In this document: positions 1-64,000 of the stretch, one piece after another | Position numbering within the stretch: position 1 is the first letter of the stretch | Layout: every line of letters begins with the position of its first letter | Assembly (NCBI RefSeq): GCF_002087085.1 | Contig: NZ_MWQY01000002.1 | Span: forward strand, 1 to 64,000 | Reading direction: 5' to 3' | Length of the DNA stretch: 64,000 nt | Program-made: the position numbers and the translations under genes | The notes under the pieces: generated by a model | The model's database searches: none | What the model saw: only the letters and a program-made list of their open reading frames with translations | Told to the model about the DNA's origin: nothing

Positions 1-87
1 TAACCTATAGCACATGTAAATTTAAAAAGGGACTGCCTACTTAATAGACAGCCCCCTTCTTTTTGCCCGAATCTCGAATGTGCCGGT

Positions 88-1062
88 CTACTTTTTGATG
101 GCGGCCTTGTTTACAACACTCGCGGGGATCTCCCCCATCAGGACCTGGGCGGCAGCTCGGGCAGCCTTCTGCTGAAGGTCCGCCTGGGCTTCCTCGGAAT
201 AAAAGCCCTTGTGGTCCGAAAGCACAACGTTATCCATTGCCTTGAGGGGATAGTCCGCCGGTGCCGGTTCCTGTTCGTGAACATCTATACCGGCCCAGGC
301 GATCCTGCCGGACTTGAGGGCATCCACCAGGGCAGCGGTATCCACCAGACCGCCCCGGGAGGTGTTTACCAGGATTGAACTGGGCTTCATTTTGGAGAAG
401 GCCTCGGCGTTGAAAAGATGCTTTGTCTTCTCGTTCAGCGGTGCATGGATGGAAACATAGTCAGACTCTTTCAGCAGGGTATCGAAATCAACCTTCCGGC
501 CGCCGGCTTTTTTGATCTCGTCCTCATCAACAAAGGGATCATAGATAAGGACTTCTCCCAGGTTAAAACCCTTCAGCTTTCGGTGCAGGGCCCGGGGAAT
601 GTGTCCGTAGCCCACAAGACCGAACTTGCGTCCCGCTATACGATAGATGGGGGTGGGACCGTTGGCGTCCCAGTCCCCTTTGCGAACCGAAGCGTCCCGG
701 AAGCGGATCTGCCGGGCGCAGGCCATAAAGAGGGCCAGAGCCTGGTCGGAAACTTCTTCCATACAGTAGTCGGGGACGTTACAGATCAGAATGCCCTTTT
801 CCGTAGCCGCAGCAGCGTCTATGCTGTCATACCCGACTCCGTAACGGGCGATAACCCTGCACTTTTCAAATTTGCCCAGGAGCTCAGCCCCCAGGGGAGC
901 CAGGTTTACCACAATGGCGTCCGCATCCTTACACTCGGCAACGATCTGATCATCCGAGGGATTTACATTGGTTATTTCAACAACCTCGGCCCCGGCTTTT
1001 TTGAACTCTTCCCTTTCCAGGGCATGACTTTCATAACGATCGTCAATTATTACTGCCTTCAT
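88..1062 (-). CDS. D-isomer-specific 2-hydroxyacid dehydrogenase (CtBP/SerA-like)
   Basis: RYGVGYDSID, GLVGYGHI Rossmann motif, VNTSRGGLVD, DVHEQEP and catalytic His region (SDHKGFYS). Confidence 0.9.
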   Translation of the reverse strand: MKAVIIDDRYESHALEREEFKKAGAEVVEITNVNPSDDQIVAECKDADAIVVNLAPLGAELLGKFEKCRVIARYGVGYDSIDAAAATEKGILICNVPDYCMEEVSDQALALFMACARQIRFRDASVRKGDWDANGPTPIYRIAGRKFGLVGYGHIPRALHRKLKGFNLGEVLIYDPFVDEDEIKKAGGRKVDFDTLLKESDYVSIHAPLNEKTKHLFNAEAFSKMKPSSILVNTSRGGLVDTAALVDALKSGRIAWAGIDVHEQEPAPADYPLKAMDNVVLSDHKGFYSEEAQADLQQKAARAAAQVLMGEIPASVVNKAAIKK

Positions 1063-1251
1063 AAAAACTCCTTATTGCATCATTTAACAGCATACGGGAA
1101 TCACAATTACTATTTCATCTTTAGTTAAATAAGTAGCGATAGTCAAGAACAGTATAGCATAAAATAGTATACGAAAAAAGGATTTTCCTTGACCTGAATG
1201 GAGGACTATGAGAAAATTGTACAAACATATCTGAATGACTAGGAGGTCAGA

Positions 1252-2259
1252 ATGAGAAAGCTTTTACTTGTATTGCTCGTCGTTATGTTGGCGATGGGCA
1301 CAATTGTTGCGGAAGGTCAAAAGGAGACCGGCGGCAAAGCAGCACCAGTTACTCTGAAATTCGCCCACGTGTACGAAACCAGCGAAGCATTCCATGAATA
1401 CGCCCTGTGGGCAGCCGACGAGATCGCAAAGCGTACTGACGGACGTTACAAGATCGAAGTATTCCCCGCTTCCTCTCTTGGTAAGGAATCGGACATCGTT
1501 GAAGGCTTGAGCCTCGGTACCGTGGACATCGTATACGCCGGCGGCGGTTTTCTTGCCGGTACCTACGGACCTCTCGGAATGACCAAAGCCGCTTTCATGT
1601 TCAAGGATTTCGACCACTGGAAGAACTTTGCCGACAGCGACTTCTTTAACGAGCTTGCAGACGGCTACGCGGACGCTTCCGGCGGCCACCAGGCCCTGGC
1701 GGTAACCTACTACGGCGCCCGCTGTGTTACCTCGAACAAACCCATCAATACCCCCGCGGATATGAAGAACCTGAAGATCCGGGTTCCCAATGCCCCGGTC
1801 TACCTGCTCTTTACCGAAGCTGTCGGCGCCAATGCGGCTCCAATCGCTTTTGCCGAGGTTTACCTGGCACTGCAGCAGGGTGTTGTCGATGCCCAGGAGA
1901 ACCCCCTTCCCACCATCAAGGCGAAGAAGTTCTACGAGGTCCAGGACTACATCAACATGACCAAGCACATGACAAACAACCTCTTCACCATTGTCGGCTC
2001 CATGACCTGGAACAAGCTCAGCGATGCCGACAAAGAGATCTTTGAGGATGTCCTGAAAGAAGCTGCAGCCAAGGCTTCAAACGCCATAGACCAGGCCGAA
2101 AAAGACCTGATCCCCTGGTTCGAAGAGCAGGGTGTAACCGTCAACCAGAATGTTGACCGGGCAGCCTTTATCAAGACTGTTGCTCCTTACCTGACCAGCG
2201 GCGACAAGATGACCTGGACTGTTGAACAGTACAACAAGATGCAGGCCCTGGCGGATTAA
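1252..2259 (+). CDS. dctP: TRAP transporter substrate-binding protein
   Basis: Signal peptide, LKIRVP, EVYLALQQGVVDAQENP; GGAGG RBS upstream. Confidence 0.92.
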   Translation: MRKLLLVLLVVMLAMGTIVAEGQKETGGKAAPVTLKFAHVYETSEAFHEYALWAADEIAKRTDGRYKIEVFPASSLGKESDIVEGLSLGTVDIVYAGGGFLAGTYGPLGMTKAAFMFKDFDHWKNFADSDFFNELADGYADASGGHQALAVTYYGARCVTSNKPINTPADMKNLKIRVPNAPVYLLFTEAVGANAAPIAFAEVYLALQQGVVDAQENPLPTIKAKKFYEVQDYINMTKHMTNNLFTIVGSMTWNKLSDADKEIFEDVLKEAAAKASNAIDQAEKDLIPWFEEQGVTVNQNVDRAAFIKTVAPYLTSGDKMTWTVEQYNKMQALAD

Positions 2260-2299
2260 CAACTTCCGCTCAACTGTAATTTTTGCTATACTTTTATCT

Positions 2300-2327
2300 C
2301 GCGGGGAACATATGTTCCCCGCGTTTT
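2300..2327 (+). terminator. Stem-loop after dctP (perfect 24-bp palindrome followed by T-run)
   Basis: CGCGGGGAACATATGTTCCCCGCG-TTTT. Confidence 0.65.
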
Positions 2328-2353
2328 CTATTGATTGGTTAAGGAGTTGCAAT

Positions 2354-2935
2354 ATGTCCACGGGAGATACCCAACCCCCAAAAAGCGGCGACAACGATAA
2401 AAACCAGATGATGGACAAGGAGTACGACTTTCACTTCAAGGATTACGCCATAGAGGATTACCTTGTACTGATTGTCTTCTGGTTCCTTGCCGCGGTAGTC
2501 TTTGCCCAGTTCTTCACCCGCTATTTTTTAAACTCATCCATCGCCTGGACGGAGGAAGTAGCCCGCTATCTTCTTATCGCCACCGGATTTATGGGCTCGG
2601 TAATGGCCGTGCGTAAGCGGGGCCACATTTATGTTGAGGTTTTCTACCGCTTTCTGCCCGCCAAGGTAGGAAGGGTAATGTCCACCATGGTGGACATCAT
2701 CAAGATTATCTTTTTCGGTATCGGTATGTACCTGTCTTTCCGCATCATGCCCATTATGGCGCGTCAGCGAATGACCGCTTTGCCCTATCCCATGAGTTAC
2801 ATCTACATCCCGGTTCTGGTCGGCTTCGTCATCATGACCATCCGCAGTGTTCAGGTGGCCTGGGAACACTGGAAGAGCGGTTATATCCCGGTCATTAATG
2901 ACTCGGACCATCCATTACCGGAAGAGATCGAGTAG
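2354..2935 (+). CDS. dctQ: TRAP small permease
   Basis: Four TM segments, WTEEVARYL, GHIYVE; start moved to ATG 2354 after AAGGAG. Confidence 0.88.
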   Translation: MSTGDTQPPKSGDNDKNQMMDKEYDFHFKDYAIEDYLVLIVFWFLAAVVFAQFFTRYFLNSSIAWTEEVARYLLIATGFMGSVMAVRKRGHIYVEVFYRFLPAKVGRVMSTMVDIIKIIFFGIGMYLSFRIMPIMARQRMTALPYPMSYIYIPVLVGFVIMTIRSVQVAWEHWKSGYIPVINDSDHPLPEEIE

Positions 2936-2947
2936 GGAGGCTGTTCA

Positions 2948-4222
2948 ATGATTGCTGTACTGTTTATTTCAATGCTTATCCTGATTGTTATCGGAGCCCC
3001 CATTGCCATAGCCCTGGGCGGATCCTCCATGATATGGGTGTACCTGACCAATGCGGTTCCTGATTTCGCCATCCTTCACCGCATGGTAATGGGTGTCGAC
3101 AGCTTCCCCCTGCTGGCAGTGCCCTTCTTTATTCTCGCAGGAAGCCTGATGAACGCCGCGGGGCTTACAAACCAGATCTTCGACTTTGCCAAGGCCTGCG
3201 TCGGCTGGCTTCCCGGTGGGCTGGGCCACGTCAATGTCGGCGCGAGCATAATATTTGCCGGTATGTCCGGTGCCGCGGTAGCCGATGCCGGAGGGCTGGG
3301 AACCATCGAGATCAAGGCCATGGACGATGCAGGCTACGACCGGGACTTCTCGGTGGCTGTAACCGCCGCCTCCTCGACGATAGGTCCCATAATCCCGCCG
3401 AGCCTGCCCATGGTTATCTACGGAGTCATGGCATCAACCTCAATCGGTGCACTCTTTATTGCTGGTTTTATTCCCGGTCTCCTGATGGGGCTCGCCCTCT
3501 CCATTCTGGTCTACTACTTCGCGAAGAAAAGACATTACCCGAAGGATTCATCCTTCTCGCTGAAACGCCTGGGTCAAACCTTTATCAAGGGACTGCCGGC
3601 GCTTTTCTCTCCGGTCATTATTATAGGCGGCATCGCCACCGGGGTATTTACCCCCACCGAAGCTGCCATTGCAGCGGTGGCCTACTCCCTGATTCTGGGC
3701 TTTGTCTACCGCACCATGACGGTAAAGAAGTTCATGGCCGTCAGCATGGAGACCATCGAATCCACGGCGGTTATTCTGCTGATAGTGGCAGGGGCATCCA
3801 TCTTTGCCTGGATCCTTACGGCCAACCGGGTAACGGAGAACTTCGCATCCGCCCTGCTCGCCTTCTCCCAGAACAAGTTTGTAGTGTTGATGCTTATAAA
3901 CATCATTCTCTTTGTGGTGGGATTCTTTATGGAGACCCTGGCGGCCATTACCATCCTCACCCCCGTACTGCTGCCCACGGTCGTTGCACTGGGAGTCGAT
4001 CCGATCCACTTTGGGGTAATCATGGTCCTGAACCTGATGATCGGTCTTCTGACCCCTCCGGTCGGAATGGTACTGTACGTATTGTCCCGAGTGGCGAAGG
4101 TGCCCTTTGAACGCTGTGCCTCAGCTACGCTGCCTTTTCTGATTCCCCTGGTTACAGTCCTGCTGCTGGTTACCTTTGTGGAACCCATCGCCATGTGGCT
4201 GCCCAGGCTTATCTTTCAGTAA
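2948..4222 (+). CDS. dctM: TRAP large permease
   Basis: LAVPFFILAG, GMSGAAVADA, GPIIPPS, FTPTEAA, LTPPVG. Confidence 0.93.
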   Translation: MIAVLFISMLILIVIGAPIAIALGGSSMIWVYLTNAVPDFAILHRMVMGVDSFPLLAVPFFILAGSLMNAAGLTNQIFDFAKACVGWLPGGLGHVNVGASIIFAGMSGAAVADAGGLGTIEIKAMDDAGYDRDFSVAVTAASSTIGPIIPPSLPMVIYGVMASTSIGALFIAGFIPGLLMGLALSILVYYFAKKRHYPKDSSFSLKRLGQTFIKGLPALFSPVIIIGGIATGVFTPTEAAIAAVAYSLILGFVYRTMTVKKFMAVSMETIESTAVILLIVAGASIFAWILTANRVTENFASALLAFSQNKFVVLMLINIILFVVGFFMETLAAITILTPVLLPTVVALGVDPIHFGVIMVLNLMIGLLTPPVGMVLYVLSRVAKVPFERCASATLPFLIPLVTVLLLVTFVEPIAMWLPRLIFQ

Positions 4223-4239
4223 GACAGTTTCATGGGAAT

Positions 4240-4285
4240 AAAAAAAGCCCGTCCTGCGCTGAGCAGAACGGGCTTTTTATTTTTT
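4240..4285. terminator. Bidirectional intrinsic terminator
   Basis: A-run, GCCCGTCCTGC / GCAGAACGGGC stem, T-run, between convergent genes. Confidence 0.75.
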
Positions 4286-4306
4286 CCGGCTGCAGAAGAC
4301 CCGGAC

Positions 4307-5209
4307 TCAGACCATCCCTTCGGCTTCCAGAGCCGCCCTGAGACCGGCCTTCTGCTCATCCGTGAGGGGAGCGAGGGGCAGCCGGGGAGCTCCCCCTGCA
4401 TAGCCCATGATATCCATAGCGGCCTTTACTCCCAGGACTCCGTATTTTCCCGCGGCATTTGAGCTCAGCTTTCTGATCCATACATCGAAGGATGCAGCCT
4501 CGTCAGCTTTTCCCGCTTCGTGCAGCCGCTGCAGCTCGCAGCACTTTTCCGGCAGATAGTCGGCGATGGAGAGCACCCCGCCAACGGCCCCGTGCTTGAG
4601 GCCTTCGTAGAATTTGTTTATGGTACCCGCCAGGATATAAAAGTTCGACCCCCTGGGAACGGCATCGATATAGGGTACTATGGGTTCGCTGGAGGTATCC
4701 TTCATTCCAGCGATGTTCGGATGCTCAGCCACCCGGCGGATAAGATCCGTAGAAATCACCACCCCCCCGGCGTATTTGGGGATATTGTACAGCAGTACCG
4801 GTACAGGAGATGCATCCGCAACGCTGGTGTAGTAGCGAACCAGGGCATCGTCGGTCATGGCGGAGGTGAAGTAGTGGGGAGGCAGCAGGGATGCAAAATC
4901 AACCCCCAGGTCCGCATAGAGTTTAATGATTTCGATTGTCGCCTTCGCCGATTCCCTCCCCGCTCCGGCAAGGATCGTCTTTGAGGGGTCCCGGTATTTT
5001 GCATAGACCCGGATTACCTTGACCGACTCCTCGTCGGTAAGACTGCGGAACTCCCCGTTGGTACCCAGGGGCATGAAGCCGCGGATATCCGTGGAGTTGT
5101 ACTTTTCCAGGTTTCCTCTGATCCTGTCGAAGGCTACCTCTTCCGTTCCGGCCTCGAAAACCGTGGCGCAGGGGGGGAATACCCCGTTCAGTCTGCTTGC
5201 ATAGTCCAT
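4307..5209 (-). CDS. Dihydrodipicolinate synthase/N-acetylneuraminate lyase family aldolase or dehydratase
   Basis: GTNGE, LYNIP, Schiff-base GMKDTS; start at MDYASR after GGAG. Confidence 0.85.
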   Translation of the reverse strand: MDYASRLNGVFPPCATVFEAGTEEVAFDRIRGNLEKYNSTDIRGFMPLGTNGEFRSLTDEESVKVIRVYAKYRDPSKTILAGAGRESAKATIEIIKLYADLGVDFASLLPPHYFTSAMTDDALVRYYTSVADASPVPVLLYNIPKYAGGVVISTDLIRRVAEHPNIAGMKDTSSEPIVPYIDAVPRGSNFYILAGTINKFYEGLKHGAVGGVLSIADYLPEKCCELQRLHEAGKADEAASFDVWIRKLSSNAAGKYGVLGVKAAMDIMGYAGGAPRLPLAPLTDEQKAGLRAALEAEGMV

Positions 5210-5255
5210 AAATACTCCAGAATTAAAATTAGGAAGGGGCATTTCACCCCGGAAA

Positions 5256-6020
5256 TTACAGTATCAGATGTCCTTTAAGCTCCTGCTGAGCCTGGTTCGG
5301 CCGCACCTGGCAGCGGTACTCAAAGGCATCGGGCTTATGGATGGTCCGTTCCCACCAGAGGGGGATATGCTCGTCGATATAGCCGACGGAAGTCACCAGA
5401 AAGCCCGCTTTTCCCTCCTCAATCTCCAGGAGTTCAGCCTCTTCTCTGGTAATGGTTACGGCGGAAATCGTCTCGTCCGTTCCGGTAATGTTCAGATCAT
5501 ACTTGTCGGTGAACAGGCGGTAGAGGGAATCCTTCAGGCTCTGCTCAAAGAGGTCCGGACAGTAATCCGCCACAATATAGCGGTGTTCCAGAATCATGGG
5601 AACGTCATTGGCCTTGCGGAGCCGTTCAATACGATAGATGTCCTCCTCTGGCCCTACCTGCAGTTTTTCGGAAATGGCAGCTTCGATATTCTTTGCCTTC
5701 AGGCGCTCAAAGCGGAGTACCACCGATTTCGCCTCGTAGCCGGCATGTCTGGCGTTCTCGGTAAAACTGGTCAGTTTCAGCAGCTTCCCCACCGAAGGTT
5801 TCGAGCGGATAAAGGTCCCCACACCCTTGCGGAATTCCAGAAGTCCCTCAGAGACCAGACTGGAGAGAGACTTGTTCGCCGTGGCCCGACTCACATCGTA
5901 CTCCTCACAGATCATCCGTTCGGTGAGAAATTTATCTCCCACCTGATACTCATCGCCGGAGATTTTCTGACGCAGCAGCCTGTTCAGCTGCTGATAGATT
6001 GGATCCTTGTTAATCATCAT
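5256..6020 (-). CDS. GntR-family regulator, HutC/UTRA type
   Basis: PIYQQL...VSRATA...GVGTF winged HTH plus UTRA domain; start approximate. Confidence 0.88.
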   Translation of the reverse strand: MMINKDPIYQQLNRLLRQKISGDEYQVGDKFLTERMICEEYDVSRATANKSLSSLVSEGLLEFRKGVGTFIRSKPSVGKLLKLTSFTENARHAGYEAKSVVLRFERLKAKNIEAAISEKLQVGPEEDIYRIERLRKANDVPMILEHRYIVADYCPDLFEQSLKDSLYRLFTDKYDLNITGTDETISAVTITREEAELLEIEEGKAGFLVTSVGYIDEHIPLWWERTIHKPDAFEYRCQVRPNQAQQELKGHLIL

Positions 6021-6145
6021 ATGCATTCCGCCTTTTTTACAACGCATTTTACCCTGCCCCGGGGACAAAATCAACCTTTGGCCAAGCCACCAACCACTTT
6101 TTTCACCAAATTCACCCCTATTTTACTGGTTTTACCCGAATAAAC

Positions 6146-6204
6146 TTGACAGGTGGCCTATCCACGTAGTATGGTAGCTTTCAGAACGAGTGGACAGTCC
6201 ACTC
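6146..6204 (+). promoter_or_regulatory. Sigma70-like promoter with palindromic operator(s)
   Basis: TTGACA (6146)-N18-TATGGT (6170); perfect palindrome GAGTGGAC-A-GTCCACTC at 6188-6204; degenerate copy GTGGCCTATCCAC at 6153-6165. Confidence 0.65.
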
Positions 6205-6222
6205 ATATGACAGGAGGATCAA

Positions 6223-7587
6223 ATGGATCAGTTCAATCTGGGTCGTACCGTACCCATGACACCGCACCTTTCCGCCAATCTTCGTTCCCTCGTCGGATCG
6301 TCAAAGGATATCCAGGGGGCGAGCCTCATAGATGACGATGCAGACTACCTGCAGCACGTGCTGGATATTCCCATATCCTGGGACAGCTACTCCCGAATCC
6401 GGCCCGTGGTACGCAGGATCGGGGTTACAGGAAACTACAAGCAGGTTCTGGACACCTTTCCCACCCCTGCCAATGAGACACCCCCGGGATTCCGGATTGA
6501 TTTCAACCTGGAAGCCGAGGGTATTCTGCGGGTGGATCTTGTCAGGGATATCAGCTACGACAAAAACAGCCAGAAGCGGGCCACAAATTTTCTTTTTTCC
6601 GCCGACAGCGCCAATCCCTACGAGGTCGCGGCCATAAAAAGCCAGCTGGCAAATCTTACCTGCAATCCCGGAATAATCTACGACCTCTTCATCAACAATC
6701 CCAAGGCGAATGTGGGCAACAAGTACAAAGACCGGGACGAGGTCATGCTTGCCCTGGGGGAGATCCTGGGACCGGGCTGCGACATAAGCGTGGAGGTCAA
6801 CAACCCCTTCGACGATGTAGAGAAGATCCTGGACGAAGCGGAACACTTCCGGGAGATGCTTTCTCCCTACCGGGTCGTCATAAAAATTCCCCACACCGGA
6901 CCGATCAACGCGGAAAATGTCGATCAGCTCCTTCAGGGAGACAAACTCTTCAGCGGGCGTTTTGACCAGGGAAGCACCGAGGACATGCTCCGGGGCCATA
7001 ACCTGGCGATGATTCTGCGGGAAAAGGGCTTCAAGATCAATTTTACCCTCATGTTCGAAGCTCAGCAGACCGCAATGGCTCTGCAGGCAAAGCCTTACTT
7101 TATCAACAGCTTTGTCCGTCACCGGCTGGCCCAGAGCCAGGAGATGAAACGCCTCCTGGACTTCTTTGATCTTACCGAAGATGTTTCGTATATTGAGAAA
7201 CTGCGGAGTTTCATGATCGCGAAGGACTACCTGAGCCCCGCCGACAAGGATATGAACCTGATCGAGGTCATGAAGATGGCCAGGCGAATTCTTCAGCAGC
7301 GGGGTGTCCATGGAGAGGGACATATTGACGGCCTTGATGGTGTACGTCATAATTTACGTATGCTCCGGCAGGTAAACCTTCCGGAAACCAGGCTGATAAT
7401 CTGCAGCATGGAGGGGGATTACAACTATCCCGATATCGACCGGCTTCTGGCTGATCCGGAATTTGCCGACATGATGGACAGAGTGGTGGTAACCGCCGAA
7501 CCTGAATATCTGGCCCGTTTTACCAGTGCCAACCAGGTGGTTTCCTACCAGCGTCGCTTCATGAACGCTGCCAGCGGAGCAAAATAA
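6223..7587 (+). CDS. Transaldolase-family protein, atypical and N-terminally extended
   Basis: ADSAN, LTCNPGI (cf. TTNP), VVIKIP Schiff-base Lys, INFTLMF, FINSFV. Confidence 0.75.
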   Translation: MDQFNLGRTVPMTPHLSANLRSLVGSSKDIQGASLIDDDADYLQHVLDIPISWDSYSRIRPVVRRIGVTGNYKQVLDTFPTPANETPPGFRIDFNLEAEGILRVDLVRDISYDKNSQKRATNFLFSADSANPYEVAAIKSQLANLTCNPGIIYDLFINNPKANVGNKYKDRDEVMLALGEILGPGCDISVEVNNPFDDVEKILDEAEHFREMLSPYRVVIKIPHTGPINAENVDQLLQGDKLFSGRFDQGSTEDMLRGHNLAMILREKGFKINFTLMFEAQQTAMALQAKPYFINSFVRHRLAQSQEMKRLLDFFDLTEDVSYIEKLRSFMIAKDYLSPADKDMNLIEVMKMARRILQQRGVHGEGHIDGLDGVRHNLRMLRQVNLPETRLIICSMEGDYNYPDIDRLLADPEFADMMDRVVVTAEPEYLARFTSANQVVSYQRRFMNAASGAK

Positions 7588-7720
7588 CGTAAGGACACCT
7601 TTAAAACGTGGTATTTTTTCCATAGTCGAGGAGGAAAGGTTTTGCCGCGCCCGCGGGAAAAGAGCAGTTTTTTGAGGTGTCCGTAAATTTTTTCCAGGAA
7701 GACACAGTAAGGAGCAGTAC

Positions 7721-8170
7721 ATGAGTAAACGAGTAGCCATAGGATGCGACCCAAACGCCAGCGATCTCAAGGATTACATTAAATCCTGTCTGGATGAATG
7801 GGGCTATGAGTACACCGACATGGGCAGCGAAGATCCCATCTATGCCAATGTCGCTTTTAAAGTCGGCGAAGCCGTGGCACGGGGAGAATACGACCGGGGA
7901 ATACTGCTGTGCGGTACCGGTATCGGCGTAAGCATCGCCGCCAACAAGGTGCCCGGGATCTACGCGGCCCTCTGTACCGACGTCTATTCCGCTGAACGGG
8001 CGGTAAAGAGCAACAACGCCAATGTCATGACCATGGGCGCCCAGACCATCGGTCCGATAATCGCCAGGGATATGGTAAAAACCTATCTTGAGGCGGATTG
8101 GGAGCCCGGAACCAGGTCCGAACCCAAGGTCCAGGCCTACGTTGATTACGCAAAAAAGCACGAGGCCTAG
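7721..8170 (+). CDS. RpiB/LacAB-family sugar-phosphate isomerase (DerI-like)
   Basis: IGCD, CGTGIGVSIAANKVPG, YSAERAVKSNNAN. Confidence 0.88.
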   Translation: MSKRVAIGCDPNASDLKDYIKSCLDEWGYEYTDMGSEDPIYANVAFKVGEAVARGEYDRGILLCGTGIGVSIAANKVPGIYAALCTDVYSAERAVKSNNANVMTMGAQTIGPIIARDMVKTYLEADWEPGTRSEPKVQAYVDYAKKHEA

Positions 8171-8189
8171 GGAGCGGCGGGAAAACACT

Positions 8190-9056
8190 ATGAGTCTAAG
8201 CGCACAGGAAAAATGGGAACTGGAAGAGAAGGCCCTGTCCCTGCGGGAGAAAGTCCTCAGAATGATCAAGGCCTCCGGTTCCGGTCACCTGGGAGGAGCC
8301 CTTTCTGCAACCGAGATACTTACGGCCCTCTACTTTCGTATTATGAGGGTGGATCCCCAACGGCCCGACTGGCCCGAGAGGGACCGTTTCGTCCTCTCCG
8401 CGGGACACAAATGTCTTATCCTCTATGCAGCCCTGGCGGAGAAGGGTTTTCTGCCGGAAAGCTATCTGGATACCTACGGAGACCTTAAGTCCCCCCTGCC
8501 GGGCCACCCCAGCATGGAAAAACAGCCGGGAGTAGAGGCCAATACCGGAGCCCTGGGACACGGACTCTCCATAGCCGGCGGCATGGCCATGGGTCTGCGG
8601 GCCCAGGAGAAAAAGAACCGGGTTTTCGTACTCATGGGGGACGGAGAACAGGCGGAGGGCTCCAACTGGGAGGCCGCAGCGGCAGCCTCCTACCACAAAC
8701 TGGACAATCTGCTGGCCTTTGTCGACCGCAACGGACTCCAGATCGGCGGGAAGACAACCGAAGTAATGAGTTACGAACCTCTGGAAGATCGCTGGTCCGC
8801 CTTCGGCTGGAGCGTTAAAACCATCGACGGCAACAATATCGAACAGGTGGTGGAAGCCATCGAATCGGCACCTTTCGAGGCGGGAAAACCCTCGGTAATC
8901 ATCGCCGATACGGTCAAATCCAAGGGACTCTCTTTCGCCGAAGGAGACGCGGCCTACCACTACTGGAAGGCCGGTGCCGATGAAATGAAAACCGCTGACG
9001 CTGACCTGAAAAAGGCTCGCGAAATTCTGGAAAACGCACGGAAGGGGTTGAAATGA
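8190..9056 (+). CDS. Transketolase N-terminal (TPP-binding) subunit
   Basis: GHLGGALS, RDRFVLSAGH, GHP, GDGE...N TPP motif; start at MSLSAQ. Confidence 0.9.
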   Translation: MSLSAQEKWELEEKALSLREKVLRMIKASGSGHLGGALSATEILTALYFRIMRVDPQRPDWPERDRFVLSAGHKCLILYAALAEKGFLPESYLDTYGDLKSPLPGHPSMEKQPGVEANTGALGHGLSIAGGMAMGLRAQEKKNRVFVLMGDGEQAEGSNWEAAAAASYHKLDNLLAFVDRNGLQIGGKTTEVMSYEPLEDRWSAFGWSVKTIDGNNIEQVVEAIESAPFEAGKPSVIIADTVKSKGLSFAEGDAAYHYWKAGADEMKTADADLKKAREILENARKGLK

Positions 9057-10012
9057 AAACGGTAAGCTGGAACAGAACATTCACCGAAGCAAAGGATCCC
9101 CGCAAGACCTTCGGGGAAGCCCTGACTGACGCGGGAAGCGCTATACCCGAAATAATAGCCCTCTCCACCGACAGCTCCTCAGGTTCCGGAATGGGCCCCT
9201 TCGCCAAAAAGTTCCCGGAGCGGCATTACGAGTTCGGCATCATGGAGCAGGGGGCCATAGGGTATGCCGCGGGGCTTGCATCCACGGGCCTGATCCCTTT
9301 TTACGCTGCCATCGCCCCCTTTGTAACCGCCCGGCCCTACGAGATGTTCCGCAACGACCTGGGTTATATGCAGCAGAATGTCAAGGTTGTGGGACGCTGC
9401 GCAGGTCTCACCTACTCCCACCTGGGTCCGACTCACCATTCCCTGGATGATATCGCCATTATCCGGACCATCCCCGGTGTAACGATCCTGAATCCCGGCG
9501 ACCCGGTAAGCATTCACAAGGCCGTACAGGCGGCGGCCGAGTTCAAGGGACCGGCCTATATCCGCATAGGAAGTCCACCCATGCCCGGCATCTATAATGG
9601 CGATGTTCCCTTCGAGGCGGGCAAGGGTAACGTCCTTATGGACGGGACGGATGTAACGATCATAGCCACCGGTACCATGCTCGCCAATGCCGTCAAGGCC
9701 GCCATGAGCCTGGAATCCGAAGGGGTCAGCGTCTGCCTGATCGACATGCACACGGTAAAGCCCCTGGATACGGAGCTTGTACTGGAGGCGGCTGAACGTA
9801 CCGGACGCATCGTCACCGTGGAAGAACACTATGTGACCGGCGGTCTCGGAAGTGCCGTGGCTGAGCTCTGCTCCGCAAATCGGCCAACCCCGGTCCACAT
9901 GATCGGCGTCAAGGACCAGTACGCCAGCAACGGACCCTACGAGGAGCTCCTGGGACTCTACGGCCTGCAGGCCGGACAGATCGCCGACACGGTCAGAAAT
10001 ATCTTGAAATAA
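9053..10012 (+). CDS. Transketolase C-terminal subunit
   Basis: GIMEQG, GPTHH, HTVKPLD, VEEHY; ATGA overlap with upstream gene. Confidence 0.9.
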   Translation: MKTVSWNRTFTEAKDPRKTFGEALTDAGSAIPEIIALSTDSSSGSGMGPFAKKFPERHYEFGIMEQGAIGYAAGLASTGLIPFYAAIAPFVTARPYEMFRNDLGYMQQNVKVVGRCAGLTYSHLGPTHHSLDDIAIIRTIPGVTILNPGDPVSIHKAVQAAAEFKGPAYIRIGSPPMPGIYNGDVPFEAGKGNVLMDGTDVTIIATGTMLANAVKAAMSLESEGVSVCLIDMHTVKPLDTELVLEAAERTGRIVTVEEHYVTGGLGSAVAELCSANRPTPVHMIGVKDQYASNGPYEELLGLYGLQAGQIADTVRNILK

Positions 10013-10020
10013 CACTCTAT

Positions 10021-10048
10021 TCCCCCGGTTCTGTACCGGGGGATTTTT
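10021..10048 (+). terminator. Stem-loop/terminator
   Basis: TCCCCCGGT-loop-ACCGGGGGA-TTTTT. Confidence 0.6.
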
Positions 10049-10088
10049 CTGTGACAAGCAGAACAATCAAAGGGACAAGGAGAGGGGC

Positions 10089-11438
10089 ATGAACATTCTT
10101 GGAGTCGACATCGGTACCACCTCGATGAAAATGGGGGTTTTTACCACCGATAAGGACGGAAATCTTGAACAGGTGCGGGAGTATTCGGAATCCTATCCCG
10201 TAAATGTCTACAACAACGGTACCTTCGGGGATATCGAGCAGGAAAAATGGGAGAAGGCCTTCCGCAACGGCTGCCGGCAAATGGCGGACCTGATGGGGGG
10301 AATCGACGCGGTATCCCTTTCCGGTACGACCCCGGGCTTAAGCGCCATGGACGCCGATGGAAAAGCGACCTATCCGGCCATCCTGATGCTGGACCAGAGA
10401 TCCCGCAAGCAGGCCGCCGATATCATCCGGACCGTTGGTCTTCAGAAAATTCTGGATGAAACCTCCAATATGCCGGTCGCCGGAGGCTGTTCCCTGGCGA
10501 GTATCCTGTGGATCAAGGAAAACGAACCGGAGGCCTACGAAAAGTCCGTATGCTTCGGCCATTCCAACACCTACATAGCAAAATGGCTCACCGGCTCCTT
10601 CGCCATCGATCCCTCCTCCGCCTCCCTGAGCGCCCTGTACAATACAGTACGGAACGATCTTACCTGGAACAAGGAGATCGCCTCGGCCTTCGGGTTGTCC
10701 GTCGACCGCCTGCCGAAGGTTATTCACTCCTATGACAGCGCAGGAAACGTCAAGGCGGACCTTGCAGCGGAACTGGGTATGACCAAAAAGCCCCCGGTAA
10801 TAATCGGCGGAAACGACGCGGTACTGGCGGCCTACGACGCCGGGGTAAACGAACCGGGTCAGATGATCAATGTCAACGGTACCTGCGAGATCAGCCTTGT
10901 CTGTCTGCCCAAATGTTACCCCTCCACGGAATACAATATACGGGCCCATGTGCTTCCCGACCGCTGGCTTACCCTCTACGTCATGAACGCAGGAGGCAAG
11001 GCTTTTGAGTGGTTCCAGCAGCTCTTCTGCTCCGAGATGACCCCCGACCAGTTCTGGTCGGACTTTATGCCCGTCGCCATGGAGAAATGGCTGACCCGGG
11101 AGAGCAATGTACGCTACACCCCCTATCTGATGGGATCCCGTTACTCCCTGGAACCCCTGAAAGCCGAGTTTACCGGCATGAACCAGGAATCCGACCGGGA
11201 AGAACTCCTTGCAGCCATGGTCCGGGGTCTCTGCGAATATCAGCGGGAGCACCTCAAGGAGATCTCCCTGGAGATCCCCATTTCAAAGGAGATCTTCGTA
11301 ACCGGCGGTGCGGTTAACGACATTCTGATTGAAGCAAAAAAACAGTGGATGCGGGACAGCAGCTACGTCTATCGTGACCAGTCCTCCCTTCGCGGAGCGG
11401 CCCTTCTGGCCCGCAAGCACCTCGAAGGTGAACTGTGA
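10089..11438 (+). CDS. FGGY-family carbohydrate kinase
   Basis: LGVDIGTTSMK, LDQRS, GGND, TGGA motifs. Confidence 0.88.
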   Translation: MNILGVDIGTTSMKMGVFTTDKDGNLEQVREYSESYPVNVYNNGTFGDIEQEKWEKAFRNGCRQMADLMGGIDAVSLSGTTPGLSAMDADGKATYPAILMLDQRSRKQAADIIRTVGLQKILDETSNMPVAGGCSLASILWIKENEPEAYEKSVCFGHSNTYIAKWLTGSFAIDPSSASLSALYNTVRNDLTWNKEIASAFGLSVDRLPKVIHSYDSAGNVKADLAAELGMTKKPPVIIGGNDAVLAAYDAGVNEPGQMINVNGTCEISLVCLPKCYPSTEYNIRAHVLPDRWLTLYVMNAGGKAFEWFQQLFCSEMTPDQFWSDFMPVAMEKWLTRESNVRYTPYLMGSRYSLEPLKAEFTGMNQESDREELLAAMVRGLCEYQREHLKEISLEIPISKEIFVTGGAVNDILIEAKKQWMRDSSYVYRDQSSLRGAALLARKHLEGEL

Positions 11439-12184
11439 GTGTGGCAGGCAAAACCGTCCTTGTAACCGGGGCGGGAGCCAATATCGGCCGGGCGATAGCT
11501 GAACTTTTCGCCCGGCAGGGGGCCCGGGTGGCCATAACCACCCGATCCAATGCCGGGGGAGGAGAAGCCGCCGCGGAGGCTGTTCGCCGACAGGGCGGAG
11601 AAGCCCTCTTTTTCGCTGCCGACCTGACCGACGAAAACCAGGTTGACCAGCTTTTCCGCCGCGTGGAACAGAGCTTCGGTCCCGTGGAGGTGCTTATCAA
11701 CAACGCCGGCGCGGCCCTTCCCACCCCCTTTCTCGACTCCGAAGTCAGCCAGTGGCGGAATGTTTTCGAGATCAACTTTTTTACCGCCCTGAACTGCTCC
11801 CGCCGGGCAGCCCCTGGAATGATCGACAAAGGCAAAGGGTCAATAATCAATACCGTCTCGGTCCGGGGTTTCGACCATACCGGCCGGGAGGGGATTATGG
11901 CCTACTCCGCGGCCAAGGCTGCCCTGATCAATTTTACCAAGACCCTGGCCAAAGAGCTTGCACCTGGGATCTGCGTAAATGCGGTATCCCCCGGTTTTGT
12001 CCTTACCTCCGCTTACGACACGGCGCCGGAGGAGGTAAAGAAGGGCTTTATCGAATCCACAATGATCAAACGCTGGATACAGCCGGAGGAACTGGCGGAA
12101 GCATACCTCTACCTTGCCGGTCAATCTGCAGCAACCGGGACAGTCCTCGGTGTCGACGGCGGCTTTCTGCTCAAACAGGCCTGA
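11435..12184 (+). CDS. Short-chain dehydrogenase/reductase
   Basis: TGAGANIG, NNAG, YSAAK; GTGA overlap. Confidence 0.9.
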   Translation: MSVAGKTVLVTGAGANIGRAIAELFARQGARVAITTRSNAGGGEAAAEAVRRQGGEALFFAADLTDENQVDQLFRRVEQSFGPVEVLINNAGAALPTPFLDSEVSQWRNVFEINFFTALNCSRRAAPGMIDKGKGSIINTVSVRGFDHTGREGIMAYSAAKAALINFTKTLAKELAPGICVNAVSPGFVLTSAYDTAPEEVKKGFIESTMIKRWIQPEELAEAYLYLAGQSAATGTVLGVDGGFLLKQA

Positions 12185-12190
12185 GACGCC

Positions 12191-12220
12191 CTGCCTCCCC
12201 TGACCTCATGGGGAGGCAGG
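12191..12220 (+). terminator. GC-rich stem-loop ending the transaldolase/transketolase operon
   Basis: CTGCCTCCCC-loop-GGGGAGGCAG; lacks a clear U-tract. Confidence 0.5.
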
Positions 12221-12221
12221 C

Positions 12222-12269
12222 TTGCACACTTCAGTTTTGTACGATATCATACAATTGGAACGATTCAAT
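12222..12269 (+). promoter_or_regulatory. Sigma70 promoter plus LacI-type operator
   Basis: TTGCAC (12222)-N17-TATCAT (12245); ATTGGAACGATTCAAT at 12254-12269. Confidence 0.75.
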
Positions 12270-12291
12270 AACCACATTTCTGGAGTTTTTA

Positions 12292-13026
12292 ATGGCGAAA
12301 AAGATAATTATAACCGGTGCCAGTACCGGAATCGGGGCTGAGACTTCCCGTATGCTGGCCCCGGGAAACGAAATCATTGTACACTACTACTCTTCCAAAG
12401 GTCCGGCGGAAGCCGTTGCCGCGGATATCGAAAAAGCGGGAGGAAAGGCCCACCTGCTTCAGGCTGACCTTTCAAAATCCGATGAATGCGAACGCTTTGT
12501 CGCTGAATGCGCCAAACTGTTCCCCGTTGTGGATGTCCTGGTCAACAATGCCGGCGGTCTTATTCGGCGCCAGCCGATAAACGAACTGGACTGGGATTTC
12601 ATGATCGAAACCTTCGCCCTGAATACCTTTTCCACCATGAAGGTTACCTCCCTCTGCGTACCCCTGCTGGAAAAGGCGGAAGATCCGGTTATCATCAACA
12701 TGACCTCCATTGCCATGCGCCACGGTGCCCCCTCCGCCACCCTCTACGGAGCATCCAAGGGAGCCCTGGATACCTTTACCCGCGGGGCCGCCACGGAGCT
12801 GGCACCGAAGAAGATACGGGTAAATGCGGTAGCCCCGGGAGTCATCGAAACCCCCTTCCACGAAAAGGTCTCCACCCCGGAAAAGATGAAGAGCTTCAAG
12901 GAGAATACGCCCCTTAAGCGGAACGGCCGGGCCCGGCATATCGCCCAGGCTGTCAAGTATCTTATCGAGAACGACTTCATGACCGGCGCGACGGTGGATG
13001 TAAACGGCGGGCTGTTCATGTACTAG
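12292..13026 (+). CDS. Short-chain dehydrogenase/reductase
   Basis: TGASTGIG, NNAG, YGASK; start at MAKK after GGAG. Confidence 0.9.
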   Translation: MAKKIIITGASTGIGAETSRMLAPGNEIIVHYYSSKGPAEAVAADIEKAGGKAHLLQADLSKSDECERFVAECAKLFPVVDVLVNNAGGLIRRQPINELDWDFMIETFALNTFSTMKVTSLCVPLLEKAEDPVIINMTSIAMRHGAPSATLYGASKGALDTFTRGAATELAPKKIRVNAVAPGVIETPFHEKVSTPEKMKSFKENTPLKRNGRARHIAQAVKYLIENDFMTGATVDVNGGLFMY

Positions 13027-13064
13027 GGGTCAGTACAGACCGTAAAAAGCCATCGGCGGCAGTA

Positions 13065-14132
13065 TCAGGCGCCGATGGTTTTTTTTTGCCCCGGGTTCAA
13101 CTTTTCGGCGGTTCCGCAGGACTCCCGTATCGCAAGCCGGGGAGTTATCAGTATCCGTTCCGGGGTTCCCGGATTCTCAATCAGTTGCAGAAGAAAACCC
13201 GCCGCCCTCCGGGCTATGAGTTCCGGAGGAATGGCAATGGTGGAGAGGGAGGGAGTCCACAGCCTGGCTTCGGAGATATCGTCGAAACCAATGACGCCGA
13301 AATTCCGCCCCGGCTGAATACCCTTTGATCGCAGCCCCAGCATGACCCCCAGGGCTATAATGTCATTATAGCAGAAGGCCGCCGTGGGAGGATCGGGACG
13401 GGACACCAGTTCCCGAATGGCCGCGTAACCTCCCCAGCGGCTCCCCTGGGCGGTGACCATTAATTCCGGATCCGGGCTGTAACCATACTTGTCAAAGGCG
13501 ATCCGGAATCCCTCCAGCCGCTCAGGCCGGGGCGACGAGCCGTCCTCGCCTCCCACAAAAGCGATTCGCCTGTGGCCTGCCGCAAGCAGACGTTCCACCG
13601 CCATGGTCGTACCCACGACGTTATCGGCGCCCACATAATTCCCCGGATAATCGCTGAGATAGCGGTTTATAAATACCGAAGGAACATTACTGTTGACCAG
13701 AGGACCCAGATCTTCCCGGGTGGAAAACCTGGCGGGACTGATAAGCAGCCCCTCCACATTATGTTCGAGGAGGGTGGAGATGGCCTTTCTCTGACGTTCC
13801 GGGCTCTCGGTCGTATTGGCGAGCATAACGACGATTCCCTCCGGTTCGAGACACTCCTCTATTACCGGCACCAGCTCGGCAAAGAAGGGGTTACCCAGAT
13901 CATTGATGAGGACCCCGACAATAAAGGAGCGGCTGGTCCGCAGGTTGGCGGCGGTACGATTGTAGACATATCCAAGGGATTCGCTTGCCGCTTTTACCAG
14001 GGCCGCGGTCTCCTTCGTTATAAGGGGGCTGTTTTTCAGCACAAGAGAGACCGTCGACTTTGAGACCCCCGCCTCCCGGGCGATATCCTTGATCGTCACC
14101 CTTCTCTTGGTTTTTCCTGTCTGCCGGTTCAC
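13065..14132 (-). CDS. LacI-family transcriptional regulator
   Basis: VTIKDIAREAGVSKSTVS HTH, YNDIIALG, GFDD. Confidence 0.93.
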   Translation of the reverse strand: MNRQTGKTKRRVTIKDIAREAGVSKSTVSLVLKNSPLITKETAALVKAASESLGYVYNRTAANLRTSRSFIVGVLINDLGNPFFAELVPVIEECLEPEGIVVMLANTTESPERQRKAISTLLEHNVEGLLISPARFSTREDLGPLVNSNVPSVFINRYLSDYPGNYVGADNVVGTTMAVERLLAAGHRRIAFVGGEDGSSPRPERLEGFRIAFDKYGYSPDPELMVTAQGSRWGGYAAIRELVSRPDPPTAAFCYNDIIALGVMLGLRSKGIQPGRNFGVIGFDDISEARLWTPSLSTIAIPPELIARRAAGFLLQLIENPGTPERILITPRLAIRESCGTAEKLNPGQKKTIGA

Positions 14133-14153
14133 CCTACAAATACCTTCTTTGAA

Positions 14154-14169
14154 ATTGGAACGGTGTAAT
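14154..14169. promoter_or_regulatory. Degenerate LacI-type operator upstream of lacI (autoregulation)
   Basis: ATTGGAACGGTGTAAT, 13/16 identical to the 12254 site. Confidence 0.55.
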
Positions 14170-14280
14170 TCTATGCTCCCATAAGCGAACTGTCAATAAA
14201 TAAAAAACCCAACTTGAACACATTATCCGGAAGCTTAAACTAAAAATAGTACAAAATTGCAGTACTGAAAAACAATTTTC

Positions 14281-14329
14281 TTGACAGCAACCAAAACCCC
14301 TGCTATCGTTTTCATTGAATCGTTCCAAT
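14281..14329 (+). promoter_or_regulatory. Sigma70 promoter plus LacI-type operator of the radical-enzyme operon
   Basis: TTGACA (14281)-N17-TATCGT (14304) with extended TG; ATTGAATCGTTCCAAT at 14314-14329 is the exact reverse complement of the 12254 site. Confidence 0.78.
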
Positions 14330-14378
14330 CCAATGCACGAAAGAACTGTGCACGGAAAAATTAACAGGAGGACTATTC

Positions 14379-15392
14379 ATGAAAAAGATTGTTGGACTGA
14401 CTCTCGCACTGATGCTGATCTTCAGCCTTGCTTCCTTTGCGGAAGGCGGAAAAGAGAGCGGAACACCTGAGTCCATTACTCTCGTCGGCGGCGTCATGCT
14501 TCCCAAGGGACATGTATACTATCAGGCAATGGAAAAGTTTGTTGAGCTCCTCGATGAGTACTACACCGGTCCCATCGAACTGAAGTACGAACTTCACCAC
14601 TCCGGCTCCATCGGAACCGAAAAGGACATGTTCGAGTTCATGATGCAGGGAGTTTCCGTAGACTTTGCGGTTGTATCCCCCGCGTGGGCCGCAACCTGGG
14701 ACAAAACAGCCCCCATCATCGACGCACCCTTCCTTTTCAGGAGCATCGAGCACTGGGAACAGTCCCTTGAAGCCGGCGCCCTCGACTCTATCGCGGAAAC
14801 CATTCGGAAAAAAGGCGTCCGTTTCATCGGTTACGGCGGAGGCGGAGCCCGCAGCCTGATCCTGAATCAGCCGGTCAGCAGCCTCGAAGACTTCGGCAAG
14901 ATCGACCTGCGGGTCCAGGGTTCCCCCCTGCACGCCGCGGTATTCGGCGCCATCGGCCTGAACCCCACTCCCCTGGACTATACCGAGGTATATAACGCCA
15001 TAAAAACCGGTGTTGTCGACGGTCTCGAGAACGAACCCGCCGGACTTGAGGGCATGAAATTCTACGAGGTCGCTCCCTACTATGCTCTTTCCGAGCATCA
15101 GATCACCACCCGTATCCTCTGCTTCTCCGAGTCTAGACTTCAGAGCTTTCCCCAGGACCTGCAGGATGCCATTATAAAGGCCGGACTCGACGCCGGACGC
15201 TGGCACCGCAAGGCGGAAGTGGCTCTGGGACAGCAGATCATAGACAAACTGGTAGCCGGCCATGGCCTCAAGGTAATCGAGTTTACCAAAGCGCAGAAAG
15301 ACGAGATGGCCCGCAGGGCAATGCCGGAAGTAATGAAGTACGCCGAAGAAGTCGGTGCCACCGATATCGTCGAAACAATCCAGAATCTCTAG
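14379..15392 (+). CDS. dctP: TRAP substrate-binding protein
   Basis: Signal peptide, DLRVQ, EVYNAIKTGVVDGLENE. Confidence 0.9.
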   Translation: MKKIVGLTLALMLIFSLASFAEGGKESGTPESITLVGGVMLPKGHVYYQAMEKFVELLDEYYTGPIELKYELHHSGSIGTEKDMFEFMMQGVSVDFAVVSPAWAATWDKTAPIIDAPFLFRSIEHWEQSLEAGALDSIAETIRKKGVRFIGYGGGGARSLILNQPVSSLEDFGKIDLRVQGSPLHAAVFGAIGLNPTPLDYTEVYNAIKTGVVDGLENEPAGLEGMKFYEVAPYYALSEHQITTRILCFSESRLQSFPQDLQDAIIKAGLDAGRWHRKAEVALGQQIIDKLVAGHGLKVIEFTKAQKDEMARRAMPEVMKYAEEVGATDIVETIQNL

Positions 15393-15415
15393 AGATTAAG
15401 CTTTTCACCTTACCC

Positions 15416-15443
15416 GCAGGCCGGAGGACTCCGGCCTGCTTTT
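15416..15443 (+). terminator. Stem-loop after dctP
   Basis: GCAGGCCGGA-GGAC-TCCGGCCTGC-TTTT. Confidence 0.65.
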
Positions 15444-15467
15444 CCATTAATTCAGAGGAGCAAACCG

Positions 15468-16025
15468 ATGCCCTTGAAACTGTTTGATCTGTACGCGAAA
15501 TTCCTTATCCGCGTAATGATTGTCCTGATGTTCATCCTGCTGGGCGCCGTCGCCCTGACTGTTGCAGGCCGCTACATACCCTTTATTCCCCGCTTCCTGT
15601 GGACCCTGGAAGTCACCAACATATCCCTTATCTGGATGGTTTTTGTGGGCTCGGTAGTCGGCCTCAGGGAATCCCGGCACTTCTACATCGATATCTTCGC
15701 CGGCGGAGTCCCTCCATGGTTCGAAATGTTTCTAAAAATTCTCAACTATTTTGTTACGCTGACTGTCACCTATGTATTTGTCCGTTACGGATACCGCTTT
15801 TTTATGCAGTGGGGACTGATCCAGACCTCTGAGCTTACCGGTATAAATCTTGGTTTTCTCTATGCCTCGGTCCCCTTTGCCGGCGTATCATGGCTGATAT
15901 TCTTGATTGAGAGGTTTTACCACGACTTTATAAAAAAGGACCAGACGGAAGAACACCACATGGCCGATTCCTACCAGGTCCATCACGAAGATGAAGACAC
16001 TAAAGAAGGAGAAACGGACAAATGA
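15468..16025 (+). CDS. dctQ: TRAP small permease
   Basis: Four TM segments, WTLEV, RHFYID; lies between dctP and dctM. Confidence 0.85.
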   Translation: MPLKLFDLYAKFLIRVMIVLMFILLGAVALTVAGRYIPFIPRFLWTLEVTNISLIWMVFVGSVVGLRESRHFYIDIFAGGVPPWFEMFLKILNYFVTLTVTYVFVRYGYRFFMQWGLIQTSELTGINLGFLYASVPFAGVSWLIFLIERFYHDFIKKDQTEEHHMADSYQVHHEDEDTKEGETDK

Positions 16026-17326
16026 CAGCTGGAACAGTCGCCGCGATAATGTTCATACTGCTTATCGTCCTCATTATTTTACGCGTTCCGGTCAGTTTTA
16101 CCCTGGCCTTCGCCGTTGTACCTATTCTTTTGCTCACTCCCAGGGTCTCGCCGCTCATGCTGCTGCAGCGCATGATGGTTCAGTACGGGTCCTTTCTGCT
16201 ATTATCGATACCCTTCTTCTTACTGGCCGCTGTCATCATGAACGAGGCCAAGATCACCGACCGGCTGATCAGGTTCTCCCGCTCCATGGTGGGACCCCTT
16301 CCCGGCGGTCTTGGCCACGTTAATGTTGCGGTAAGTATGCTCTTTGCAGGTATCTCCGGTTCCTCCAATGCGGATGCCGCCGGTATCGGTTCCGTACTTA
16401 TTCCCGCCATGGAGAAAGAGGGCTACGACAAGAACTTCACCGTAGCCGTTACAGCCTGTTCGGCGGTAATGGGAAACATCATTCCCCCAAGTATTACCAT
16501 GGTTGTGTGGGGCGGGGTCATGAGTACCTCCGTTTCCGGGCTCTTTCTGGCCGGCTTTGTTCCCGGCGTAATGATCGCCCTCTTTCAGATGGCCCTGGTA
16601 CTCTACTTTGCCCTCAAGCGGGGATATCCCCGGGACGCGCGATTCAGCATAAAGGAATTTATTCAGAGCTTTCGCGGAGCAATCCTGGCCCTGGTTACAC
16701 CGCTGATTATCGTCGGCGGTATCGTCTTCGGAATCGTTACCCCCACCGAAGCTTCCATGGTGGCGGTTATCTACTCCCTTTTCCTGGGTATGTTCATCTA
16801 CAAAACCGTCTCCTTCAACAAGTTTGTCGGTCTCATGCTGGATACCGCCAAGCTGGCTTCCATCGTGCTCTTTGCCGTAGGAAGCGCCTCCATATACGGC
16901 TGGGTCCTGGCCTACTACAAAATCCCGAACTTCCTGGTTGACGTTCTCGGCGGTATTACGACCACACCCTCCCTGATGCTCATGATCTTTGTGGGAATTT
17001 TCCTGCTGGTGGGAACCTTCATGGACTCCGTTCCCGCCATCGTCATCCTCGGGCCCCTGCTCGCTCCCATTGCAGAGCATGTCGGGATACACCCCCTTCA
17101 CTTCGCCATCGTGGGAGTTGTCTCCCTGGCCTTCGGACTGGTAACCCCTCCCTACGGGCTCTGCCTGCTGATATCCAGCGAGATCGCCGGGATTAACGCC
17201 ATGCGTCCCCTCAAGGAGGTCGGACTCTTCCTGCTTTCCATGCTGGCGGTATTGCTTCTGATCATATTCTTTCCGTCCCTGACCCTGGCTATTCCCCAGG
17301 CCTTCATGCCGGAACTCTTTTTATAG
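16022..17326 (+). CDS. dctM: TRAP large permease
   Basis: SIPFFLLAA, GISGSSNADA, IIPPS, TPTEA, VTPPYG. Confidence 0.93.
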   Translation: MTAGTVAAIMFILLIVLIILRVPVSFTLAFAVVPILLLTPRVSPLMLLQRMMVQYGSFLLLSIPFFLLAAVIMNEAKITDRLIRFSRSMVGPLPGGLGHVNVAVSMLFAGISGSSNADAAGIGSVLIPAMEKEGYDKNFTVAVTACSAVMGNIIPPSITMVVWGGVMSTSVSGLFLAGFVPGVMIALFQMALVLYFALKRGYPRDARFSIKEFIQSFRGAILALVTPLIIVGGIVFGIVTPTEASMVAVIYSLFLGMFIYKTVSFNKFVGLMLDTAKLASIVLFAVGSASIYGWVLAYYKIPNFLVDVLGGITTTPSLMLMIFVGIFLLVGTFMDSVPAIVILGPLLAPIAEHVGIHPLHFAIVGVVSLAFGLVTPPYGLCLLISSEIAGINAMRPLKEVGLFLLSMLAVLLLIIFFPSLTLAIPQAFMPELFL

Positions 17327-17332
17327 ACTGTT

Positions 17333-18859
17333 ATGAAAGATAAAATACTGAGCGCCGAAGCCGCCGTCGCCCTCATAGGGGACGGCGCACGGGTTGCCCT
17401 CCACGGTTCGGGGGGCGGCATCTGTGAACCCACCCTGCTGTTGAAGAAGCTGGGAGAACGCTTTCAGAAAAACGGAAACCCAAAGGGAATAAGCATTGTC
17501 CATTCCACGGGCATAGGCAACAAGGAGGGCACCGGAATCGACCTTATCGCCTTTGCGGGCCTTGTCAAGCGTGACATTGCAGGACATTTCGGGATGTCCC
17601 CCAAAATGGGAGAGCTGATCCTGGGAAACCAGGTGGAGGCCTATAACTTTCCCCAGGGGGTACTCTCCCATATGTTTCACGCCGTGGCTGCCAGAACACC
17701 GGGGGTCATTACCAAGATAGGCCTCAACACCTACGTGGACCCGCGCCTCGAGGGCGGAAAGGCCAACGATCTCGCCACGGAAGACCTGGTAAAGGTCATA
17801 GAACTGGATGGCGAAGAGTGGCTCTTCTTCCCCCGCTTTGAGTTCGACTTTGCCTTTGTCCGGGGAACCACCGCCGACCTTAACGGAAATATAACCAATG
17901 AGGAAGACGGGCCCTTTCTGGAGGGGATGGCAATCGCCCAGGCAGTCAAAAACTGCGGAGGGACGGTTATAGCCCAGGTCAAGTATCTGGCTGAGAACGG
18001 AACCCTGGACCCGCAGCAGGTACGTATCCCGGGAATCTACGTCGATCATATCGTCGTGGATCCCGAACAGACCCAGACCTGTCTGCACAGCTACGAACCC
18101 TCCTTTGCCGGGAAGGTCCGGATTCCCCTTACAAGGATGGAACCCCTGTCCCTGGGACCGAAGAAGATTATTGCCCGGCGGGCGGCGAAGGAACTCTTCG
18201 AAGGAGCCATCGTAAACCTTGGATATGGCGCACCTGACGGAGTGGCAGCCGTGGCTTCCGAAGAAGGCATCCTGGACAAGTTTACCCTGACCGTCGAACA
18301 GGGATCCATCGGCGGACGTCCCGCGGGGGGCGTAGTCTTCGGCACCGCCTACAACCCGGAGGCCATAATTCCCATGGACGCCCAGTTCACATTCTACGAC
18401 GGCGGCGGGCTGGATCTGGCCTATCTTGGCATGGCCCAGGTCGATCAGCACGGGAACGTCAACTCCAGCCGGGTCGGACGCATGCTCGCAGGCTGCGGAG
18501 GCTTCATCAATATTACCCAGAACGCAAAAAAGGTGATCTTCTGCGGGACCTTTACTGCCAAGGGGCTCAAGTGCTCCGTGGGAGACGGCAAAATCAGCAT
18601 CGACCAGGAAGGTTCGGTACGGAAATTCGTGGACCGGGCGGCCCAGATCACCTTCAGCGGTGATTACGCCGGCAGCCTCGGACAGCCGGTACTCTATGTC
18701 ACGGAACGGGCGGTTTTTTCCCGCAGCCCGGAAGGGCTGATGCTGGAGGAGATTGCCCCGGGAGTCGACCTTGAACGGGACATTCTGGCACATATGGATT
18801 TCAAGCCCCTTATTTCACCGGATCTGAAAGAGATGGACCCGGACTTCTTCCGGGAGTGA
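17333..18859 (+). CDS. Family I acyl-CoA:carboxylate CoA-transferase (YdiF/propionate CoA-transferase-like, fused)
   Basis: EAYNFPQG, GLNTYVDPR, VNLGYG, catalytic TVEQG, GCGGFINITQ, YVTERAVF, EIAPGVD. Confidence 0.9.
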   Translation: MKDKILSAEAAVALIGDGARVALHGSGGGICEPTLLLKKLGERFQKNGNPKGISIVHSTGIGNKEGTGIDLIAFAGLVKRDIAGHFGMSPKMGELILGNQVEAYNFPQGVLSHMFHAVAARTPGVITKIGLNTYVDPRLEGGKANDLATEDLVKVIELDGEEWLFFPRFEFDFAFVRGTTADLNGNITNEEDGPFLEGMAIAQAVKNCGGTVIAQVKYLAENGTLDPQQVRIPGIYVDHIVVDPEQTQTCLHSYEPSFAGKVRIPLTRMEPLSLGPKKIIARRAAKELFEGAIVNLGYGAPDGVAAVASEEGILDKFTLTVEQGSIGGRPAGGVVFGTAYNPEAIIPMDAQFTFYDGGGLDLAYLGMAQVDQHGNVNSSRVGRMLAGCGGFINITQNAKKVIFCGTFTAKGLKCSVGDGKISIDQEGSVRKFVDRAAQITFSGDYAGSLGQPVLYVTERAVFSRSPEGLMLEEIAPGVDLERDILAHMDFKPLISPDLKEMDPDFFRE

Positions 18860-18869
18860 GGACCTTTTC

Positions 18870-19646
18870 ATGATTACCACTGTAAAAATCGAACTGCGCG
18901 CCCCGGTGGCGCGCATCATTTTCAGCGTTGATCCGCCGGGAAAACCCCCGGCGGTGGATTATGATGTTATCGACCAGCTGGAGGAGGCTGTAAAAGGTAT
19001 CGCCTCCGCAGGTCCCGATATTCGTCTGGTCCTTGTGGAGAGTTCGGAACCCAGATATTTTGTAGTCGGGGCCAACCTGAAGGCCCTGCAGCAGATCGAC
19101 AGCCAGAGTATCCGACCCTGGGTACGCCGGGGACACGATGTATTCAACATGCTGCAGGAACTGGAGCTTCCGGTCATCGCTGTTGTGCGCGGCTTTGCCG
19201 GCGGAGGCGGACTTGAGCTGGCCCTGGCCTGCGACTTTATCTATGCCGCCGATAATGCCCGTTTCGCCCTGCCGGAAGCAGGGCTGGGTCTTATTCCCGG
19301 CTGGGGAGGGAGTCACCGCCTTCCCTTAAGGATCGGCGCAGCCCGGGCCAAGGAGATGGCCTTCTCCGCCCGGCCGATCGATGCCGCAACTGCCTATGAC
19401 TGGGGACTGATCAACTGGTACGGACCGGAAGAGGAGCTTCAGCAAAAGCTCGAGGAGATCTCCGCAAGCATCAGCGCAAACAGCCGGATATCCGTGGCCA
19501 TGGAAAAACAGCTTATCAATTCCGCTGACAGTCCGGACAATCCCCGCATGAAATTCGAAGAGGCCGCCGCCTCCACCGCCGCCATGAGTTCCAGCGATAC
19601 CTCCCGCAGACTTGAGGAGTTTTTCGAAAAACGGCGGAAAAAATAG
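18870..19646 (+). CDS. Enoyl-CoA hydratase/isomerase (crotonase family)
   Basis: GGGGLELALACD and LPEAGLGLIPGWGG; both catalytic Glu present. Confidence 0.9.
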   Translation: MITTVKIELRAPVARIIFSVDPPGKPPAVDYDVIDQLEEAVKGIASAGPDIRLVLVESSEPRYFVVGANLKALQQIDSQSIRPWVRRGHDVFNMLQELELPVIAVVRGFAGGGGLELALACDFIYAADNARFALPEAGLGLIPGWGGSHRLPLRIGAARAKEMAFSARPIDAATAYDWGLINWYGPEEELQQKLEEISASISANSRISVAMEKQLINSADSPDNPRMKFEEAAASTAAMSSSDTSRRLEEFFEKRRKK

Positions 19647-19672
19647 CAGATTATCTACACAGGAGTCGCCTT

Positions 19673-22054
19673 ATGTCGTATCTGGACAACCCCATCCGGC
19701 TGCAGGAAGTCCGCAGTTTCTACCTTGAACGTCTTCTCAAGCCGAAGCTTACATCTGAACGGGCGGATATCGTGACCAGGTCCTATGCCCGAACCGAAGG
19801 TTCCCATCCCATAACCCGGCGGGCACAGGCCCTTAAGGACATCCTTGCCGAAATGAGCATCTACATCAAACCCTGGGAACTCCTGGCGGGCAATCTTGGA
19901 CCGGAACCCGTCTCCGCTCCGGTATTTCCCGAGGGCGGTGCCGATTTTATCCTCGAAGAGATGGACAGCTACGGCACCCGGCCGGGAGACAAGTTCGAAG
20001 TCAGCGAAGAGACAAAAACAGAGCTCCGGAGGATCCTTCCCCTGTGGAAAGGAAAAACCCTGAAGGAGTACGGCCTCTCCCTGATGCCGGAAGGTCCGGT
20101 ACGGATGCGGGAAGCCGGGGTATTCTCCGCGGAAAACATGCTCACCTGCGGTACCGGACACTTTCTGCCGGATTATACCAAGGTACTGGAGCAGGGCTTT
20201 CGCGGCATAAGCGAACAGGCTAAAGCAGCCCTTATGACCCTGGACCTGAGCCGGGAAGAGGGATACGAAAAACGCATCTTTTACGAGGCCGTGCTGACCA
20301 TCTGTGCCGCCGTCAGAGACTTCTCCCTCCGTTACGCCGAGCTTGCCGATTCCATGGCCGCTGAAGAAAAGGAGGAAGAACGGCGAAGGGAACTGAAAAA
20401 AATCGCGGAGGTCTGCCGCAGGGTGCCCTGGGAGCCCGCCGCAGGTTTCGCCGAAGCCGTCCAGAGCCTCTGGTTCACCCACCTGGTCTGTTATATCGAC
20501 TCCAACGGTTACGGCGTAACCCTGGGACGCTCCGCCTCCTGTCTGTATCCCTGGTATCGATCAAGTATTGCTTCCGGAGAGATCGACAGGGAAGGAGCGC
20601 TGGCTCTTCTTGTAAGTCTCTTTTTCAAGACAAACGACATCCTGAAGCTCTACAACAACAACGCCGCCCAGAATTACGGCGGCTTTCCCGTGGGACAGCC
20701 GGTCCAGCTGGGGGGAATCAACGCCGCCGGAGAGGACGATACCAACGAACTGAGCTTCCTCTTTCTGGAGGCGGAGAAAAAGGTAAAACTTTATCAGCCG
20801 GATATCGGCTTTCTGTGGACCGAAAAGATCAATCCCGGGTTTTTCCGGGCGGCAACGGAACTTGTGGCAACAAACTCAAAGCCCAAGTTTTTCAACTACC
20901 ATGTGGGTTCCGCCATGTACCGCCAGGCGGGATTATCGGAAGAGACTGCCCAAAAGGACTGGGCCTTTATCGGCTGCGTCGAATACGGAGTCCCGGGTAA
21001 AACCTGGACCTGGGCCGACGCCGCCATGTTCAACCTGGCAAAATGCCTTGAACTGGCCCTTAACGACGGGATAGACCCGGTAAGCGGCAGCCGCCTCGGG
21101 CCCCAGACAGGAAGCCCGGAGGACTTCAAGGATTTCAGCCAGTTTCTCTCCGCCCTGCAGCGGCAGATTGCCTACATGTTTGACCTGACGGTTCAGGGCA
21201 TAACCGCTTTACAGGTTGCCCATAAACACTGCTGGCCGGAACCCTACGAATCTCTGCTTGTAGACGGCTGCATGCAGAGCGGCAGGGAGGTCAACCAGGG
21301 CGGCGCCACATCCTACCACACAGGCGTCCAGTTCGTGGGATTCGCCACGGTGGTGGATTCACTGCTTGCGATAAAACACTTTGTGTTCGAGCACCGGAGC
21401 ATAAACTTCCGGGACCTGGTGGACAACCTTGGAGAAAATTTCAGGAATAATGAGGTACTCCGTGTACGTCTTTTGCGGGAGACCCCCCGGTTTGGTATGG
21501 ACAGGGATGATATAAACTCCCTGGCGGGAGAGGTTTTCACCTACTGCTGCGACACCGCAGGCCGTTACCGGGATATATGGGGAGGGCTCTATACTGCAAG
21601 TCTCTACAGCCTCACGGCCCATGTAGGTTTCGGCGCCCGGGTCGGGGCGACTCCGGACGGCCGGATGGCCTTCTCTCCCCTATCCGATGCCAGTTCACCA
21701 TCTCAGGGACTGCAGAACGGCTCCGTGACCGAGATCTTCACCACCCAGTCGAAGCTCCCTCACCACAAGGCCATAAACGGTACCCTGCTGAACATGAAGC
21801 TCAACAAGAAACTGCTGTCCGGCCCGGAAGGAACGGCCAGGCTGCAGAACCTTATAAGCACCTACTTCAAGATGGGAGGCTTTCATGTTCAGTTCAATGT
21901 CGTGGACGTGGAGGTTCTCAAGGATGCCCAGGCGAATCCGGACAAGTATCCAGATTTCCTGATCCGGGTCGCCGCTTACGTTACCAACTGGAATCAGCTG
22001 AGCCGGGATGTTCAGAACGAGATAATATCCCGGGCCGAGATGGAGAGTTTTTAG
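19673..22054 (+). CDS. Glycyl-radical-enzyme-family protein with Ala at the radical site (putative alanyl/aminoacyl radical enzyme)
   Basis: 793 aa GRE fold: RRAQAL, ELLAGN, GHFLPDY, GCVE (Cys435), ATPDGR, NGTLLNMK, HVQFNVVD; C-terminal LIRVAAY instead of RV(A/S)GY. Confidence 0.9.
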   Translation: MSYLDNPIRLQEVRSFYLERLLKPKLTSERADIVTRSYARTEGSHPITRRAQALKDILAEMSIYIKPWELLAGNLGPEPVSAPVFPEGGADFILEEMDSYGTRPGDKFEVSEETKTELRRILPLWKGKTLKEYGLSLMPEGPVRMREAGVFSAENMLTCGTGHFLPDYTKVLEQGFRGISEQAKAALMTLDLSREEGYEKRIFYEAVLTICAAVRDFSLRYAELADSMAAEEKEEERRRELKKIAEVCRRVPWEPAAGFAEAVQSLWFTHLVCYIDSNGYGVTLGRSASCLYPWYRSSIASGEIDREGALALLVSLFFKTNDILKLYNNNAAQNYGGFPVGQPVQLGGINAAGEDDTNELSFLFLEAEKKVKLYQPDIGFLWTEKINPGFFRAATELVATNSKPKFFNYHVGSAMYRQAGLSEETAQKDWAFIGCVEYGVPGKTWTWADAAMFNLAKCLELALNDGIDPVSGSRLGPQTGSPEDFKDFSQFLSALQRQIAYMFDLTVQGITALQVAHKHCWPEPYESLLVDGCMQSGREVNQGGATSYHTGVQFVGFATVVDSLLAIKHFVFEHRSINFRDLVDNLGENFRNNEVLRVRLLRETPRFGMDRDDINSLAGEVFTYCCDTAGRYRDIWGGLYTASLYSLTAHVGFGARVGATPDGRMAFSPLSDASSPSQGLQNGSVTEIFTTQSKLPHHKAINGTLLNMKLNKKLLSGPEGTARLQNLISTYFKMGGFHVQFNVVDVEVLKDAQANPDKYPDFLIRVAAYVTNWNQLSRDVQNEIISRAEMESF

Positions 22055-22059
22055 GCGCC

Positions 22060-23001
22060 GTGGATAATACCGTGCACAACGAAATCAGGGGGACAGTTTT
22101 TAACTGCGAAACCTTCAGCCTCCACAACGGACCGGGTATACGGACGACCCTTTTTCTCAAGGGCTGTCCCCTGCGCTGCCTGTGGTGCGCCAACCCTGAA
22201 AGCTGGAGTATGGAAGCCGAAGTCAGCTACAACCGGGAACTCTGCATCCCTGAATGCCACGAATGCGAGAAGGTTGCCGGAAGCGGCCTTCTTGAACGGG
22301 ACCGTGAGGGAAAAATTGTCATACCTCCCGCAGCCCCGCGAAGCGATCCTGCCCTTATAGCCGCTGCCCGGGCCTGCCCCGCCCGGGCGCTTTCGGTTGA
22401 GGGTTACACCATATCCGTGGACGAAGCCGCAAAGCTGCTCTGCAGGGACCGGCCTTTTTTCGAGGAATCCGGAGGCGGAGTTACCCTCTCCGGGGGTGAA
22501 CCTCTTCTGCAGCCCGAATTTTCGGCTGCGCTCCTGGGACGCCTGAAAACAGAGGGAATTCACACAGCCCTGGATACCTGCGGAGATGCTGCCCCGGAAG
22601 TATACAGGGAAGTTAGCAGTCTTGCAGACCTCATCCTCTTCGATTTCAAGGCCGCCCACAGCGGACTCCACAGGGAATGCACCGGACAATCCAACGAGAG
22701 GATTCTGGTGAACCTGGAGCAGACTGCCGCGGAACGTCCGGAGCAGCTGCGGGTACGTATTCCCTTTATTCCCGGACTCAATGGAACCGAAGGGGAGTTA
22801 TCTGCCATGGCCAGGGTATTAAAGGGACTGGGGATATCCCGGGCGGAACTTCTTCCTTACCATCGCCTGGGAATTCACAAGTACCGGCAGCAGGGCAAGG
22901 AATATACTTTGGGATCAGTGGAAATCCCGGGTTCGGAAATCCTGAAGACAGCAGTCCGTATCTGCAGGGACCTGGGAGTCGAACTGCATATACAGCACTA
23001 G
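22060..23001 (+). CDS. Radical-SAM GRE-activating enzyme
   Basis: GPGIRTTLFLKGCPLRCLWCANPES (CX3CX2C), SGGGVTLSGGEP, LLPYHRLG; GTG start inferred just after the upstream stop. Confidence 0.92.
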   Translation: MDNTVHNEIRGTVFNCETFSLHNGPGIRTTLFLKGCPLRCLWCANPESWSMEAEVSYNRELCIPECHECEKVAGSGLLERDREGKIVIPPAAPRSDPALIAAARACPARALSVEGYTISVDEAAKLLCRDRPFFEESGGGVTLSGGEPLLQPEFSAALLGRLKTEGIHTALDTCGDAAPEVYREVSSLADLILFDFKAAHSGLHRECTGQSNERILVNLEQTAAERPEQLRVRIPFIPGLNGTEGELSAMARVLKGLGISRAELLPYHRLGIHKYRQQGKEYTLGSVEIPGSEILKTAVRICRDLGVELHIQH

Positions 23002-23007
23002 AAGAGC

Positions 23008-23682
23008 CTAGTTCTTAACCTGGGACTCCTGGACCATATTCCCCTGGATTACCAGGGTGAGGACCCGGATTTTACTGTTCTCGATATGCCGGGTAAGCAG
23101 TTCCGAGGCTTTCTCGATATCCCGGATACAGAGGGCGTCTATCAGCTCTATATGCTCCTGGATAGTGACATCCTTGGAAAACTGCTGCCTCAGGCTCAGC
23201 TCCCAGAAGGTCTGGGTAAGCCGGTACAGCTGATCCAGCATACGGATAAGCCGCCGCCTGCCGCTGGATTGAATAAGATAGGAGTGAAAATACCCGTCCA
23301 CCCGTGCATGCTCCTGGAAGTCGAGACTGTCCTTCAACCCCAGGATAAGGGCCTTCATTTCAAGCAGCTTCTGTATGCTCAGAGAGTTTGCCGCCCTTCG
23401 CAGGGCCAGAGACTCGAGTTCCCTGCGCAGTTCGTAAATATCCTCGAGATCGTCCGCGGTAAAGGGAAAAATACGGGCTCCCCTCTTGGGAAGAATCTCT
23501 ATCAGGTGGTCCTGTTCGAGATTCTGCAGTACACTGCGCACCGGGGATCTGCTGACATTGAACTCCCGGGCCAGGAGGTCCTCCCGCAACCAGGTATCTT
23601 CAGGATATTCGTTTTGTATTATCCTGTTGAAAAGGGTGGTGTAAATTTCATGCCGAGTCGTTTTAGTATTCTTGTTTTCCAT
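23008..23682 (-). CDS. GntR-family regulator (FCD)
   Basis: VSRSPVR HTH, EDIYELRRELE, FH, EH, HIENS. Confidence 0.9.
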   Translation of the reverse strand: MENKNTKTTRHEIYTTLFNRIIQNEYPEDTWLREDLLAREFNVSRSPVRSVLQNLEQDHLIEILPKRGARIFPFTADDLEDIYELRRELESLALRRAANSLSIQKLLEMKALILGLKDSLDFQEHARVDGYFHSYLIQSSGRRRLIRMLDQLYRLTQTFWELSLRQQFSKDVTIQEHIELIDALCIRDIEKASELLTRHIENSKIRVLTLVIQGNMVQESQVKN

Positions 23683-23778
23683 AATGTCCCAACCCTAACC
23701 ATTATTACACGGCCCCGGAGTATTGTATATAAGAAAATTTTCTCTTTTTCGCGCCCATATTGATTAAATCAGGTAAAC

Positions 23779-23839
23779 TTGTATACAGTTCAGATGCAGC
23801 TCGCTCTACTTATCGATTTAATATCGTTTATGTATACGA
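23779..23839. promoter_or_regulatory. Candidate GntR operators (GTATAC core)
   Basis: TTGTATACAG at 23779 and ATGTATACGA at 23830 in the divergent gntR/dctP intergenic region. Confidence 0.45.
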
Positions 23840-23957
23840 TCAGCAAAGCTTATGGAAAATGTTTGACGTAAAGTCCATATCGTAGTATAAAGGATGTAAT
23901 ACAACCCTTTATCTCTGGGTTGTACAAATACTAAATCTTGTGGAAAAGGAGTTTTTC

Positions 23958-25118
23958 ATGCAAGGAAAAAAATGGCTAGGTAAACTTTCCATTTCTCTCT
24001 TGGTAGTGTTGTCTCTTCTTGCCGTTTCATGCGCCAAAGAAGAGCCTGCCCAGGCTGCAGCCCCCGCGGCTCCCGCCGAATCTCAGCAGGCAGCATCCTC
24101 TGAGGCCATCCCCGACATGATCGATATGACCATGCCTTCGAGTACGGTTACCCTCAGACTGGCTTACGATGACCCCACCCTCTGGCCCAAGCAGGCAAAT
24201 GTTCCCGACCCCGAGCATGCTCAGGCACTGCTCTTCAAGGACTACGTGGAAAGCCAGACCGGCGGAGCTGTCAAGATTGACCTCTACGGTGCCGGCCAGC
24301 TCGGAACCTACCGGGAAACCCTGGAAATGGTTCAGCAGGGCTCCATGGACATCAACATTGGTACCGGATCTCTCGGTTCTTTCTTTGATCCCTTCCAGAT
24401 CTTCACCATCCCCTACCTCTTCAGCTCAGACGACATCGCCGTCGGCTACTTCGAGCGGAGCGAATGGTGGGCAGACCTGATGGATCAGATGGAAGACGAA
24501 ACCGGCATGAAGTACCTCGGTATGGGTCAGAACGGCTGGAGAAACTTCACCAACAACGTACGTGAAATCCGCAAACCCGAAGACCTCAAGGGCATCAAGT
24601 TCCGCGTTATGCAGAGCCCCGTATACGTGAAGATGATCGAGTCCATGGGCGGAAGCGCTGTTCCCATCGCCTGGAACGAGCTCTACACCGCACTGCAGAC
24701 CGGTGTTGTTGACGGCGAAGAGAACCCCATCTCCTCCATCGCCCTGGGTAAACTCCAGGAAGTTCAGAAATACCTGACCATGGACGGCCACGTATGGTCC
24801 GAAAACGTCATGGTTATGAACGCTGCGAAGTTCAACGACATGCCCGTAGGCGTTCAGCAGATCCTGGTTCAGGGCGGAATGCTGGCAGCTCGTGCCAACA
24901 ACGTTGCAGAGAGAATGGTATCCAATATCGTCAAGTTCGAAGAAGTTGCCAAGCAGATGCAGGTTTACTTCCCCACCGCCGGCGAAAAGGCTGAATTCCG
25001 CAAGGTTTCCCAGCCCGCGGTTATCGAATACCTGGAAGGCGAGCTTGGAGAAGACATGGTTAACGGCTTCCTGACCAGTGTTCAGCAGATGGAAGCAGAA
25101 CTCGGTTGGAGACGCTAA
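23958..25118 (+). CDS. dctP: TRAP substrate-binding lipoprotein
   Basis: Lipobox LAVSC, Ala/Pro linker, IKFRVMQ, ELYTALQTGVVDGEENP. Confidence 0.9.
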   Translation: MQGKKWLGKLSISLLVVLSLLAVSCAKEEPAQAAAPAAPAESQQAASSEAIPDMIDMTMPSSTVTLRLAYDDPTLWPKQANVPDPEHAQALLFKDYVESQTGGAVKIDLYGAGQLGTYRETLEMVQQGSMDINIGTGSLGSFFDPFQIFTIPYLFSSDDIAVGYFERSEWWADLMDQMEDETGMKYLGMGQNGWRNFTNNVREIRKPEDLKGIKFRVMQSPVYVKMIESMGGSAVPIAWNELYTALQTGVVDGEENPISSIALGKLQEVQKYLTMDGHVWSENVMVMNAAKFNDMPVGVQQILVQGGMLAARANNVAERMVSNIVKFEEVAKQMQVYFPTAGEKAEFRKVSQPAVIEYLEGELGEDMVNGFLTSVQQMEAELGWRR

Positions 25119-25162
25119 TCTCTTCTTGCCTTTTTTCTACCGACACCCCTTAAGGGTGTTGC

Positions 25163-25199
25163 GATGGCAGTCCGCTCTCACAGGCGGGCTGCCGTCTTT
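25163..25199 (+). terminator. Stem-loop after dctP
   Basis: GATGGCAGTCCGC-loop-GCGGGCTGCCGTC-TTT. Confidence 0.55.
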
Positions 25200-25237
25200 A
25201 TCTAATCTACTTCGCTATCAATTGGAGATAATCACCA

Positions 25238-25753
25238 ATGGTAAAATATCTGAAACAAGCCAGTGACATTGTGCATGTGGTCACCAAGTGGTGGCTCTTT
25301 GTCTATGTCCTGTCCGTAACTATTCTGGCGATTGTCGGCGTCTTCTTCCGCGCCATCGGGAACTCCCTCTCGTGGAACGAGGAACTTATGCGCTGGATAC
25401 TCATCGGTATCGGTTACATCGGAGCTGCGGTGGCCCTCAAGGAACGGAGCCACATAGGCATTGAGTTTTTCATTACCCGGATGAAGCCCAAACTCCGCAA
25501 GTTCTCCATTATCCTCGGATACCTTACAATCGTCCTTTTTCTGCTTGTTGTACTTATTTACGGTTACAAATCCGCAGACGTCGCCTGGCGACAGAAGGGG
25601 TCGATTCTGCGAGTTCCCATGTACTGGGTTAAACTAAACCTGCCCCTGGGCTCACTGTTCATGCTCGTTCACATGACCTACTTCACCGTCGGTTTCTTTA
25701 AGGAGAAAGGCGATGACCGTGAGTACCTGCTGAGCGGCGGACACGACTTTTAA
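25238..25753 (+). CDS. dctQ: TRAP small permease
   Basis: WNEELMRW, SHIGIE, four TM segments. Confidence 0.88.
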   Translation: MVKYLKQASDIVHVVTKWWLFVYVLSVTILAIVGVFFRAIGNSLSWNEELMRWILIGIGYIGAAVALKERSHIGIEFFITRMKPKLRKFSIILGYLTIVLFLLVVLIYGYKSADVAWRQKGSILRVPMYWVKLNLPLGSLFMLVHMTYFTVGFFKEKGDDREYLLSGGHDF

Positions 25754-25770
25754 GGGAGCCGGAGAATTTT

Positions 25771-27066
25771 ATGAATATTGCAGTATACACAATGGTTTTC
25801 CTTTTTGTAATTCTTCTTGTAATAGGCGTACCCATCGCCTTTGTACTGGGTCTGGTACCCCTTATCTACCTCCTCTTCTTCAAAGGTCTTCCCCTTATAG
25901 CCATTGCCTCGAAACTCTACGGAGGGATCGATAACTACGTTCTGTTGGCCCTGCCCTTCTTTATCCTCGCCGGTAACATAATGAACAACACGGGAATAAC
26001 GAAGGACCTGGTCAACTTTGCGCGTCTTCTGGTCGGTCGTGTCCGGGGTGCCCTGGCGCAGGTAAATATCGTCGTCAGTATCGCCTTTGCGGGTCTCACC
26101 GGAGCGGCTGTTGCGGACACCGCGGCCATCGGCTCCATTCTGATTCCCGCCATGAAGGAAGAGGGCTATTCCGCAGAATACTCTGCGGCTGTTACCACGG
26201 CCTCCTCGGTTATCGGACCGATCATTCCCCCCAGCATAATCATGGTAATTTATGCCTCGGTTACCGGAGAATCCGTAGGAGCCCTGTTCATGGGCGGCTT
26301 CCTCCCCGGTCTCGCGGTGGCCCTCTCCCTGATGATCCTGGCCTATATTTACGCCATCAGGCTGAACCATCCGAAGCGGACAGAACGGATCAGCGCCAAA
26401 GAAGCCTTCTACATAATCCGTCGATCCGTTCTTGCAATGATGGTCCCCCTTATAATCATCGGTGGTATTCTTACCGGTGTCTTTACCCCCACGGAAGCTG
26501 CAGCTGTTGCCTGTCTCTACGCTTTTCTGGTAGGCGTGTTCTATTACAAAACCCTTACCGTGAAGAACATGATCGACAGCCTCATTGACGCAGGCCGGGT
26601 TTCTGCAACCATCCTGCTGATCATCTCCGCAAGCCAGCTCTTCAGCATGGTACTGACCATCGAGAAGATCCCCGAGCATATTGCCGAGGTGATGACCTCC
26701 GTCATTACCAACAAGTATGTCTTCCTGCTGGTTGTCAACGTGCTGTTCTTCTTTATGGGAATGGTTATGGAGATATCCGCCAGCGTTATCATGCTCACCC
26801 CCATCCTGCTGCCTCTGGCCATGGAATACGGTGTACATCCCCTGCACTTTGCCCTGATCATGCTGGTCAACCTGAATATCGGCCTTACCACGCCGCCTGT
26901 TGGGGTATGTCTCTTTACGGCTGTGCCGATTGCCAAGTGTTCCGTGGAAAAGATGGTCCCCAAGGTAATGCCCTTTGTAATCGCCGAGATGATCGCTGTT
27001 CTGTTTATTACCTATGTTCCGGAGATCACCCTCTTCCTGCCGAGACTCACGGGCTTTATCGAATAG
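25771..27066 (+). CDS. dctM: TRAP large permease
   Basis: LALPFFILAG, GAAVAD, GPIIPPS, FTPTEAA, TTPPVG. Confidence 0.93.
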   Translation: MNIAVYTMVFLFVILLVIGVPIAFVLGLVPLIYLLFFKGLPLIAIASKLYGGIDNYVLLALPFFILAGNIMNNTGITKDLVNFARLLVGRVRGALAQVNIVVSIAFAGLTGAAVADTAAIGSILIPAMKEEGYSAEYSAAVTTASSVIGPIIPPSIIMVIYASVTGESVGALFMGGFLPGLAVALSLMILAYIYAIRLNHPKRTERISAKEAFYIIRRSVLAMMVPLIIIGGILTGVFTPTEAAAVACLYAFLVGVFYYKTLTVKNMIDSLIDAGRVSATILLIISASQLFSMVLTIEKIPEHIAEVMTSVITNKYVFLLVVNVLFFFMGMVMEISASVIMLTPILLPLAMEYGVHPLHFALIMLVNLNIGLTTPPVGVCLFTAVPIAKCSVEKMVPKVMPFVIAEMIAVLFITYVPEITLFLPRLTGFIE

Positions 27067-27091
27067 TTAGAAAGAGTATTTTATTTCAGAT

Positions 27092-27133
27092 AAAAAAAAG
27101 CCGGCGAAGCGTACGCTTCAGCCGGCTTTTTTT
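27092..27133. terminator. Bidirectional intrinsic terminator
   Basis: A8-GCCGGCGAAGCG-TA-CGCTTCAGCCGGC-T7. Confidence 0.8.
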
Positions 27134-27149
27134 ATCCCGGGACGGCAGC

Positions 27150-28454
27150 TTACAGAAGATTCCCTTCAGCATCGAACTCCATCTCTTTCGGGTCCTCGAG
27201 GATCTCGATATCCGGGTTCTTTTTTGCCTCATCCAGCATGGATTCGGAAATCCAGATCTCATCCACGTGGGAGGAGTTCCGTATTCTCAAGACTCTGGGA
27301 TTGTCCACACCGTTACCCGTGCGCACATACATGGCGGCCTGAATGGCGAGACGGTCGGTTTTCAGTACCATGGGCATACGGACGGTTATGGCAACTCTGG
27401 CGGTCAGGGCGTTGGGATAGCCCGCATCGAAGTCCGCCTGATCAAAAACCTTCCTGGTTGTGTAATTGGCCATGCCTATTCCGATACAGTTACCGTGGGT
27501 TGCCTCGGAAAGGTTCAGTACTACATACTCCTCCACCCTGGGGGGACCCGAGGCAAACTCGGTACAGTAACTTCCCGTAATATTGGGATCCATACCGTCT
27601 CCGGAATGGTTCTTTCCTATCTCATCCACCACCATGATGTCGAGCTTGTCAAAAAAGATCCGCGCCATCTTTTCCTTGGCTTCCTTAAGAAGCTTCGGCT
27701 CCTCCTCGGGGATCTCTTCTGGGGTAAGGGCGATAATGCGGTTGGTCTCGTCATGGGCATTCTCGATGATGGAGAGCCCGAAGAGAATATTGGCATTCTT
27801 CAGAATAGCCATTCCGTAGGCTACAACATTCTCCGCCATCTTGCGGAAACCCTGGCTGTGACAGGCCTCGGCCCCCTGGTGCTTGGCAACTCCAATAGCC
27901 ATCATCTTGAGCATGCCGCTCTCGTAGGGCCCCCTGAAAGCCGTATGGGCTTTTATTCTTCCCACCAGGACTATGCCGTCAGCCTCCGAGGCATACTTGT
28001 CAATATAAACAGGGCGCCCGTCCTCAAGGGTGGCCACCTGCACGACCTCCATGGAGGCCTTTATCGGGGCTCCCACATATTCCTCGGTAACGCCGAAACC
28101 TTCGATCATTTCCCGTTGACCTTCCGCGGTTCCGCCGCCGTGGCTCCCCATGGCGGGGAAGACAAAGGGTTTTGCGCCCAGTTCTTTAAGGGCCGCAACG
28201 GTCTCCCTGATGATCAGGGCGATATTGGCAATACCGCGGCTGCCGCAGGTAACCGCAACGGTCATTCCCGGTTTTATGGTTCCCGCGATCTTCTGCTGGT
28301 TTATCTGCTTCTTTATTTCCCCTGGAATATCTTCCAGTACGTCGTCATTCAGTTTCTGACGGACCTTGACCATCCTTGGAAGCGGGGTACCGCCAATCAT
28401 TCGTTGGACAACACCATTCCGATCCCAGACACTTTCGCGCAGATTAGTACTCAT
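27150..28454 (-). CDS. Lactate racemase (LarA) N-terminal-domain family protein
   Basis: GSRGIANI, PAMGSHGG, RIKAHT, ESGMLKMMAIG, GKNHSGDGMDPN; start at MSTNLR. Confidence 0.75.
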   Translation of the reverse strand: MSTNLRESVWDRNGVVQRMIGGTPLPRMVKVRQKLNDDVLEDIPGEIKKQINQQKIAGTIKPGMTVAVTCGSRGIANIALIIRETVAALKELGAKPFVFPAMGSHGGGTAEGQREMIEGFGVTEEYVGAPIKASMEVVQVATLEDGRPVYIDKYASEADGIVLVGRIKAHTAFRGPYESGMLKMMAIGVAKHQGAEACHSQGFRKMAENVVAYGMAILKNANILFGLSIIENAHDETNRIIALTPEEIPEEEPKLLKEAKEKMARIFFDKLDIMVVDEIGKNHSGDGMDPNITGSYCTEFASGPPRVEEYVVLNLSEATHGNCIGIGMANYTTRKVFDQADFDAGYPNALTARVAITVRMPMVLKTDRLAIQAAMYVRTGNGVDNPRVLRIRNSSHVDEIWISESMLDEAKKNPDIEILEDPKEMEFDAEGNLL

Positions 28455-28853
28455 TCCACACACTCCCTCTAGTACAGGTATTCGATTATGTTAAAATACA
28501 ATTATCTTCTATAATCATTACTTTATCAACAATAATATCAAAATTGTATTAAGGTAACCCGGGGGAACAGGGGATTTCAGCACATGCCGGGCTGCAGGAG
28601 TTCACCCCACGGATTCTCTGCAGCCTGCGGGTGATTGCCCGGATCACACATTCGGCAGATTATTCAGTATCCTGAATACTGTACCTATATACTAATATAC
28701 ACATAACCTGTTCCTGAGTAAAAGTCGCTTTCCCCGGATTAAGCAGAAATTGCTCAAGATAAGTATACAATTTAATACAATCAAAGCCCTTTTGGTTGCG
28801 TAATAACAATAATTGGCGTACAATATGAGAACACTTTTTGACAGGAGTCATTT

Positions 28854-30605
28854 GTGAAAGGTTTTTTCAACCGAATACTCAGAATCGATGCAACAGATCA
28901 CAGTTTTACATATGAGGACATTTCCGACGATATTCTCAAAACAACCCTTGGGGGAAAGGGCCTGGGGACCCATCTGCTGACGGAGGAGAACCCTCCCGGC
29001 GTCGATCCCTTTTCTCCGGAAAATCGCCTGATTATCTGTGTCGGTCCTATAACCGGCACCCGTATATGGAGCCAGTCCCGGTATGCCGTCTTTTCCAAAA
29101 GTCCTGCTACAGGAGGTTTCTGCGAATCCTACTGCGGAGGAGAACTTGCCCCAAAAATCAAGGGCTGCGGAGTGGATGCAATCATCATACAGGGGAAAAG
29201 CAGCTCCCGGGTATACCTCAGCATAGACGAGGAGGGGGTCGAGTTCCACGACGCCGGGGAAATCACGGGTGCAGAATGCTATGACGCTGAACGCTACATC
29301 CTCTCCAGAGCCGGCAAGGGTGCCGGAGCGATGGTTATAGGTCCCGCAGGGGAGAACCTGGTGGCCCAGGCGGCCATAAAATCCGATCTGTGGCGGAGTG
29401 CCGGGCGCGGCGGGCTGGGAGCAGTAATGGGATCCAAGGAAATAAAGGGGATTTCCTTCAAAGGGACAAAAAAGGCTGAAATAGCTGATCCTGAGAAACT
29501 GACGGAGCTGGTCAAGAAGATCGCCACAACCTGGAAAGACTCTCCGGTAACAAAGAAATACCAGACCTACGGTACCCCCTCCCAGGTGGCGGTAACCAAC
29601 GGCGCAGGCTGCTTTCCAACCCGCTACTGGCAGAGCGGGGTATCGGAACACTGGCAGAACCTGAGTGCCGACTATATGCATGAGCATTTCGAGGTGTCCA
29701 GGCACGGATGTCCTTCCTGCTTTCTGCAGTGCACCAAGCACGCAAAAGTAAAGTCCGGAAGGCACGCGGGGCTCGAGATCGACGGCCCGGAGTACGAAAC
29801 CATCTATGCCCTGGGGGGACTGAACTGTCTTGATTCCCTGGAAGAGGTCGCCTGGCTCAACGACATCTGCGACCGCCTGGGGCTGGACACCATGAGTGCA
29901 GGAAATCTCTCTGCCCTGGCGGTGGAAGCCTACAAATGCGGTAAAACCGATTTCGCCATCGATTACAACCAGCCCGACCGGATGGCGGAGTTTTTCAGGC
30001 TCCTTGCCAATGCGGAAGGTGTGGGTGCCATCTTTGCGAAGGGTATAAAAACCGCCGCCGCGGAACTTGACCTTGAGGATATCGCAATTCATGTAAAGGG
30101 CCTCGAGCCGGCAGGATTCGATCCCCGGGTTCTCAAAGGCATGGGGCTCTCCTATGCCACGTCTCCCCGGGGCGCCTGTCACCTTCGGGGGACCTTTTAC
30201 AAGGCGGAACTTACCGGCGAGGTCGACCCCGAGGAGATCTCCGGCAAGGCGCGCTATCACATTGACTACGAAGACCGGGCGGCCCTTTTTGATTCAATGA
30301 TTCTCTGCCGCTTTTTCCGGGATTTTTATCTCTGGGATGAACTTTCCGAGATGATTGAAGCCACAACAGGCATGAAGATGGACAAGGAAGAACTGGAGCT
30401 TCTTGCCAACCAGATTACCCAGAAGACCAGGGCTTTTAACCGAAGGGAGGGGATAGGCCCGGAACAGGACACCCTGCCGAAGAGACTGCTCAAGGAAGCT
30501 ACAAAAGAGGGGGCCGTACTCACCGAAGCGGACCTTCAGATAATGATACGGGAATACAATAATATAAGGAAAGAACGGGATGAAAAAGCACACGTTATCA
30601 GTTGA
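28854..30605 (+). CDS. Aldehyde:ferredoxin oxidoreductase family (W/Mo-pterin)
   Basis: KSPATGG, IGPAGEN, AGRGGLGAVMGSK, CPSCFLQC, GPEYET, GLDTMSAG, RGACH, LCRF. Confidence 0.92.
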   Translation: MKGFFNRILRIDATDHSFTYEDISDDILKTTLGGKGLGTHLLTEENPPGVDPFSPENRLIICVGPITGTRIWSQSRYAVFSKSPATGGFCESYCGGELAPKIKGCGVDAIIIQGKSSSRVYLSIDEEGVEFHDAGEITGAECYDAERYILSRAGKGAGAMVIGPAGENLVAQAAIKSDLWRSAGRGGLGAVMGSKEIKGISFKGTKKAEIADPEKLTELVKKIATTWKDSPVTKKYQTYGTPSQVAVTNGAGCFPTRYWQSGVSEHWQNLSADYMHEHFEVSRHGCPSCFLQCTKHAKVKSGRHAGLEIDGPEYETIYALGGLNCLDSLEEVAWLNDICDRLGLDTMSAGNLSALAVEAYKCGKTDFAIDYNQPDRMAEFFRLLANAEGVGAIFAKGIKTAAAELDLEDIAIHVKGLEPAGFDPRVLKGMGLSYATSPRGACHLRGTFYKAELTGEVDPEEISGKARYHIDYEDRAALFDSMILCRFFRDFYLWDELSEMIEATTGMKMDKEELELLANQITQKTRAFNRREGIGPEQDTLPKRLLKEATKEGAVLTEADLQIMIREYNNIRKERDEKAHVIS

Positions 30606-32751
30606 TTTTCATTGGGAAAAATGGTCTGCCGAGGAAGCGGACCTGAAGGGACTCGGGAAAAAAACCGCAGCCAGGCTGCTTTTTGAGATAGACCTGATCC
30701 ATCATTTTGAGCAGGAACTGCTGCGCCTCAAGAATGCCGATGCCGTATGGGGACCGGTTCATTCCAGTGTAGGCCAGGAGGCCGTAGCGGCGGCCAGCAT
30801 AGGCCCTTTGAAAAAGAGCGACAAGGTTCTGGGAAGTCACCGGGCGCACCACCAGTTTCTGAGCAAAGCCCTTAACTATGTCCTCGGCGACTGGGACCCG
30901 GGCACCCAGGAGTGGCCCGGGGAGGCCCAGGAAGTAGTGAACCGCACCTTTGCGGAGATCCTCGGCCTTGCTCCCGGGTACTGCGGCGGCCGGGGCGGTT
31001 CCATGCACCTTCGCTGGAAGGAGGCGGGTTTTCTCGGTTCCAACGCCATCGTGGGCGGAGGAATACCTCTGGCAGTGGGCGCGGCCTACGCCGAGCAGAA
31101 ACTAAAAAGCGGAAATGTAGTGGTATGCTATTTCGGGGACGGAGCGGCAAACCAGGGAGCCTTCCATGAAGCCCTGAATCTGGCGGGAATCTGGAAGCTT
31201 CCCATCATTTTCTTTGTGGAGAACAACGAGTTCGCCGTGGGAACCCGGAATGACGACGCCTGCGCCGTAAAGGACATATCCCAGCGGGCAGCCAGTTACG
31301 GCATGGACGGATATATTGTCGACGGGCAGGACACACCCGGAATATACCGCCTCATGGAGAAGGTAAGCGGAGAAATCAGAAAAGGCGGACGTCCTGCAAT
31401 AGTCGAGGCAAAGTGCTGGCGTCATTATCACCATGCCGGGGATGTTCCGGGAAGCTCCTACGGATACCGGGACAAGGAAGAGGAAGCCCGTCGCCTGGCA
31501 TTGGACCCCCGAACCCGTTTTCCCGAGTCACTTCTTGAACAGAAGCTCCTTACAAAAAAGGAGATCAGTGCGATTGAAGCCGCGGCAAAGAAAGCAGTTG
31601 AAACTGCGCTGGACTTCTGTGTCGAAGGCGAAGATAAAACCATCATAAAAGAGTCGCTGTGGCCGGACCCTGCAACTGCTGGCGAGGGTATGCGCTCCGA
31701 CGGCAGCGAACTTGAGGGACTGCCCTATATTGACGATACCTACAGCGGGCCGAAAAAGAAGGCCAGATACTCGGAGTCCATAGCGCTTGTTACCGGCCGC
31801 TGGATGGAGAAGGACTCAACCGTTTATGAATTCGGAGAGGAGATCGCCAACTTCGGCGGGGGAGCTTACGGGGCGACCAAGGGACTCCCCGATCGCTTCC
31901 CCGAGCAGGTCGTAAATACCCCCATCTCCGAGGCCGGTTTTACGGGATTGGCCTGCGGCGCTGCCATGACCGGGCTCAAAACAATTATCGAGATAATGTT
32001 CCCCGATTTCGCCCTGGTGGCAGGAGACCAGCTCTTTAACCAGATAGCCAAAGCCCGGCACATGTACGGCGGCAAAACCGACCTGCCCCTGGTGGCCCGT
32101 GCCAGAATAGCCACCGGCGTCGGCTACGGAGGGCAGCACTCCATGGATCCGGTGGCCCTTTTCGCCCTCTTTTCCGGCTGGAGGATCGTGGCCCCGGGCA
32201 ATGCTTTCGACTATATCGGCCTGTTCAACACCGCCATGCACTCCAATGACCCGGTGATTTTTCTTGAACATCATTCCCTGTATACAAAAAGCTTTGAAAT
32301 CCCTGAGAATGATCTGGACTACTGCATTCCCTTCGGGAAGGCGAAGATTATCAAGCCTGGCGACGATATTACGGTATTGGTGTACGGGGTCATGGGAGAA
32401 CGATGCAGGAAAATAGCAGAAAAACTCTCCGGTCAGGGGGTTTCTGCGGAAATTATAGACCTCAGGTCTCTTGATCTACCATCCATAGATTATGATACAA
32501 TCGGCAGGTCACTGCAGAAAACCGGCGTTATGGCGATCGTGGAGGAAGCTGCGGGTGCCCAGACCATCGGTCCGAGAATCGCGGAACAGGTTATGGTCAG
32601 GTTCTTCGACTATCTGGATGCGCCGGTGGGCTGCATCTCTTCGCTGAATGTCCCCAACTCCGTTTCCCGAAGGCTGGAAGCTGCGGCTATAATCAGCGAT
32701 GATGAAATCGAGGAAAAACTTACAGCTATGGCAAAAAGAGCATGGAGATGA
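30580..32751 (+). CDS. Fused 2-oxoacid dehydrogenase E1 alpha+beta (TPP-dependent)
   Basis: HSSVGQEA, GRGGSMH, GDGAANQG...ENN, NTPISEAG, EIMFPDF, GGQHS, IDLRSL. Confidence 0.9.
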   Translation: MKKHTLSVDFHWEKWSAEEADLKGLGKKTAARLLFEIDLIHHFEQELLRLKNADAVWGPVHSSVGQEAVAAASIGPLKKSDKVLGSHRAHHQFLSKALNYVLGDWDPGTQEWPGEAQEVVNRTFAEILGLAPGYCGGRGGSMHLRWKEAGFLGSNAIVGGGIPLAVGAAYAEQKLKSGNVVVCYFGDGAANQGAFHEALNLAGIWKLPIIFFVENNEFAVGTRNDDACAVKDISQRAASYGMDGYIVDGQDTPGIYRLMEKVSGEIRKGGRPAIVEAKCWRHYHHAGDVPGSSYGYRDKEEEARRLALDPRTRFPESLLEQKLLTKKEISAIEAAAKKAVETALDFCVEGEDKTIIKESLWPDPATAGEGMRSDGSELEGLPYIDDTYSGPKKKARYSESIALVTGRWMEKDSTVYEFGEEIANFGGGAYGATKGLPDRFPEQVVNTPISEAGFTGLACGAAMTGLKTIIEIMFPDFALVAGDQLFNQIAKARHMYGGKTDLPLVARARIATGVGYGGQHSMDPVALFALFSGWRIVAPGNAFDYIGLFNTAMHSNDPVIFLEHHSLYTKSFEIPENDLDYCIPFGKAKIIKPGDDITVLVYGVMGERCRKIAEKLSGQGVSAEIIDLRSLDLPSIDYDTIGRSLQKTGVMAIVEEAAGAQTIGPRIAEQVMVRFFDYLDAPVGCISSLNVPNSVSRRLEAAAIISDDEIEEKLTAMAKRAWR

Positions 32752-33398
32752 AAGAAAAAACGGCCCTTGGTTCACATGACATCTACACTACCCTGTTCGA
32801 CAGGATCATTCACAATCAGTATCCCTCGGAAAACTTTCTGAGGGAAGACAGTCTTGCAAAGGAGTTCGGGACATCCCGGACTCCTATCCGCAACGTACTC
32901 AAGCGACTGGAACAGGACCAGCTGATCCAGATTATTCCAAACCGCGGGGCAAAGACTTTTCCTTTTACCGCCGATGATCTGGAGGATATCTTCGAGATCC
33001 GCCGGTCCCTTGAGGCCCTGGCCCTGGAGTTTGCAATTCCGGCCCTGAGTATCCAGCGACTGATCGAGATACGCAAGGAGATCCAGGAAATCAGCAATAC
33101 CAAGGACTATATGCGTCATGCCGAAGTTGACGCCGAACTTCATACTTATCTTATTGAATCCTGCGGTCGACGGCGGCTGATTAATATGGTCAACCAGCTC
33201 TACCATCTGATTCAGACCTTTCGGGAACTCGGGTTCAGGGACAACGAAGTACGTACCACCACCTGCGAAGAGCACCTCAGGCTGATAGACGCCATCTGCG
33301 TCAGGGACACAAAACTCGCCATCGATGTTCTGAAGACCCACATACAGAACTCAAAGGTGCGCATCATGCAGAAAGTTGTCCGCGGACAGGTTAATTAA
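32748..33398 (+). CDS. GntR-family regulator (FCD), paralog of 23008-23682
   Basis: TSRTPIR HTH; shares PFTADDLEDI and GRRRLI with the other copy; ATGA overlap with E1. Confidence 0.9.
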   Translation: MKEKTALGSHDIYTTLFDRIIHNQYPSENFLREDSLAKEFGTSRTPIRNVLKRLEQDQLIQIIPNRGAKTFPFTADDLEDIFEIRRSLEALALEFAIPALSIQRLIEIRKEIQEISNTKDYMRHAEVDAELHTYLIESCGRRRLINMVNQLYHLIQTFRELGFRDNEVRTTTCEEHLRLIDAICVRDTKLAIDVLKTHIQNSKVRIMQKVVRGQVN

Positions 33399-33409
33399 GG
33401 AAAAACATA

Positions 33410-34270
33410 ATGACAGAATGGAATCCCGAAGTCCTGGCCAGACTCCTTGACGAGTGCGGCCGCATTGCCCTTGATCTCTATGATGATCCAGGAATCTCCG
33501 TAAAGAACGACCAGAGCCTGGTAACCAGGGCCGACCACGCAGTGGAAGGTTTTCTTGCACAAAGCTTCCATAAACCGGAAGAGGGCTCATTTTTAATCGG
33601 AGAGGAAACCATCGCCACCCGGTCCTCATCATATATAGAAGAGGCCTTTCGCCACACGGCCTGGATAGTGGATCCCATCGACGGCACGGTTCCCTACGCC
33701 CATCACCTTGCCCACTGGGGAGTCTCCGTCGGCTTTATGCAGCAGGGACGGCTCACCGAGGGAGCGGTCTATCTGCCGGTAACCCGGGAATACTACATCA
33801 GCCATCACGGGGAGATCCTCTACGCCCGCCCCGCTCCGGGAGAAAAACCTGTCCTGGCACCGCTGAAGATTGAGCGGTCCGCCTCCGGAGAAAAATCCAT
33901 TGTCGGGATCTCCCAGGATGTCGTCCGGGGAAAACTGGGAAATCTCGCGAACCCGGTTCAAACCCTGGGATGCGTGGTTGTTCCCTTCGCCTATATGCTT
34001 CAGGGCCGCTTCATGGCTTATGTGGGGTATATGAAACTCTGGGATCTGGCCGGCTCTCTCCCCCTGCTTAAAAACGCCGGGTTTATTGTCCGGAGTGCGG
34101 ACGGACAGGATCTCGATCCGCAAATTTCACCCAGGCAGTTCGTTCTGAACCCGGATCATGAACGCTTCTGTTACCTCCGGAGCAACCTGATCGCAGCCCC
34201 GAACGAGGAGATCTACCAACAGGTCCGCTCGCAGGTCAGCCTGCCCGAAGTAATGATTCCCGGCCCCTGA
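33410..34270 (+). CDS. Inositol monophosphatase family protein
   Basis: VTRAD, IGEE, WIVDPIDGT, LWDLAG. Confidence 0.88.
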   Translation: MTEWNPEVLARLLDECGRIALDLYDDPGISVKNDQSLVTRADHAVEGFLAQSFHKPEEGSFLIGEETIATRSSSYIEEAFRHTAWIVDPIDGTVPYAHHLAHWGVSVGFMQQGRLTEGAVYLPVTREYYISHHGEILYARPAPGEKPVLAPLKIERSASGEKSIVGISQDVVRGKLGNLANPVQTLGCVVVPFAYMLQGRFMAYVGYMKLWDLAGSLPLLKNAGFIVRSADGQDLDPQISPRQFVLNPDHERFCYLRSNLIAAPNEEIYQQVRSQVSLPEVMIPGP

Positions 34271-34300
34271 GAGAGCCGGGAGAATCCTCGTCAAGTCCGA

Positions 34301-35245
34301 TTATTTCCTGCTCTTAACAACTTTGATAATATCTTTTACCATCTCGTTCGGCGTATAGGTGGGGGTCCAGCCCAGCTCGGCGGAGATGCGCTCGGTACTG
34401 ATGTTCCACTCTTTGTAGCCTTCCACAACAGCCATAATTACCGGGTCCGGCTTGAAGGTGTATTTTGCCTCGGGAATGATCTCCTTGACCGTCTTGATCA
34501 TCTCGGAAACCACAACCCGTCCGGAAGCCACATTATAGATCCTGCTCGGTGCCGTATCGGCAAAGGCGATCTGAAATAGTGCATCCGCAGCATCCTTCAG
34601 GTAAACGACCGGATACGCGGTGTCCTCGGTAACCTCAACCTCGTAGGCCTGACCGAGAGCGGGCTTCTCCGCTATATGAGAGGTAAAAAGACTCGCCGAC
34701 CCTGCTGCCTGGCGGAAAGGTCCGGTTACCGCGGCGAAACGGGCTGCCCGGAAGTCGAGTCCGTGACGACGTTCATACAGAAGCCCCATGTGCTCACCCA
34801 TGAGTTTTGTAAAGCCGTACCATCCGTCGGGTTCAGCGGGCATATCCTCTTTAATCGGCTGAGGGAGTCCCCGCCCGTACACTCCGATGGTGCTGGCAAA
34901 AACAGTGCGGCGCTTGCCGTTCCTGACGGCCGCGTCGAGAACGTAGTTGAGACCGTTGATATTTACAGCGATGGCCATATTCGGATCTCTGTCACAACCG
35001 GCGGTCAGGATTCCGGCCAGGTGAATAATCGGGTCCTCGGTTCCGCTCTTCGTTACCAGGTGATTGACCATTGAACGATCCCGGATATCCCCCTGAATAA
35101 ACTCGACTTTTCCCTTCCATTTTTCCAGCAGTTCCGGCTTGGGATCCGCAAAATCAAAGGCCAGAACCTCTTTTCCGCTTGCAAGTACACGATCAATTAT
35201 CTCGGGACCGAGAAAACCGCCGGCCCCGGTTACCAATACAGCCAT
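34301..35245 (-). CDS. NAD-dependent epimerase/dehydratase (extended SDR)
   Basis: VTGAGGFLG, IHLAG, ASTIGVYG, YGFTK. Confidence 0.88.
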   Translation of the reverse strand: MAVLVTGAGGFLGPEIIDRVLASGKEVLAFDFADPKPELLEKWKGKVEFIQGDIRDRSMVNHLVTKSGTEDPIIHLAGILTAGCDRDPNMAIAVNINGLNYVLDAAVRNGKRRTVFASTIGVYGRGLPQPIKEDMPAEPDGWYGFTKLMGEHMGLLYERRHGLDFRAARFAAVTGPFRQAAGSASLFTSHIAEKPALGQAYEVEVTEDTAYPVVYLKDAADALFQIAFADTAPSRIYNVASGRVVVSEMIKTVKEIIPEAKYTFKPDPVIMAVVEGYKEWNISTERISAELGWTPTYTPNEMVKDIIKVVKSRK

Positions 35246-35346
35246 GTAAACCTCCATATAAATATTGACAGATTCGTTGGTACTAGATATTATACTGATA
35301 TATCTATCGTACGCAATAGATAAGCCAGGAATATATAAGGAAGCCC

Positions 35347-36021
35347 GTGATTAATACTGCAGGACAAAGCGGAACGGCGGATATAAGCAAAAAGGCTGTT
35401 CTTCAGGACTTTATCTACACATCCATCAAGGAACGCATTATTAACGGGGAAATTCCTCCCGGCGGAATCATCATCGAGAACAGCTTTACCGAGGAGTTCG
35501 GAACCTCCCGTACACCTATTCGGGAAGCCCTTTTACGCCTGCAGCGGGACCGCCTGGTGTCCATCTATCCCCGGCAGGGAACCTTTGCCACCCAGATTTC
35601 AATCAAGGACGTCTACGAGATCTTCGATATCCGGCTCCTCATTGAACCTGCCGTTGCCCGTCAAATCTGTCCCACAGTTGACCTGGAAAAGATGGAGAGT
35701 TTCAGGGAGCAGTTCGGCGACAAGAACCTTGCCCAGATCTCCTACAAGAAATGGTTTTATCTGGACCGGAGTTTTCATGATTTCCTGATAGAGTCCTCCG
35801 GCAACGAGACGCTCATACGGACCTATCAGGACATAATGGACCAGCATCTGCGGGTGCGGATTCTTGCAGGCAAGAGTCCCAGCCGGGCGAATAAGACAAA
35901 CGATGAACATATTCGAATCATAGACGCCTTTGCCCGCCGGGATGCCGAGGCGGTGGAACAGTACATGCGTGAGCATATAATCGCGTCCAGAGAGGCCGCG
36001 GTTACCTTAGATAGATTTTAG
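35347..36021 (+). CDS. GntR-family regulator (FCD)
   Basis: TSRTPIREAL, DRSFH, EHIRII, HI. Confidence 0.9.
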   Translation: MINTAGQSGTADISKKAVLQDFIYTSIKERIINGEIPPGGIIIENSFTEEFGTSRTPIREALLRLQRDRLVSIYPRQGTFATQISIKDVYEIFDIRLLIEPAVARQICPTVDLEKMESFREQFGDKNLAQISYKKWFYLDRSFHDFLIESSGNETLIRTYQDIMDQHLRVRILAGKSPSRANKTNDEHIRIIDAFARRDAEAVEQYMREHIIASREAAVTLDRF

Positions 36022-36048
36022 CATTTGTATATCAACGGAGGTACAGGA

Positions 36049-36906
36049 ATGCAGACAACTACCGGCAGGTCGACGGAACTCGCCCGGCTTGCTCAACAGT
36101 TTCGCCTGGAAGTGCTTGATGTTTTGCACAAGAAGGGCACGGGACACTGGGGAGGAGCCTCTTCGGTGGCCGATCTTTTGACCCATCTTTATTTTGAACG
36201 GATGAATATCCGTCCTGATGATCCTAAATGGGAGGAGCGGGACCGGCTGGTTCTGAGCAAGGGTCATGCATCGGCCATGCTCTACACCGTCCTTGCCCAT
36301 CGCGGCTATTTTCCCGTGGAAGAGGTTCAGACCTTCAGGGATCTGAACAGCCGTCTGCAGGGACACCCCTGCATGAATAAAACTGCGGGCGTGGAAATGT
36401 CCACCGGAGCACTGGGGCACGGAATATCCGTCGGCCTGGGCATGTCCCTGGCTTCTCAGCTCTCGGGCAAGAACTTCTGGAGCTACGTCATTACCGGCGA
36501 AGGCTGTCTCGACGAGGGACAGAGCTGGGAAGGTATCATGGCAGCCGCCAAGTTCAAACCGAAAAAGCTCGCCCTTCTGGTTGACTACAACAAGGTTCAG
36601 CTCGACGGAGCCGCTTCCGAGATCATGCCCCTGGATCCGCTGGATGAAAAATTCCGGGCCTTCGGCTGGCGTGTAGCCCCCAAGGTCTACGATGGTCACA
36701 ATCATGACGAAATAGCCGAGGCCTTCACATGGCTCGATTCCGAAGAGGCAGGGCCGTCGGTAATGATTTTCCGGACCCACAAGGGTAAGGGCGTCTCCTT
36801 CATGGAAGACAACCACAAGTGGCACGGAGCCCCCATTGATGACGAAACCTACGCCAAGGCCAGACCGGAACTGGAAGCCGGCCTTGCGAAACTGGAGGCA
36901 AAATAA
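36049..36906 (+). CDS. Transketolase N-terminal subunit
   Basis: GHWGGASS, RDRLVLSKGH, LQGHP, STGALGHG; TPP motif variant GEGCLDEG. Confidence 0.9.
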   Translation: MQTTTGRSTELARLAQQFRLEVLDVLHKKGTGHWGGASSVADLLTHLYFERMNIRPDDPKWEERDRLVLSKGHASAMLYTVLAHRGYFPVEEVQTFRDLNSRLQGHPCMNKTAGVEMSTGALGHGISVGLGMSLASQLSGKNFWSYVITGEGCLDEGQSWEGIMAAAKFKPKKLALLVDYNKVQLDGAASEIMPLDPLDEKFRAFGWRVAPKVYDGHNHDEIAEAFTWLDSEEAGPSVMIFRTHKGKGVSFMEDNHKWHGAPIDDETYAKARPELEAGLAKLEAK

Positions 36907-37862
36907 TGGCAACTGCAAAGGTATCAGACAAACAGGTCTCCATGAGAGACGCCTTTGGTCAGGCTCTTGTTGAGATTGGAAAAACCAAACCTGAACTCGT
37001 TGTTCTCGACGCTGATGTTTCATCATCCACCAAGACCGGACTATTCGGCGCAGCCTATCCGGATCGCTTTTTTAACGTGGGCGTCGCGGAAGCCAACATG
37101 ACCGATGTGGCCGCCGGACTCGCAACCTGCGGGTACCGGCCGGTAATCAGCACCTTCGCCCTGTTCCTGGCCCTCAAATGTACCGACCAGATCAGGAACG
37201 TAATCTGCTACAACAATCTCCCGGTGGTAATCGTGGCGGGATACGGCGGACTCTCCGACTCCTTTGACGGAGCGAGCCATCAGGCCCTGACGGACATCGC
37301 GATAATGCGGGCTCTGCCCAACATGCGGGTTGTTGTGGCCGCTGATGGCAGGGAAGCCGAGGAAGCCCTCAAGGAAGCCCTTGAGCATGACGGACCTACC
37401 TACATCCGCATAAGCAGAAACCCTGCACCCCTCCTGGAGATCGATGAGCCCTTCAAGACCGGTAAAGGCCGGATCCTGCGGGAAGGAAAGGACTGCACCA
37501 TCGCAACTGCGGGCGTCCCCGTCCCCATGGCCCTTGAAGCGGCGGAAAAACTTGCTGCGGAAGGAATCTCCGCGGAGGTCCTGGAGCTGCACACGATCAA
37601 GCCCGTGGATACGGACCTGCTCAAAAAAAGCGTCGGCAAAACCGGCGCCGTGGTCAGCGCAGAGGAACACAATATCTACGGCGGTATCGGCGGAGCCGTG
37701 GCGGAAGCCCTTTCCAGGAGCACCCCGGCTCCCATGGAGTACGTGGGTGTGGCGGATACTTTCACAGAATCCGGTCCCTATGATACCCTGCTCACCAAGT
37801 ACGGTATTTCCGTAGAGGCCATTACCGAGGCTGTAAAAAAAGCGGTAAAACGCAAAGCCTGA
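36906..37862 (+). CDS. Transketolase C-terminal subunit
   Basis: NVGVAEAN, DGASHQ, HTIKPVD, AEEH; TAATG overlap. Confidence 0.9.
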   Translation: MATAKVSDKQVSMRDAFGQALVEIGKTKPELVVLDADVSSSTKTGLFGAAYPDRFFNVGVAEANMTDVAAGLATCGYRPVISTFALFLALKCTDQIRNVICYNNLPVVIVAGYGGLSDSFDGASHQALTDIAIMRALPNMRVVVAADGREAEEALKEALEHDGPTYIRISRNPAPLLEIDEPFKTGKGRILREGKDCTIATAGVPVPMALEAAEKLAAEGISAEVLELHTIKPVDTDLLKKSVGKTGAVVSAEEHNIYGGIGGAVAEALSRSTPAPMEYVGVADTFTESGPYDTLLTKYGISVEAITEAVKKAVKRKA

Positions 37863-37966
37863 AAAGTGTAAAAGGTTTACATCGCCGACGGCACAGACGC
37901 GCGGGAGCCGCTTTTCACACCCGTCAGACATCTCCCGTGGCCGTGCGGCAGAACATATTCCGATCC

Positions 37967-38003
37967 ATAAACCCCTCACGCAGGCAGCTGCTGAGGGGTT
38001 TAT
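37967..38003 (+). terminator. Stem-loop/terminator
   Basis: ATAAACCCCTCA...TGAGGGGTTTAT inverted repeat. Confidence 0.6.
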
Positions 38004-38099
38004 TCGTCTTGATGCAAATATAAGCGTTATGATAAACTTTTCTTTGACAAATACAGCGGTTGCCCCTGGGGCAGCCACCCTATTTTTCAGGAGCAGTAG

Positions 38100-39212
38100 A
38101 TGCGTGTAGGATTTATCGGCTGGCGAGGTATGGTCGGTTCGGTGCTGATGGACCGGATGCGGGAAGAAAAGGACTTTTCAGGATTTGAACCGGTCTTCTT
38201 TACCACATCCCAGATTGGACAGAAGGCCCCCGACGTCGGGATCGAAGCCCCCCCATTGAAGGACGCCTTTTCGGTTGAGGAACTGAAAAAGCTGGATGTT
38301 GTGGTAACATGTCAGGGCGGTGACTACACAAAGAAAGTGCATCCCGAACTCAGAAAAAGCGGATGGCAGGGGTACTGGATTGACGCTGCCTCGGCACTTC
38401 GCATGAGTGATGACAGCATCATTATCCTGGATCCGGTAAACCGACAGGTAATCGACAAGGCCCTCAGCTCCGGGGTAAAGGACTATATAGGCGGAAACTG
38501 TACCGTCAGCCTCATGCTCATGGGACTGGGCGGTCTCTTTGATGCGGGGCTCGTGGAGTGGATCAGCTCCATGACCTATCAGGCTGCCTCCGGCGCCGGG
38601 GCAAAGAACATGCGGGAGCTCCTCTCTCAGATGGGCGCCCTGGAACGACCGGTAAGAAAGCTGCTGGATACCCCCTCTTCTGCAATTCTCGAAATCGACA
38701 GCATTGTTACCGAAACCCTCAACTCCCCGGATTTTCCCGTTTCGGAGTTCGGTGTACCCCTGGCAGGGAGCCTGATTCCCTGGATCGATGCGGCAGCCGA
38801 ACTCGGACAGAGCAAGGAGGAGTGGAAGGGGTACGCGGAGACCAACAAGATTCTCGACCTGGACCCGAAGATCCCCGTGGACGGCCTCTGTGTCAGGGTC
38901 GGTGCCATGCGCTGTCACAGCCAGGCCCTGACGATCAAACTGACAAAAAACGCTCCCATGGACGAGATTGAAGAGATTATCGCCGGCCACAACCAGTGGG
39001 TCGAACTTGTTCCCAACAACAAGGAAGAATCCATGAAGCGCCTGGCTCCGGCCACAGTCAGCGGGACCCTGAAGGTTCCGGTGGGCCGCCTTCGGAAGAT
39101 GCGCATGGGGGATGAATACCTCTCCGCCTTTACCGTTGGAGACCAGCTTCTGTGGGGAGCCGCCGAGCCCCTTAGACGGATGCTCTCGATTCTGAAGGAT
39201 TTTCCGGCTTAA
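38100..39212 (+). CDS. asd: Aspartate-semialdehyde dehydrogenase (E. coli-like long form)
   Basis: [58 protein letters not shown]. Confidence 0.96.
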
Positions 39213-39226
39213 AAAAGCCGATATGT

Positions 39227-39259
39227 AAACTGCCCGATTCCCGTCGGGCAGTTTTTTTT
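39227..39259 (+). terminator. Intrinsic terminator of asd
   Basis: AAACTGCCCGA-TTCCCG-TCGGGCAGTTTTTTTT. Confidence 0.85.
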
Positions 39260-39309
39260 GTATTCTTTCAGCATTCTATCCGGCCCCGGCCGACAGGAAG
39301 GAATACGTC

Positions 39310-40470
39310 ATGACCGACTTGTTACGAAGCTTCGATTACGTCTTTCCCACAGAAATATGCTATGGTGAGAATATTGTCGCCGAACTGCCCCACAGGATTA
39401 AAAGAGACGGCATTTCCTCGGTGCTGCTGATCACCGACCCGGGCCTGAAGGATATGCCCTTTACCCGAAAGATCCTCGACGTCCTGAAAACCGGAGGCGT
39501 CCGCTGTGCCGTCTATGGCGGGGTTGAAGCGAATCCCAAGGATCACAACGTGCAGTCCGCCGCAGCCCTTGCCCGGGAGAAGGGTGCAGAGGCCCTCATT
39601 GCCCTGGGAGGCGGAAGCCCCATGGACTGTGCCAAGGCGGTGGCCATCCTCGCTCCCCAGGGCGGCGAAGTGCGGGACTACGAAGACAGCAGCAGAATCG
39701 GCGAAAAGATTCTGCCCCTGTATACCGTCCCTACCACCGCCGGAACCGGAAGCGAGGTGACCTTCAGCGCAGTCATTACCGACAGCAGGGCAAAGTTCAA
39801 GTTCACCGTTAAATCTCCACGAATAGCACCCCGGGCCGCCTTTATCGATCCGCAGCTTAGCGTCTCCATGCCTTCCGCCCTCACCGCCGCCACCGGAATG
39901 GATGCCCTCACCCATGCCATCGAGGCCTTCACCGCCAGGAACGCCAACCCTCTCTCCGACGCCGCCGCCCTTCATGCTGTAGACTTGATAAACTCATTTC
40001 TTGTCCGGGCTGTAAAAACGCCGGAGGATATGGAAGCCCGGGCCGGCATGATGCTCGGCAGTCTTATCGCAGGTATAGCCTTCAGCCACTCCGACGTTGC
40101 ATCGGTCCACTGCCTTGCGGAGGCCCTGGGCGGCATGTACGACAGCCCCCACGGGGTATGTAACGCGGTAGCCCTTCCGGTGGTAATGGAATACAACCTG
40201 GAGTATGCTCTGGATCTCTACGCCCGGATAGCCCGGGTAATGGGCATCGCCTTTGAAAGCTCCGAAGAAGGAGCACGCCGTGCCGTGGAACGGGTTAAGT
40301 TTCTGGCCGTCGAAGTGGGGCTACCGCGGTTCAGCGAACTGGGGATCCGGGAGAGCGACTTTCCCGTACTTGCAGAGAAATCTGCTCAAAATGGTAGCAA
40401 CCGGGACAATCCCAGACCCATGAAAAGCGAAGACTACCTGGAGCTCCTGAAGATTCTCCAGCGGGGATAG
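39310..40470 (+). CDS. Iron-containing alcohol dehydrogenase
   Basis: GGGSPMD, PTTAGTGSE, GMDALTHAIE, VHCLAE, HGVCN. Confidence 0.92.
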   Translation: MTDLLRSFDYVFPTEICYGENIVAELPHRIKRDGISSVLLITDPGLKDMPFTRKILDVLKTGGVRCAVYGGVEANPKDHNVQSAAALAREKGAEALIALGGGSPMDCAKAVAILAPQGGEVRDYEDSSRIGEKILPLYTVPTTAGTGSEVTFSAVITDSRAKFKFTVKSPRIAPRAAFIDPQLSVSMPSALTAATGMDALTHAIEAFTARNANPLSDAAALHAVDLINSFLVRAVKTPEDMEARAGMMLGSLIAGIAFSHSDVASVHCLAEALGGMYDSPHGVCNAVALPVVMEYNLEYALDLYARIARVMGIAFESSEEGARRAVERVKFLAVEVGLPRFSELGIRESDFPVLAEKSAQNGSNRDNPRPMKSEDYLELLKILQRG

Positions 40471-40597
40471 GATCTTATCTGTTTATATCCCTCTTCAGGA
40501 ACGCTTGAAAAGTTGGTTCATGATGTTTACTTTTACTCCCGAGGGGCTTACAGGCGGATCCCCGTACTGCCGGCAGCCCTGTCAAGGAGACAAGTAC

Positions 40598-43402
40598 ATG
40601 ATGAGACACAATATCGCAAGGATTCTGCCTGCCGTATTTTTACTTATAATCTTCAGCGGATGCGCAGGCCTTGCACCGGCCGGCAAAACGCCCTTGCCCC
40701 TGGACCCGAAAGTGCTGCAGGGAGAGCTGGACAACGGAATCCGGTATTTTATCCGCGAGAACCATGAACCGGAAAACAGGATATCCCTGCGCCTGTTTGT
40801 AAATGCCGGATCGGTACTGGAAGAAGACGACCAGCAGGGGCTTGCACATCTCCTTGAGCATATGGCCTTCAAGGGAAGTACCCACTTTGACGAGGGGGGA
40901 CTGGAAGATTTTCTGGAAGGCCTGGGCATGCGTTTCGGCCCCGATCTGAACGCCTACACCAGTTTCGATGAAACCGTCTACCAGCTGGAACTGCCGGCGG
41001 ATGATCCTGAAGTTATCGAGAAGGGCTTTCTTGTTCTGCAGGATTGGGCCGACGGAATCCGAATTGACCCGGAGGCCCTGAACAGGGAACGCCTTGTGGT
41101 TCGGGAGGAGTGGCGCCTGCGACAGGGAGCCCAGACCCGCATCAGGGATACCCAGATAAGCAGGCTGCTGGAAGGATCCCGCTATGCCGAACGCTTTCCC
41201 ATCGGCAAGATGGATGTGGTCATGAACATCTCCGCTGAAGGGGTCAGGGATTTCTATCAGCGCTGGTACCATCCGGGACTAATGGGGATAGCAGTCGTGG
41301 GGGACATCAATGCAGGGGAGGCGGAAAGTCTTATCCGCGAGTACTTCTCCGGTCTTTCGGAAAGCGAAAACAGTTCCCGGCGTCCGAATATTCCGGTCCC
41401 CCTCTCCCAGGAGAACCAGGCCCTGGTGCTCTCGGACCCGGAACTCACGATTGGAAGGGTAGAACTTATGACCAAGCTGCCGCCCTCCCCCCTTGAAAGC
41501 GTCGAGGACTATCGGCAGGAGATCAGGGAAATCCTTTTCTGGAACATGCTGAACTCACGGCTTGATGAACGTACAAGGGAGGCACAGCCTCCCTTCATGC
41601 GGGCCGGGGGTTCGAGCTACTCCTATGTGCGCGAGGTGGACCTGAGCTATCTCACGGCACAGGGGAATCCGGAAAACATCCTCGTATCTCTGCAGGAACT
41701 CCTGAAGGAGCTGCGCCGGGTTGAACTCCACGGCTTTACCGAGCCTGAATTGAAGCGGGAAAGGTCCCGGGTCATGAAGGCTGTTGAAAACGCCTGGAAG
41801 GAGCAGGAAAACCGGGAGTCCTCGTCCATAATCCGGGAGATCGGGGAGTACTACCTCAAAGGTGTCGGCATGCCGGGCATCGATTTCGAATACGAGCTCT
41901 TCAAAAAGGAGCTGCCCCTGGTGAGCCTGGAAGAGGTCAACTCCCTCTTTTACCGTTTCTTTCCCGATAAGGGTCGTCTGATTACAGTCTCCCTGCCGGC
42001 GAGCGATTCCCTCCCCGGTGAAGAAGATGTGCTTGGTCTGCTTGAGCGCGTATCAGAACAGGACCTGCCGCCCTACCGGGAGGAGATAATCGGAGAATCT
42101 CTTATTACAGAGCTCCCCAAACCGGGAACAATCAGCAATACACACAGCCTTCCGGCGGTGGAAACCAGCATCCTGGAACTCTCCAATGGTATGACCCTGG
42201 CCCTGAAACCCACGGATTTTCAGCAGAACCGGGTGCTTCTTGCAGGATTCAGTCCCGGAGGAGAAAGCCTGGTGCCCACGGAAGAGCTTCCTGCCGCACG
42301 TACCGCCGTGACCATTCTTGAGGAAAGCGGACTGGGCACCTTCGACGCAACAGGACTTGAGAAGTTCCTGGCCGACAAGGATGCCTCGGTAAAAAGCTAC
42401 ATAGGCAGGTATCATGAAGGATTCACCGGGGAGGCCTCCACCGGAGATCTTGAATACCTGTTCCAGCTGATTCATCTGTACTTCAGTGCCCCCCGTTTTG
42501 ACACATCCGCCTTTGATTCGGTGCGGGAGCGGCTTTCGACCTCCCTGGCCAACCGGGATAAATCCCCCCAGACCCTCTTCTCCGATACCCTGACCCGGCT
42601 GCTTTCCGGTGGCAGTCCACGACGGGAACCCTTTACCCTGGAAACCGTATCGAGGATGGACCTGGAAGCTTCGGAGCGTATATATCGCGAACGTTTCGCA
42701 GATCCCGGGGATTTTACCCTGATTTTTGTGGGAAACTTCGATCCCGAAACCCTGAAGGAATTTGCGAAAAAGTACCTTGCCTCTTTACCGGGTAAAGGTA
42801 CCGCGGAAAGCTGGCGGGACAACGGAGTCCGGCCGGTGGAAGCTCCGGTTTACGAAACAGTCCGCAAAGGAATCGAGGAGAAGGCAACTGCAGCTCTGAT
42901 GTTTACCCGTCCCATGACCTGGAGCCGGCAGGATGCCGCCCGGGCCGGGGCCGCTGCATCGATACTGGAAAACACCCTGCGGGAGCGAATCCGGGAGGAG
43001 CTGGGAGGCACCTACAGCATCTCGGCCTGGGCAAATCTTTACCGTCGTTCCTATGAACACGTGGAAGGAGGCGTCTACTTCGGTGCCGATCCCGGGCAGG
43101 TGGAAAACCTGAGCAGAGAGGTACTGAAAATCAGCCGGGAGATCGCTGAAACCGGTCCGGAAGAACAGTACGTGGAGAATGAAGTCGAAGCCTACCGGAG
43201 GGACTACGAGACCGGGATGAAAGAGAACAGCTTCTGGCTTAGGCATCTGGAACAGACCCTGCAGGACGGAGATGATCCTGAGGATCTCCTTACACCGGAG
43301 GAGTACGCGGAACTGGTCAGCAGCGAAGGGGTGAAAAATAAAATCAGCGAAATCTTCCGGGAGGAGAACCTGATTCAGGTGATTCTGTTACCGGAAAATT
43401 AG
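40598..43402 (+). CDS. M16-family zinc protease (PqqL-like) lipoprotein
   Basis: Lipobox FSGC, HLLEHMAF (HxxEH), NAYTSFDETVY, REELGGTY. Confidence 0.92.
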   Translation: MMRHNIARILPAVFLLIIFSGCAGLAPAGKTPLPLDPKVLQGELDNGIRYFIRENHEPENRISLRLFVNAGSVLEEDDQQGLAHLLEHMAFKGSTHFDEGGLEDFLEGLGMRFGPDLNAYTSFDETVYQLELPADDPEVIEKGFLVLQDWADGIRIDPEALNRERLVVREEWRLRQGAQTRIRDTQISRLLEGSRYAERFPIGKMDVVMNISAEGVRDFYQRWYHPGLMGIAVVGDINAGEAESLIREYFSGLSESENSSRRPNIPVPLSQENQALVLSDPELTIGRVELMTKLPPSPLESVEDYRQEIREILFWNMLNSRLDERTREAQPPFMRAGGSSYSYVREVDLSYLTAQGNPENILVSLQELLKELRRVELHGFTEPELKRERSRVMKAVENAWKEQENRESSSIIREIGEYYLKGVGMPGIDFEYELFKKELPLVSLEEVNSLFYRFFPDKGRLITVSLPASDSLPGEEDVLGLLERVSEQDLPPYREEIIGESLITELPKPGTISNTHSLPAVETSILELSNGMTLALKPTDFQQNRVLLAGFSPGGESLVPTEELPAARTAVTILEESGLGTFDATGLEKFLADKDASVKSYIGRYHEGFTGEASTGDLEYLFQLIHLYFSAPRFDTSAFDSVRERLSTSLANRDKSPQTLFSDTLTRLLSGGSPRREPFTLETVSRMDLEASERIYRERFADPGDFTLIFVGNFDPETLKEFAKKYLASLPGKGTAESWRDNGVRPVEAPVYETVRKGIEEKATAALMFTRPMTWSRQDAARAGAAASILENTLRERIREELGGTYSISAWANLYRRSYEHVEGGVYFGADPGQVENLSREVLKISREIAETGPEEQYVENEVEAYRRDYETGMKENSFWLRHLEQTLQDGDDPEDLLTPEEYAELVSSEGVKNKISEIFREENLIQVILLPEN

Positions 43403-44316
43403 AAAATGGAAGGGGCCCTGTTTTCCAGATCCTCTTCCAGCTCATCCGGCAGGGAGGCGAAGAAGTCGTATCCCGTAAACTCTTCCACCCGGTCCACGGA
43501 GAAGAGGAAATCTTCGTACTCCCTGTCGGACAGCATCTCTCCGGTGTTGGGCATCAGAAAGCCCCAGGCTCTGATCCCCGGCTCCCGGTAATCGAGGACT
43601 ACCTTGAAGTAGTACAGGGGAATAACCGATCCCCCACCGCCGAGCCTGGGATATTCATCCTCCGTGAGGACCGGTCCGGTAATAACAATAACAGCTCCTT
43701 CCGCCTTCGCCAGTTCCCGTATCGCCTCTTCCAGTTCCCGCCAGGGTCCGCGGTTGAGTTCCGGAATCTGCGGGGCCACATTGGACATAAGAAAGGAATC
43801 CGCCATGGCCGCCTCGGACCATTTGACATCCGCCGCGGGGATCATATGCCCCCTGTCGTATCCGGAACCCGTATATGAGCTTGAAACAGGGGAACTGTCC
43901 CCCAGATCATCATCTTTACTGAAATAGTCGAGGCGCTCCAGGTCACCGGCGAGCTCCTCTGCCGTCAGTTCGTAGCCCACCCATAGAGGGATCTGTCTTT
44001 CCCTGCTGTAGGCGAGGAGAAACCCTTCTTTTTCAATGATCTCAAAGACCATTTCCTCCAGCGACACCGGTACGGCCAGGGTTTCCGGATTTTCCAGATA
44101 ATCACTGATACTCGAAGCCAGGGGCCTTTCCGCAACGGTCTTGACGGACTCCCCGACCATTTTGGTCGCCTCGCCGAGGGCTCCCCCCACCCGGTCGCCG
44201 ATCAGAACAATCAGTTCCCCCGTCCCCGCCTGGGCGACAAAGGTAATCAGTAAAACCACGAGAACCAGACCTGCAAAAAGAATCAGCAGAGCCCGGTTGG
44301 CACTGTTTTTCGCCAT
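43399..44316 (-). CDS. DNA/RNA non-specific endonuclease (EndA/NucA family), membrane-anchored
   Basis: YDRGHMIPAAD, SNVAPQ, LNRGPW; N-terminal TM segment. Confidence 0.9.
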   Translation of the reverse strand: MAKNSANRALLILFAGLVLVVLLITFVAQAGTGELIVLIGDRVGGALGEATKMVGESVKTVAERPLASSISDYLENPETLAVPVSLEEMVFEIIEKEGFLLAYSRERQIPLWVGYELTAEELAGDLERLDYFSKDDDLGDSSPVSSSYTGSGYDRGHMIPAADVKWSEAAMADSFLMSNVAPQIPELNRGPWRELEEAIRELAKAEGAVIVITGPVLTEDEYPRLGGGGSVIPLYYFKVVLDYREPGIRAWGFLMPNTGEMLSDREYEDFLFSVDRVEEFTGYDFFASLPDELEEDLENRAPSIF

Positions 44317-44326
44317 TATTCCTTAC

Positions 44327-45502
44327 CTATATCTTCCGCAGGGGGAGGAGAATAGTAATCTCCGTTCCCTTTCCCGGGGATGAGGTGATATCTATATCTC
44401 CGTGGTGGGCTTCCACAATGTTCTTGACTATAAGCATTCCCAGACCGGTTCCACCCTGCTTTGAGGACGAGTAGAAGGGCTCAAAAACGTGGGCCAGAAC
44501 CTCAGGGCTCATCCCTTCACCGGTATCCCGTACGACAATACGCAGAGAATCCTGATATTCATCAAAGCGGACACTCAGCTCGCCTTCCCGGCCCAGGGCC
44601 TTTCGGGCATTTTCCGTAAGGTTTACCAGTACCCGGAAGATTCTGGCATGGTCGAAGATGGCTGTGGTCACTCCCTGGTGCTCAAATTTCAGCCGGACCT
44701 TTTTGGAGCCGACTCTCTTACGAACCAGGGCTTCAAGCTTTTCAAGAAAGGGGCCCAGTTCCACGGGAGAGAAGTCCAGACGAATCTCGCCCCGGGAGTA
44801 ATCAAGAAACTCATTGGCAAGGCCTGCCAGCCGCTCGGATTCGCTCATAATGTTCTCGACATATTCCCGGTGCTTTTGTGGAAGCTCCTCGGAGCGTTTC
44901 AGGATCTCGGCATAGCCCTGAACAATGGATATGGGGTTACGGATATCGTGGAGAATCATGGAGGAGAATTTACCCAGGTTCGACAACCGCTCCTGCTGAA
45001 TCAGCTGGTCCTGGGCTTCCTGCAGTTCCTTGAGGGCCTGTTCCAGCTTCAGGTTACGCTGTTTCAGATCTTCTAAAAGGGTATCGTTGCTGCGACGGAC
45101 CATGGCGGAGAGAGAACGTATTACCGCAAGGGCGACTGCGGAGTTGTCGCGTATCAGCCGAAGGAATTCCTCCTCGTGAATCACAAGGGTCGTAACGGAG
45201 CTGCGGGCCTTGAGGGTCGCATATCTGGGCATGGCGTCCACCAGAGCCATCTCGCCGAAGGGTTTTCCCGGACCGTGCACAGTCAGGAGATCAGCATCCT
45301 GGGTCCCATAGCTTTTCCAGACCTCCACCTGCCCCTTCATCATGATAAAAAAGCGGTCCGCCGCATCTCCTTCCCTGAAAAGAATCTCCCCGGGAGCAAA
45401 GGACTCCTCCCGACAGTAACGGGCAAGCTCATCCAGATACTCGTTTTCCAGGTGGCTGAAAAAAGGAACGGTTTTAAGAAAACGGATATAATCCTGACTC
45501 AT
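44327..45502 (-). CDS. Cyclic-nucleotide-binding-domain sensor histidine kinase
   Basis: FGEMAL cNMP domain, HDIRNP H-box, DTGEG, GTGLG. Confidence 0.9.
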   Translation of the reverse strand: MSQDYIRFLKTVPFFSHLENEYLDELARYCREESFAPGEILFREGDAADRFFIMMKGQVEVWKSYGTQDADLLTVHGPGKPFGEMALVDAMPRYATLKARSSVTTLVIHEEEFLRLIRDNSAVALAVIRSLSAMVRRSNDTLLEDLKQRNLKLEQALKELQEAQDQLIQQERLSNLGKFSSMILHDIRNPISIVQGYAEILKRSEELPQKHREYVENIMSESERLAGLANEFLDYSRGEIRLDFSPVELGPFLEKLEALVRKRVGSKKVRLKFEHQGVTTAIFDHARIFRVLVNLTENARKALGREGELSVRFDEYQDSLRIVVRDTGEGMSPEVLAHVFEPFYSSSKQGGTGLGMLIVKNIVEAHHGDIDITSSPGKGTEITILLPLRKI

Positions 45503-45642
45503 CCTTTACTCCCGGAAAAGTGGTATAAAGACAGTCTATCAGCAACAACAAACCGGGTAAAGCTCATATATGAGCACCCATAGATGGCGCTGGTTTTGCT
45601 GCAGCCAGGGCGGTGAACAGCAATTTTTTGCCCTCCAACGAG

Positions 45643-45672
45643 TTGACACGCTCATAATCTCCGTGATATTTT
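45643..45672 (+). promoter_or_regulatory. Probable promoter of tRNA-Pro
   Basis: TTGACA (45643)-N18-TATTTT with extended TG. Confidence 0.5.
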
Positions 45673-45683
45673 GAGGCTCACAC

Positions 45684-45757
45684 CGGGCTGTAGCGCAGTG
45701 GTTTAGCGTACTTGACTGGGGGTCAAGGGGTCGGCGGTTCAAATCCGCCCAGCCCGA
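45684..45757 (+). tRNA. tRNA-Pro (anticodon GGG)
   Basis: CGGGCTG/CAGCCCG acceptor stem, D arm TAGCGCAGTGGTTTAGCGTA, CTTGA-CTGGGGG-TCAAG anticodon arm, GGCGG-TTCAAAT-CCGCC T arm; CCA not encoded. Confidence 0.96.
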
Positions 45758-45795
45758 AAAAAAGAGCGATCGGAATCTCCGGTCGCTCTTTTTTT
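45758..45795 (+). terminator. Intrinsic terminator after the tRNA
   Basis: A-run-GAGCGATCGGA-ATC-TCCGGTCGCTC-T7. Confidence 0.8.
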
Positions 45796-45796
45796 C

Positions 45797-45890
45797 GGGC
45801 TTCCGGCGGTCATTCTCGGGATTTTCCCTTCGGGAAAACCCTGCCATGACCTTGGGCTTGCGAATTGCACAGCAATTCGCTGGGCCCAGC
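45797..45890. repeat. Structured repeat, copy A
   Basis: Shares GGGCTTCCGGCG, TTCTCGG, CCTGCCA, CTTGGGCTTGC and TTCGCTGGGCCCAGC blocks with copy B, in the same order and with near-identical spacing. Confidence 0.8.
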
Positions 45891-46247
45891 CCTCTGGATC
45901 ACTCTTCTGCAGAAAATCCGGGACTTCTTTTTCGGGCTTCTTAGCGTACTTTCGGCAGAATCCTATCGGGTTTTTGCTTTTTGTGACCACCCATAAAATC
46001 CTCCCCGAAATCCTTCACTGATAAACCAGATTTTTGAGGAAGACATAATTCAGGAAGACTTTTCCATTTTTCCAGGGCCGGGAAAAATAGACCGTAAGAG
46101 TACGATTACTTTTTCTGTTTATACAGAAGGTTTATTCACATGGTACAAGTGCTCATAAATCAAGCTTTTATCAACAAAGGGTGTAAATACTCCAGATAGC
46201 AATCAAAACATTCTAACGCCCAATAGATCAGATCATATCATCAACTT

Positions 46248-47582
46248 CTATTCTAAACCGGAAAAAAGTTTTAGCACGGTAGCCGAAGGATAATTTGATA
46301 GAGAGGCGATGCCATTGACCAATTCAATGGGGACTAGAGCGCTTTCATGTCGATAACTGAGTATTTTGGGGATTGTCGCCATAATCCTATCTACTCCGAT
46401 GAGATCTTCTCGTCTGTTTGGTTTGTTCTCATTATCAAGGTACTGACCAGTCGGTATATTGAGTACAAATAGATGATGAGGGCTCTGCTTGAGAAGTACC
46501 TTTTCACCATAGTTAGTTCTAAATCCATAGGGATACTTGGGATCACGCTTCCGTTGAACCTCTGAATGTATAAACTTATGAGTAAGAGGAGAAAACCTTG
46601 AAGGTGCGCCCTTTTCTAATGGCTCAACAAGATGCGCATAGCCTTTAAAGAAGTCAACGAATTTACCAGTTTTCTCCTGACCACATAGATGAATAGTCAC
46701 TCCAATACTTTTTGCTTTTGAGATAAAATTGCGTAGATTCGGTACAAGCTTTGAGTATTGTCCTCGGAGTGTTAACGGACCATCCTTTAGAAACAGAGTT
46801 TCTTTTAATACATGATGGTTTTTTTGCCAAAGGTATCTGATAGCTGTAAATAACATCATAGTTTCATGAATCATCATATATGCAGAAGCGAGGGTTTCAG
46901 ATGCAGAATCTTCTGACATTTCCATATGAAGACCTATGATATCAGTCAAAAAGATTACAGATTGACATTCAGGGCATTCTATCTGATCAGTATCATATTT
47001 CATTCCAGGTAATTCTGCATAACACTCGGGACACTCAAATGCTGGGGAGTTACTCTTTGTACCTTCCTCCCATTTCTGATAGACCACCCATTTGAGGGTT
47101 TTATATGGCTCGCCATCTAATTGGGGATCCCTAAAGGAGTCGTATATGAGCTTGCGCATCCCATACAACCAATCAGTGCCGTGAATCCGTATATTCTTAA
47201 CAGGAAAGACAGTTGCATGATGCTGAGCACTCTCAGACATCAGTTTTCTTAATTGGTTTGGATGAGGATAATCGGGATCGATTTGTTCGATTTTAGTCGG
47301 ATCTATCCTCATTAATGCTGTTTTAACAAATGACACTTCCCGTTTAGGATTACCTGAAGATGCAAGGTGCTGCAATGACCCATCTGAAGCGAAGATGTAT
47401 TTTAAAGGTCGCGCAAATTTATCAACCTCGAACCAATCGATATCGGGTGATGTAATACTCGACGCATCTGGGTGCTCAAACTGTTCAACCACTTGATTGA
47501 CAAACTCACTGTTCAAAACATCTAGATGCCCAAGTTTCGAAGCAGATTCGCCACTTAATCTCTGTCCTGCTTGATATGGCAC
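46248..47582 (-). CDS. NurA-like nuclease (RNase H fold) with zinc-ribbon insert
   Basis: IFASDGS, FLKDGPL and GQEKTG acidic motifs; two CPEC motifs; GTG start 9 nt after the HerA-like stop. Confidence 0.75.
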   Translation of the reverse strand: MPYQAGQRLSGESASKLGHLDVLNSEFVNQVVEQFEHPDASSITSPDIDWFEVDKFARPLKYIFASDGSLQHLASSGNPKREVSFVKTALMRIDPTKIEQIDPDYPHPNQLRKLMSESAQHHATVFPVKNIRIHGTDWLYGMRKLIYDSFRDPQLDGEPYKTLKWVVYQKWEEGTKSNSPAFECPECYAELPGMKYDTDQIECPECQSVIFLTDIIGLHMEMSEDSASETLASAYMMIHETMMLFTAIRYLWQKNHHVLKETLFLKDGPLTLRGQYSKLVPNLRNFISKAKSIGVTIHLCGQEKTGKFVDFFKGYAHLVEPLEKGAPSRFSPLTHKFIHSEVQRKRDPKYPYGFRTNYGEKVLLKQSPHHLFVLNIPTGQYLDNENKPNRREDLIGVDRIMATIPKILSYRHESALVPIELVNGIASLSNYPSATVLKLFSGLE

Positions 47583-47591
47583 TTTTTCCTC

Positions 47592-49568
47592 CTATTCAAA
47601 CTTATATGCTTGAATCGGAACTACAAAGCGATGGCTAAAGGTGAGCATCCGCATGTATCCAGGAGTTTTTGAGCGCATAATCTCGCTTCCAAGCCCTTCA
47701 TATGCAATCTGTACTCTCTCAAGCGACCGTACCTCGTCTTGTGACGATAGATGACCAACAAAGAAATTTTCGGTCTGAGCTAGTAATTCCTGTGATATGG
47801 TCGATGGCGATTGTGTAGAATACACCATTCCTATGTGAAACTTAGCACCTTCCTTTGCAAAGCGAGAATATACATCCGTAAATTCCTTGTTGTCTCGAGG
47901 AAAGAGATTATGCGCTTCCTCAAAATACAGTTGAACGAAATGCTCCGATAGGTTATTTGAGATAAACTTCTTCTCTTGGTTATTGAACACAGCTCGAGAT
48001 AGCATATCGGAGAAATAGCGTCGCACTTCATCGGTTGCATTTCCTAAATCCAGGATTACAGTTTGACCAGCGTCGATTAAATCCAAAATTTCTTTTTGGA
48101 AATCACCGGCGGACATAGAATGATAGATTATGAATGGACGAAGAATAACGGTTCCGGAACGACCTTGCTTTGGAAAAAGGAACTCAAGCATAGCAACATC
48201 ATCAATATCGAAGTAATCTTTTCCTCCAGACGATTTTAATTCTTTATCACCTGGGTTCTCCTTCCGAAAGCTATCAATTACTCTAAGTTCGTTAAGTAAC
48301 TCACTGAGGTTTTTAGGAGTATTGGGTACCTCTTGATCTGCATTACTATAGGCCTTTTCGCGCAATGTCTTTTTAAAGTGCGGATCATACCCAAATGGGG
48401 CCTCACCTACTTTTCCGCCCAAACGTGACAGACGTGATTCATCAGCTTTGAATCCGGCACTATGCAAAATTGCCCAATATATCTGTATTTTCCGTATCGA
48501 ACGTCTTTTTGGGCTTTGCTCCATATGTGGGATATCTTCAACATTAGGCAACTCGACGCTCATGAAGCTCTTTATATAGTCAGAAGTCTTATTTGCCTGA
48601 GTCAGAAAAGACTTTAGAATCGAAAGACCAGAATCAGGCTGTTCATAAAAATTAAGCTTTAACTGCTTTGCATAATCAGCCCCCTCTCGAGGATTCAACG
48701 CATAAACCTGACAACGTTCCGAGTACTTACTTCTAATTGAAATATTCCCATCCTGCGGATTATCATTGGCATATTCACCGTTTATATCAAATATGAGCTG
48801 TCCGACATCACGTTTCTCATCGGTAGCTTTAATCACGGCTTCTGCCAACAACTTAACAACATTTGATTTACCTAACCGAGTCTTACCAAACATCGCCGTT
48901 CGAAAACCTTGAAAATCTCTGACTGATATTTGGGCACTAACGTTGTGAGGACTAACATTGGCAAATGGAAGTCGGCACTCAGTCATTCTCAAATCACCAA
49001 TACTTATCTGACGTTCTTTTCTAACGGTCCCATTTACAATAAGGTCCAACAACTTTTGATCCGGAGAATAGATGCGGTATCGATGAGCACTAACGACCGT
49101 GTTAACATCTCCTGAAAAAGCCAGCTCCTCGGAATTTTCAATATCTGGATAAAACATACCGAGTACAGTAGTGTTAAGAGCTCCCCATTGGAGTTCCGAC
49201 TGGGTCCATCGGTCAATTTCGGGCATAGATTTCTTATGTAGCTCAAAATAGGTTTGTTGTACTTGTTGGCTTAAAGGCGTCGGGGCCACATCTTCCACTC
49301 GCAGAAGTGTGAAATGGGGAGGTATTCCATCAAGTTTATCGGGTAGCATTACCAAGAATGATCCTTTTGGAAGTCCGCCGACCGCTCGTTTATACGGATC
49401 TGAAGTGATTATCCTTGCAGTATCGTATGACATCTCCATAGCATAACCGACAAATCGCATCTCATTGTAATGCTCAGACTCTTCAGCCTTCTTCTCAGTT
49501 TCCAAGAAATCATAGACCATTCTGAGAGGATTTTCTTGAAATTCCGCCTTCTGAATAAAGTTAAGCAT
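47592..49568 (-). CDS. HerA/FtsK-superfamily ATPase (DUF87/helicase HerA-like)
   Basis: N-terminal HAS-barrel-like region, Walker A FGKTRLGKS, IFDINGEY, Walker B YFEEAHN, KEGAKF, STQSP. Confidence 0.88.
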   Translation of the reverse strand: MLNFIQKAEFQENPLRMVYDFLETEKKAEESEHYNEMRFVGYAMEMSYDTARIITSDPYKRAVGGLPKGSFLVMLPDKLDGIPPHFTLLRVEDVAPTPLSQQVQQTYFELHKKSMPEIDRWTQSELQWGALNTTVLGMFYPDIENSEELAFSGDVNTVVSAHRYRIYSPDQKLLDLIVNGTVRKERQISIGDLRMTECRLPFANVSPHNVSAQISVRDFQGFRTAMFGKTRLGKSNVVKLLAEAVIKATDEKRDVGQLIFDINGEYANDNPQDGNISIRSKYSERCQVYALNPREGADYAKQLKLNFYEQPDSGLSILKSFLTQANKTSDYIKSFMSVELPNVEDIPHMEQSPKRRSIRKIQIYWAILHSAGFKADESRLSRLGGKVGEAPFGYDPHFKKTLREKAYSNADQEVPNTPKNLSELLNELRVIDSFRKENPGDKELKSSGGKDYFDIDDVAMLEFLFPKQGRSGTVILRPFIIYHSMSAGDFQKEILDLIDAGQTVILDLGNATDEVRRYFSDMLSRAVFNNQEKKFISNNLSEHFVQLYFEEAHNLFPRDNKEFTDVYSRFAKEGAKFHIGMVYSTQSPSTISQELLAQTENFFVGHLSSQDEVRSLERVQIAYEGLGSEIMRSKTPGYMRMLTFSHRFVVPIQAYKFE

Positions 49569-50416
49569 TATAATTTATCCTCCAAAGCAAGATTGTGTAT
49601 AATGACTTCTTCATAACGGCCTCGATGATTAGACTTAGCTGCTATAGTACTTGGTCGAGTTACAGTCTCGATACTAAAAAATGAACTATAGAGGTCGACA
49701 ACTTGAGGATGATTCGCATTTGTGGCAACAACAACTGCCCCTCGCTTAGCAGCACTAATCAGTGCTATTGAGAGTCGAACTTGATCCTCCCAGGAAAAAA
49801 GCACCTCGTTATATTTTAAAAAGCCATTATTATTGTGACTGACAGTATACGGAGGATCAGCAAAGATGAAGTCCCCCTTCCCTGCTTTATGGATAGGCTC
49901 TTCAAAATCGCAAACTTTTAGTTCAGCATTAGCTAAGAGTTCTGCCCACAAGACAAAATCATCACTAGGAAGAACCACCGCAGTCTTAGTTCCCATCGGA
50001 ACATTGAACCTACCCTGACGGTTAACTCGATAGATTCCATTAAAGCAGGTTCGATTCAGATAAAGCATGCGAACAGCTTTATCCATTTTTGCTCCTGGGC
50101 TCTGCCCTCGATACTGATAATAGAAAAGTCTAGAGTGTTGGCTATGTAAAACCTCAAGGCGCTTTTGTAGTTCATGGGGATGTTGGCGTATCTGAAAATA
50201 TAGATTAATCAGCTCTTCATTCGTATCACTAAGTAAAGCCCTCTTCGGTTCAACCGCCGCGAATGCTGCTCCCCCCCCAAGAAAGGGCTCGATATATTTT
50301 CCAGAGAAACGGTATCTGAAAAACTCAGGATGGGATTGAATTAGCCAACGTTTACCACCGGCCCATTTAAGAAAAGGTTGTAATTGTTTTTTTTGTGAAG
50401 AGACAATCTTATTCAA
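49568..50416 (-). CDS. Dam-family (D12 class) N6-adenine DNA methyltransferase
   Basis: PFLKWAGGK, YIEPFLGGGA, YLNRTCFNGIYRVN, FADPPY; TTG start; TAATG overlap with the ATPase. Confidence 0.92.
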   Translation of the reverse strand: MNKIVSSQKKQLQPFLKWAGGKRWLIQSHPEFFRYRFSGKYIEPFLGGGAAFAAVEPKRALLSDTNEELINLYFQIRQHPHELQKRLEVLHSQHSRLFYYQYRGQSPGAKMDKAVRMLYLNRTCFNGIYRVNRQGRFNVPMGTKTAVVLPSDDFVLWAELLANAELKVCDFEEPIHKAGKGDFIFADPPYTVSHNNNGFLKYNEVLFSWEDQVRLSIALISAAKRGAVVVATNANHPQVVDLYSSFFSIETVTRPSTIAAKSNHRGRYEEVIIHNLALEDKL

Positions 50417-50429
50417 ACACTGATCCTCA

Positions 50430-50936
50430 TTATCTCGGCTCTGTTTCTTTAACTGGACTCATCTTATAGCGCTTATCATTAATCCTCGCAGAGGTAAATG
50501 AGTATTCTATTTTCATCTGAACAATTGGATCAGAGAGCATGTTATCACTATTCACTTCGACTATGAGAAAAGCCCCATCTTTCTTATGAATAGAGAAGTC
50601 AGAATAATAACTTCTTAGATCATGCCTCTCAGGAACTATATAGCTTATCTTGAAATTAGATTGTCTAATAATCAGCATCCTGGTATACCTCACTTTTTCA
50701 ACATCAGCGTGGCTAAAGTGATGTTTTGAAGTATTAGTCCAGCACTGGCTATGAGTCGAAGCATTATTACTCCATATGACAACTTTACTTTTTTGCTGCT
50801 GAATATTCTGGTTCACATTTTTCTTCCCTACCCCTATCTTTCCATGTACAATAAAAAGCCAGAGCTCGGAGTGGTAAGACATTCTAAGTTTTGTCTGATA
50901 CTTACTACAGACCTTGAATCCAGAATCAGTTTTCAC
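50430..50936 (-). pseudogene. Decayed C-terminal fragment of a type III-like restriction endonuclease subunit
   Basis: RSYYSDF...LIVEVNSDN resembles the YYPDF...IVEVKGD PD-(D/E)xK motif with P>S and K>N changes; no helicase part upstream. Recognition is from memory of the family. Confidence 0.55.
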
Positions 50937-51345
50937 CTAATTTAAACCATTATAATATGTACTCATAATCAGATTACCACATATTTGGAGTAAATGTAAT
51001 TAACTTTTTAACCTCTAAAAAAGACTATCATTCTTCACACCCATCCAAGAATCTCCTCCAAGACCTGCCAGCAATACATTCCCTTGGACTCGTTTGCCAT
51101 AACCATCTTTTAAATTATATTAAAAACGCTATGGTCACATTCATGAAAAATTGGTATTACCAAATCTTCAGCTTAATAGCCTTATATCTACAGTAATCAT
51201 AACCAAAAATGTTAATGATTTGACCAAGATTTTCAGGAACTGCCGGGTTAGTATTCGTCATATTTCACTTTATAATATTAACTCATGGCATTACAGGTAC
51301 CTTCTGGGAACACCAAAAAAACTTGGGAACTTAACTGAGGCTAAA

Positions 51346-51437
51346 GGGCTTCCGGCGCTTGTTCTCGGTGCCCGCTCTCGCGGTCACCTGCCACAAGCTT
51401 GGGCTTGCAAACCGCTTCGCGGTTCGCTGGGCCCAGC
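51346..51437. repeat. Structured repeat, copy B
   Basis: Direct repeat of 45797-45890 with compensatory stem changes; GGGCTTCCGGCG recurs at 51480. Confidence 0.8.
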
Positions 51438-51492
51438 ACTCCAAACCACACTTCATCAAAAAGAATAGGGCTTTTTATCGGGCTTCCGGCGA

Positions 51493-52530
51493 TTATTCGC
51501 TGCGCTCCTTGTCCAATGCCTTCTGCATGAGCACTGCGCCCAGGATCAGTATGCCTTTGATCAGGTCATTTACAAAGGCCGGGACACTGAAGGCGGAGAG
51601 GATCGCGTCGATGGCATAGAGAATCACGGCGCCGAAGAAGCTGCCCTGAATATGGCCCCTGCCGCCGGACATGGCGATTCCCCCGATGGCCACGGCGGCG
51701 ATTACATCCAGCTCGAACATCTTTCCGGCGGTGGATACATCCACGGATCCGAAGCGGGTTATGTAGAGGAACCCGGCAATACCGGTAAGGACTCCCGTCA
51801 GGGTGAATATGGCGACTTTTACCAACCGTACATTGATTCCCGTCAGCCGGGCGGCCCGCTCATTGGATCCCACGGCATATACGTACCGTCCGAATTTCGT
51901 CTTGGTCATCAGGAACCAGACAGCTATACTTACCAGGATAAACAATATGACCAGATACGGTACCGGCCCGAGTTTTCCGTAACCGATGGGACGGAGCAGC
52001 TTGAAGTAGGCATCGTTATCCACTATCAGCGGTCCTCCGTGGCCGAACTGGATCGTAATGGACCGGTATCCCACAAGGGTGGCCAGGGTTACGATAAAAG
52101 CGGCGACCCTCGCGACACCTATAAAAAATCCGTTGAAAAGGCCAAGAACAAATCCCATGAAAACGGCAGCAATCAGGGAAAGAAAAATACTGGTGGTGGA
52201 ATTAAAAACGACAACCCCGATGGATGCCGACAGGGCAAGCATCGACCCGACGGAGAGGTCAATATTACCGGAAAGGATCACCATGGACATCCCCAGAGCG
52301 ATTATTCCGATAAAGACCGAGGACTTCAGAAGGTTCATCAGGCTTGCCACCGTCAGAAACTGGTCACTGGCGATACGTCCGATTATAAGCAGCAGAATAA
52401 GGGACAATATGTAGTTGTGATCGATCAGGAGTTTTTTGAAAAAGGCGATCAGTTTTTCCTTTACCCCTGCACTCTCAGTCGCCTGAATAATTCCGGTTCC
52501 TCCGGTTGTGCCGTCTTTCTTACTGTTCAT
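51493..52530 (-). CDS. Sugar ABC transporter permease (RbsC-like)
   Basis: IDLSVGS, FIVTLA, GSNERAARLTGI, ELDVIAAVAIGG. Confidence 0.93.
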   Translation of the reverse strand: MNSKKDGTTGGTGIIQATESAGVKEKLIAFFKKLLIDHNYILSLILLLIIGRIASDQFLTVASLMNLLKSSVFIGIIALGMSMVILSGNIDLSVGSMLALSASIGVVVFNSTTSIFLSLIAAVFMGFVLGLFNGFFIGVARVAAFIVTLATLVGYRSITIQFGHGGPLIVDNDAYFKLLRPIGYGKLGPVPYLVILFILVSIAVWFLMTKTKFGRYVYAVGSNERAARLTGINVRLVKVAIFTLTGVLTGIAGFLYITRFGSVDVSTAGKMFELDVIAAVAIGGIAMSGGRGHIQGSFFGAVILYAIDAILSAFSVPAFVNDLIKGILILGAVLMQKALDKERSE

Positions 52531-52533
52531 AGC

Positions 52534-54033
52534 TCAGCTTACCTTCTTGTTTGATCCTGTTGCGTAATACATGATGTCAATCTCGTTTATCTCGTCCCGG
52601 GAGAACTCTTTATTGACTTCACCCTTGTACATGACCAGGCAGCGGTCGGCGATGCGGTGTATTTCGGGATACTCGGAGCTGAAAACGATCACGCTCTTGC
52701 CATCCTCCGCCAGTCGTGTAATGAGCTGGTATATCTCGAACTTGGCCCCCACATCGATTCCCTGGGTGGGGTTGTCCAGGATATAGACCTCCGAATCCAG
52801 GCCGAACCAGCGGGAGAATACAACCTTCTGCTGGTTTCCTCCGCTCAAGGAGGTTATGGGATGATCGGGGTCCGCGGCCTTGATATTGGTAATGCGCCTG
52901 TTCTCTTCAAAACGCCTGCGCTCTTCCCGGTCGCTGATGCAGAAACCTTTCTTTTTACTGGTAAAATAGGCCATGGAAAGATTGTCTTTTATTGAAAGGT
53001 CCTTCAGTATTGAGCGTTCCTTCCGGTTGCGGGGCACCATGGAGACACCTGATTTGATGACCTTCAATATGGGGGCGGACTGGATTTCCTTTCCCTTCAA
53101 TCTGATCGTTCCGGAGCTCACCTTCCGTGCACCGAAGAGGCACTCGCTCAGTTCTCCCCGGCCGTCACCGAAGAGACCGGTTATGGCCAGGATCTCTCCT
53201 TTTTTCAGGGAAAAATTCACATTGCGGAAGTGATCATTGCAGCCGAGATCCTCGACCTCCAGGACAACAGTATCCTCCTGAACGGTGTTGGACTTTTCGA
53301 CAACCTCATGAACCAGGCTGCGTCCAACCAGCATTTCTGTAGCCTGCTGCTCATCAATGTCTGCGATATTCCCGGTAGCGACAAATTTTCCGTCCCGCAG
53401 TACTGTATAGCGGTCACAGATTGCAAAGATTTCGGGCATTTTATGGGAGATGTAGATGCAGCTTATACCGTGATCTTTAAGGCCCCGCATTATCTCGAAG
53501 AGGTTCTCTATCTCCTCGTTGGTAAGGGCGGTGGTCGGTTCATCCATGATGATCAGCCGGCACTCGAAAAGAAGCGCCCGGGCTATCTCCACAAGCTGCT
53601 TGCGGGAGGTATCCAGATCACGCACATAGTCCTGGGGGTTAATGTCCAGTTTCATTGTGTGCAGAATTTTCCGGGACCGTTTTATCATCTCCCGCTTGTT
53701 CAGAAGGACTCCGCCGTGCAGGAGTTCGTTATGGAGAAACAGGTTCTCGTACACCTGCAGGTCATTGACCAGGTTCAGCTCCTGGTGAATAAAGCGTATG
53801 CCTAAATGAGAGGCCCGTATCGGGGTCAGGTGAGAATGGTCCTCCCCGTCAATCAGAATGCTCCCGGAATCCTGCCGCAGGATTCCTCCCAGCACATTCA
53901 TCAGGGTTGATTTGCCTGCGCCGTTTTCTCCCAGAAGCCCGTGGATCTCGGAATCCCCCACGGCAAGGGAGACATCCTGAACCGCCTTGACGGCATCGAA
54001 ACTCTTGTAAATCTTCTTCATCTCCAGATGCAT
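52534..54033 (-). CDS. Sugar ABC transporter ATP-binding protein (RbsA-like, two NBDs)
   Basis: GENGAGKST, MDEPT, ISHK, LSGGNQQKV, PTQGIDVGAK. Confidence 0.94.
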   Translation of the reverse strand: MHLEMKKIYKSFDAVKAVQDVSLAVGDSEIHGLLGENGAGKSTLMNVLGGILRQDSGSILIDGEDHSHLTPIRASHLGIRFIHQELNLVNDLQVYENLFLHNELLHGGVLLNKREMIKRSRKILHTMKLDINPQDYVRDLDTSRKQLVEIARALLFECRLIIMDEPTTALTNEEIENLFEIMRGLKDHGISCIYISHKMPEIFAICDRYTVLRDGKFVATGNIADIDEQQATEMLVGRSLVHEVVEKSNTVQEDTVVLEVEDLGCNDHFRNVNFSLKKGEILAITGLFGDGRGELSECLFGARKVSSGTIRLKGKEIQSAPILKVIKSGVSMVPRNRKERSILKDLSIKDNLSMAYFTSKKKGFCISDREERRRFEENRRITNIKAADPDHPITSLSGGNQQKVVFSRWFGLDSEVYILDNPTQGIDVGAKFEIYQLITRLAEDGKSVIVFSSEYPEIHRIADRCLVMYKGEVNKEFSRDEINEIDIMYYATGSNKKVS

Positions 54034-54065
54034 GGAACGTCCCTTAATCGCAAAGCAGAATTGTA

Positions 54066-54090
54066 GGGCCGGCAGACTGCCTGCCGGCCT
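54066..54090 (-). terminator. Stem-loop after the binding-protein gene
   Basis: GGCCGGCAG-ACTGC-CTGCCGGCC. Confidence 0.5.
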
Positions 54091-54107
54091 TTATTCAGAT
54101 TTTTTTA

Positions 54108-55115
54108 TTAATAGAATGAATAGCGAAGGCTGTATACAGGTCCCTTCATGAATTCCTTGTAATTACTGTTGTCCACCATTTCTGTGGGAACAAGGTGCAT
54201 GCCGGAAACGTCCTTCCCTTCCAGAACATCGATTCCCAGCTCGATGGCGTCTACGACCATGGCAGGAGAGAAGGAGAAGGTTACAATGTCGATCCCCTGG
54301 GCTTTGTAGTGATCATATACCGCCAGCAGTTCCCGGGGGGCACTTACGGCAGATACCAGTTTGATGTTGAGATCGGCATTTCCGTCGTAGCCTTCCAGGG
54401 CTGCAAGAAGACCAAAGGCCACATCCGCATCATGGTTGAATATAGCCTGGATGCTCTCTACCTCTTCCCGGGTACTGGAATTCAGGAAGGTTTCAAGCTG
54501 CGTCTGAGCGGTGTCCTTGCTCCAGTTGGTTACGTAATCGTTGACCCGGACAAAGTTGGGGTCCGCGGTCTTCCAGAATCCATCAGAACGCTGCTTGGGA
54601 ACACTGGAGTTGTCTCCCTTGAATTCCAGGATATTGACCTTGCCCTGTGCAAGCTCATCCTTGAAGTACTCGTTGAAGTAGCGGCCGGAATCCTCACCGA
54701 TGGTAAAATTGTCTCCCATGAGTTCGGCGGTCTCATCAAAATCGCTGATCAGCCGGTCGTAAATAATGAGGGGAATACCTTCATCAACAATCGTCTGGGC
54801 AGCTGCCTTGAGCTCATCACCGTTATGGGGCCACAGTACGACTACGTCAACGCCCTGGGCGACAACGGTATCGATCTGGTTGGCCTGCTCTACAACGTCA
54901 TCGGAAACCAGGAAAATATGATTGAAACCCTTGGCTTCGGCCAGTTCTTTGGTGGCATGTTCGGCATGCTTGATGCTCTCTCCCAGGAATCCGTGGTCGG
55001 CACTGGGCATTATTACCGCCAGGGTTTTTGCCCCGTCGTCCTTCTGTCCCCCGGCATAGATTACCGAGATGCCGGCCATGGCGAAAACCAACATGAACAC
55101 AATCAGCTTCTTCAC
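54108..55115 (-). CDS. Sugar ABC transporter substrate-binding protein
   Basis: Signal peptide, IPLIIYDR, GDN, QRSDGF; RbsB-like; GTG start. Confidence 0.88.
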   Translation of the reverse strand: MKKLIVFMLVFAMAGISVIYAGGQKDDGAKTLAVIMPSADHGFLGESIKHAEHATKELAEAKGFNHIFLVSDDVVEQANQIDTVVAQGVDVVVLWPHNGDELKAAAQTIVDEGIPLIIYDRLISDFDETAELMGDNFTIGEDSGRYFNEYFKDELAQGKVNILEFKGDNSSVPKQRSDGFWKTADPNFVRVNDYVTNWSKDTAQTQLETFLNSSTREEVESIQAIFNHDADVAFGLLAALEGYDGNADLNIKLVSAVSAPRELLAVYDHYKAQGIDIVTFSFSPAMVVDAIELGIDVLEGKDVSGMHLVPTEMVDNSNYKEFMKGPVYSLRYSFY

Positions 55116-55170
55116 TCTTTGCTCCTTTTAGAATTCCCATGGAATTCTTATTGTATTTTTTCAGCCCCTC

Positions 55171-56304
55171 TCAGGCTGTAAGATCCCGTATTTCAACAAG
55201 CGGCAGCTTCTTTGCAGACGGCACGGTTAATGCAGTCTGGCCCGGGTAGCTGTAGCCGGTTCCGGAGGCAAGGGGCCAGATCATCGGCCTTATAAAAGAG
55301 AGGCAGGCAGAAAAACCCTGCTCTATGGCGCCGTCGTTTTCCGTGCCCTTTGAGTTCAGTCCCTCGTTCTCTATGGAGAAGACCCCTTCAAAATTATTCT
55401 GCATCAGGTAGTCTATAAAGCTTCGCCAGTCCATGGAGTCAGAGCCGCCGAAACCAGGGACCATGGGTTCATAGGAAAAGCGGTCCCACTCGTTCAGAGG
55501 AAGCGGAACTCCGGCGGCGTCTGCCAATTCCTTTGCAACCAGCTGCTTTCCGAAAACGTTGCCCCAGTGAATGGACGCAGCATCCTTTTTCATACGAGTC
55601 GCTTTCAGATGCACCGATTTTATTCTCCCCATATCGCTGTGCCTGAGCACATCCACGGGGTCCACGAACTGCCAGACATCGTGGCTGGGATCGTAGGTCT
55701 CGCCGTGGGCCCTGGACGGGATAAGCTCGTACATCAGCTTTCTTGCCGCCAGGGTGGAAGGCAGGTTGTTCATGGTGCTCGTGAATCCTGCGGAGCACCA
55801 GCCTTCCATGGGGCAGTTTTCGTAGACCACTGTTACCCCCAGGTCTTCGGCATAGCTGATAACAGGGGCAAAAATGCGCCGGTACTCCCGCAGGTTCTTC
55901 TCGAAGGACCCCTCCTCGAGGTCCCATTCGTGGTTGTATCCGACGAAGGTCCCGACGGTAATTCCGTTTTCGTCTCCCCCCAGAAGGGCAGCCATCCTGA
56001 TCAGCTTGAGCAGGTGGTTCTGGTTTTTTATCCTCTCCGCTTCATCTCCGCCGATCAGGTTTTCGAAGGCCCCGATGGAGAAGCGGAGTCCCTTTTCGTT
56101 AAAGGAGTCTACAATCTGTTTCGCCCTCCCGGAATCGAAATTCTCGTAATCCAGGTGGGTTGCCACGTGGTCGACCCTGGTTCCGTCCCGCCGGAAAACA
56201 CAGAGTTCCAGCCCCTGGACTCCGATTCTCACAGCCCTCTGCATAAGCTCTTCCAGAGACAGCTTGGGATACGCGGAGCTCATGATCCATACCGGATTGT
56301 TCAT
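55171..56304 (-). CDS. Sugar-phosphate isomerase/epimerase (xylose-isomerase-like TIM barrel)
   Basis: YENCPMEGW, YDPSH, VHLK, SIENE metal-binding motifs; ATGA overlap with the Gfo gene. Confidence 0.82.
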   Translation of the reverse strand: MNNPVWIMSSAYPKLSLEELMQRAVRIGVQGLELCVFRRDGTRVDHVATHLDYENFDSGRAKQIVDSFNEKGLRFSIGAFENLIGGDEAERIKNQNHLLKLIRMAALLGGDENGITVGTFVGYNHEWDLEEGSFEKNLREYRRIFAPVISYAEDLGVTVVYENCPMEGWCSAGFTSTMNNLPSTLAARKLMYELIPSRAHGETYDPSHDVWQFVDPVDVLRHSDMGRIKSVHLKATRMKKDAASIHWGNVFGKQLVAKELADAAGVPLPLNEWDRFSYEPMVPGFGGSDSMDWRSFIDYLMQNNFEGVFSIENEGLNSKGTENDGAIEQGFSACLSFIRPMIWPLASGTGYSYPGQTALTVPSAKKLPLVEIRDLTA

Positions 56305-57467
56305 ACACCCACCTCCATCCATTCACCTGTTTCGGCGCTCTTGATTATCGCTTCGCACAGGAGCATCTCGGCGAGTCCGTCCTGCAGGGTGGGATAATCA
56401 GACGCTCCGCCTTCCACACTGCGTCCCAGCACATCAGAATAAAAATCCCGGAGAATAAACTTCAGGGTGTCCCCGTAGCCCTCCTGGTGCCCTCCGGGGT
56501 AGGCTGACATTGAAGCTGCCCTGGAATGTAGAAGACCCGGGTCCTTCATCAGTATCTCGTTAGCCTGGTCCCGGTGACCGATTTTTATCCTGTTGGGGGC
56601 TTCGGAGTTCCAGGAGTAGGATACGTCCCGCCCCATCTGCCGGTATTCCATAAAGTTTTTGTAGCCTGCGCTTACCTGGCTCACCGTCAGGTTGCCCAGA
56701 ACGCCTCCTTCAAAGGAGAGGAGGATCTGAGCGTGATCCTCTGTGTCCACCGGATAGCTTGTATAGTCCGAGGGCTTCTTTTCCCCTCCCCGATCGAAGG
56801 TGTGGTCCCTGCCTCCCGCAGATTTCCTGCGGGTTTCGAACATGCGTCCGAACTGGGCCAGCACTTTCTCTATCTTGAGGCCCGTAACATACTGGGCCAG
56901 ATCCATCCAGTGGGTGCCGATATCTGCAACCGCCCGGGTTTTTCCGCTGAGCTTCGATTCCATGCGCCAGCTGTAATCGGTCTCGTGGAGCAGCCAGTCC
57001 TGCAGATAGGACCCCTGGAGGGCAAAGATCCGCCCGTCAGGGCTCTTCGAGTTTCGGCTTTTTATCTCCTGGATCATCGGGTAGTAACGAAGATTGTAGT
57101 TTACCGCGGCCTTCAGGTTCTTTGCTTCCGCAAGCCGGAGCAGATCCCGGGCCTCTGCCGAGGTCATGGCCAGGGGTTTTTCACACAGCACATGCTTGCC
57201 GTTTTCGAGGCAGTCTTTGGCCATGGGATAGTGCAGATAGTTCGGGGTACAGATGTGAACCAGATCGACATCCTCCCGGGCAATGACATCCCTGTAATCC
57301 CCGGAGTAAAAGGGAACATTCAGCCTGGCCGCAGCTTCTCCGGCAGCCTCTTCAGAACTCCCCGCAATGGCCGTCAGTTCCGCAAGGCCAGGATTTCTTC
57401 GTACAGCCTCAGCATGAACCGGACCGATAAAGCCGGTACCAATAACAGCAACCCGTAATCTTTCCAT
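56301..57467 (-). CDS. Gfo/Idh/MocA-family oxidoreductase
   Basis: GTGFIG, HVLCEKP, YLQDW, DIGTHWMD. Confidence 0.92.
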   Translation of the reverse strand: MERLRVAVIGTGFIGPVHAEAVRRNPGLAELTAIAGSSEEAAGEAAARLNVPFYSGDYRDVIAREDVDLVHICTPNYLHYPMAKDCLENGKHVLCEKPLAMTSAEARDLLRLAEAKNLKAAVNYNLRYYPMIQEIKSRNSKSPDGRIFALQGSYLQDWLLHETDYSWRMESKLSGKTRAVADIGTHWMDLAQYVTGLKIEKVLAQFGRMFETRRKSAGGRDHTFDRGGEKKPSDYTSYPVDTEDHAQILLSFEGGVLGNLTVSQVSAGYKNFMEYRQMGRDVSYSWNSEAPNRIKIGHRDQANEILMKDPGLLHSRAASMSAYPGGHQEGYGDTLKFILRDFYSDVLGRSVEGGASDYPTLQDGLAEMLLCEAIIKSAETGEWMEVGV

Positions 57468-57595
57468 TTAAGTGCATTCCTCGTCGTTATCTTTACCGAT
57501 TCTACACCTCATTGTCTTATATGTCAACTTTTATGTTTTATTATAGTACTTACTTGTTTGGTTATAGATTGTTGATTTTTTTCAGGGGAAGGAAT

Positions 57596-58834
57596 ATGAT
57601 TCAGACACAGATGAATCATAAAGAGCTGATAACGCCCAACACTACAGCCCAGATATACAATATTATCCGCAGCAACGGCGAAATAAACAGAATGGACATA
57701 ACGCGGCTCAGCGGGGTCTCAAAGTCCACAATATCACTCCAGATAAACAAGCTTATCAAGCTCGGCCTGATAGAAGAAAAGACTCCCCCCGACAGCAGCC
57801 AGCGCAAGTTGAAGCTGCAGATCCGGGGAGACCTCGGGTTCGTAGCAGGGGTGTTCCTGGGCATCACCAAGCTCAGCATCATCATCTTCAACCTGGACCT
57901 GAGAATCGAGTGCGAAAAGGTCCACTACTTTGATTCCATAAGCGATCCGGAAGAATGCAACCGACAGATCATTCAGCAGCTGAAAGATCTCTGCAGGGAC
58001 AATGGAATCGAGCGACTCTGGGGAATCGGCATAGGCTTTCCCTTTCCCGTCAATTTCCGGGACGGAAAGCCCGACTCTCCGCCGAATGTTCCGCTGTGGC
58101 ACGATTATCCCCTGCGACGCATCTACGAAAAGGAGTTCGGCTGTCCCGTCCTGATCGATAACGACGTAAACGTCATGGCCCTGGGAGAAGGACATAAAGG
58201 CTGCACCACCGAAGAATCGGATTTTCTCTTTGTAAAAGTGGGTACGGGAATAGGAGCCGGCCTGATTGTGGACGGCAAGATATACCGGGGGGCCAAGGGC
58301 TGCGCCGGAGACATAGGACACATCGAGGTGGACGGCAGTAATGTCCGCTGCCACTGCGGAAACAAGGGCTGCCTCGAGGCGGTGGCCGGAGGAAAAGCCC
58401 TGGCAGCCAGAGCCACGGAAATCGCCGCAAAGAACGAGAGTCCCTACCTGAAGGAGCTGCTGACACGGAATCAGCAACTCAGTGCGATGGATATAAACAA
58501 CGGCGCCATTGCCGGAGACCTCTCCTGCATTCAGCTGATAAAAGAAGCCGGGACGGTTATTGGAAGTGTCCTGGCCAAGCTGGTCAGTTTTTTCAACCCC
58601 TCCTCCATTGTGATCGGCGGCGGATTATCGGCCTTCGGAAACCTTTTTGTCGGCGCAATGCGGGAAGCCGTAATCCGGCGCTCCCTCCACCTTGCAACCT
58701 TTGAACTGAATGTGTGCATTTCCGAACTGAAGGACAAATCCGGCCCCACCGGGGCGGGGACCCTCATAATTGATCATATCTTCTCGTCCCAGGAGTTTAC
58801 CAGTACCATAAAAAGAAACCTCAGGGCTGGATAA
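57596..58834 (+). CDS. ROK-family transcriptional repressor
   Basis: N-terminal HTH, DNDVN, GTGIGAG, GDIGH, CHCGNKGCLE. Confidence 0.92.
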   Translation: MIQTQMNHKELITPNTTAQIYNIIRSNGEINRMDITRLSGVSKSTISLQINKLIKLGLIEEKTPPDSSQRKLKLQIRGDLGFVAGVFLGITKLSIIIFNLDLRIECEKVHYFDSISDPEECNRQIIQQLKDLCRDNGIERLWGIGIGFPFPVNFRDGKPDSPPNVPLWHDYPLRRIYEKEFGCPVLIDNDVNVMALGEGHKGCTTEESDFLFVKVGTGIGAGLIVDGKIYRGAKGCAGDIGHIEVDGSNVRCHCGNKGCLEAVAGGKALAARATEIAAKNESPYLKELLTRNQQLSAMDINNGAIAGDLSCIQLIKEAGTVIGSVLAKLVSFFNPSSIVIGGGLSAFGNLFVGAMREAVIRRSLHLATFELNVCISELKDKSGPTGAGTLIIDHIFSSQEFTSTIKRNLRAG

Positions 58835-58836
58835 AA

Positions 58837-59748
58837 ATGCAGGAAGGTATTCTCCGATTCTTCAGCAGGATATCCACTCCCGGACTCGACGCCCTCGCCG
58901 AGGGAATCACCATGCTGGGGGAGCAGTACCTTTTTATCGCGGTTATAACCCTTGTCTTCTGGAACATCTCCAAAAAGGCGGGACTGCTTCTCGCCTTCAG
59001 CTACCTGACATCCGCCCTGGTCAACGTCGGGGTAAAGGTTCTGGTACGGGCTCCGAGACCCTTCGAGATCCTTGCGGACATCGAGGGTAAACGGGTGCAT
59101 ACGGCCACGGGATACTCCTTTCCAAGCGGCCACACCCAGGGGGCAGCCGGATTCCTGACTGCCGCGGCCCTGCTGCTGCGCAGGTTCTGGTTCAGCTGTT
59201 TCGCATTTATGCTTATGCTCCTCATAGCCCTGAGCAGGGTGTACCTGGGCGTCCACTGGCCGCTTGATGTTATCGCCGGGCTTCTTCTCGGTGTACTGAG
59301 CGCCTGGGGAACATTCCGCCTTCTGGAACCCATGCTGAACGATCCCCCCAGACTGCAGTCTATCCTTCTCCGGGGAATTTCACTTATCGTCACACTCACC
59401 CTTGCCCTCTTCGTCCTGGAGAAAACAGGAAGCCTGGATCCCGTAAAGATACGGGATTTTTACAAGCTCTCCGGCACGGCCGCGGGGGCCATGGCGGGCT
59501 GCATTCTGGAAATGCGGCTGATTAATTTCAAAACGGAGGCCAGCGCTATACGGAAGACACTGCGTTACCTCCTGGGGCTCGCTGTCGCTTTACTGCTCCT
59601 CGCAGGCCTCAAAACGATACTCCCCGACGACAACTGTTTCGCCTTTCTGCGATACCTTGCAGTATCCCTGTGGCTGATCTTCCTGTTCCCCTGGGCGGGG
59701 GTAAAGGCAGGGCTTTTTTATTCAGCGCTTTTGGAGAAAGATCCATGA
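58837..59748 (+). CDS. PAP2-family membrane phosphatase
   Basis: KVLVRAPRP, SFPSGH, SRVYLGVHW. Confidence 0.92.
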   Translation: MQEGILRFFSRISTPGLDALAEGITMLGEQYLFIAVITLVFWNISKKAGLLLAFSYLTSALVNVGVKVLVRAPRPFEILADIEGKRVHTATGYSFPSGHTQGAAGFLTAAALLLRRFWFSCFAFMLMLLIALSRVYLGVHWPLDVIAGLLLGVLSAWGTFRLLEPMLNDPPRLQSILLRGISLIVTLTLALFVLEKTGSLDPVKIRDFYKLSGTAAGAMAGCILEMRLINFKTEASAIRKTLRYLLGLAVALLLLAGLKTILPDDNCFAFLRYLAVSLWLIFLFPWAGVKAGLFYSALLEKDP

Positions 59749-60857
59749 AAGAAGAGGACGTACAGAACAGAATAGAATCCCTGTTCAGGAATCAGGTACG
59801 GAACGACGGGAGAGTAAAAAACGCATATCTGCTGGTAGACTCGGATAAACTGAACATTCACCTGAATGCCGCAGCAGGAACAACGGATGGATCAAAAGCA
59901 CATATCGGGCAGCCCAACCACCTTGCCAGCGTGGGAAAACTCTTCACCGCCGCACTGATCGGTATTCTCCACGAGAGGGGTCAGCTTGATTATGATGATC
60001 CTGTCGGCAGATATCTCGATGCCGATCTGATGAGGAGCCTGCATGTCTTCAAAGGCAAGGATTATTCGGACCAGATTACGATCAGGCATCTCCTGATGCA
60101 GACCTCCGGCCTGAATGACGTGTTCTATCATCTCTGGAAAAAGAAAATGGAAAACCCCGATTTCAGAATCAGCCCGCGGGGGGCGATAATCTGGGGCAAG
60201 GAGAATTTACAGCCGAAAGCCGTACCCGGCGGAAGGCATTTTTACACCGACACAAACTATTTTCTGCTGGGATTAATTATCGAGAGTATAACGAAAAAAG
60301 GATTTCATGAGGTCATGCATGAACTGATTTTCAAGCCCCTGGACATGGAGCATGCGTGGCTTTACGGACTGTCAGAACCTGAAACGGCCTCCGATTATCC
60401 CACGGCACGACTGTATATCAAAGGGCACGATCTGCTTTCCATTGAAGGTATTCATGAAATCGATTATGCAGGAGGCAGCGTGATCGCCCCCTTAAAAGAT
60501 TTTCTCAGCTTCATGAAGGCTCTGGTCGGTCACCGGATCGTGAAAAAGGAAACCCTGGACAGAATGATCGAGGATGATATTCCCATGGGATTTCCGATTC
60601 TGGGATTCAACTACGGGTATTCCATCTGGAAAACAGGGACAATCCCCCTGATCCTGCCCAGGGAATATTATTGCTGGGGCTGTGTCGGCGTAACCGGTGC
60701 ATTCATGTTCTATCACCCGGGGACCGAGTCCTTCATCATCGGAACCTTCAATGACTTTTCCTGGCGCGGAAAAGCCCTGAGGTTTATGGCCGGAAAGGTG
60801 ATAAAGGAACTGCTGCAGTACCAGGAGAAAAAAGGCATCAAGACATCATATTCTTGA
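59745..60857 (+). CDS. Serine hydrolase, beta-lactamase/PBP-like family
   Basis: ASVGK (SxxK), HLLMQTSGL, YTDTNY; no signal peptide. Confidence 0.85.
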   Translation: MKEEDVQNRIESLFRNQVRNDGRVKNAYLLVDSDKLNIHLNAAAGTTDGSKAHIGQPNHLASVGKLFTAALIGILHERGQLDYDDPVGRYLDADLMRSLHVFKGKDYSDQITIRHLLMQTSGLNDVFYHLWKKKMENPDFRISPRGAIIWGKENLQPKAVPGGRHFYTDTNYFLLGLIIESITKKGFHEVMHELIFKPLDMEHAWLYGLSEPETASDYPTARLYIKGHDLLSIEGIHEIDYAGGSVIAPLKDFLSFMKALVGHRIVKKETLDRMIEDDIPMGFPILGFNYGYSIWKTGTIPLILPREYYCWGCVGVTGAFMFYHPGTESFIIGTFNDFSWRGKALRFMAGKVIKELLQYQEKKGIKTSYS

Positions 60858-60888
60858 CATCAGAACATTATCAATGTAAATTCTGTCC

Positions 60889-61137
60889 ATGAGAACAACT
60901 TTGACAATAGAGGACGATGTGGCCGCAATGATACGAAGGATACAAAGGCGGGATCAGAAACCCTTCAAGGTTGTGGTTAATGATCTGCTGCGCAAAGGCC
61001 TGGTGGAAAGCAGTCAGCAGGCTGAGGAACATCGGCACTATTCCACCCCGGAATTGAGCTCCGGTCCCTGCCGTTTTGCAGACCTTGATAACATTTCAGA
61101 AATTCTCGCAGTAGCAGAGCGTGAGGATTACTCTTGA
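60889..61137 (+). CDS. vapB: VapB-type antitoxin
   Basis: MRTTLTIEDDV...VVNDLLRKG; overlaps the PIN gene. Confidence 0.8.
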   Translation: MRTTLTIEDDVAAMIRRIQRRDQKPFKVVVNDLLRKGLVESSQQAEEHRHYSTPELSSGPCRFADLDNISEILAVAEREDYS

Positions 61138-61562
61138 TTCTGATTGATGCAGATTTGCTGATTTATGCGAGCATGAAGTCCAGCTCCAGTCATGCCGGTG
61201 CCAAAGAGTGGTTGGACGGAAAGCTCAACGGAAACGCTCCGGTGGGGATCCCCTGGGAAAGTATGCTTGCATTTCTCCGAAGCGTCACCAATCCACGGAT
61301 ATTCTCTCCTCCGGTTTCCCCGGAGGAAGCCTGGAAGGTAATCAGGTACTGGACCTCCTGCAAACCCGTATGGATTCCTCAAGCGACGGAAAATCACCTT
61401 TCCATTCTGGAAAATATTTATCGCAGCATTAAACCAGCCGCGAATCTGGTTCCTGACGCCCATCTGGCCGCCCTGTCGATGGAACACGGTCTTACGCTCT
61501 GTTCCACCGACGGTGACTTTGCAAGATTTCCGAAGCTGTCCTGGGTAAACCCGCTGGCATAA
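61134..61562 (+). CDS. vapC: VapC PIN-domain toxin
   Basis: ILIDAD.LIYA, DAHLAAL, STDGDFARF, NPL. Confidence 0.9.
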   Translation: MILIDADLLIYASMKSSSSHAGAKEWLDGKLNGNAPVGIPWESMLAFLRSVTNPRIFSPPVSPEEAWKVIRYWTSCKPVWIPQATENHLSILENIYRSIKPAANLVPDAHLAALSMEHGLTLCSTDGDFARFPKLSWVNPLA

Positions 61563-61577
61563 TTCTTCCCGAAGGCT

Positions 61578-62837
61578 TTACGCGAAATTCCTGCGACGTT
61601 CCCACACACCGAGATAGAACAACCCGAGCGCTGCCAGAGCCGCGGCGGAGCTTACCATTATCCAGACCGACGGTATGCCTGAGAGGTCGGCGATCCGGCC
61701 TCCGACGGGCGGCGAAATGCTGAATCCGAGACCGGTTACCAGGGGAAGCACGGCATTGAAACGGCCCCGATGGCTCATGGGGGTATGGTTTGAAACATAG
61801 ACACGTTCGTTGGTGACGTTGAGAACCTCACCGGTGGTCCAGATAAGAGTGGACATAAAAAAGACCCAGGGAGAGCGGGCGAAGGCCAGTATTCCAAAAC
61901 CAAAGGCAAAGAGGAGCCCCGCAACAGCCACATTGAAGATGGGGGCAAAACGCTTCATCAGAGCTACTATAGGCGTCGTCAGGATAATGACGAGAACGGC
62001 GTTCATGGTCATCAGAAAACCGAAGAGCCTGGCGCCGTCGTCACCGAACAGTTCACCCGCCTGCATTGGAAGGGCGAAGCGATGCTGAGCGTAGGCGAAA
62101 CCGTAAAAAGTAATCAGAAACGAAAAGACCAGCAGCCTGGGCCGGGAAAGAAGCGCCCGAAAGAGTCCTCCGTCAAGGGCTTTTTCCGTGGAGTCTGAAA
62201 GCATGCTCAGCTCCAGCTCTTCCCGGGACGGAAGGGTCTCGGGAATAAACACGCCAACCAGGACCAGGGCGGCACAGGCGGCGCAGGCGTTTCCCCAGAA
62301 GAGCCAGGAGGGGGCTGCAGCAAACAGGAAGCCTGCGATGAGCTGCCCGATTCCAAAGCCGAGGTTATGGCCCATGTAGATCAGGCTGAAAGCCGTCTGT
62401 CTGTTCTCCGGCCTGGTTACATCCATGCTCATGGCCTGTCTCGCCGGGTCGGTTATACCGTCGAAAAACACGGAGGCAATTACGAAACCCGCTATCATGT
62501 AGGGGTCGGAAAGAAAGCCGCAGGGAACAAACATGAGGGCGCTCAGGAACTGGGATATCATCATGACGCGCTTGCGGCCAAAGAGGTCTGTCATTTTACC
62601 GCCGATGAGATTACCCGGAACATAGGCTATGGTAGTCAGAAAGAGGATGTCCCCCGTCTCCTTCGGTGAGAGTCCGAAACGCCGGGTGAGAATCAGGGCG
62701 AGGAAGGGAAAGACAAAAATACCGGTGCCGTTCACCACTGTGGCGGTAAAAAGGGCATAGACGCTGGCAGGCAGATCCCTATAGGGGGTGGCGGCCCTCG
62801 ACAGAATATTTTTTTTAAATTCGGGAACTGGTTTCAT
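61578..62837 (-). CDS. Major facilitator superfamily transporter
   Basis: About 12 TM segments, GKMTDLFGRKR motif A; start approximate (MKPVPE). Confidence 0.88.
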   Translation of the reverse strand: MKPVPEFKKNILSRAATPYRDLPASVYALFTATVVNGTGIFVFPFLALILTRRFGLSPKETGDILFLTTIAYVPGNLIGGKMTDLFGRKRVMMISQFLSALMFVPCGFLSDPYMIAGFVIASVFFDGITDPARQAMSMDVTRPENRQTAFSLIYMGHNLGFGIGQLIAGFLFAAAPSWLFWGNACAACAALVLVGVFIPETLPSREELELSMLSDSTEKALDGGLFRALLSRPRLLVFSFLITFYGFAYAQHRFALPMQAGELFGDDGARLFGFLMTMNAVLVIILTTPIVALMKRFAPIFNVAVAGLLFAFGFGILAFARSPWVFFMSTLIWTTGEVLNVTNERVYVSNHTPMSHRGRFNAVLPLVTGLGFSISPPVGGRIADLSGIPSVWIMVSSAAALAALGLFYLGVWERRRNFA

Positions 62838-63079
62838 GATTACAGGACTGTACCCGGTATGGGGTGCTTTGTTCCAGAAGTTCCATGCTGTTATGAACAG
62901 GTATTTCCGGTTTTTTACAGGTCCGGACATCTTAAAACAGCTGGACCCCCTGTTTTCCCCAGGTGATGGTACCCTGCATCTGCCTTGCCTTCCCCTTCCG
63001 TTTTCGGGTAGCCTTTGGGCATGACAGATCCCGGGCCGGTTCACCCGGCACATACGCGCGGAAACAAGGGATACCCCCG

Positions 63080-63586
63080 GTGAACCTTGTACTCTCCCTG
63101 CGGGGGGACGGTCGGCTTGAACTGCGTCCCTCGAGGGTGTTCCGTGTTCTCCTCGGAATAATCGCAGCCGTTCTCGGAACAGCCATCGCCTTTTCAGCGG
63201 CCGCGGGGGAAAATACGGCTCTGATGCCCCTTCTTCTGATGGCCGCATCCCTGCTGGCATCGCTCTACGAGGAACGCTGGATATTCTCAGCGGACGGTGG
63301 AATCGAGAGCCGTCATGGGCTGCTGTTTCTCAAGGCTGTGCGCATCTACCCGTCTGAAGAGGTGGAGAAATTTACCCTCTCCTCCTTTACCAAGGGAAAA
63401 CTGAGAGGCACCGACCCGCAGGCCCCTTCCTTTCTGCCAAGCTACCTTGTACTCGCCGTAGAAACTCGCGGGGACGGAGACCGGACGATAGAGATTCTCA
63501 GATACGCAAAAAAGGAGAGGCTCGAAACCAGAGCGGCGAAGATCGCCGGATTCTGTTCCAAGCCTCTCCTGAACAGGATCGGATAG
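63080..63586 (+). CDS. Hypothetical membrane protein (two TM segments)
   Basis: Two hydrophobic helices then a soluble domain; GTG start inferred, ORF open from 62963. Confidence 0.55.
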   Translation: MNLVLSLRGDGRLELRPSRVFRVLLGIIAAVLGTAIAFSAAAGENTALMPLLLMAASLLASLYEERWIFSADGGIESRHGLLFLKAVRIYPSEEVEKFTLSSFTKGKLRGTDPQAPSFLPSYLVLAVETRGDGDRTIEILRYAKKERLETRAAKIAGFCSKPLLNRIG

Positions 63587-63591
63587 CCTGA

Positions 63592-64000
63592 CTACTTCAG
63601 TCCTTTTGTATCCTGGTACAGGTAGCAGGCAACCTCGTGGGCGCTGTCGGTTTCCAGAAGCTCAGGAATATTCCCCTTACAGACATCCATCCTCTTCGGG
63701 CAGCGGTCGTAGAAATAGCAGCCGTGGCGCTCCCTGTCGGGGGAAGGAACATCTCCGGTCAGAATGATTCGTCTGCGCTGCCGCTCAACCTTCGGGTCCG
63801 GGATCGGCGCTGCAGAAAGCAGAGCCTGGGTATAGGGGTGCCGTGGATTCCTGTAGAGCTCCGTCGCCTCGGCGATCTCGACGATTTTTCCCAGGTACAT
63901 TACCGCGACCCGGGTGCTGATATACTCGATGACCGCCAGATCATGGGCAATAAAGAGATAGGTAAGCCCAAGATCCTTCTGCAGCTCCACCAGCAGATTC
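63592..64000 (-). CDS. Oligopeptide/dipeptide ABC ATP-binding protein, C-terminal part (runs off the window)
   Basis: [39 protein letters not shown]. Confidence 0.92.

Follow-up and report, generated by a model that had tools for sequence, protein, structure and literature searches.

The window, a 64,000-nucleotide stretch from the genome of a marine spirochaete, Marispirochaeta, carries what we read, with middling confidence, as a LacI-controlled catabolic regulon for an organic acid imported by a TRAP system, in which radical 1,2-elimination by an alanyl radical enzyme (ARE) would be combined with a short-chain dehydrogenase/reductase (SDR2) and CoA cycling. The genes concerned are as follows.

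12292 to 13026, forward strand: SDR2, a classical short-chain dehydrogenase/reductase of 244 aa, start at ATG 12292
13065 to 14132, reverse strand: LacI-family repressor (Pfam LacI HTH and Peripla_BP_3)
14379 to 15392, forward strand: DctP, TRAP solute-binding protein (Pfam DctP, 8.6e-60)
15468 to 16025, forward strand: DctQ, TRAP small membrane subunit (Pfam DctQ, 2.4e-19)
16022 to 17326, forward strand: DctM, TRAP large membrane subunit (Pfam DctM, 2.2e-103)
17333 to 18859, forward strand: fused alpha/beta family-I CoA-transferase of the YdiF/Pct/FadX type (Pfam CoA_trans)
18870 to 19646, forward strand: crotonase, an enoyl-CoA hydratase/dehydratase (Pfam ECH_1, 6.4e-41)
19673 to 22054, forward strand: ARE, a PFL-like/Gly_radical protein (Pfam, NCBIfam and alignment)
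22060 to 23001, forward strand: radical-SAM activase (TIGR02494, 281 bits, cut-off 174)
23008 to 23682, reverse strand: GntR/FCD regulator, convergent with the operon and marking its 3' boundary

Seven of these genes (dctPQM and those for the CoA-transferase, crotonase, ARE and activase) form an operon at 14379-23001. The 75 nt between dctP and dctQ hold a stem-loop at 15416-15439, and the subsequent gaps through to the activase are -4, 6, 10, 26 and 5 nt, in agreement with the initial annotation, which had put them below 30 nt from dctQ onward. It had also placed lacI next to the operon in divergent orientation, as is indeed the case relative to dctP; the SDR gene and lacI are convergent. Pfam, NCBIfam and PDB relatives upheld its identification of a TRAP system, a family-I CoA-transferase, a crotonase, an eliminase-type radical enzyme and an activase. 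DctM exceeds the cut-off of TIGR00786 (376.9 bits vs. 268), and the activase carries the cluster motif CPLRCLWC and one Cys-rich insert. SDR2 matches Pfam adh_short_C2 (6.5e-50) but has no equivalog-level assignment, as all its NCBIfam matches fall below cut-off; in L005 an SDR2 orthologue (73% identity) is directly upstream of the ARE gene. Start positions needed revision. The SDR gene had been taken to begin at 12222, but that frame contains five stops, and 12222-12291 is the promoter and operator region of the gene. The activase most likely begins with GTG 22060, just past the ARE stop, rather than at 21577 or 22051. An open reading frame at 23086-23763 on the forward strand proved spurious, the actual gene being that of the GntR/FCD regulator on the opposite strand.

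A 16-mer, ATTGGAACGATTCAAT, occurs exactly before both the SDR gene and dctP. These copies are the sole sites with two or fewer mismatches in the entire genome (4,216,685 bases, 97% complete), and a control scan with the reversed pattern returned none. Together with a weaker copy they define three putative operators.

12254 to 12269, forward strand: putative operator O1, exact 16-mer upstream of the SDR gene, just 3' of a promoter-like site at 12223-12250
14314 to 14329, reverse strand: putative operator O2, O1 repeated exactly in inverted orientation, immediately 3' of the promoter-like site of the dctP operon (TTGACA-17-TATCGT, 14281-14309)
14154 to 14169, forward strand: putative operator O3, weaker copy with 3 mismatches, overlapping the lacI promoter-like site beside the lacI start

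A promoter scan found sigma-70-like hexamers just 5' of each operator site. The motif is present at all three positions in the related loci L001 and L003 as well, and O2 is also conserved in L202. O3 probably serves autoregulation of lacI. The operator copies, the promoter-like hexamers and the conserved positions thus support the prediction that the SDR gene, lacI and the dctP operon are a single LacI regulon, in line with the earlier proposal that the SDR is co-regulated.

The radical enzyme is a GRE-fold, eliminase-type protein that belongs to the alanyl radical enzymes. Its motif IRVAAYVTNW stands in place of RVxG[FWY], with Ala for the radical Gly, and its Cys loop reads GCVE. The closest solved relatives are B12-independent glycerol dehydratase (1r8w), with which it aligns end to end (E 2.2e-157), and the GRE 1,2-propanediol dehydratase (5i2a, E 5.7e-145). 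The residues aligned to N156, H164, C433, E435 and D447 of 1r8w, including the Cys/Glu loop, are retained. In contrast, the positions of H281, S282 and Y339 are occupied by Y, G and G, and a larger or different substrate is therefore expected. All of these active-site positions are invariant across 19 orthologues. The Ala motif was found in 21 of the 22 listed sequences at orthologue level (at least 59% identity), the other one (P0002) not being a homologue, and in a tree the protein groups with the Ala-bearing sequences, which a single split separates from those with Gly. The activase always adjoins the ARE gene among the orthologue loci compared. Over its C-terminal 394 residues the protein is approximately 99% identical to one from Marispirochaeta aestuarii. 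No microcompartment or aldehyde dehydrogenase genes accompany it, unlike the 1r8w and 5i2a systems, and TRAP and CoA-ester genes are present instead.

The initial annotation had presented this protein as an alanyl-radical candidate. Ala does occupy the radical site; however, the class of aminoacyl radical enzymes has already been published by Fu et al. (2024, JACS, PMC11528403), with alanyl radical formation demonstrated for another member, and therefore the radical itself is not new. As described in the available text of that paper, the ARE and activase of Desulfoscipio geothermicus share with ours the GRE fold, the Ala at the RVxG[FWY] radical site, the conserved Cys loop, an adjoining radical-SAM activase and GRE eliminases as nearest relatives. 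The same text reports varied ARE neighbourhoods and no function, whereas the ARE here is part of a compact, LacI-controlled operon that also encodes the TRAP system, the CoA-transferase and the crotonase. The available part of a June 2026 GRE review likewise gives the function of the class as not known.

The CoA-transferase matches E. coli YdiF (2ahu) over residues 5-506 (E 8.4e-145) and gave a single tblastn match in its own genome, making it the sole one of its type found. The crotonase, the only PF00378 match in the genome, has as best solved relatives a short-chain enoyl-CoA hydratase (5z7r) and 3-hydroxypropionyl-CoA dehydratase (5zai), and its GGGLE and PEAGLG align to GGGCE and PEVGLG of these enzymes, with both acidic motif residues aligned. 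No thiolase scored above cut-off in the genome. Since these are the sole such genes and no thiolase was found, we conclude that the CoA-transferase and crotonase are not part of beta-oxidation. The one acyl-CoA dehydrogenase-like gene in the genome is an orphan outside the regulon with no ETF genes beside it, and with the lack of a thiolase this fails to bear out the earlier description of the pathway as complete. A CoA-transferase and a crotonase without thiolase or ligase suggest CoA-recycling (de)hydration, as performed on free acids by the pairs CaiB/CaiD (carnitine) and AcuN/AcuK (acrylate); E. coli YdiF and Clostridium Pct/Crt are comparable enzymes. CaiB and AcuN are family-III transferases, whereas the enzyme here is of family I, and none of these systems is tied to a radical enzyme.

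In the reading we prefer, an effector would release the repressor from the three operators, allowing SDR2 and the seven-gene operon to be made, and the TRAP system would import the acid. The ARE, activated by its radical-SAM partner, would subject the acid, or a compound closely derived from it, to a radical 1,2-elimination of the diol-dehydratase type. The product would be an oxo- or aldehydo-acid, and SDR2 would interconvert its carbonyl form and the alcohol. The CoA-transferase and crotonase would act as a CoA-cycling pair by the logic of CaiB/CaiD or AcuN/AcuK: the hydroxy- or oxo-acid would become a CoA thioester, its beta position would lose or gain water, and the next molecule would receive the CoA. 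We infer from context the order of these steps, the free acid as substrate of the radical enzyme and the substrate class, for which a sugar acid or its deoxy/keto form is the likeliest candidate. The top NCBIfam models for LacI are regulators of sugars or sugar acids (MalI, RbsR, GalS and GntR, all below cut-off). DctP is closest to 4nx1/4ovp (E 4e-64), whose ligand we take to be a uronate, no source for it having been found in the literature. Acid-sugar-dehydratase-like MR_MLE genes accompany the ARE in its L002 cluster and the CoA-transferase-crotonase modules in genomes G402 and G431. An SDR2 orthologue in G402 (64% identity) sits in an IclR-SDR-cupin-KduI-SDR-TRAP cluster beside a genuine KduI (442 bits, cut-off 250). 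The suggestion of a sugar-acid or hydroxy-acid substrate is thus plausible. However, the acids for which transferases of the YdiF/Pct type and short-chain crotonases are known range from C2 to C6, so that a CoA ester as large as that of a hexuronate would be a poor match, and the regulon lacks genes for an enoyl-CoA reductase or an aldehyde dehydrogenase.

Among characterized systems, the isethionate TRAP and sulfite-lyase are paired in one operon, coupling an importer of an anionic substrate to a GRE-family eliminase and activase. Both 8t9t and 7kq3 are among the PDB relatives of DctP and the ARE, respectively. However, DctP matches 4nx1 far more closely than isethionate-binding 8t9t (1.3e-23), the ARE matches isethionate sulfite-lyase 7kq3 weakly (5.3e-97) compared to glycerol dehydratase, and the isethionate systems have no CoA-transferase or crotonase. 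To our knowledge, benzylsuccinate degradation is the one characterized GRE pathway in which a CoA-transferase (succinyl-CoA:benzylsuccinate) and an enoyl-CoA hydratase process the product of the radical enzyme. That enzyme, an X-succinate synthase, has additional subunits and is matched far more weakly by the ARE (4pkc, E 2.8e-62); its hydrocarbon substrate is not TRAP-imported, and a full beta-oxidation set follows. The pathway is cited in the reference list of the 2026 review. The initial annotation could match the gene set to no described route, and neither our literature search nor the available part of the June 2026 review yielded a characterized GRE pathway that matches it.

Comparison with relatives bears on whether the seven genes act together at all. 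The full set occurs together only in five of six genomes of the genus and on one 1.6-kb fragment (L019), and the order CoA-transferase-crotonase-ARE-activase (gaps here of 10, 26 and 5 nt) is kept in L001, L003, L202 and L019. Five of the six fused operons belong to one genus, so they are kin rather than independent cases. The linkage that the initial annotation had made its test holds only in part: the LacI-TRAP-CoA-transferase-crotonase module and the ARE-activase pair lie apart in G401 and G402, and G431 (98% complete) has the module but yielded no ARE orthologue. These arrangements count against our preferred reading. They would fit two independent modules joined late, one being an acid unit of its own and the other, ARE-activase with SDR2, serving a different, perhaps related compound; Marispirochaeta would merely have fused and co-regulated them, and the seven genes would not be one linear pathway. 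The ARE orthologue stands alone in L004, with further GRE paralogues in L013 and L014 (in L014 also with RidA), and with other partners in L002. Operators also differ between the genus and other genomes; in G401, G402 and G431 the module contains its own (TTAGATCGATCTAA type), and none of this type was found within approximately 10 kb of an ARE or SDR2 orthologue. We nevertheless consider such a late joining unlikely. Within the genus two separate changes agree, the appending of ARE-activase and the acquisition of the same operator by the unlinked SDR2 promoter. MR_MLE and AroE-like genes neighbour the ARE in L002 and turn up again beside the CoA-transferase-crotonase pair in L186. Among 61 relatives, an ARE orthologue occurs in six genomes, every one of which also encodes an orthologue of the CoA-transferase. 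The same holds for G402, and the two co-occur in seven of the eight genomes with either. No orthologue of either was found in 400 other Spirochaetota genomes, where the best matches reach 40% and 54% identity.

The conserved gene order would also suit a radical enzyme that acts on a CoA thioester. In that case the CoA-transferase would activate the unsaturated or hydroxy acid after import, hydration by the crotonase would yield a vicinal diol or hydroxy-acyl-CoA, and the ARE would remove water from the acyl-CoA. The Gly residues at the positions of S282 and Y339 would leave more room in the pocket. However, no added CoA-binding basic residues were seen in the alignment, and loci lacking a CoA-transferase (L002, L004 and L014) contain orthologues that share the invariant active-site positions. 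In the available part of the 2026 review, "CoA-transferase" appears twice, both times in cited references, and the passages on eliminases mention no CoA ester. We judge this quite improbable; if true, it would make the ARE the first eliminase of the GRE type to act on a CoA ester. More doubtful still is a small 2,3- or 3,4-dihydroxy acid (glycerate or dihydroxybutyrate) that the ARE would convert to a 3-oxo- or aldehydo-acid and that SDR2, the CoA-transferase and the crotonase would carry to acryloyl- or crotonyl-CoA, in a reductive branch that would serve as an electron sink and have propionate or butyrate as its end product. YdiF-type family-I transferases take 3-oxoacids and short acids, SDR2 scores, below cut-off, with models for acetoacetyl-CoA reductase and FabG, the crotonase is nearest Crt and 3HP-CoA dehydratase, and the genome does have an acyl-CoA dehydrogenase-like gene; with no thiolase above cut-off, any 3-oxoacyl-CoA would need a different origin. 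However, that dehydrogenase is the orphan without adjoining ETF genes, and larger sugar acids are suggested both by the LacI family of the repressor and by the genes found nearby in relatives (MR_MLE, KduI, Gfo/Idh and epimerase-like). For a class of enzymes to which no function has been assigned, the operon of TRAP, CoA-transferase and crotonase genes with its SDR provides a testable setting.

Pfam and NCBIfam scans of the window bore out the gene list of the initial annotation, which had described a pathway of seven co-oriented genes and a co-regulated SDR around an alanyl-radical candidate. The genes are as follows.

Genes from SDR2 to the regulator that bounds the operon
12292-13026, + strand: classical SDR (SDR2)
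13065-14132, minus strand: LacI-family regulator
14379-17326: dctP, dctQ and dctM, the TRAP components P, Q and M in consecutive genes (PF03480, PF04290, PF06808)
17333-18859: fused family-I CoA-transferase
18870-19646: crotonase
19673-22054: PFL-like/Gly_radical protein, the alanyl radical enzyme (ARE)
22060-23001: glycyl-radical-type activase
23008-23682, minus strand: GntR/FCD regulator, convergent with the activase gene and divergent from a second TRAP operon

The start first proposed for the SDR gene, position 12222, had to be moved to 12292, as the frame opened at 12222 contains five stops. For the activase the most likely start is the GTG at 22060, five bases past the stop of the radical enzyme gene. 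Intergenic gaps from dctQ to the activase gene are -4, 6, 10, 26 and 5 nt, and the 75-nt gap between dctP and dctQ contains a stem-loop. The operon comprises exactly seven genes (14379-23001), because the convergent GntR/FCD gene follows the activase gene. An open reading frame at 23086-23763 (+) was considered as an eighth operon gene and rejected as spurious, since it has no Pfam hit and the GntR/FCD regulator lies on the opposite strand.

Several other gene sets share the window. The second TRAP operon (23940-27066, +) is unrelated to the first; the window holds three TRAP systems, and a tblastn search with one SBP as query gave over 20 DctP paralogues genome-wide. At 8088-12184 (+) lie a co-oriented split transketolase (N and C halves), an FGGY kinase (xylulokinase-like, below cut-off) and a second SDR. 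This set is syntenic in locus L001 and partly so in L003, lacks the LacI operator, and looks like a separate sugar/polyol pathway. At 28854-32751 (+) an aldehyde:ferredoxin oxidoreductase gene precedes genes for a fused 2-oxoacid dehydrogenase component of E1 type and for a GntR regulator; the E1 gene is syntenic in locus L202, where no match to the oxidoreductase was seen.

Sediment metatranscriptome contigs (X16-X19; four runs from three studies) are near-identical to the window over SDR2, dctP, the CoA-transferase, the crotonase and the ARE. Single contigs span the junctions of the CoA-transferase with the crotonase gene (18838-19033) and of the crotonase with the ARE gene (19358-19773), although DNA carry-over is possible. 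This cover is a weak hint of expression, as contigs are no proof of a transcript, and bins without cover, such as 13505-13925 in lacI, prove nothing.

By its sequence, the window protein is an alanyl-type aminoacyl radical enzyme (AARE), a published class. It combines a PFL-like barrel (PF02901, 7.6e-181) with a C-terminal radical domain (PF01228, 4.1e-24). In the alignment with the B12-independent glycerol dehydratase (1r8w), the fingerprint IRVAAYVTNW of this domain stands opposite VRVAGYSAQF. The catalytic glycine that glycyl radical enzyme (GRE) 1,2-eliminases carry in RVxG[FWY] is therefore absent, and alanine stands in its place. N155, H163, C435, E437 and D449 align to N156, H164, C433, E435 and D447 of 1r8w, which we take to serve in the Cys-x-Glu loop and in diol binding, the cysteine loop of the window protein reading FIGCVEYG; in place of H281, S282 and Y339 the window protein has Tyr, Gly and Gly. 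All compared positions, C435 and E437 included, are invariant across 19 ARE orthologues of 59-88% identity. The activase scores 281 bits with TIGR02494 (cut-off 174), contains the CX3CX2C motif as CPLRCLWC, and adjoins the ARE in every locus that reaches past the ARE.

The alanine is no sequencing error, because it is also present in loci L001-L004 and in most of the best 120 homologues from a large protein collection (P0003-P0122, clusters at 90% identity), among which 79 carry Ala and 40 Gly, the remaining one being a fragment that does not include the motif. A FastTree tree of 112 full-length homologues (76 Ala, 36 Gly), built without any published ARE sequence, placed the window protein among the Ala rows and the Ala/Gly label as a single change, on a separating branch of weak support (53%). 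Fu et al. (JACS 2024, PMC11528403) described alanyl, seryl and threonyl radical enzymes with stable radicals detected by EPR, among them 17 AREs, and showed the alanyl C-alpha radical for another ARE. The paper gives their functions as unknown and their gene neighbourhoods as too varied to predict reactions. A June 2026 review of GREs likewise states that no function is known for any alanyl, seryl or threonyl radical enzyme.

With 79 RVAAY homologues among the best 120, this group is far larger than the set of 17 AREs from 2024. Some of its subclades have RVAAYVAPW, VALW and VAQF motifs, and in several of these a simple pattern search did not show the GCVE loop. A Bathyarchaeia homologue (L007, 2445-4757; 34% identity), in an archaeal metagenome-assembled genome (MAG), has RVATW, a Thr-type motif, and an activase-like gene nearby. 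The Marispirochaeta genome itself encodes a second, canonical GRE eliminase (contig C34, 60537-63807; RVAGF, GCVE) that is 38% identical to the ARE and has its own activase, with a LacI-family gene and a dctP gene nearby. The ARE frame of another MAG (L002, 9968-13414) is open to 1148 codons, across the activase in another frame, which may be due to a frameshift or misassembly where the gene ends, or to a frame left open by high GC content.

The predicted operators tie SDR2 to the operon. The LacI-family regulator has a LacI HTH and a periplasmic-binding-protein fold (Pfam), and a 16-mer pseudo-palindrome centred on CG, ATTGGAACGATTCAAT, occurs as an exact copy ahead of the SDR gene (12254-12269) and as a second, inverted exact copy ahead of dctP (14314-14329), with a 3-mismatch copy adjoining the lacI start (14154-14169). 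These two exact copies are the only sites with at most 2 mismatches in the whole 4.2-Mb assembly, over which a reversed-pattern control yielded no sites. Directly upstream of each predicted operator is a sigma-70-like -35/-10 pair, and a position directly behind such a pair is the usual place for a repressor. All three sites keep their position in L001 (93% ARE identity) and L003 (about 64-65%), and both sites of the lacI-dctP spacer are kept in L202. The co-regulation of the SDR proposed in the initial annotation thus holds, with an operator copy ahead of a gene that is convergent with lacI. SDR2 and the seven-gene operon are, by these predicted operators, one LacI-type regulon.

We also examined how far the gene set is conserved. 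Alignment-based scans with the ARE gave four loci on metagenome contigs and five on genome contigs, and a CoA-transferase scan gave two; a degenerate DNA pattern for VRVAAYVA had a GRE-like hit at 5 of 116 loci among the matches listed, which were mostly chance matches. ARE orthologues of at least 58% identity are visible at 12 loci, in six of which the CoA-transferase and crotonase genes lie directly upstream: the window, L001 (the same as L012 and L018), G407 (judged by coordinates only), L003, L202 and L019, a 1.6-kb fragment ending in the first 13 ARE codons. Five of these six represent one genus. The set is therefore found together in five of six genomes of the genus, G408 being without CoA-transferase and ARE at E <= 1e-150, and in L019. 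However, it comes apart elsewhere. Genome G401 has the ARE and activase genes (L002) with another TRAP system, MR_MLE (acid-sugar-dehydratase-like), a Gfo/Idh/MocA oxidoreductase, an epimerase-like TIM barrel and an AroE-like fragment, while LacI and the divergent dctPQM-CoA-transferase-crotonase genes are on a different contig. In G402 (L004) the ARE-activase pair stands alone, a LacI module (dctP'-MR_MLE-dctPQM-CoA-transferase-crotonase-AroE-like) lies about 145 kb off on the same contig, and the SDR2 orthologue is inside an IclR-SDR-cupin-KduI-SDR-TRAP cluster. G431 (98% complete) has the LacI, dctP'-MR_MLE-dctPQM-CoA-transferase-crotonase module, and an ARE orthologue was not found in it.

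These stand-alone modules of G401, G402 and G431 carry an operator type of their own, TTAGATCGATCTAA (L186 9218-9231; L185 14305-14318 and 14477-14490; L201 3849-3862 and 6176-6189), one copy of which lies between dctM and the CoA-transferase gene. Their LacI orthologues thus appear to use a different palindromic operator. No operator of this type was found in the roughly 20-kb stretches around their ARE or SDR2 loci, nor was the Marispirochaeta operator found near the ARE and SDR2 loci of G401 and G402. Other arrangements exist: in L005 an SDR2 orthologue (73%) directly precedes the ARE, and in L013 (335-8504) and L014 (1720-7530) one or two canonical GRE paralogues of Gly type, at 33-34% identity, come after the ARE and a single activase, with RidA and TRAP genes added in L014. 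The latter two are possible multi-radical-enzyme clusters with a shared activase. At the genome level the two genes travel together: an ARE orthologue occurs in six of 61 relatives, each of which also encodes a CoA-transferase orthologue, and G402 likewise has both. Neither orthologue was found in 400 other Spirochaetota genomes (best matches 40% and 54% identity). Since the genomes are kin, this co-occurrence counts as a hint rather than as a statistical test.

Read from gene order, the window cluster is a fusion of two older modules, LacI-TRAP-CoA-transferase-crotonase and ARE-activase, and in Marispirochaeta the fused modules are wired into one regulon with SDR2.

What the companion enzymes might do is narrowed by their relatives. 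The CoA-transferase has fused alpha and beta halves, its residues 5-506 aligning to 15-517 of E. coli YdiF (2ahu, E 8.4e-145), and contains the stretch TVEQGSIGG, which may correspond to the (S)ENG-type motif with the catalytic Glu. The closest relatives of the crotonase are a short-chain enoyl-CoA hydratase from a clostridium (5z7r) and a 3-hydroxypropionyl-CoA dehydratase (5zai); its GGGLE and PEAGLG align to GGGCE and PEVGLG of 5z7r and to the same motifs of 5zai, and we assume their acidic residues to be the catalytic Glu pair. In the 97% complete genome these are the single crotonase and the single CoA-transferase of YdiF/Pct type found, no thiolase was detected above cut-off, and the one acyl-CoA-dehydrogenase-like gene is an orphan, not flanked by ETF genes, which places the pair outside beta-oxidation and butyrate fermentation. 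The simplest role for the pair would be CoA-cycling (de)hydration of a short hydroxy or unsaturated acid, comparable to the CoA-cycling (de)hydration pairs CaiB/CaiD and AcuN/AcuK. A carnitine-type C-N lyase was considered and is not backed. Neither is a quinate/shikimate reading: the AroE-like gene of L186 meets the standard model for shikimate dehydrogenase, and the Marispirochaeta genome has one AroE-like gene.

The LacI family of the regulator, the DctP relatives 4nx1 and 4ovp (the best solved ones), and the MR_MLE, KduI, Gfo/Idh and epimerase-like neighbours in related genomes together point to a sugar acid, or a deoxy or keto derivative of one, as substrate. The ligand of 4nx1/4ovp is presumably a uronate, a literature source for which was not found by identifier look-up and text search. 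The YdiF-type transferase and short-chain crotonase point instead to small CoA-level intermediates. An MR_MLE homologue of the Marispirochaeta genome (contig C25; 54-56% identical to those of L186 and L002) was rejected as part of the regulon, since it lies in a different sigma-54/TRAP/PdxA-like cluster.

The initial observation was thus confirmed and sharpened, while its interpretation as one pathway is partly supported. In the reading we favour, which we give an even chance, the ARE would perform a radical elimination of the diol-dehydratase type to yield a carbonyl acid, SDR2 would act on that carbonyl, and the CoA-transferase and crotonase would carry out a beta-(de)hydration. Because the modules exist independently elsewhere, caution is warranted toward one obligatory linear seven-gene pathway, and two functionally separate modules are conceivable; within the genus, however, the radical enzyme appended to the operon and the operator at the unlinked SDR2 promoter argue for a functional link, and we consider separate functions unlikely. 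That the ARE itself works on a CoA ester would agree with the CoA pair directly upstream; we regard this as quite unlikely. A small dihydroxy-acid electron-sink route would suit the small CoA-level intermediates but not the sugar-acid direction, and seems to us very unlikely.

A further reading is a long shot: the ARE may remove a hydroxyl beyond the reach of polar dehydratases (e.g. the 2-OH of a 2,3-dihydroxy (sugar) acid), giving a 3-oxoacid that a 3-oxoacid-type CoA-transferase, the SDR and the crotonase would feed into short-chain acyl-CoA metabolism without a thiolase. If true, sugar acids in anaerobic marine sediments would have a route of radical deoxygenation, and the regulon would be the first readable functional context of an ARE.

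The radical chemistry itself has been published; for the gene set, the literature searched gave no description and no paper that ties a GRE or AARE to it. If the CoA-ester steps truly follow or precede the radical step, the set would be one absent from any characterised GRE eliminase pathway. Fu et al. (PMC11528403) named few cultured hosts and uninformative neighbourhoods as the obstacle to assigning functions. Here the ARE is in a compact, clearly bounded operon, in a host whose ARE, over the part compared, is about 99% identical to that of a named species, with three handles on the substrate: the binding protein of the TRAP system, the LacI repressor and its defined, predicted operator, and companion enzymes that narrow the chemistry. 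The value of the operon thus lies in giving workable access to what would be the first function assigned to any aminoacyl radical enzyme.

Follow-up and report, generated by a model that had tools for sequence, protein, structure and literature searches.

[quoted passage not shown] 2024, JACS, PMC11528403). For one of them, DgARE, the main text of that paper reports an alanyl radical demonstrated by EPR, with A762 as the named radical site and the radical present on only 4.5% of the monomers. According to a mid-2026 review (PMC13450708), AAREs are without any assigned reaction and its authors see the bottleneck in the small number of homologues from cultured isolates. Our literature search for AARE function or 'alanyl radical' returned nothing beyond the 2024 paper and reviews.

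Here, we analyse a stretch of 64,000 nucleotides (contig NZ_MWQY01000002.1, positions 1 to 64,000; in the following, the window) that encodes a 793-aa homologue, referred to as ARE. At the protein level, the locus shows 98% identity to a record that bears the name Marispirochaeta aestuarii; the main text of PMC11528403 contains neither 'Marispirochaeta' nor 'Spirochaet'. Based on its sequence, the protein is very probably an alanyl radical enzyme, i.e., a member of the ARE clade of AAREs. That is, we consider it an addition to a published kind, since it shares an all-Ala clade with the EPR-characterised DgARE. The initial annotation had stated that homologues with Ala, Ser or Thr form alpha-carbon radicals, in agreement with PMC11528403, which describes such enzymes and reports EPR data on DgARE. 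What it overstated was the novelty, since the class was published in 2024 and the protein would be a further member rather than a class discovery. New here are the tight TRAP - CoA-transferase - enoyl-CoA hydratase - ARE - activase operon, the enrichment of TRAP genes beside AREs and the retained Cys/Glu/His/Asp set.

The radical position and its alanine

All features are collected in Table 1. The ORF translation has the C-terminal end ...DFLIRVAAYVTNWNQLSRDVQNEIISRAEMESF, and coordinates, translation and Pfam all agree with the initial description of a 793-aa protein of GRE fold with RVAAY, Ala768 and a GCVE loop around Cys435. Pfam assigns residues 16-654 to PFL-like (E 7.6e-181) and residues 671-774 to Gly_radical (E 4.1e-24). 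When ARE is aligned over its full length by HMMER with glycerol dehydratase (1r8w, E 2.2e-157), A768 falls exactly on the radical Gly, with 'lirvaayvtnw' of the query over 'livrvagysaqf'. Thus, where canonical GREs have Gly (RVxG[FWY]), ARE has Ala768. The tail beyond the Tyr is likewise unusual, as had been pointed out before (VTNW vs. SAxF). Within the structure model (pLDDT 89.6, pTM 0.91), both loops form hairpin tips, i.e., GCVE between the strands 431-433 and 437-439 and RVAAY between the strands 763-766 and 769-772.

Table 1. Features of the ARE operon and its surroundings (positions in the window)
Feature	Position	Strand	Basis and remarks
Promoter-like site upstream of DctP	14281-14309		consensus match only
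TRAP solute-binding protein (DctP family), operon's first gene	14379..15392	+	Pfam DctP E 8.6e-60; NCBIfam TRAP_S1 above cut-off
TRAP small membrane subunit DctQ	15468..16025	+	L001 orthologue (93% identical): Pfam DctQ E 3e-19
TRAP large membrane subunit DctM	16022..17326	+	L001 orthologue (95% identical): Pfam DctM E 2.8e-101
Fused family-I CoA-transferase	17333..18859	+	Pfam CoA_trans E 1.5e-33; starts 6 bases after DctM
Enoyl-CoA hydratase (crotonase family)	18870..19646	+	Pfam ECH_1 E 6.4e-41; dN/dS 0.095
ARE (putative alanyl radical enzyme)	19673-22054	+	793 aa; ORF translation, Pfam, alignment, trees, structure model
Cys loop G434-C435-V436-E437 (GCVE)	20972..20983	+	thiyl radical site and general base, by homology; Cys435 codon TGC at 20975-20977; context FIGCVEYGV
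Radical fingerprint R765-V-A-A768-Y769	21965..21979	+	CGG GTC GCC GCT TAC; Ala768 (codon GCT, 21974-21976) replaces Gly
GGAG upstream of activase start	22043-22046
Radical SAM activating enzyme (ARE-AE)	22060..23001	+	GTG start 5 bases past ARE stop; Pfam Radical_SAM, Fer4_12
Activase CX3CX2C motif (C36, C40, C43: CPLRCLWC)	22165..22188	+
Activase Asp172 (HTALDTCG)	22573..22575	+
GntR/FCD regulator, convergent with operon	23008..23682	-	Pfam FCD, GntR; syntenic in L001, L003, L100, L101
Second TRAP transporter	23940..27066	+	DctP 23940-25118, DctQ 25238-25753, DctM 25771-27066
LarA-like protein ('nickel pincer cofactor-dependent isomerase, group 22')	27150..28463	-	NF052515 526 bits vs. cut-off 400
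Aldehyde:ferredoxin oxidoreductase	28854..30605	+	Pfam AFOR_C E 8.6e-103, AFOR_N E 9e-70

We studied whether the alanine is genuine and conserved. The site of Ala768 is covered (at least 99%) by Logan contigs from three DNA runs, each of a different study (X1, X9, X12), and base 21975 is C in all three of them, i.e., no assembly shows the GGT codon that the initial annotation had considered. The sole change is 21976 T>C, which results in GCC and thus still in Ala. For the metatranscriptome run X19, contigs are found at 21700-21928 and 22073-22200 and none across 21938-22056. All 33 full-length homologues (45-98% identity to ARE; 4 C-terminally truncated matches excluded) show RVAA[YF], while the nearest RVAGY homologue has an identity of 41%. 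Among 25 ARE-clade sequences, with identities down to 40%, the residues R765, V766, A767, A768 and Y769 are invariant, as are G434, C435 and E437. At the codon level, the radical position is encoded by GCT (16), GCC (12), GCA (4) or GCG (2) in 34 ARE loci; the codon is GCT in the window but GCC in a relative with 93% identity, and the dN/dS of ARE compared to this relative is 0.058. Furthermore, an ARE orthologue is present in 4/5 other genomes of the genus.

Judged from these sequences, neither an error nor a mutation private to this genome accounts for the alanine, given the homologues (33/33), the four Ala codons, the contigs from three studies and the low dN/dS. That the alanine stems from a sequencing error or from recent inactivation by mutation, which would make the protein a dead GRE, is hardly credible even though GCT is one base away from the Gly codon GGT: this is already contradicted by the three independent assemblies, and the homologues with their synonymous codons, the purifying selection, the orthologues within the genus as well as the radical reported for a clade member in the main text of PMC11528403 argue against it. 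RVAAY being common to all close homologues, the private inactivating mutation contemplated in the initial annotation is not what we observe. A conserved protein that is radical-free in vivo, e.g., a paralogue with a structural or regulatory role or a reserve subunit of one of two Gly-type enzymes, is very hard to believe as well. The genome indeed carries two canonical GREs (RVAGF and RVSGY, the latter PFL-like and at a separate locus) and the radical yield of DgARE was low. However, a dedicated adjoining activase is conserved along with ARE (adjacent in 23/26 ARE locus groups), C435 and E437 do not vary, and the activase itself shows a clade-specific change.

This partner activase had been anticipated; it adjoins ARE, is recognised by Pfam and scores 283 bits with TIGR02494 (glycyl-radical enzyme activating protein; cut-off 174). 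The clade-specific change concerns the column of Asp172, which distinguishes activases that serve Ala/Thr-type enzymes from activases that serve Gly-type enzymes (Glu-to-Asp). The change occurs beside both Ala- and Thr-type enzymes.

The phylogenies place the window protein among Ala-type enzymes. Within a FastTree phylogeny of 186 GREs, one branch (SH-like 89) has 57/57 Ala-types on the same side. An IQ-TREE phylogeny of 51 rows joins 21/22 Ala-types in one clade (SH-aLRT 100) that holds both the window protein and DgARE, the latter represented by locus L010 (Desulfoscipio geothermicus DSM 3669), where the second Ala of RVAAY is residue 762. The attachment of P0040/P0041, which show RVAAYNAFF, to the ARE clade is not firm. 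Every sampled member of the clade that contains ARE has Ala.

The operon and its neighbourhood across genomes

Within the operon, the intergenic gaps from DctM to the activase are 5-26 bases. Among solved structures, 4nx1/4ovp matches the DctP protein best (E 4e-64; model Z 38.9, 36% identity), with a ligand that we take to be a hexuronate. The CoA-transferase combines 3-oxoacid CoA-transferase A and B halves and scores 410 bits with the FadX-like NCBIfam model, i.e., below its cut-off of 750; its dN/dS compared to L001 is 0.030. The enoyl-CoA hydratase carries the motifs ...GGGGLELAL... and ...LPEAGLG..., which presumably mark the positions of the two catalytic Glu of crotonase.

Downstream, the DctM of the second TRAP transporter is 49% identical to the DctM adjoining DgARE. 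For the LarA-like gene, we searched the genome (97% complete) for LarC and LarE, which are needed for the nickel-pincer cofactor. LarC (PF01969, TIGR00299) was not found and LarE (TIGR00268) yielded nothing above cut-off, such that a reading of the LarA-like gene as 2-hydroxy-acid racemase is weakened. PMC11770544 holds no discussion of 'group 22' nickel-pincer isomerases.

The gene order TRAP - CoA-transferase - enoyl-CoA hydratase - ARE - activase - GntR - second TRAP is common to the window, L001, L003, L100 and L101, i.e., to 5 genomes of one genus that are distinct at the species level and show ARE identities down to 64%. The LarA-like gene comes next after the second TRAP transporter in all of these but L001. 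Beyond the genus, we compared 26 ARE locus groups with 34 Gly-only groups. TRAP genes are found beside 11/26 ARE groups vs. 1/34 Gly-only groups (Fisher p 2e-4), LarA-type as well as Fe-ADH genes in 4/26 vs. 0/34 each, while the enrichment of AOR genes near AREs is not significant (7/26 vs. 4/34, p 0.18); all enrichment p-values are optimistic, since the count includes related loci and the HMMs derive from proteins of ARE loci. Genes for CoA-transferase and enoyl-CoA hydratase adjoin ARE in 2/26 ARE groups and within this genus only.

Proposed reaction and alternative readings

By homology, the activase would cleave SAM and take the C-alpha hydrogen off Ala768, which would leave a stable, oxygen-sensitive alanyl radical on this residue. 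During turnover, the radical would move from Ala768 to Cys435, and the resulting thiyl radical would abstract a hydrogen from the carbinol carbon of the substrate. Glu437 would then deprotonate the hydroxyl, a neighbouring leaving group (most likely OH) would depart and the product radical would regain the hydrogen. That is, the predicted reaction is a 1,2-elimination of the kind catalysed by glycerol and propanediol dehydratases. As substrate, a hydroxy-carboxylate brought in by the co-transcribed TRAP transporter is most likely. The CoA-transferase and the enoyl-CoA hydratase of the operon may handle the resulting oxo-acid or semialdehyde, or its reduction product, as CoA thioester.

Weighing both parts together, we lean, on balance, towards this explanation, i.e., a functional alanyl radical enzyme that would serve as radical 1,2-eliminase on an imported hydroxy-carboxylate. 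Considered by itself, the eliminase chemistry on an imported hydroxy-acid falls a little short of an even call, and any single named substrate would be improbable.

A true alanyl radical enzyme that is not a dehydratase is conceivable, if unlikely. It might cleave a C-N or C-S bond beside the carbinol in the style of choline lyase or isethionate lyase (e.g., a 3-hydroxy-4-ammonio or sulfo acid to a 3-oxo acid) or isomerise a sugar-derived acid (YbiW/PflD). CutC, PflD, YbiW and HypD are all within about 2.5 Z of the diol dehydratases (Z 45.7-46.7 vs. 48.6) and score alike in NCBIfam (454-491 bits), and a 3-oxo-acid product would fit the 3-oxoacid-type halves of the CoA-transferase as well as the crotonase. 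The surroundings also point this way, since the window is a sugar/sugar-acid island (transketolase, FGGY kinase, SDRs, DHDPS-type aldolase, RpiB) and the ARE of L002 adjoins enolase-superfamily, GFO/IDH/MocA and xylose-isomerase-like genes. On the other hand, no equivalog cut-off is approached, i.e., the named eliminase models (HypD, CutC, HpsG, HpfG) give 454-488 bits vs. cut-offs of 1000-1100. Furthermore, Pfam and NCBIfam show no amine-, sulfite- or phosphosugar-handling genes in the operon, and ARE retains the His/Glu/Asp set known from diol dehydratases. We regard it as highly improbable that ARE acts on a CoA thioester supplied by the CoA-transferase, i.e., as radical acyl-CoA dehydratase or lyase alongside the crotonase, which would give the superfamily a new class of substrate. 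The contiguity of CoA-transferase, crotonase, ARE and activase, the synteny of this block in 5 genomes of the genus and the strong purifying selection on all of its genes are consistent with such a role, but the pairing of CoA-transferase and enoyl-CoA hydratase with ARE is restricted to the 2 groups reported above and the ARE model closely matches small-molecule dehydratases (rmsd 1.6). To our knowledge, no eliminase-type GRE has a CoA ester as radical substrate.

Returning to the 1,2-eliminase on imported hydroxy-carboxylates, the reading might be extended to AREs in general, although we consider this extension rather doubtful. AREs would then be radical dehydratases of imported (di)hydroxy-carboxylates, with the Glu-to-Asp change of the activase (Asp172) as the adaptation that gives a radical SAM activase access to the C-alpha hydrogen when the residue is chiral. 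Two features combined would mark them as dehydratases, namely the conserved operon and the repeated occurrence of TRAP, LarA-like, aldehyde-oxidoreductase and alcohol-dehydrogenase genes at ARE loci in other phyla, that of DgARE among them. If true, a dehydratase role would be the first functional assignment of any AARE, a kind described only in 2024 (PMC11528403). The operon, conserved across the genus with its transporter, two CoA-dependent enzymes and regulator, offers handles for finding the substrate. The survey of 57 distinct Ala-type sequences, the TRAP enrichment and the activase signature narrow the search to imported hydroxy-acids, and the Asp172 signature provides a route to a mutational test of how a chiral residue is handled.

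Comparison with dehydratases, PFL and DgARE

Diol dehydratases provide the best matches of ARE in sequence as well as in structure. The ARE model comes closest to 1,2-propanediol dehydratase (9rco) with Z 48.6 and an rmsd of 1.6 over 774 residues, and to glycerol dehydratase (GDH, 1r8w) with Z 48.1. Including 5i2g, the values are Z 48.1-48.6 and rmsd 1.6-1.7 over 774-775 residues with 35-36% identity. They share with ARE the single Cys followed by Glu (GCVE). Within the 1r8w alignment, H163, C435, E437, D449 and Y645 of ARE fall on H164, C433, E435, D447 and Y640 of GDH, where the His, Cys, Glu and Asp belong to the active site. At least 90% of the 25 ARE-clade members have H163, while D449 is confined to the VTNW subclade. 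The same alignment places Y280, G281 and G341 of ARE on H281, S282 and Y339 of GDH, which we assume to be its glycerol/propanediol contact residues. With these three positions altered, the substrate of ARE is presumably not glycerol, and we do not count the protein among the glycerol or propanediol dehydratases proper. ARE further differs from the diol dehydratases at positions 403-408 ('KPKFFN' vs. 'MPAYYN'), in its radical residue (Ala vs. Gly) and in its operon, which provides acid import via TRAP and is without microcompartment or diol-pathway genes. With TIGR01774, ARE scores 646 bits, i.e., below the cut-off of 678.

CutC, the hydroxyproline dehydratases and PflD/YbiW have the same fold (Z 45.7-47.6) and the same Cys-Glu loop logic but are Gly-type, and ARE stays under their NCBIfam equivalog cut-offs (454-491 bits vs. 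1050-1109). PFL shares the superfamily fold (Z 33.8), but its adjacent Cys pair is absent from GCVE, and ARE reaches only 142 bits with the PFL equivalog TIGR01255 (cut-off 994). The view of the initial annotation that ARE points to eliminase rather than PFL chemistry is thus borne out by the single Cys followed by Glu, by the structural comparison (Z 48 for dehydratases vs. Z 34 for PFL) and by the TIGR01255 score.

DgARE lies in the same all-Ala clade, carries the RVAAYV fingerprint with Ala762 aligned to A768, and has the GCVE Cys loop as well as an adjoining activase. Its locus also resembles the window in showing a TRAP transporter, an AOR gene and a LarA-like gene (40% identical over 417 aa). 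It is without CoA-transferase or crotonase and holds instead Fe-ADH, 2-hydroxyacid dehydrogenase and 2-oxoacid:ferredoxin oxidoreductase genes. The two enzymes themselves are only 46% identical, with the tail VALFTQ in DgARE vs. VTNWNQ in the window. The pocket columns Y280/G281, Y438/G439 and A448/D449 of the window protein read L/A, S/S and H/N in DgARE. Given this identity and the pocket differences between the subclades, DgARE and the window protein may use different substrates.

The alanine at the radical position

The initial annotation had described a protein of the glycyl radical enzyme (GRE) fold that carries RVAAY instead of RVxGY, i.e., Ala768 at the position of the radical glycine together with Cys435 in a GCVE loop. 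All its factual statements are confirmed because the evidence agrees throughout: coordinates and translation of the 793-residue ORF, the Cys loop, the Pfam domains (PFL-like, E 7.6e-181; Gly_radical, E 4.1e-24), and a residue-by-residue alignment to the B12-independent glycerol dehydratase 1r8w (GDH; E 2.2e-157) that places A768 onto the radical glycine ('rvaayvtnw' vs 'rvagysaqf'). Respective features are listed in the table. At the adjoining Val770 (21980-21982), alanyl radical enzymes (AREs) nearly always read AAYV, while Ser or Thr prevails there in Gly- and Thr-types (GYS, TYS).

Features of the ARE operon and its surroundings in the window
Feature	Position	Strand	Remark
TRAP DctP	14379-15392		5' of ARE
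TRAP DctQ	15468-16025		5' of ARE
TRAP DctM	16022-17326		5' of ARE; 6-base gap to CoA-transferase
Fused family-I CoA-transferase	17333-18859		10-base gap to enoyl-CoA hydratase
Crotonase-type enoyl-CoA hydratase	18870-19646		26-base gap to ARE
ARE ORF	19673-22054	+	intact; 793 residues, C-terminal end ...FLIRVAAYVTNWNQLSRDVQNEIISRAEMESF
Cys loop FIGCVEYGV, Cys435 (TGC)	20975-20977	+	translated sequence
Radical fingerprint RVAAY, residues 765-769	21965-21979	+	CGG GTC GCC GCT TAC
A768 codon GCT	21974-21976	+	second Ala of RVAAY
Activase	22060-23001		GTG start five bases past ARE stop, preceded by GGAG
Activase Asp172, motif HTALDTCG	22573-22575		from activase comparison (window and L001-L096)
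GntR/FCD regulator	3' of activase		convergent with operon
Second TRAP system (TRAP2)	beyond GntR/FCD regulator		Pfam
LarA-like gene	27150-28463	-	NCBIfam 'nickel pincer cofactor-dependent isomerase, group 22', 526 bits vs 400
Aldehyde:ferredoxin oxidoreductase (AOR), then fused E1	beyond LarA-like gene		Pfam/NCBIfam

A sequencing error or private mutation at A768 is contradicted by the motifs of the homologues, the four Ala codons in use, independent contigs and low dN/dS. We searched a collection of 5.8 billion proteins, where 7999 candidates were scored, 516 reached E <= 1e-50 and 120 were listed. The C-terminal motif was examined in all 120 listed matches, four of which (P0021, P0037, P0056, P0070) lack the C-terminus. 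Among these 120, RVAA[YF] is found in 33/33 full-length matches at 45-98% identity (P0002-P0020, P0023-P0036), such that the motif is indeed shared by close homologues, as well as in three fragments and in two proteins of 40% identity; RVAGY is first encountered in a protein at 41%. When 25 of these sequences, which share 40-88% identity with the window protein, are aligned, no variation is seen at R765, V766, A767, A768, Y769, G434, C435 and E437. The radical-position codon over 34 ARE loci from genomes and metagenomes is GCT (16), GCC (12), GCA (4) or GCG (2), with GCC in the nearest relative (L001, 93% identity) vs GCT in the window. Base 21975, for which a check had been proposed, shows no change to Gly: it is unchanged in assembled contigs (not raw reads) of three DNA runs from three studies, which cover 21700-22200 at no less than 99% and read T>C at 21976 (GCC, still Ala). 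The dN/dS values relative to L001 are 0.058 (ARE), 0.030 (CoA-transferase) and 0.095 (crotonase).

Placement among aminoacyl radical enzymes

Fu et al. (JACS 2024, PMC11528403) described aminoacyl radical enzymes (AAREs), i.e., homologues of GREs in which Ala, Ser or Thr takes the place of the radical Gly; their NCBI nr tally comprises 17 AREs, 21 Ser-types and 71 Thr-types. For the Desulfoscipio geothermicus DSM 3669 enzyme (DgARE, radical site A762), an EPR quartet was assigned to a C-alpha alanyl radical in 4.5% of monomers (PMC11528403), which matches what the initial annotation had said about alpha-carbon radicals of non-Gly enzymes. According to the authors, AAREs most resemble GRE eliminases and their functions are unknown; a 2026 review (PMC13450708) still reports an elucidated function for none. 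Our literature search for later AARE work returned nothing further.

Scanning a single genome for each species, we obtained 16 loci, one of which is that of DgARE (L010, NZ_FOYM01000006). DgARE is 46% identical to the window protein, and the second Ala of its RVAAY is residue 762 of the ORF, exactly as numbered in the paper. From 197 collected proteins, we computed a FastTree phylogeny with the 186 non-identical GREs (740-870 aa) that remained once identical rows had been merged and fragments excluded. Here, 57/57 Ala-types share one side of a branch with SH-like support of 89, as do the 10 Thr-types for another branch (99). A 'quick' IQ-TREE run on 51 rows places 21/22 Ala-types, with the window protein and DgARE among them, in a single clade (SH-aLRT 100), which the divergent Ala-type P0040 (RVAAYNAFF) does not join firmly. 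Judged by homology, i.e., the clade shared with DgARE, the invariant Ala and the adjoining activase, the window protein is thus an ARE. The initial reading as an alanyl radical enzyme holds in terms of class membership, the class having been published in 2024. Subclade and phylum are both absent from the main text of PMC11528403, which makes no mention of spirochaetes: the window protein belongs to an 'RVAAYVTNW / GCVE[YF]G' subclade (at least 60% identity), DgARE to an 'RVAAYVALF' subclade.

The GRE of L067:152-2569, a single 3.5-kb metagenome contig, reads RVGAY, i.e., with Gly/Ala order reversed relative to RVAGY. In the IQ-TREE phylogeny it is not part of the ARE clade but branches next to the Thr-types as their sister (SH-aLRT 99); this one contig may represent a separately arisen Ala-type enzyme or an intermediate on the way from Gly to Thr. 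An 'RVAAYVAQF' subclade (L013, L015, L016, L026, L029) has GCVA, GCVT or GCVS without the Cys-loop Glu, and GN replaces GH, such that the His163 equivalent is missing; its sequences suggest that its chemistry is probably other than Glu-assisted elimination. In a Spirochaetota MAG (L002:9968-13414, ARE 67% identical), there is no stop after ...EMESF and the frame continues for about 350 residues over the activase gene, itself encoded in a different frame. Either a faulty assembly or a genuine extension may explain this readthrough. Two Bathyarchaeia MAG contigs (L011, L012) encode archaeal AREs (45% identity) with an adjoining activase; the next genes specify a homologue of the RuBisCO large subunit and a DUF998 protein. 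L016/L037 show a tandem of two Gly-types (RVSGY, KVAGY), one ARE and two activases, and L019 an ARE and activase followed by a Gly-type GRE and a TRAP system. The window's own genome also encodes two canonical Gly-types, one eliminase-like (G000:C34:60537-62879; RVAGFSVYF, GCVEPQ, 793 aa) and one PFL-like (G000:C1:170790-172529; RVSGYAVNF, 769 aa).

Active site and activase

In the AlphaFold model based on the 25-sequence alignment, which is confident (pLDDT 89.6, pTM 0.91), two beta hairpins carry C435 and A767/A768, respectively, at their tips. Among solved structures, the model best matches 1,2-propanediol dehydratase (9rco with Z 48.6 and an rmsd of 1.6 over 774 residues; 5i2g with Z 48.5) and GDH 1r8w (Z 48.1). 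Hydroxyproline dehydratases, CutC and PflD/YbiW come next (Z 45.7-47.6), and PFL scores much lower (Z 33.8). That is, the model argues for the proposed affinity to eliminases/dehydratases rather than PFL. In the alignment to 1r8w, the equivalents of GDH His164, Cys433, Glu435, Asp447 and Tyr640 are kept (H163, C435, E437, D449, Y645), while His281, Ser282 and Tyr339 are changed to Tyr280, Gly281 and Gly341. Furthermore, 'MPAYYN' of the diol dehydratases is replaced by 'KPKFFN' at residues 403-408 (20879-20896), which is common to AREs and their nearest Gly-type relatives in the alignment and absent from diol dehydratases. We read the catalytic core as diol-dehydratase-like with a remodelled, probably roomier pocket, where one may speculate that the two lysines of KPKFFN could meet a carboxylate. 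By homology, a radical would be generated on A768 and passed to C435, which would abstract a hydrogen from the substrate with Glu437 acting as base.

The activase passes the curated GRE-activase model (283 bits vs 174) and carries CPLRCLWC. Comparing the activases in L001-L096, we observe one column, Asp172 in the window, that follows the radical residue of the partner. Asp is found in 29/30 activases beside Ala-type enzymes (the exception, in L015, is Gly and N-truncated) and in 5/5 beside Thr-types, and Glu in 33/34 beside Gly-types (exception L091_12579, Asp). When near-identical loci are merged, this amounts to about 22/23 (Ala), 3/3 (Thr) and 30/31 (Gly). The Gly-types nearest to Ala- and Thr-types in the tree (L039, L048, L016) have activases with Glu. 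Since the column presumably resembles the radical SAM 'ribose motif', we consider it a candidate determinant for hydrogen abstraction from a chiral residue. We found no mention of it in the accessible text of PMC11528403. Between CX3CX2C and GGE, no more than four additional Cys are present in the window activase (CIPECHEC ... ACP). These would be enough for one auxiliary cluster, not two; eliminase-type activases commonly carry two.

Operon context and comparison with the DgARE locus

Of the five other species-level genomes in the genus, four encode an orthologue (64-93% identity); in the remaining one (94% complete, 630 contigs), no protein exceeds 36%. Other families of the class were covered by 35 genomes, and a single one of these encodes an orthologue with at least 60% identity. 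The order TRAP, CoA-transferase, enoyl-CoA hydratase, ARE, activase, GntR, TRAP2 is kept in the window, L001, L003, L100 and L101. The LarA-like gene adjoins TRAP2 in L003, L100 and L101 too, while L001 has PTS-EIIA and antiporter-type genes there instead.

We also surveyed the neighbouring ORFs in 96 fetched loci, with GREs sorted by radical residue, based on HMMs built from Pfam-annotated proteins of the window and the ARE loci. Loci were merged at a GRE identity of at least 90% and dropped if the flank was below 3 kb (AREs: L014, L018, L032); L005 lacks the C-terminus, and the window, which would join the L001/L017 group, was left out of the counts. In all comparisons, related loci are not independent and the HMMs derive from ARE loci. 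TRAP genes lie beside 11/26 ARE groups vs 1/34 Gly-only groups (Fisher p 2e-4). The respective counts are 6/26 vs 0/34 for GntR, 4/26 vs 0/34 each for LarA-type genes, Fe-ADH and IclR, and 2/26 vs 0/34 for CoA-transferase plus enoyl-CoA hydratase. No significant enrichment is observed for AOR (7/26 vs 4/34) and 2-hydroxyacid dehydrogenase (5/26 vs 2/34).

The wider window forms a sugar/sugar-acid island with a third TRAP system, DHDPS-type aldolase, RpiB, split transketolase, FGGY kinase, SDRs, 2-hydroxyacid dehydrogenase and Fe-ADH. For the first binding protein (DctP), the closest solved relative is 4nx1/4ovp (E 4e-64, Z 38.9, 36% identity), a liganded Sulfitobacter protein whose ligand we take to be a hexuronate. 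The crotonase carries GLELAL and LPEAG, presumably at the positions of its two catalytic Glu, and therefore some step of the pathway would be a 3-hydroxyacyl-CoA/enoyl-CoA interconversion. Three hypothetical schemes fit, none of them preferred by the data: glycerate could be converted via malonate semialdehyde, 3-hydroxypropionate and 3-hydroxypropionyl-CoA to acryloyl-CoA; a 3,4-dihydroxy or 4-substituted 3-hydroxy acid could yield a 3-oxo acid and then 3-oxoacyl-CoA; or the substrate could be a sugar-acid-derived diol. Members of the LarA superfamily racemise or epimerise 2-hydroxy acids, including glycerate, 2,4-dihydroxybutyrate and 2,3-dihydroxybutyrates (PMC11770544). Neither LarC (PF01969, TIGR00299) nor LarE (no match above the cut-off) was detected in the window's genome, which is 97% complete; this counts against linking its LarA-like gene to such reactions.

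In practical terms, the ARE shares 98% identity with a protein recorded under the name Marispirochaeta aestuarii, and the compact syntenic operon gives handles on its function, i.e., two binding proteins, a regulator and two CoA enzymes. The DgARE locus is arranged as IclR, 2-oxoacid:ferredoxin oxidoreductase, LarA-like, TRAP, ARE, activase, Fe-ADH, 2-hydroxyacid dehydrogenase and AOR. Its LarA-like protein is 40% identical to that of the window over 417 residues, and its DctM is 49% identical to the DctM of TRAP2.

Follow-up and report, generated by a model that had tools for sequence, protein, structure and literature searches.

Asparagine at the anchor position of a radical-SAM activase: a probable signature of one subfamily of alanyl radical enzymes

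Introduction

The sequence DGxGxR, with its initial aspartate, is a hallmark of the glycyl-radical-enzyme (GRE) activase family. In PFL-AE, Asp16 of this motif is described as the anchor residue that makes a hydrogen bond to Gly734, an interaction credited to the crystal structure of Vey et al. (2008, via PMC9326890). The Escherichia coli enzyme, PflA (3C8F/3CB8, 8FO0), takes the pro-S hydrogen of Gly734, which corresponds to the position of the methyl group of an L-alanine, and it forms no radical when L-Ala is placed instead of Gly734 (PMC10665898). Most activases other than those of PFL and RNR typically contain an eight-cysteine ferredoxin-like insert holding two auxiliary clusters, and the specificity of activases for their partners, which according to the same 2026 review has hardly been studied so far, appears to be governed by the sequence of the Gly loop (PMC13450708).

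GRE homologues in which Ala, Ser or Thr takes the place of the radical glycine were reported only in 2024 (Fu et al., JACS 2024, PMC11528403). In that work 17 Ala-type enzymes (alanyl radical enzymes, AREs) are listed, the ARE, SRE and TRE classes are each described as monophyletic with the eliminases as nearest relatives, and EPR is presented as evidence that DgARE, from Desulfoscipio geothermicus, gains an alanyl C-alpha radical from its own activase, DgARE-AE. Moreover, the activases of AREs, SREs and TREs are reported to activate the Gly variants of their own partners as well (PMC11528403). The same source states that no function could be assigned to any of the three classes and that the search for one is hampered above all by a lack of cultured hosts; the alanyl, seryl and threonyl radical enzymes are still listed without an assigned function in the 2026 review (PMC13450708).

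Here we describe an ARE and its activase encoded in the window, i.e., the whole stretch of 64,000 nucleotides that was analysed (RefSeq assembly GCF_002087085.1, contig NZ_MWQY01000002.1, positions 1 to 64,000). The activase has asparagine in place of the anchor aspartate. The terms Asp, Asn, aspartate, asparagine and DGxGxR are absent from the main text of PMC11528403, and a search of the literature on aminoacyl and alanyl radical enzymes and on DGxGxR or Asp16 returned no publication on an Asn variant of the motif.

The alanyl radical enzyme and its genomic context

The gene upstream of the activase (19673..22054, + strand) encodes an ARE of 793 residues, an eliminase-type GRE homologue according to Pfam and TIGR01774. 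PF02901 (PFL-like, 603.5 bits) and PF01228 (Gly_radical, 85.6 bits) delineate a barrel and a C-terminal radical domain; the score against TIGR01774 is 646 bits, slightly below the cut-off of 678, and no equivalog cut-off was reached by the enzyme in the NCBIfam profile search. The C-terminal end reads ...LIRVAAYVTNWNQL..., with the radical glycine replaced by Ala768 (GCT, 21974-21976). The radical loop R765-V-A-A768-Y-V-T771-N772-W773 (21965..21991, +) begins with the codons CGG GTC GCC GCT TAC (21965-21979), which put an alanine in the glycine slot of the RVxG[FWY] fingerprint (R765 V766 A767 A768 Y769) and so place the protein among the AREs. Cys435, the presumed site of the thiyl radical (20975..20977, +), lies in a GCVE loop, FIGC435VEYG, whose residues G434, C435 and V436 are invariant in the homologue alignment.

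The locus thus resembles that of DgARE, which is likewise an eliminase-type GRE homologue with alanine in the radical position (A762 in DgARE, A768 here), a conserved catalytic cysteine and an adjacent radical-SAM activase (PMC11528403). The alanyl radical of DgARE has been seen by EPR. The enzyme described here is distinguished by its place in a subclade with the loop RVAAYVTNW, and its activase by the Asn that occupies the anchor position and by a ferredoxin-like insert that is degenerate.

Homologues of the C-terminal half of the enzyme were collected as clusters at 90% identity. Among the best 120 listed, 78 have Ala at the radical position, 41 have Gly and one is truncated; the closest named protein, from Marispirochaeta aestuarii, is 99% identical. 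The loop RVAA[YF]VTNW occurs in 20 of these 78 Ala-type enzymes, the remaining loops being VAQF (25), VALF (11), VAPW (7), VALW (5) and a few rarer ones. In the six VTNW loops available at the DNA level, the Ala codon is GCT in three and GCC in three. A sequencing error or a pseudogene as the source of RVAAY is ruled out by this conservation together with the synonymous codon variation. The first-pass annotation had argued as much, and on this point it stands: the alanine is clade-wide, it is written with synonymous codons, and the class to which it belongs was shown experimentally in 2024.

The genes are arranged on one strand, in the order putative TRAP transporter genes (three DctP/Q/M-like ORFs assigned by reading their translations, 14379..17326, +), CoA-transferase (17333..18859, +), enoyl-CoA hydratase (18870..19646, +), ARE and activase. 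The CoA-transferase and the enoyl-CoA hydratase, both recognized by family search and lying directly upstream of the ARE, probably form one operon with it, and their order is repeated in a metagenome locus (L082). Downstream of the activase, a regulator of the GntR/FCD family (23008..23682, − strand; family search) diverges from a second TRAP system; such a regulator also adjoins the ARE in L082 and in a further locus, L084. In the ORF list of the window, no second radical enzyme lies beside the activase. The CoA-transferase, the enoyl-CoA hydratase, the putative TRAP genes and the GntR regulator beside the ARE constitute a concrete starting point for the search for its function, and the locus could be of help in that search if a culturable strain of Marispirochaeta aestuarii is available.

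The activase and its HNGPGIR motif

The activase gene (22060..23001, +) starts with GTG six bases past the stop codon of the ARE and encodes a radical-SAM protein of 313 residues of the PFL2/eliminase type, an assignment based on TIGR02494, Pfam and PFL-AE structures. It scores 283 bits against TIGR02494 (PFLE_PFLC), for which the cut-off is 174.35, and contains the Pfam domains Radical_SAM and Fer4_12; phmmer matches it to the PFL-AE chains 8fo0 and 3c8f with an E-value of 2e-36. At 22123..22143 (+), the codons CAC AAC GGA CCG GGT ATA CGG encode H22 N23 G24 P25 G26 I27 R28, a variant of the loop-binding motif xDGxGxR that aligns with V15-D16-G17-P18-G19-I20-R21 of PFL-AE. The codon AAC (22126..22128, +) therefore gives an asparagine, Asn23, which the phmmer alignments to 8fo0 and 3c8f superimpose on Asp16 of DGPGIR, the anchor of the radical-bearing residue. 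The canonical DGxGxR with its aspartate is thus absent, with the two glycines and the arginine retained (NGPGIR). Reading and translation thereby bear out the asparagine reported in the first-pass annotation, and its statement that the motif contacts the Gly loop of the substrate agrees with the role of Asp16 as anchor of Gly734 given in PMC9326890.

Eight residues separate this motif from CPLRCLWC (22165..22188, +), the CX3CX2C element whose cysteines C36, C40 and C43 would bind the SAM-coordinating [4Fe-4S] cluster, being aligned by phmmer with C29, C33 and C36 of PFL-AE (numbering as given in PMC13450708). Then follows a degenerate ferredoxin-like insert (22243..22377, +; delimited from the translation and Pfam) with four cysteines left, C62, C66, C69 and C106, against eight in the typical two-cluster insert. 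The motif CX2CX2CX3C is absent from this region, and the Pfam search of the activase detected no ferredoxin-type domain within it, so that the protein could apparently hold no more than one auxiliary cluster.

Among described activases, PflA shares with the protein of the window the radical-SAM core, CX3CX2C and xGPGIR, and differs from it by having Asp16, by lacking a ferredoxin insert and by acting on a glycine, Gly734. The best-scoring characterised families are HpsH (NF048010, 277 bits), HypD-AE (NF043069, 243 bits) and CutD (TIGR04395, 234 bits), all below their equivalog cut-offs (430, 425 and 360, respectively); with these activases it has in common the overall architecture, including an insert after the SAM cluster. 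It does not belong to the NrdG family, since its score against TIGR02491 is 41.5 bits, for a cut-off of 126.1. A subset of NrdG proteins with xNGPGIR has Asn at the same motif position, but these are short (170-212 residues as open frames), lack the insert and have as partner an NrdD with an RTCGY glycine, whereas the activase of the window neighbours a PFL-like enzyme.

Asparagine is rare at the anchor position

In the best 120 homologues listed for the activase, 27 have Asn at this position, 92 have Asp and one lacks the N-terminus; the 18 nearest full-length homologues have Asn without exception, and the five copies of the subclade available as DNA use both AAC and AAT for it, which bears out the earlier view that the substitution is non-random and conserved. 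As a control, loci with Gly-type enzymes were gathered by a profile scan of one-genome-per-species contigs with a mixed Ala/Gly alignment, which gave at least 78 loci, one of them with an ARE. A Gly pair was defined as a Gly-type enzyme and an activase on the same strand within 1.6 kb, and 61 such pairs were obtained from the loci listed. Asp is present in 61 of these 61 activases and Asn in none, the loci being unassigned as to the HpsH, HypD-AE and CutD families. For PFL-like activases, an NGxGxR motif equally common beside ordinary glycyl radical enzymes, the finding that by the first-pass annotation's own account would have refuted it, is hence not what these loci contain.

At the DNA level, a degenerate pattern for [D/N]GPGIR...F..GC matches in 95 of 401 Spirochaetota genomes. 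In the listed part of these matches (44 more are unlisted), an initial AAY is found in the window only and all others begin with GAY. An Asn-only pattern retrieves a single one of the 401 genomes, the window's own. The two other activases of this same genome (pairs C34 and C1) have Asp, and the loops of their partners, RVSGY and RVAGF, have Gly.

This same-genome contrast of one Ala/Asn pair with two Gly/Asp pairs, as well as the total of zero Asn in 61 Gly-paired activases of the loci listed, argues for the idea put forward in the first-pass annotation, namely that the change of Asp to Asn is compensatory and makes room for the methyl group of alanine, Asn and Ala having co-evolved. It also agrees with this idea that, wherever the PFL-like partner of an Asn activase is known, the activase adjoins an ARE. 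A first difficulty for it comes from outside the PFL-like activases. Among 401 genomes of the phylum to which a Clostridia MAG (G401) belongs, the Asn-only pattern matches in five, always in short activases of the NrdG type. Four of the five are NrdG genes adjoining an NrdD with the canonical glycine (RTCGYLG[ED]), and the fifth is a short NrdG-like activase. Asn as the normal state of NrdG was considered and rejected, since a family-based sample (the best 28 NrdG-like loci from 61 genomes) has 22 Asp, one Asn, one Glu and four in which no motif was found. In NrdG, Asn is therefore a minority state that nevertheless functions with a normal glycine, to judge from these gene pairs.

Asparagine does not follow the change of glycine to alanine

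The neighbour comparison proposed in the first-pass annotation, Gly or Ala in the enzyme against Asp or Asn in the activase, was carried out on ARE loci. A metagenome scan with the loop pattern [VI]RVAAY[VI][AT]x[FW] provided 38 loci, which together with the one ARE locus of the genome scan, and after removal of identical activases, leave 30 distinct ARE-linked activases; the pairing of enzyme and activase rests on gene adjacency. These comprise 24 Asp, two Glu and four Asn. Asn thus does not track the change of Gly to Ala, and the proposal that it co-evolved to fit the alanine methyl does not hold for AREs at large, given that 26 of 30 ARE-linked activases keep an acidic residue. As far as these sequences go, Asn instead marks the activases that serve a single nested subfamily of AREs.

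What Asn does follow is the rest of the loop. All four distinct Asn activases, like that of the window, lie beside an ARE with the loop RVAAYVTNW (L082, L083, L084 and L086; activase motif HNGPGIR or DNGPGIR). By contrast, VAPW loops go with DDGPG[IT]R, VALW loops with DDGPGIR or HDGPGIR, IALF and VAYF loops with HDGPGIR, and VAQF, VAEF and related loops mostly with QDGPGIR; VALF loops are accompanied either by QDGPGIR (L004, L101) or by HEGPGIR (L108, L110). For eight further VTNW/Asn pairs and two VAQF/Asp pairs, the pairing is deduced solely from contigs of equal size.

Two of the VTNW loci have a composition of their own. L084 and L086 each have, in the stretch covered, a single activase gene, which is of the Asn type, and the order is ARE, Asn activase, Gly-type paralogue, the second PFL-like enzyme having the loop KVAGYSAQF or RVTGYSAFF. 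The activase of L086, which sits between the VTNW ARE and the Gly-type enzyme, was assigned to the ARE although the Gly-type gene is nearer. An Asn activase that also flanks a Gly-type paralogue is a further point against a fit to the methyl group. Moreover, when activase columns are ranked by how well they tell ARE partners from Gly partners, position 23 falls outside the best 22, and the published ARE, SRE and TRE activases act on Gly variants as well (PMC11528403). With these observations added to the adjacency of Asn NrdG and canonical-Gly NrdD in four genomes, we consider it highly improbable that Asn23 was acquired to accommodate the methyl group.

Order and number of the substitutions

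The enzyme tree was built with FastTree from 102 Ala-type and 12 Gly-type rows, the window being represented by a close homologue. In its topology, all the enzymes with RVAAY[VI] make up one clade, which includes this homologue, and the VTNW AREs are one nested clade, whose sister is the ALW group, followed by the APW group; the activases of these two groups are of the Asp type. Since Asn is confined to the nested VTNW subclade, the change of Gly to Ala is older than that of Asp to Asn, which speaks against a compensation for the methyl group. As far as the trees resolve, the change of Asp to Asn arose together with two others in the loop, from Ala to Thr at +3 and from another residue to Asn at +4.

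The VTNW clade has two sub-branches, each with a counterpart group among the Asn activases, N1 (L083, L084, L086, P0136-P0139, P0143, P0144, P0147) and N2 (the window, L082, P0123, P0124, P0126-P0135, P0140, P0189, P0217), a match that rests in part on the pairs deduced from contig size. Asn is present in 27 of the 27 activases of N1 and N2, with a variable preceding residue (H, D, K or Y), and in the five copies available at the DNA level it is encoded by AAC three times and by AAT twice. The nearest N2 rows beyond the four-row group of the window are 1.0-1.6 changes per column away along the tree. As both AAC and AAT are in use, a single transition back to Asp was available and has not been fixed, and this, together with the retention of Asn in all 27, indicates that Asn is probably selected.

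These data have to be weighed against a purely historical account, in which a conservative, functionless change of Asp to Asn became fixed a single time, when the operon lineage had its common ancestor, and has since been inherited along with the VTNW loop. The change is indeed conservative and could be nearly neutral. Such an account draws on the fact that a single origin is not rejected (p-AU of the constrained tree, 0.35), on the NrdG proteins, where Asn works with Gly substrates and the position would hence seem to tolerate either residue, and on the sporadic appearance of Asn at three other places of the activase FastTree, where isolated Asn activases lie among Asp types (P0145; P0202; P0158 with P0170). 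It is difficult to reconcile with the extreme conservation of Asp elsewhere, 61 of 61 in the Gly-paired activases of the loci listed and GAY in the other listed Spirochaetota matches, and with the invariance of Asn in 27 diverged activases despite synonymous codon turnover. Taken together, the conservation of Asp and the invariance of Asn make both states look constrained rather than drifting, and neutral inheritance seems to us rather unlikely.

The number of origins is less clear. A FastTree of 209 rows and a quick IQ-TREE of 118 rows both separate N1, placed inside the ARE-activase clade, from N2, placed beside a 27-row Asp clade (98*). Fast searches on 71 activase rows were then compared by likelihood, and four topologies by the AU test. 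A tree constrained to hold all Asn rows together reached lnL -33402, the first free fast search -33420, and a free search with the constrained tree as its starting point -33388. Because the first free search scored below the constrained tree, the separation of N1 and N2 in the fast trees is unreliable. The best tree gathers the 36 ARE-linked activases into a single clade; in it N1 adjoins the Asp types of VAPW and VALW enzymes, and N2 branches off separately. None of the four topologies was rejected (AU test p = 0.22, 0.35, 0.85 and 0.16), the single-Asn-clade tree having 0.35, and the test cannot tell apart one origin, two origins, or one origin followed by a reversal.

On this basis a convergent history may be envisaged, in which Asn arose twice, in two activase lineages, N1 and N2, that were each recruited to VTNW AREs, and may let one activase serve both an Ala-type and a Gly-type enzyme. 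The position of N1 and N2 in the fast trees, their separation in the best tree, N1 being sister to the Asp types of APW and ALW enzymes, and the order ARE, Asn activase, Gly-type enzyme in L084 and L086, with no second activase in the stretch covered, all point in this direction. A single Asn clade is nevertheless compatible with the AU test and outscored the first free search, and in the ARE tree the two VTNW sub-branches simply diversify alongside N1 and N2, a pattern with which a single origin of Asn fits. As to service for two substrates, the activase of the window has no second enzyme beside it. A double origin with dual use thus appears distinctly improbable.

A proposed role of Asn23 in loop recognition

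The reading that we favour, and hold to be somewhat better than an even choice, is that the protein of the window is a dedicated ARE activase in which Asn23 is a maintained trait of the VTNW subfamily that tunes the recognition of the loop and does not serve to fit the alanine methyl. By analogy with PFL-AE and with the published work on AREs, the activase would bind the C-terminal loop RVAAYVTNW of its partner. At its C36/C40/C43 cluster it would cleave SAM, giving the 5'-deoxyadenosyl radical that takes the C-alpha hydrogen of Ala768. Asn23 occupies the site of Asp16 of PFL-AE, the hydrogen-bonding partner of the radical-bearing residue; its amide could retain an acceptor bond to the backbone NH while gaining a donor. 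In this way it may tune the recognition of the VTNW loop, and hence partner specificity, rather than give room to the methyl of alanine.

In the activases of one ARE subfamily, Asn23 is probably a signature under constraint. Since T771 and N772 changed on the same branch, it most likely serves the recognition of the VTNW loop, a reading drawn from one or two evolutionary events. One event, or two, cannot show co-evolution, and any trait fixed on the VTNW stem is correlated with Asn equally well; that Asn23 touches T771 or N772 is a conjecture. A bolder version would have Asn23 and the Thr-Asn at +3/+4 as a matched specificity pair, with Asn perhaps gained twice and with activases that may be dual-specific for Ala and Gly partners, as in L084 and L086. 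We regard it as unlikely, yet, if true, it would be the first residue-level code for the matching of activases and partners in the superfamily.

Within the alanyl, seryl and threonyl radical enzymes first described in 2024, the analysis delimits an ARE subfamily (RVAAYVTNW) whose activases are recognizable by an Asn anchor and, in the branch of the window, by a reduced auxiliary-cluster domain.

Where the adaptation to alanine may lie

As the hydrogen taken by PFL-AE is at the site that the methyl group of L-Ala would fill (PMC10665898), ARE activases must present the loop differently. Given that most of them keep Asp, this stereochemical adaptation must lie away from the position of Asp16, and the question of how activases handle L-alanine is shifted accordingly. 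An exploratory comparison of columns was made between the 30 ARE-linked and 59 Gly-linked activases, whose counts are phylogenetically non-independent. In the column of D172, which lies in an ALDTCG stretch aligned with CLDTNG of PFL-AE, Asp is found in 29 of 30 ARE-linked activases, against 50 Glu and nine Asp in the Gly-linked ones. In the column of A44, the residue following the third cluster cysteine and adjoining the equivalent of Asn38, 29 of 30 ARE-linked activases have Ser, Ala or Gly, and 43 of 59 Gly-linked ones have Gln or His. At this exploratory level, both columns are candidates for the adaptation of activases to an alanine substrate.

Activase residues that follow the partner enzyme

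Partners carrying alanine in place of the radical glycine (alanyl radical enzymes, AREs) and partners of the glycine type are told apart far better by two other columns of the activase alignment than by position 23, the anchor position of the HNGPGIR motif. The column of D172 (window 22573-22575) holds Asp in 29 of 30 ARE-linked activases versus Glu in 50 of 59 Gly-linked ones, and that of A44 (22189-22191) holds Ser, Ala or Gly in 29 of the 30 versus Gln or His in 43 of the 59, counts which in both columns disregard the relatedness of the sequences. From this distribution, both residues are candidate sites of adaptation to alanine.

As to position 23 itself, two ARE-linked activases from metagenome loci (L108:2070-3020 and L110:645-1013) read HEGPGIR, the partner loop being RVAAYVALF in both. 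Glu is thus a third state of an anchor residue otherwise fixed as Asp.

The ferredoxin-like insert

The ferredoxin-like insert of the window activase (22243-22377, residues 62-106) is degenerate: most of its cysteines are gone, only C62, C66, C69 and C106 being left, and the CX2CX2CX3C motif is absent from these residues. The enzyme seems to have room for one auxiliary cluster at most. Its 14 closest activases are likewise Cys-poor, with 3-7 Cys within the 95 residues past the SAM-cluster motif; the same count gives 7-10 in the other Asn group, in the KNGPGIR subgroup and in most Asp-type ARE activases.

Shared and separate activases

In two metagenome loci with the VTNW loop type (L084:1708-7527 and L086:296-6713), the ARE is followed by an Asn-type activase and then by a further PFL-like enzyme that has the usual glycine, its loop being KVAGYSAQF in L084 and RVTGYSAFF in L086; in the latter a third PFL-like enzyme begins, of which only the start is present. 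No second activase lies in the sequence covered at either locus, and this gene content suggests that a single activase may be shared by the Ala-type and Gly-type enzymes.

The genome of the window also carries an ordinary PflB/PflA pair on contig C1 (172575-173715), with RVSGY in the enzyme and LDGPGIR in the activase. On contig C34 (60594-63807) lies a second glycyl radical enzyme of the eliminase type together with its own activase (RVAGF and HDGPGIR). The genome therefore holds three separate enzyme-activase pairs.

Diversity and genomic context of the Ala-type enzymes

Ala-type enzymes far outnumber the 17 listed in 2024 (PMC11528403): alanine occurs in 78 of the best 120 homologue clusters of the window ARE, most of these 78 coming from metagenomes of sediment and other environments, with several loop subtypes (VAQF, VTNW, VALF, VAPW, VALW). 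One homologue, P0048, has RVAAYSAFF, a Gly-type flank in which the Gly alone is altered, and falls outside the main ARE clade (FastTree); it may be a basal ARE or else stem from a separate Gly-to-Ala change. No activase was found for it.

Within 14379-28463 of the window, genes for a CoA-transferase and an enoyl-CoA hydratase precede the ARE and its activase, which are adjoined by GntR/FCD regulator and putative TRAP transporter genes; farther along lies a LarA-like gene. The metagenome locus L082:3-7849 repeats the order CoA-transferase, hydratase, ARE, activase, GntR, DctP, DctQ, and a Marispirochaeta aestuarii protein is a 99% match. Because function is known for none of the aminoacyl radical enzymes (PMC13450708), this context and the M. 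aestuarii match count as a lead, pointing to a pathway of carboxylic acids or acyl-CoA compounds.
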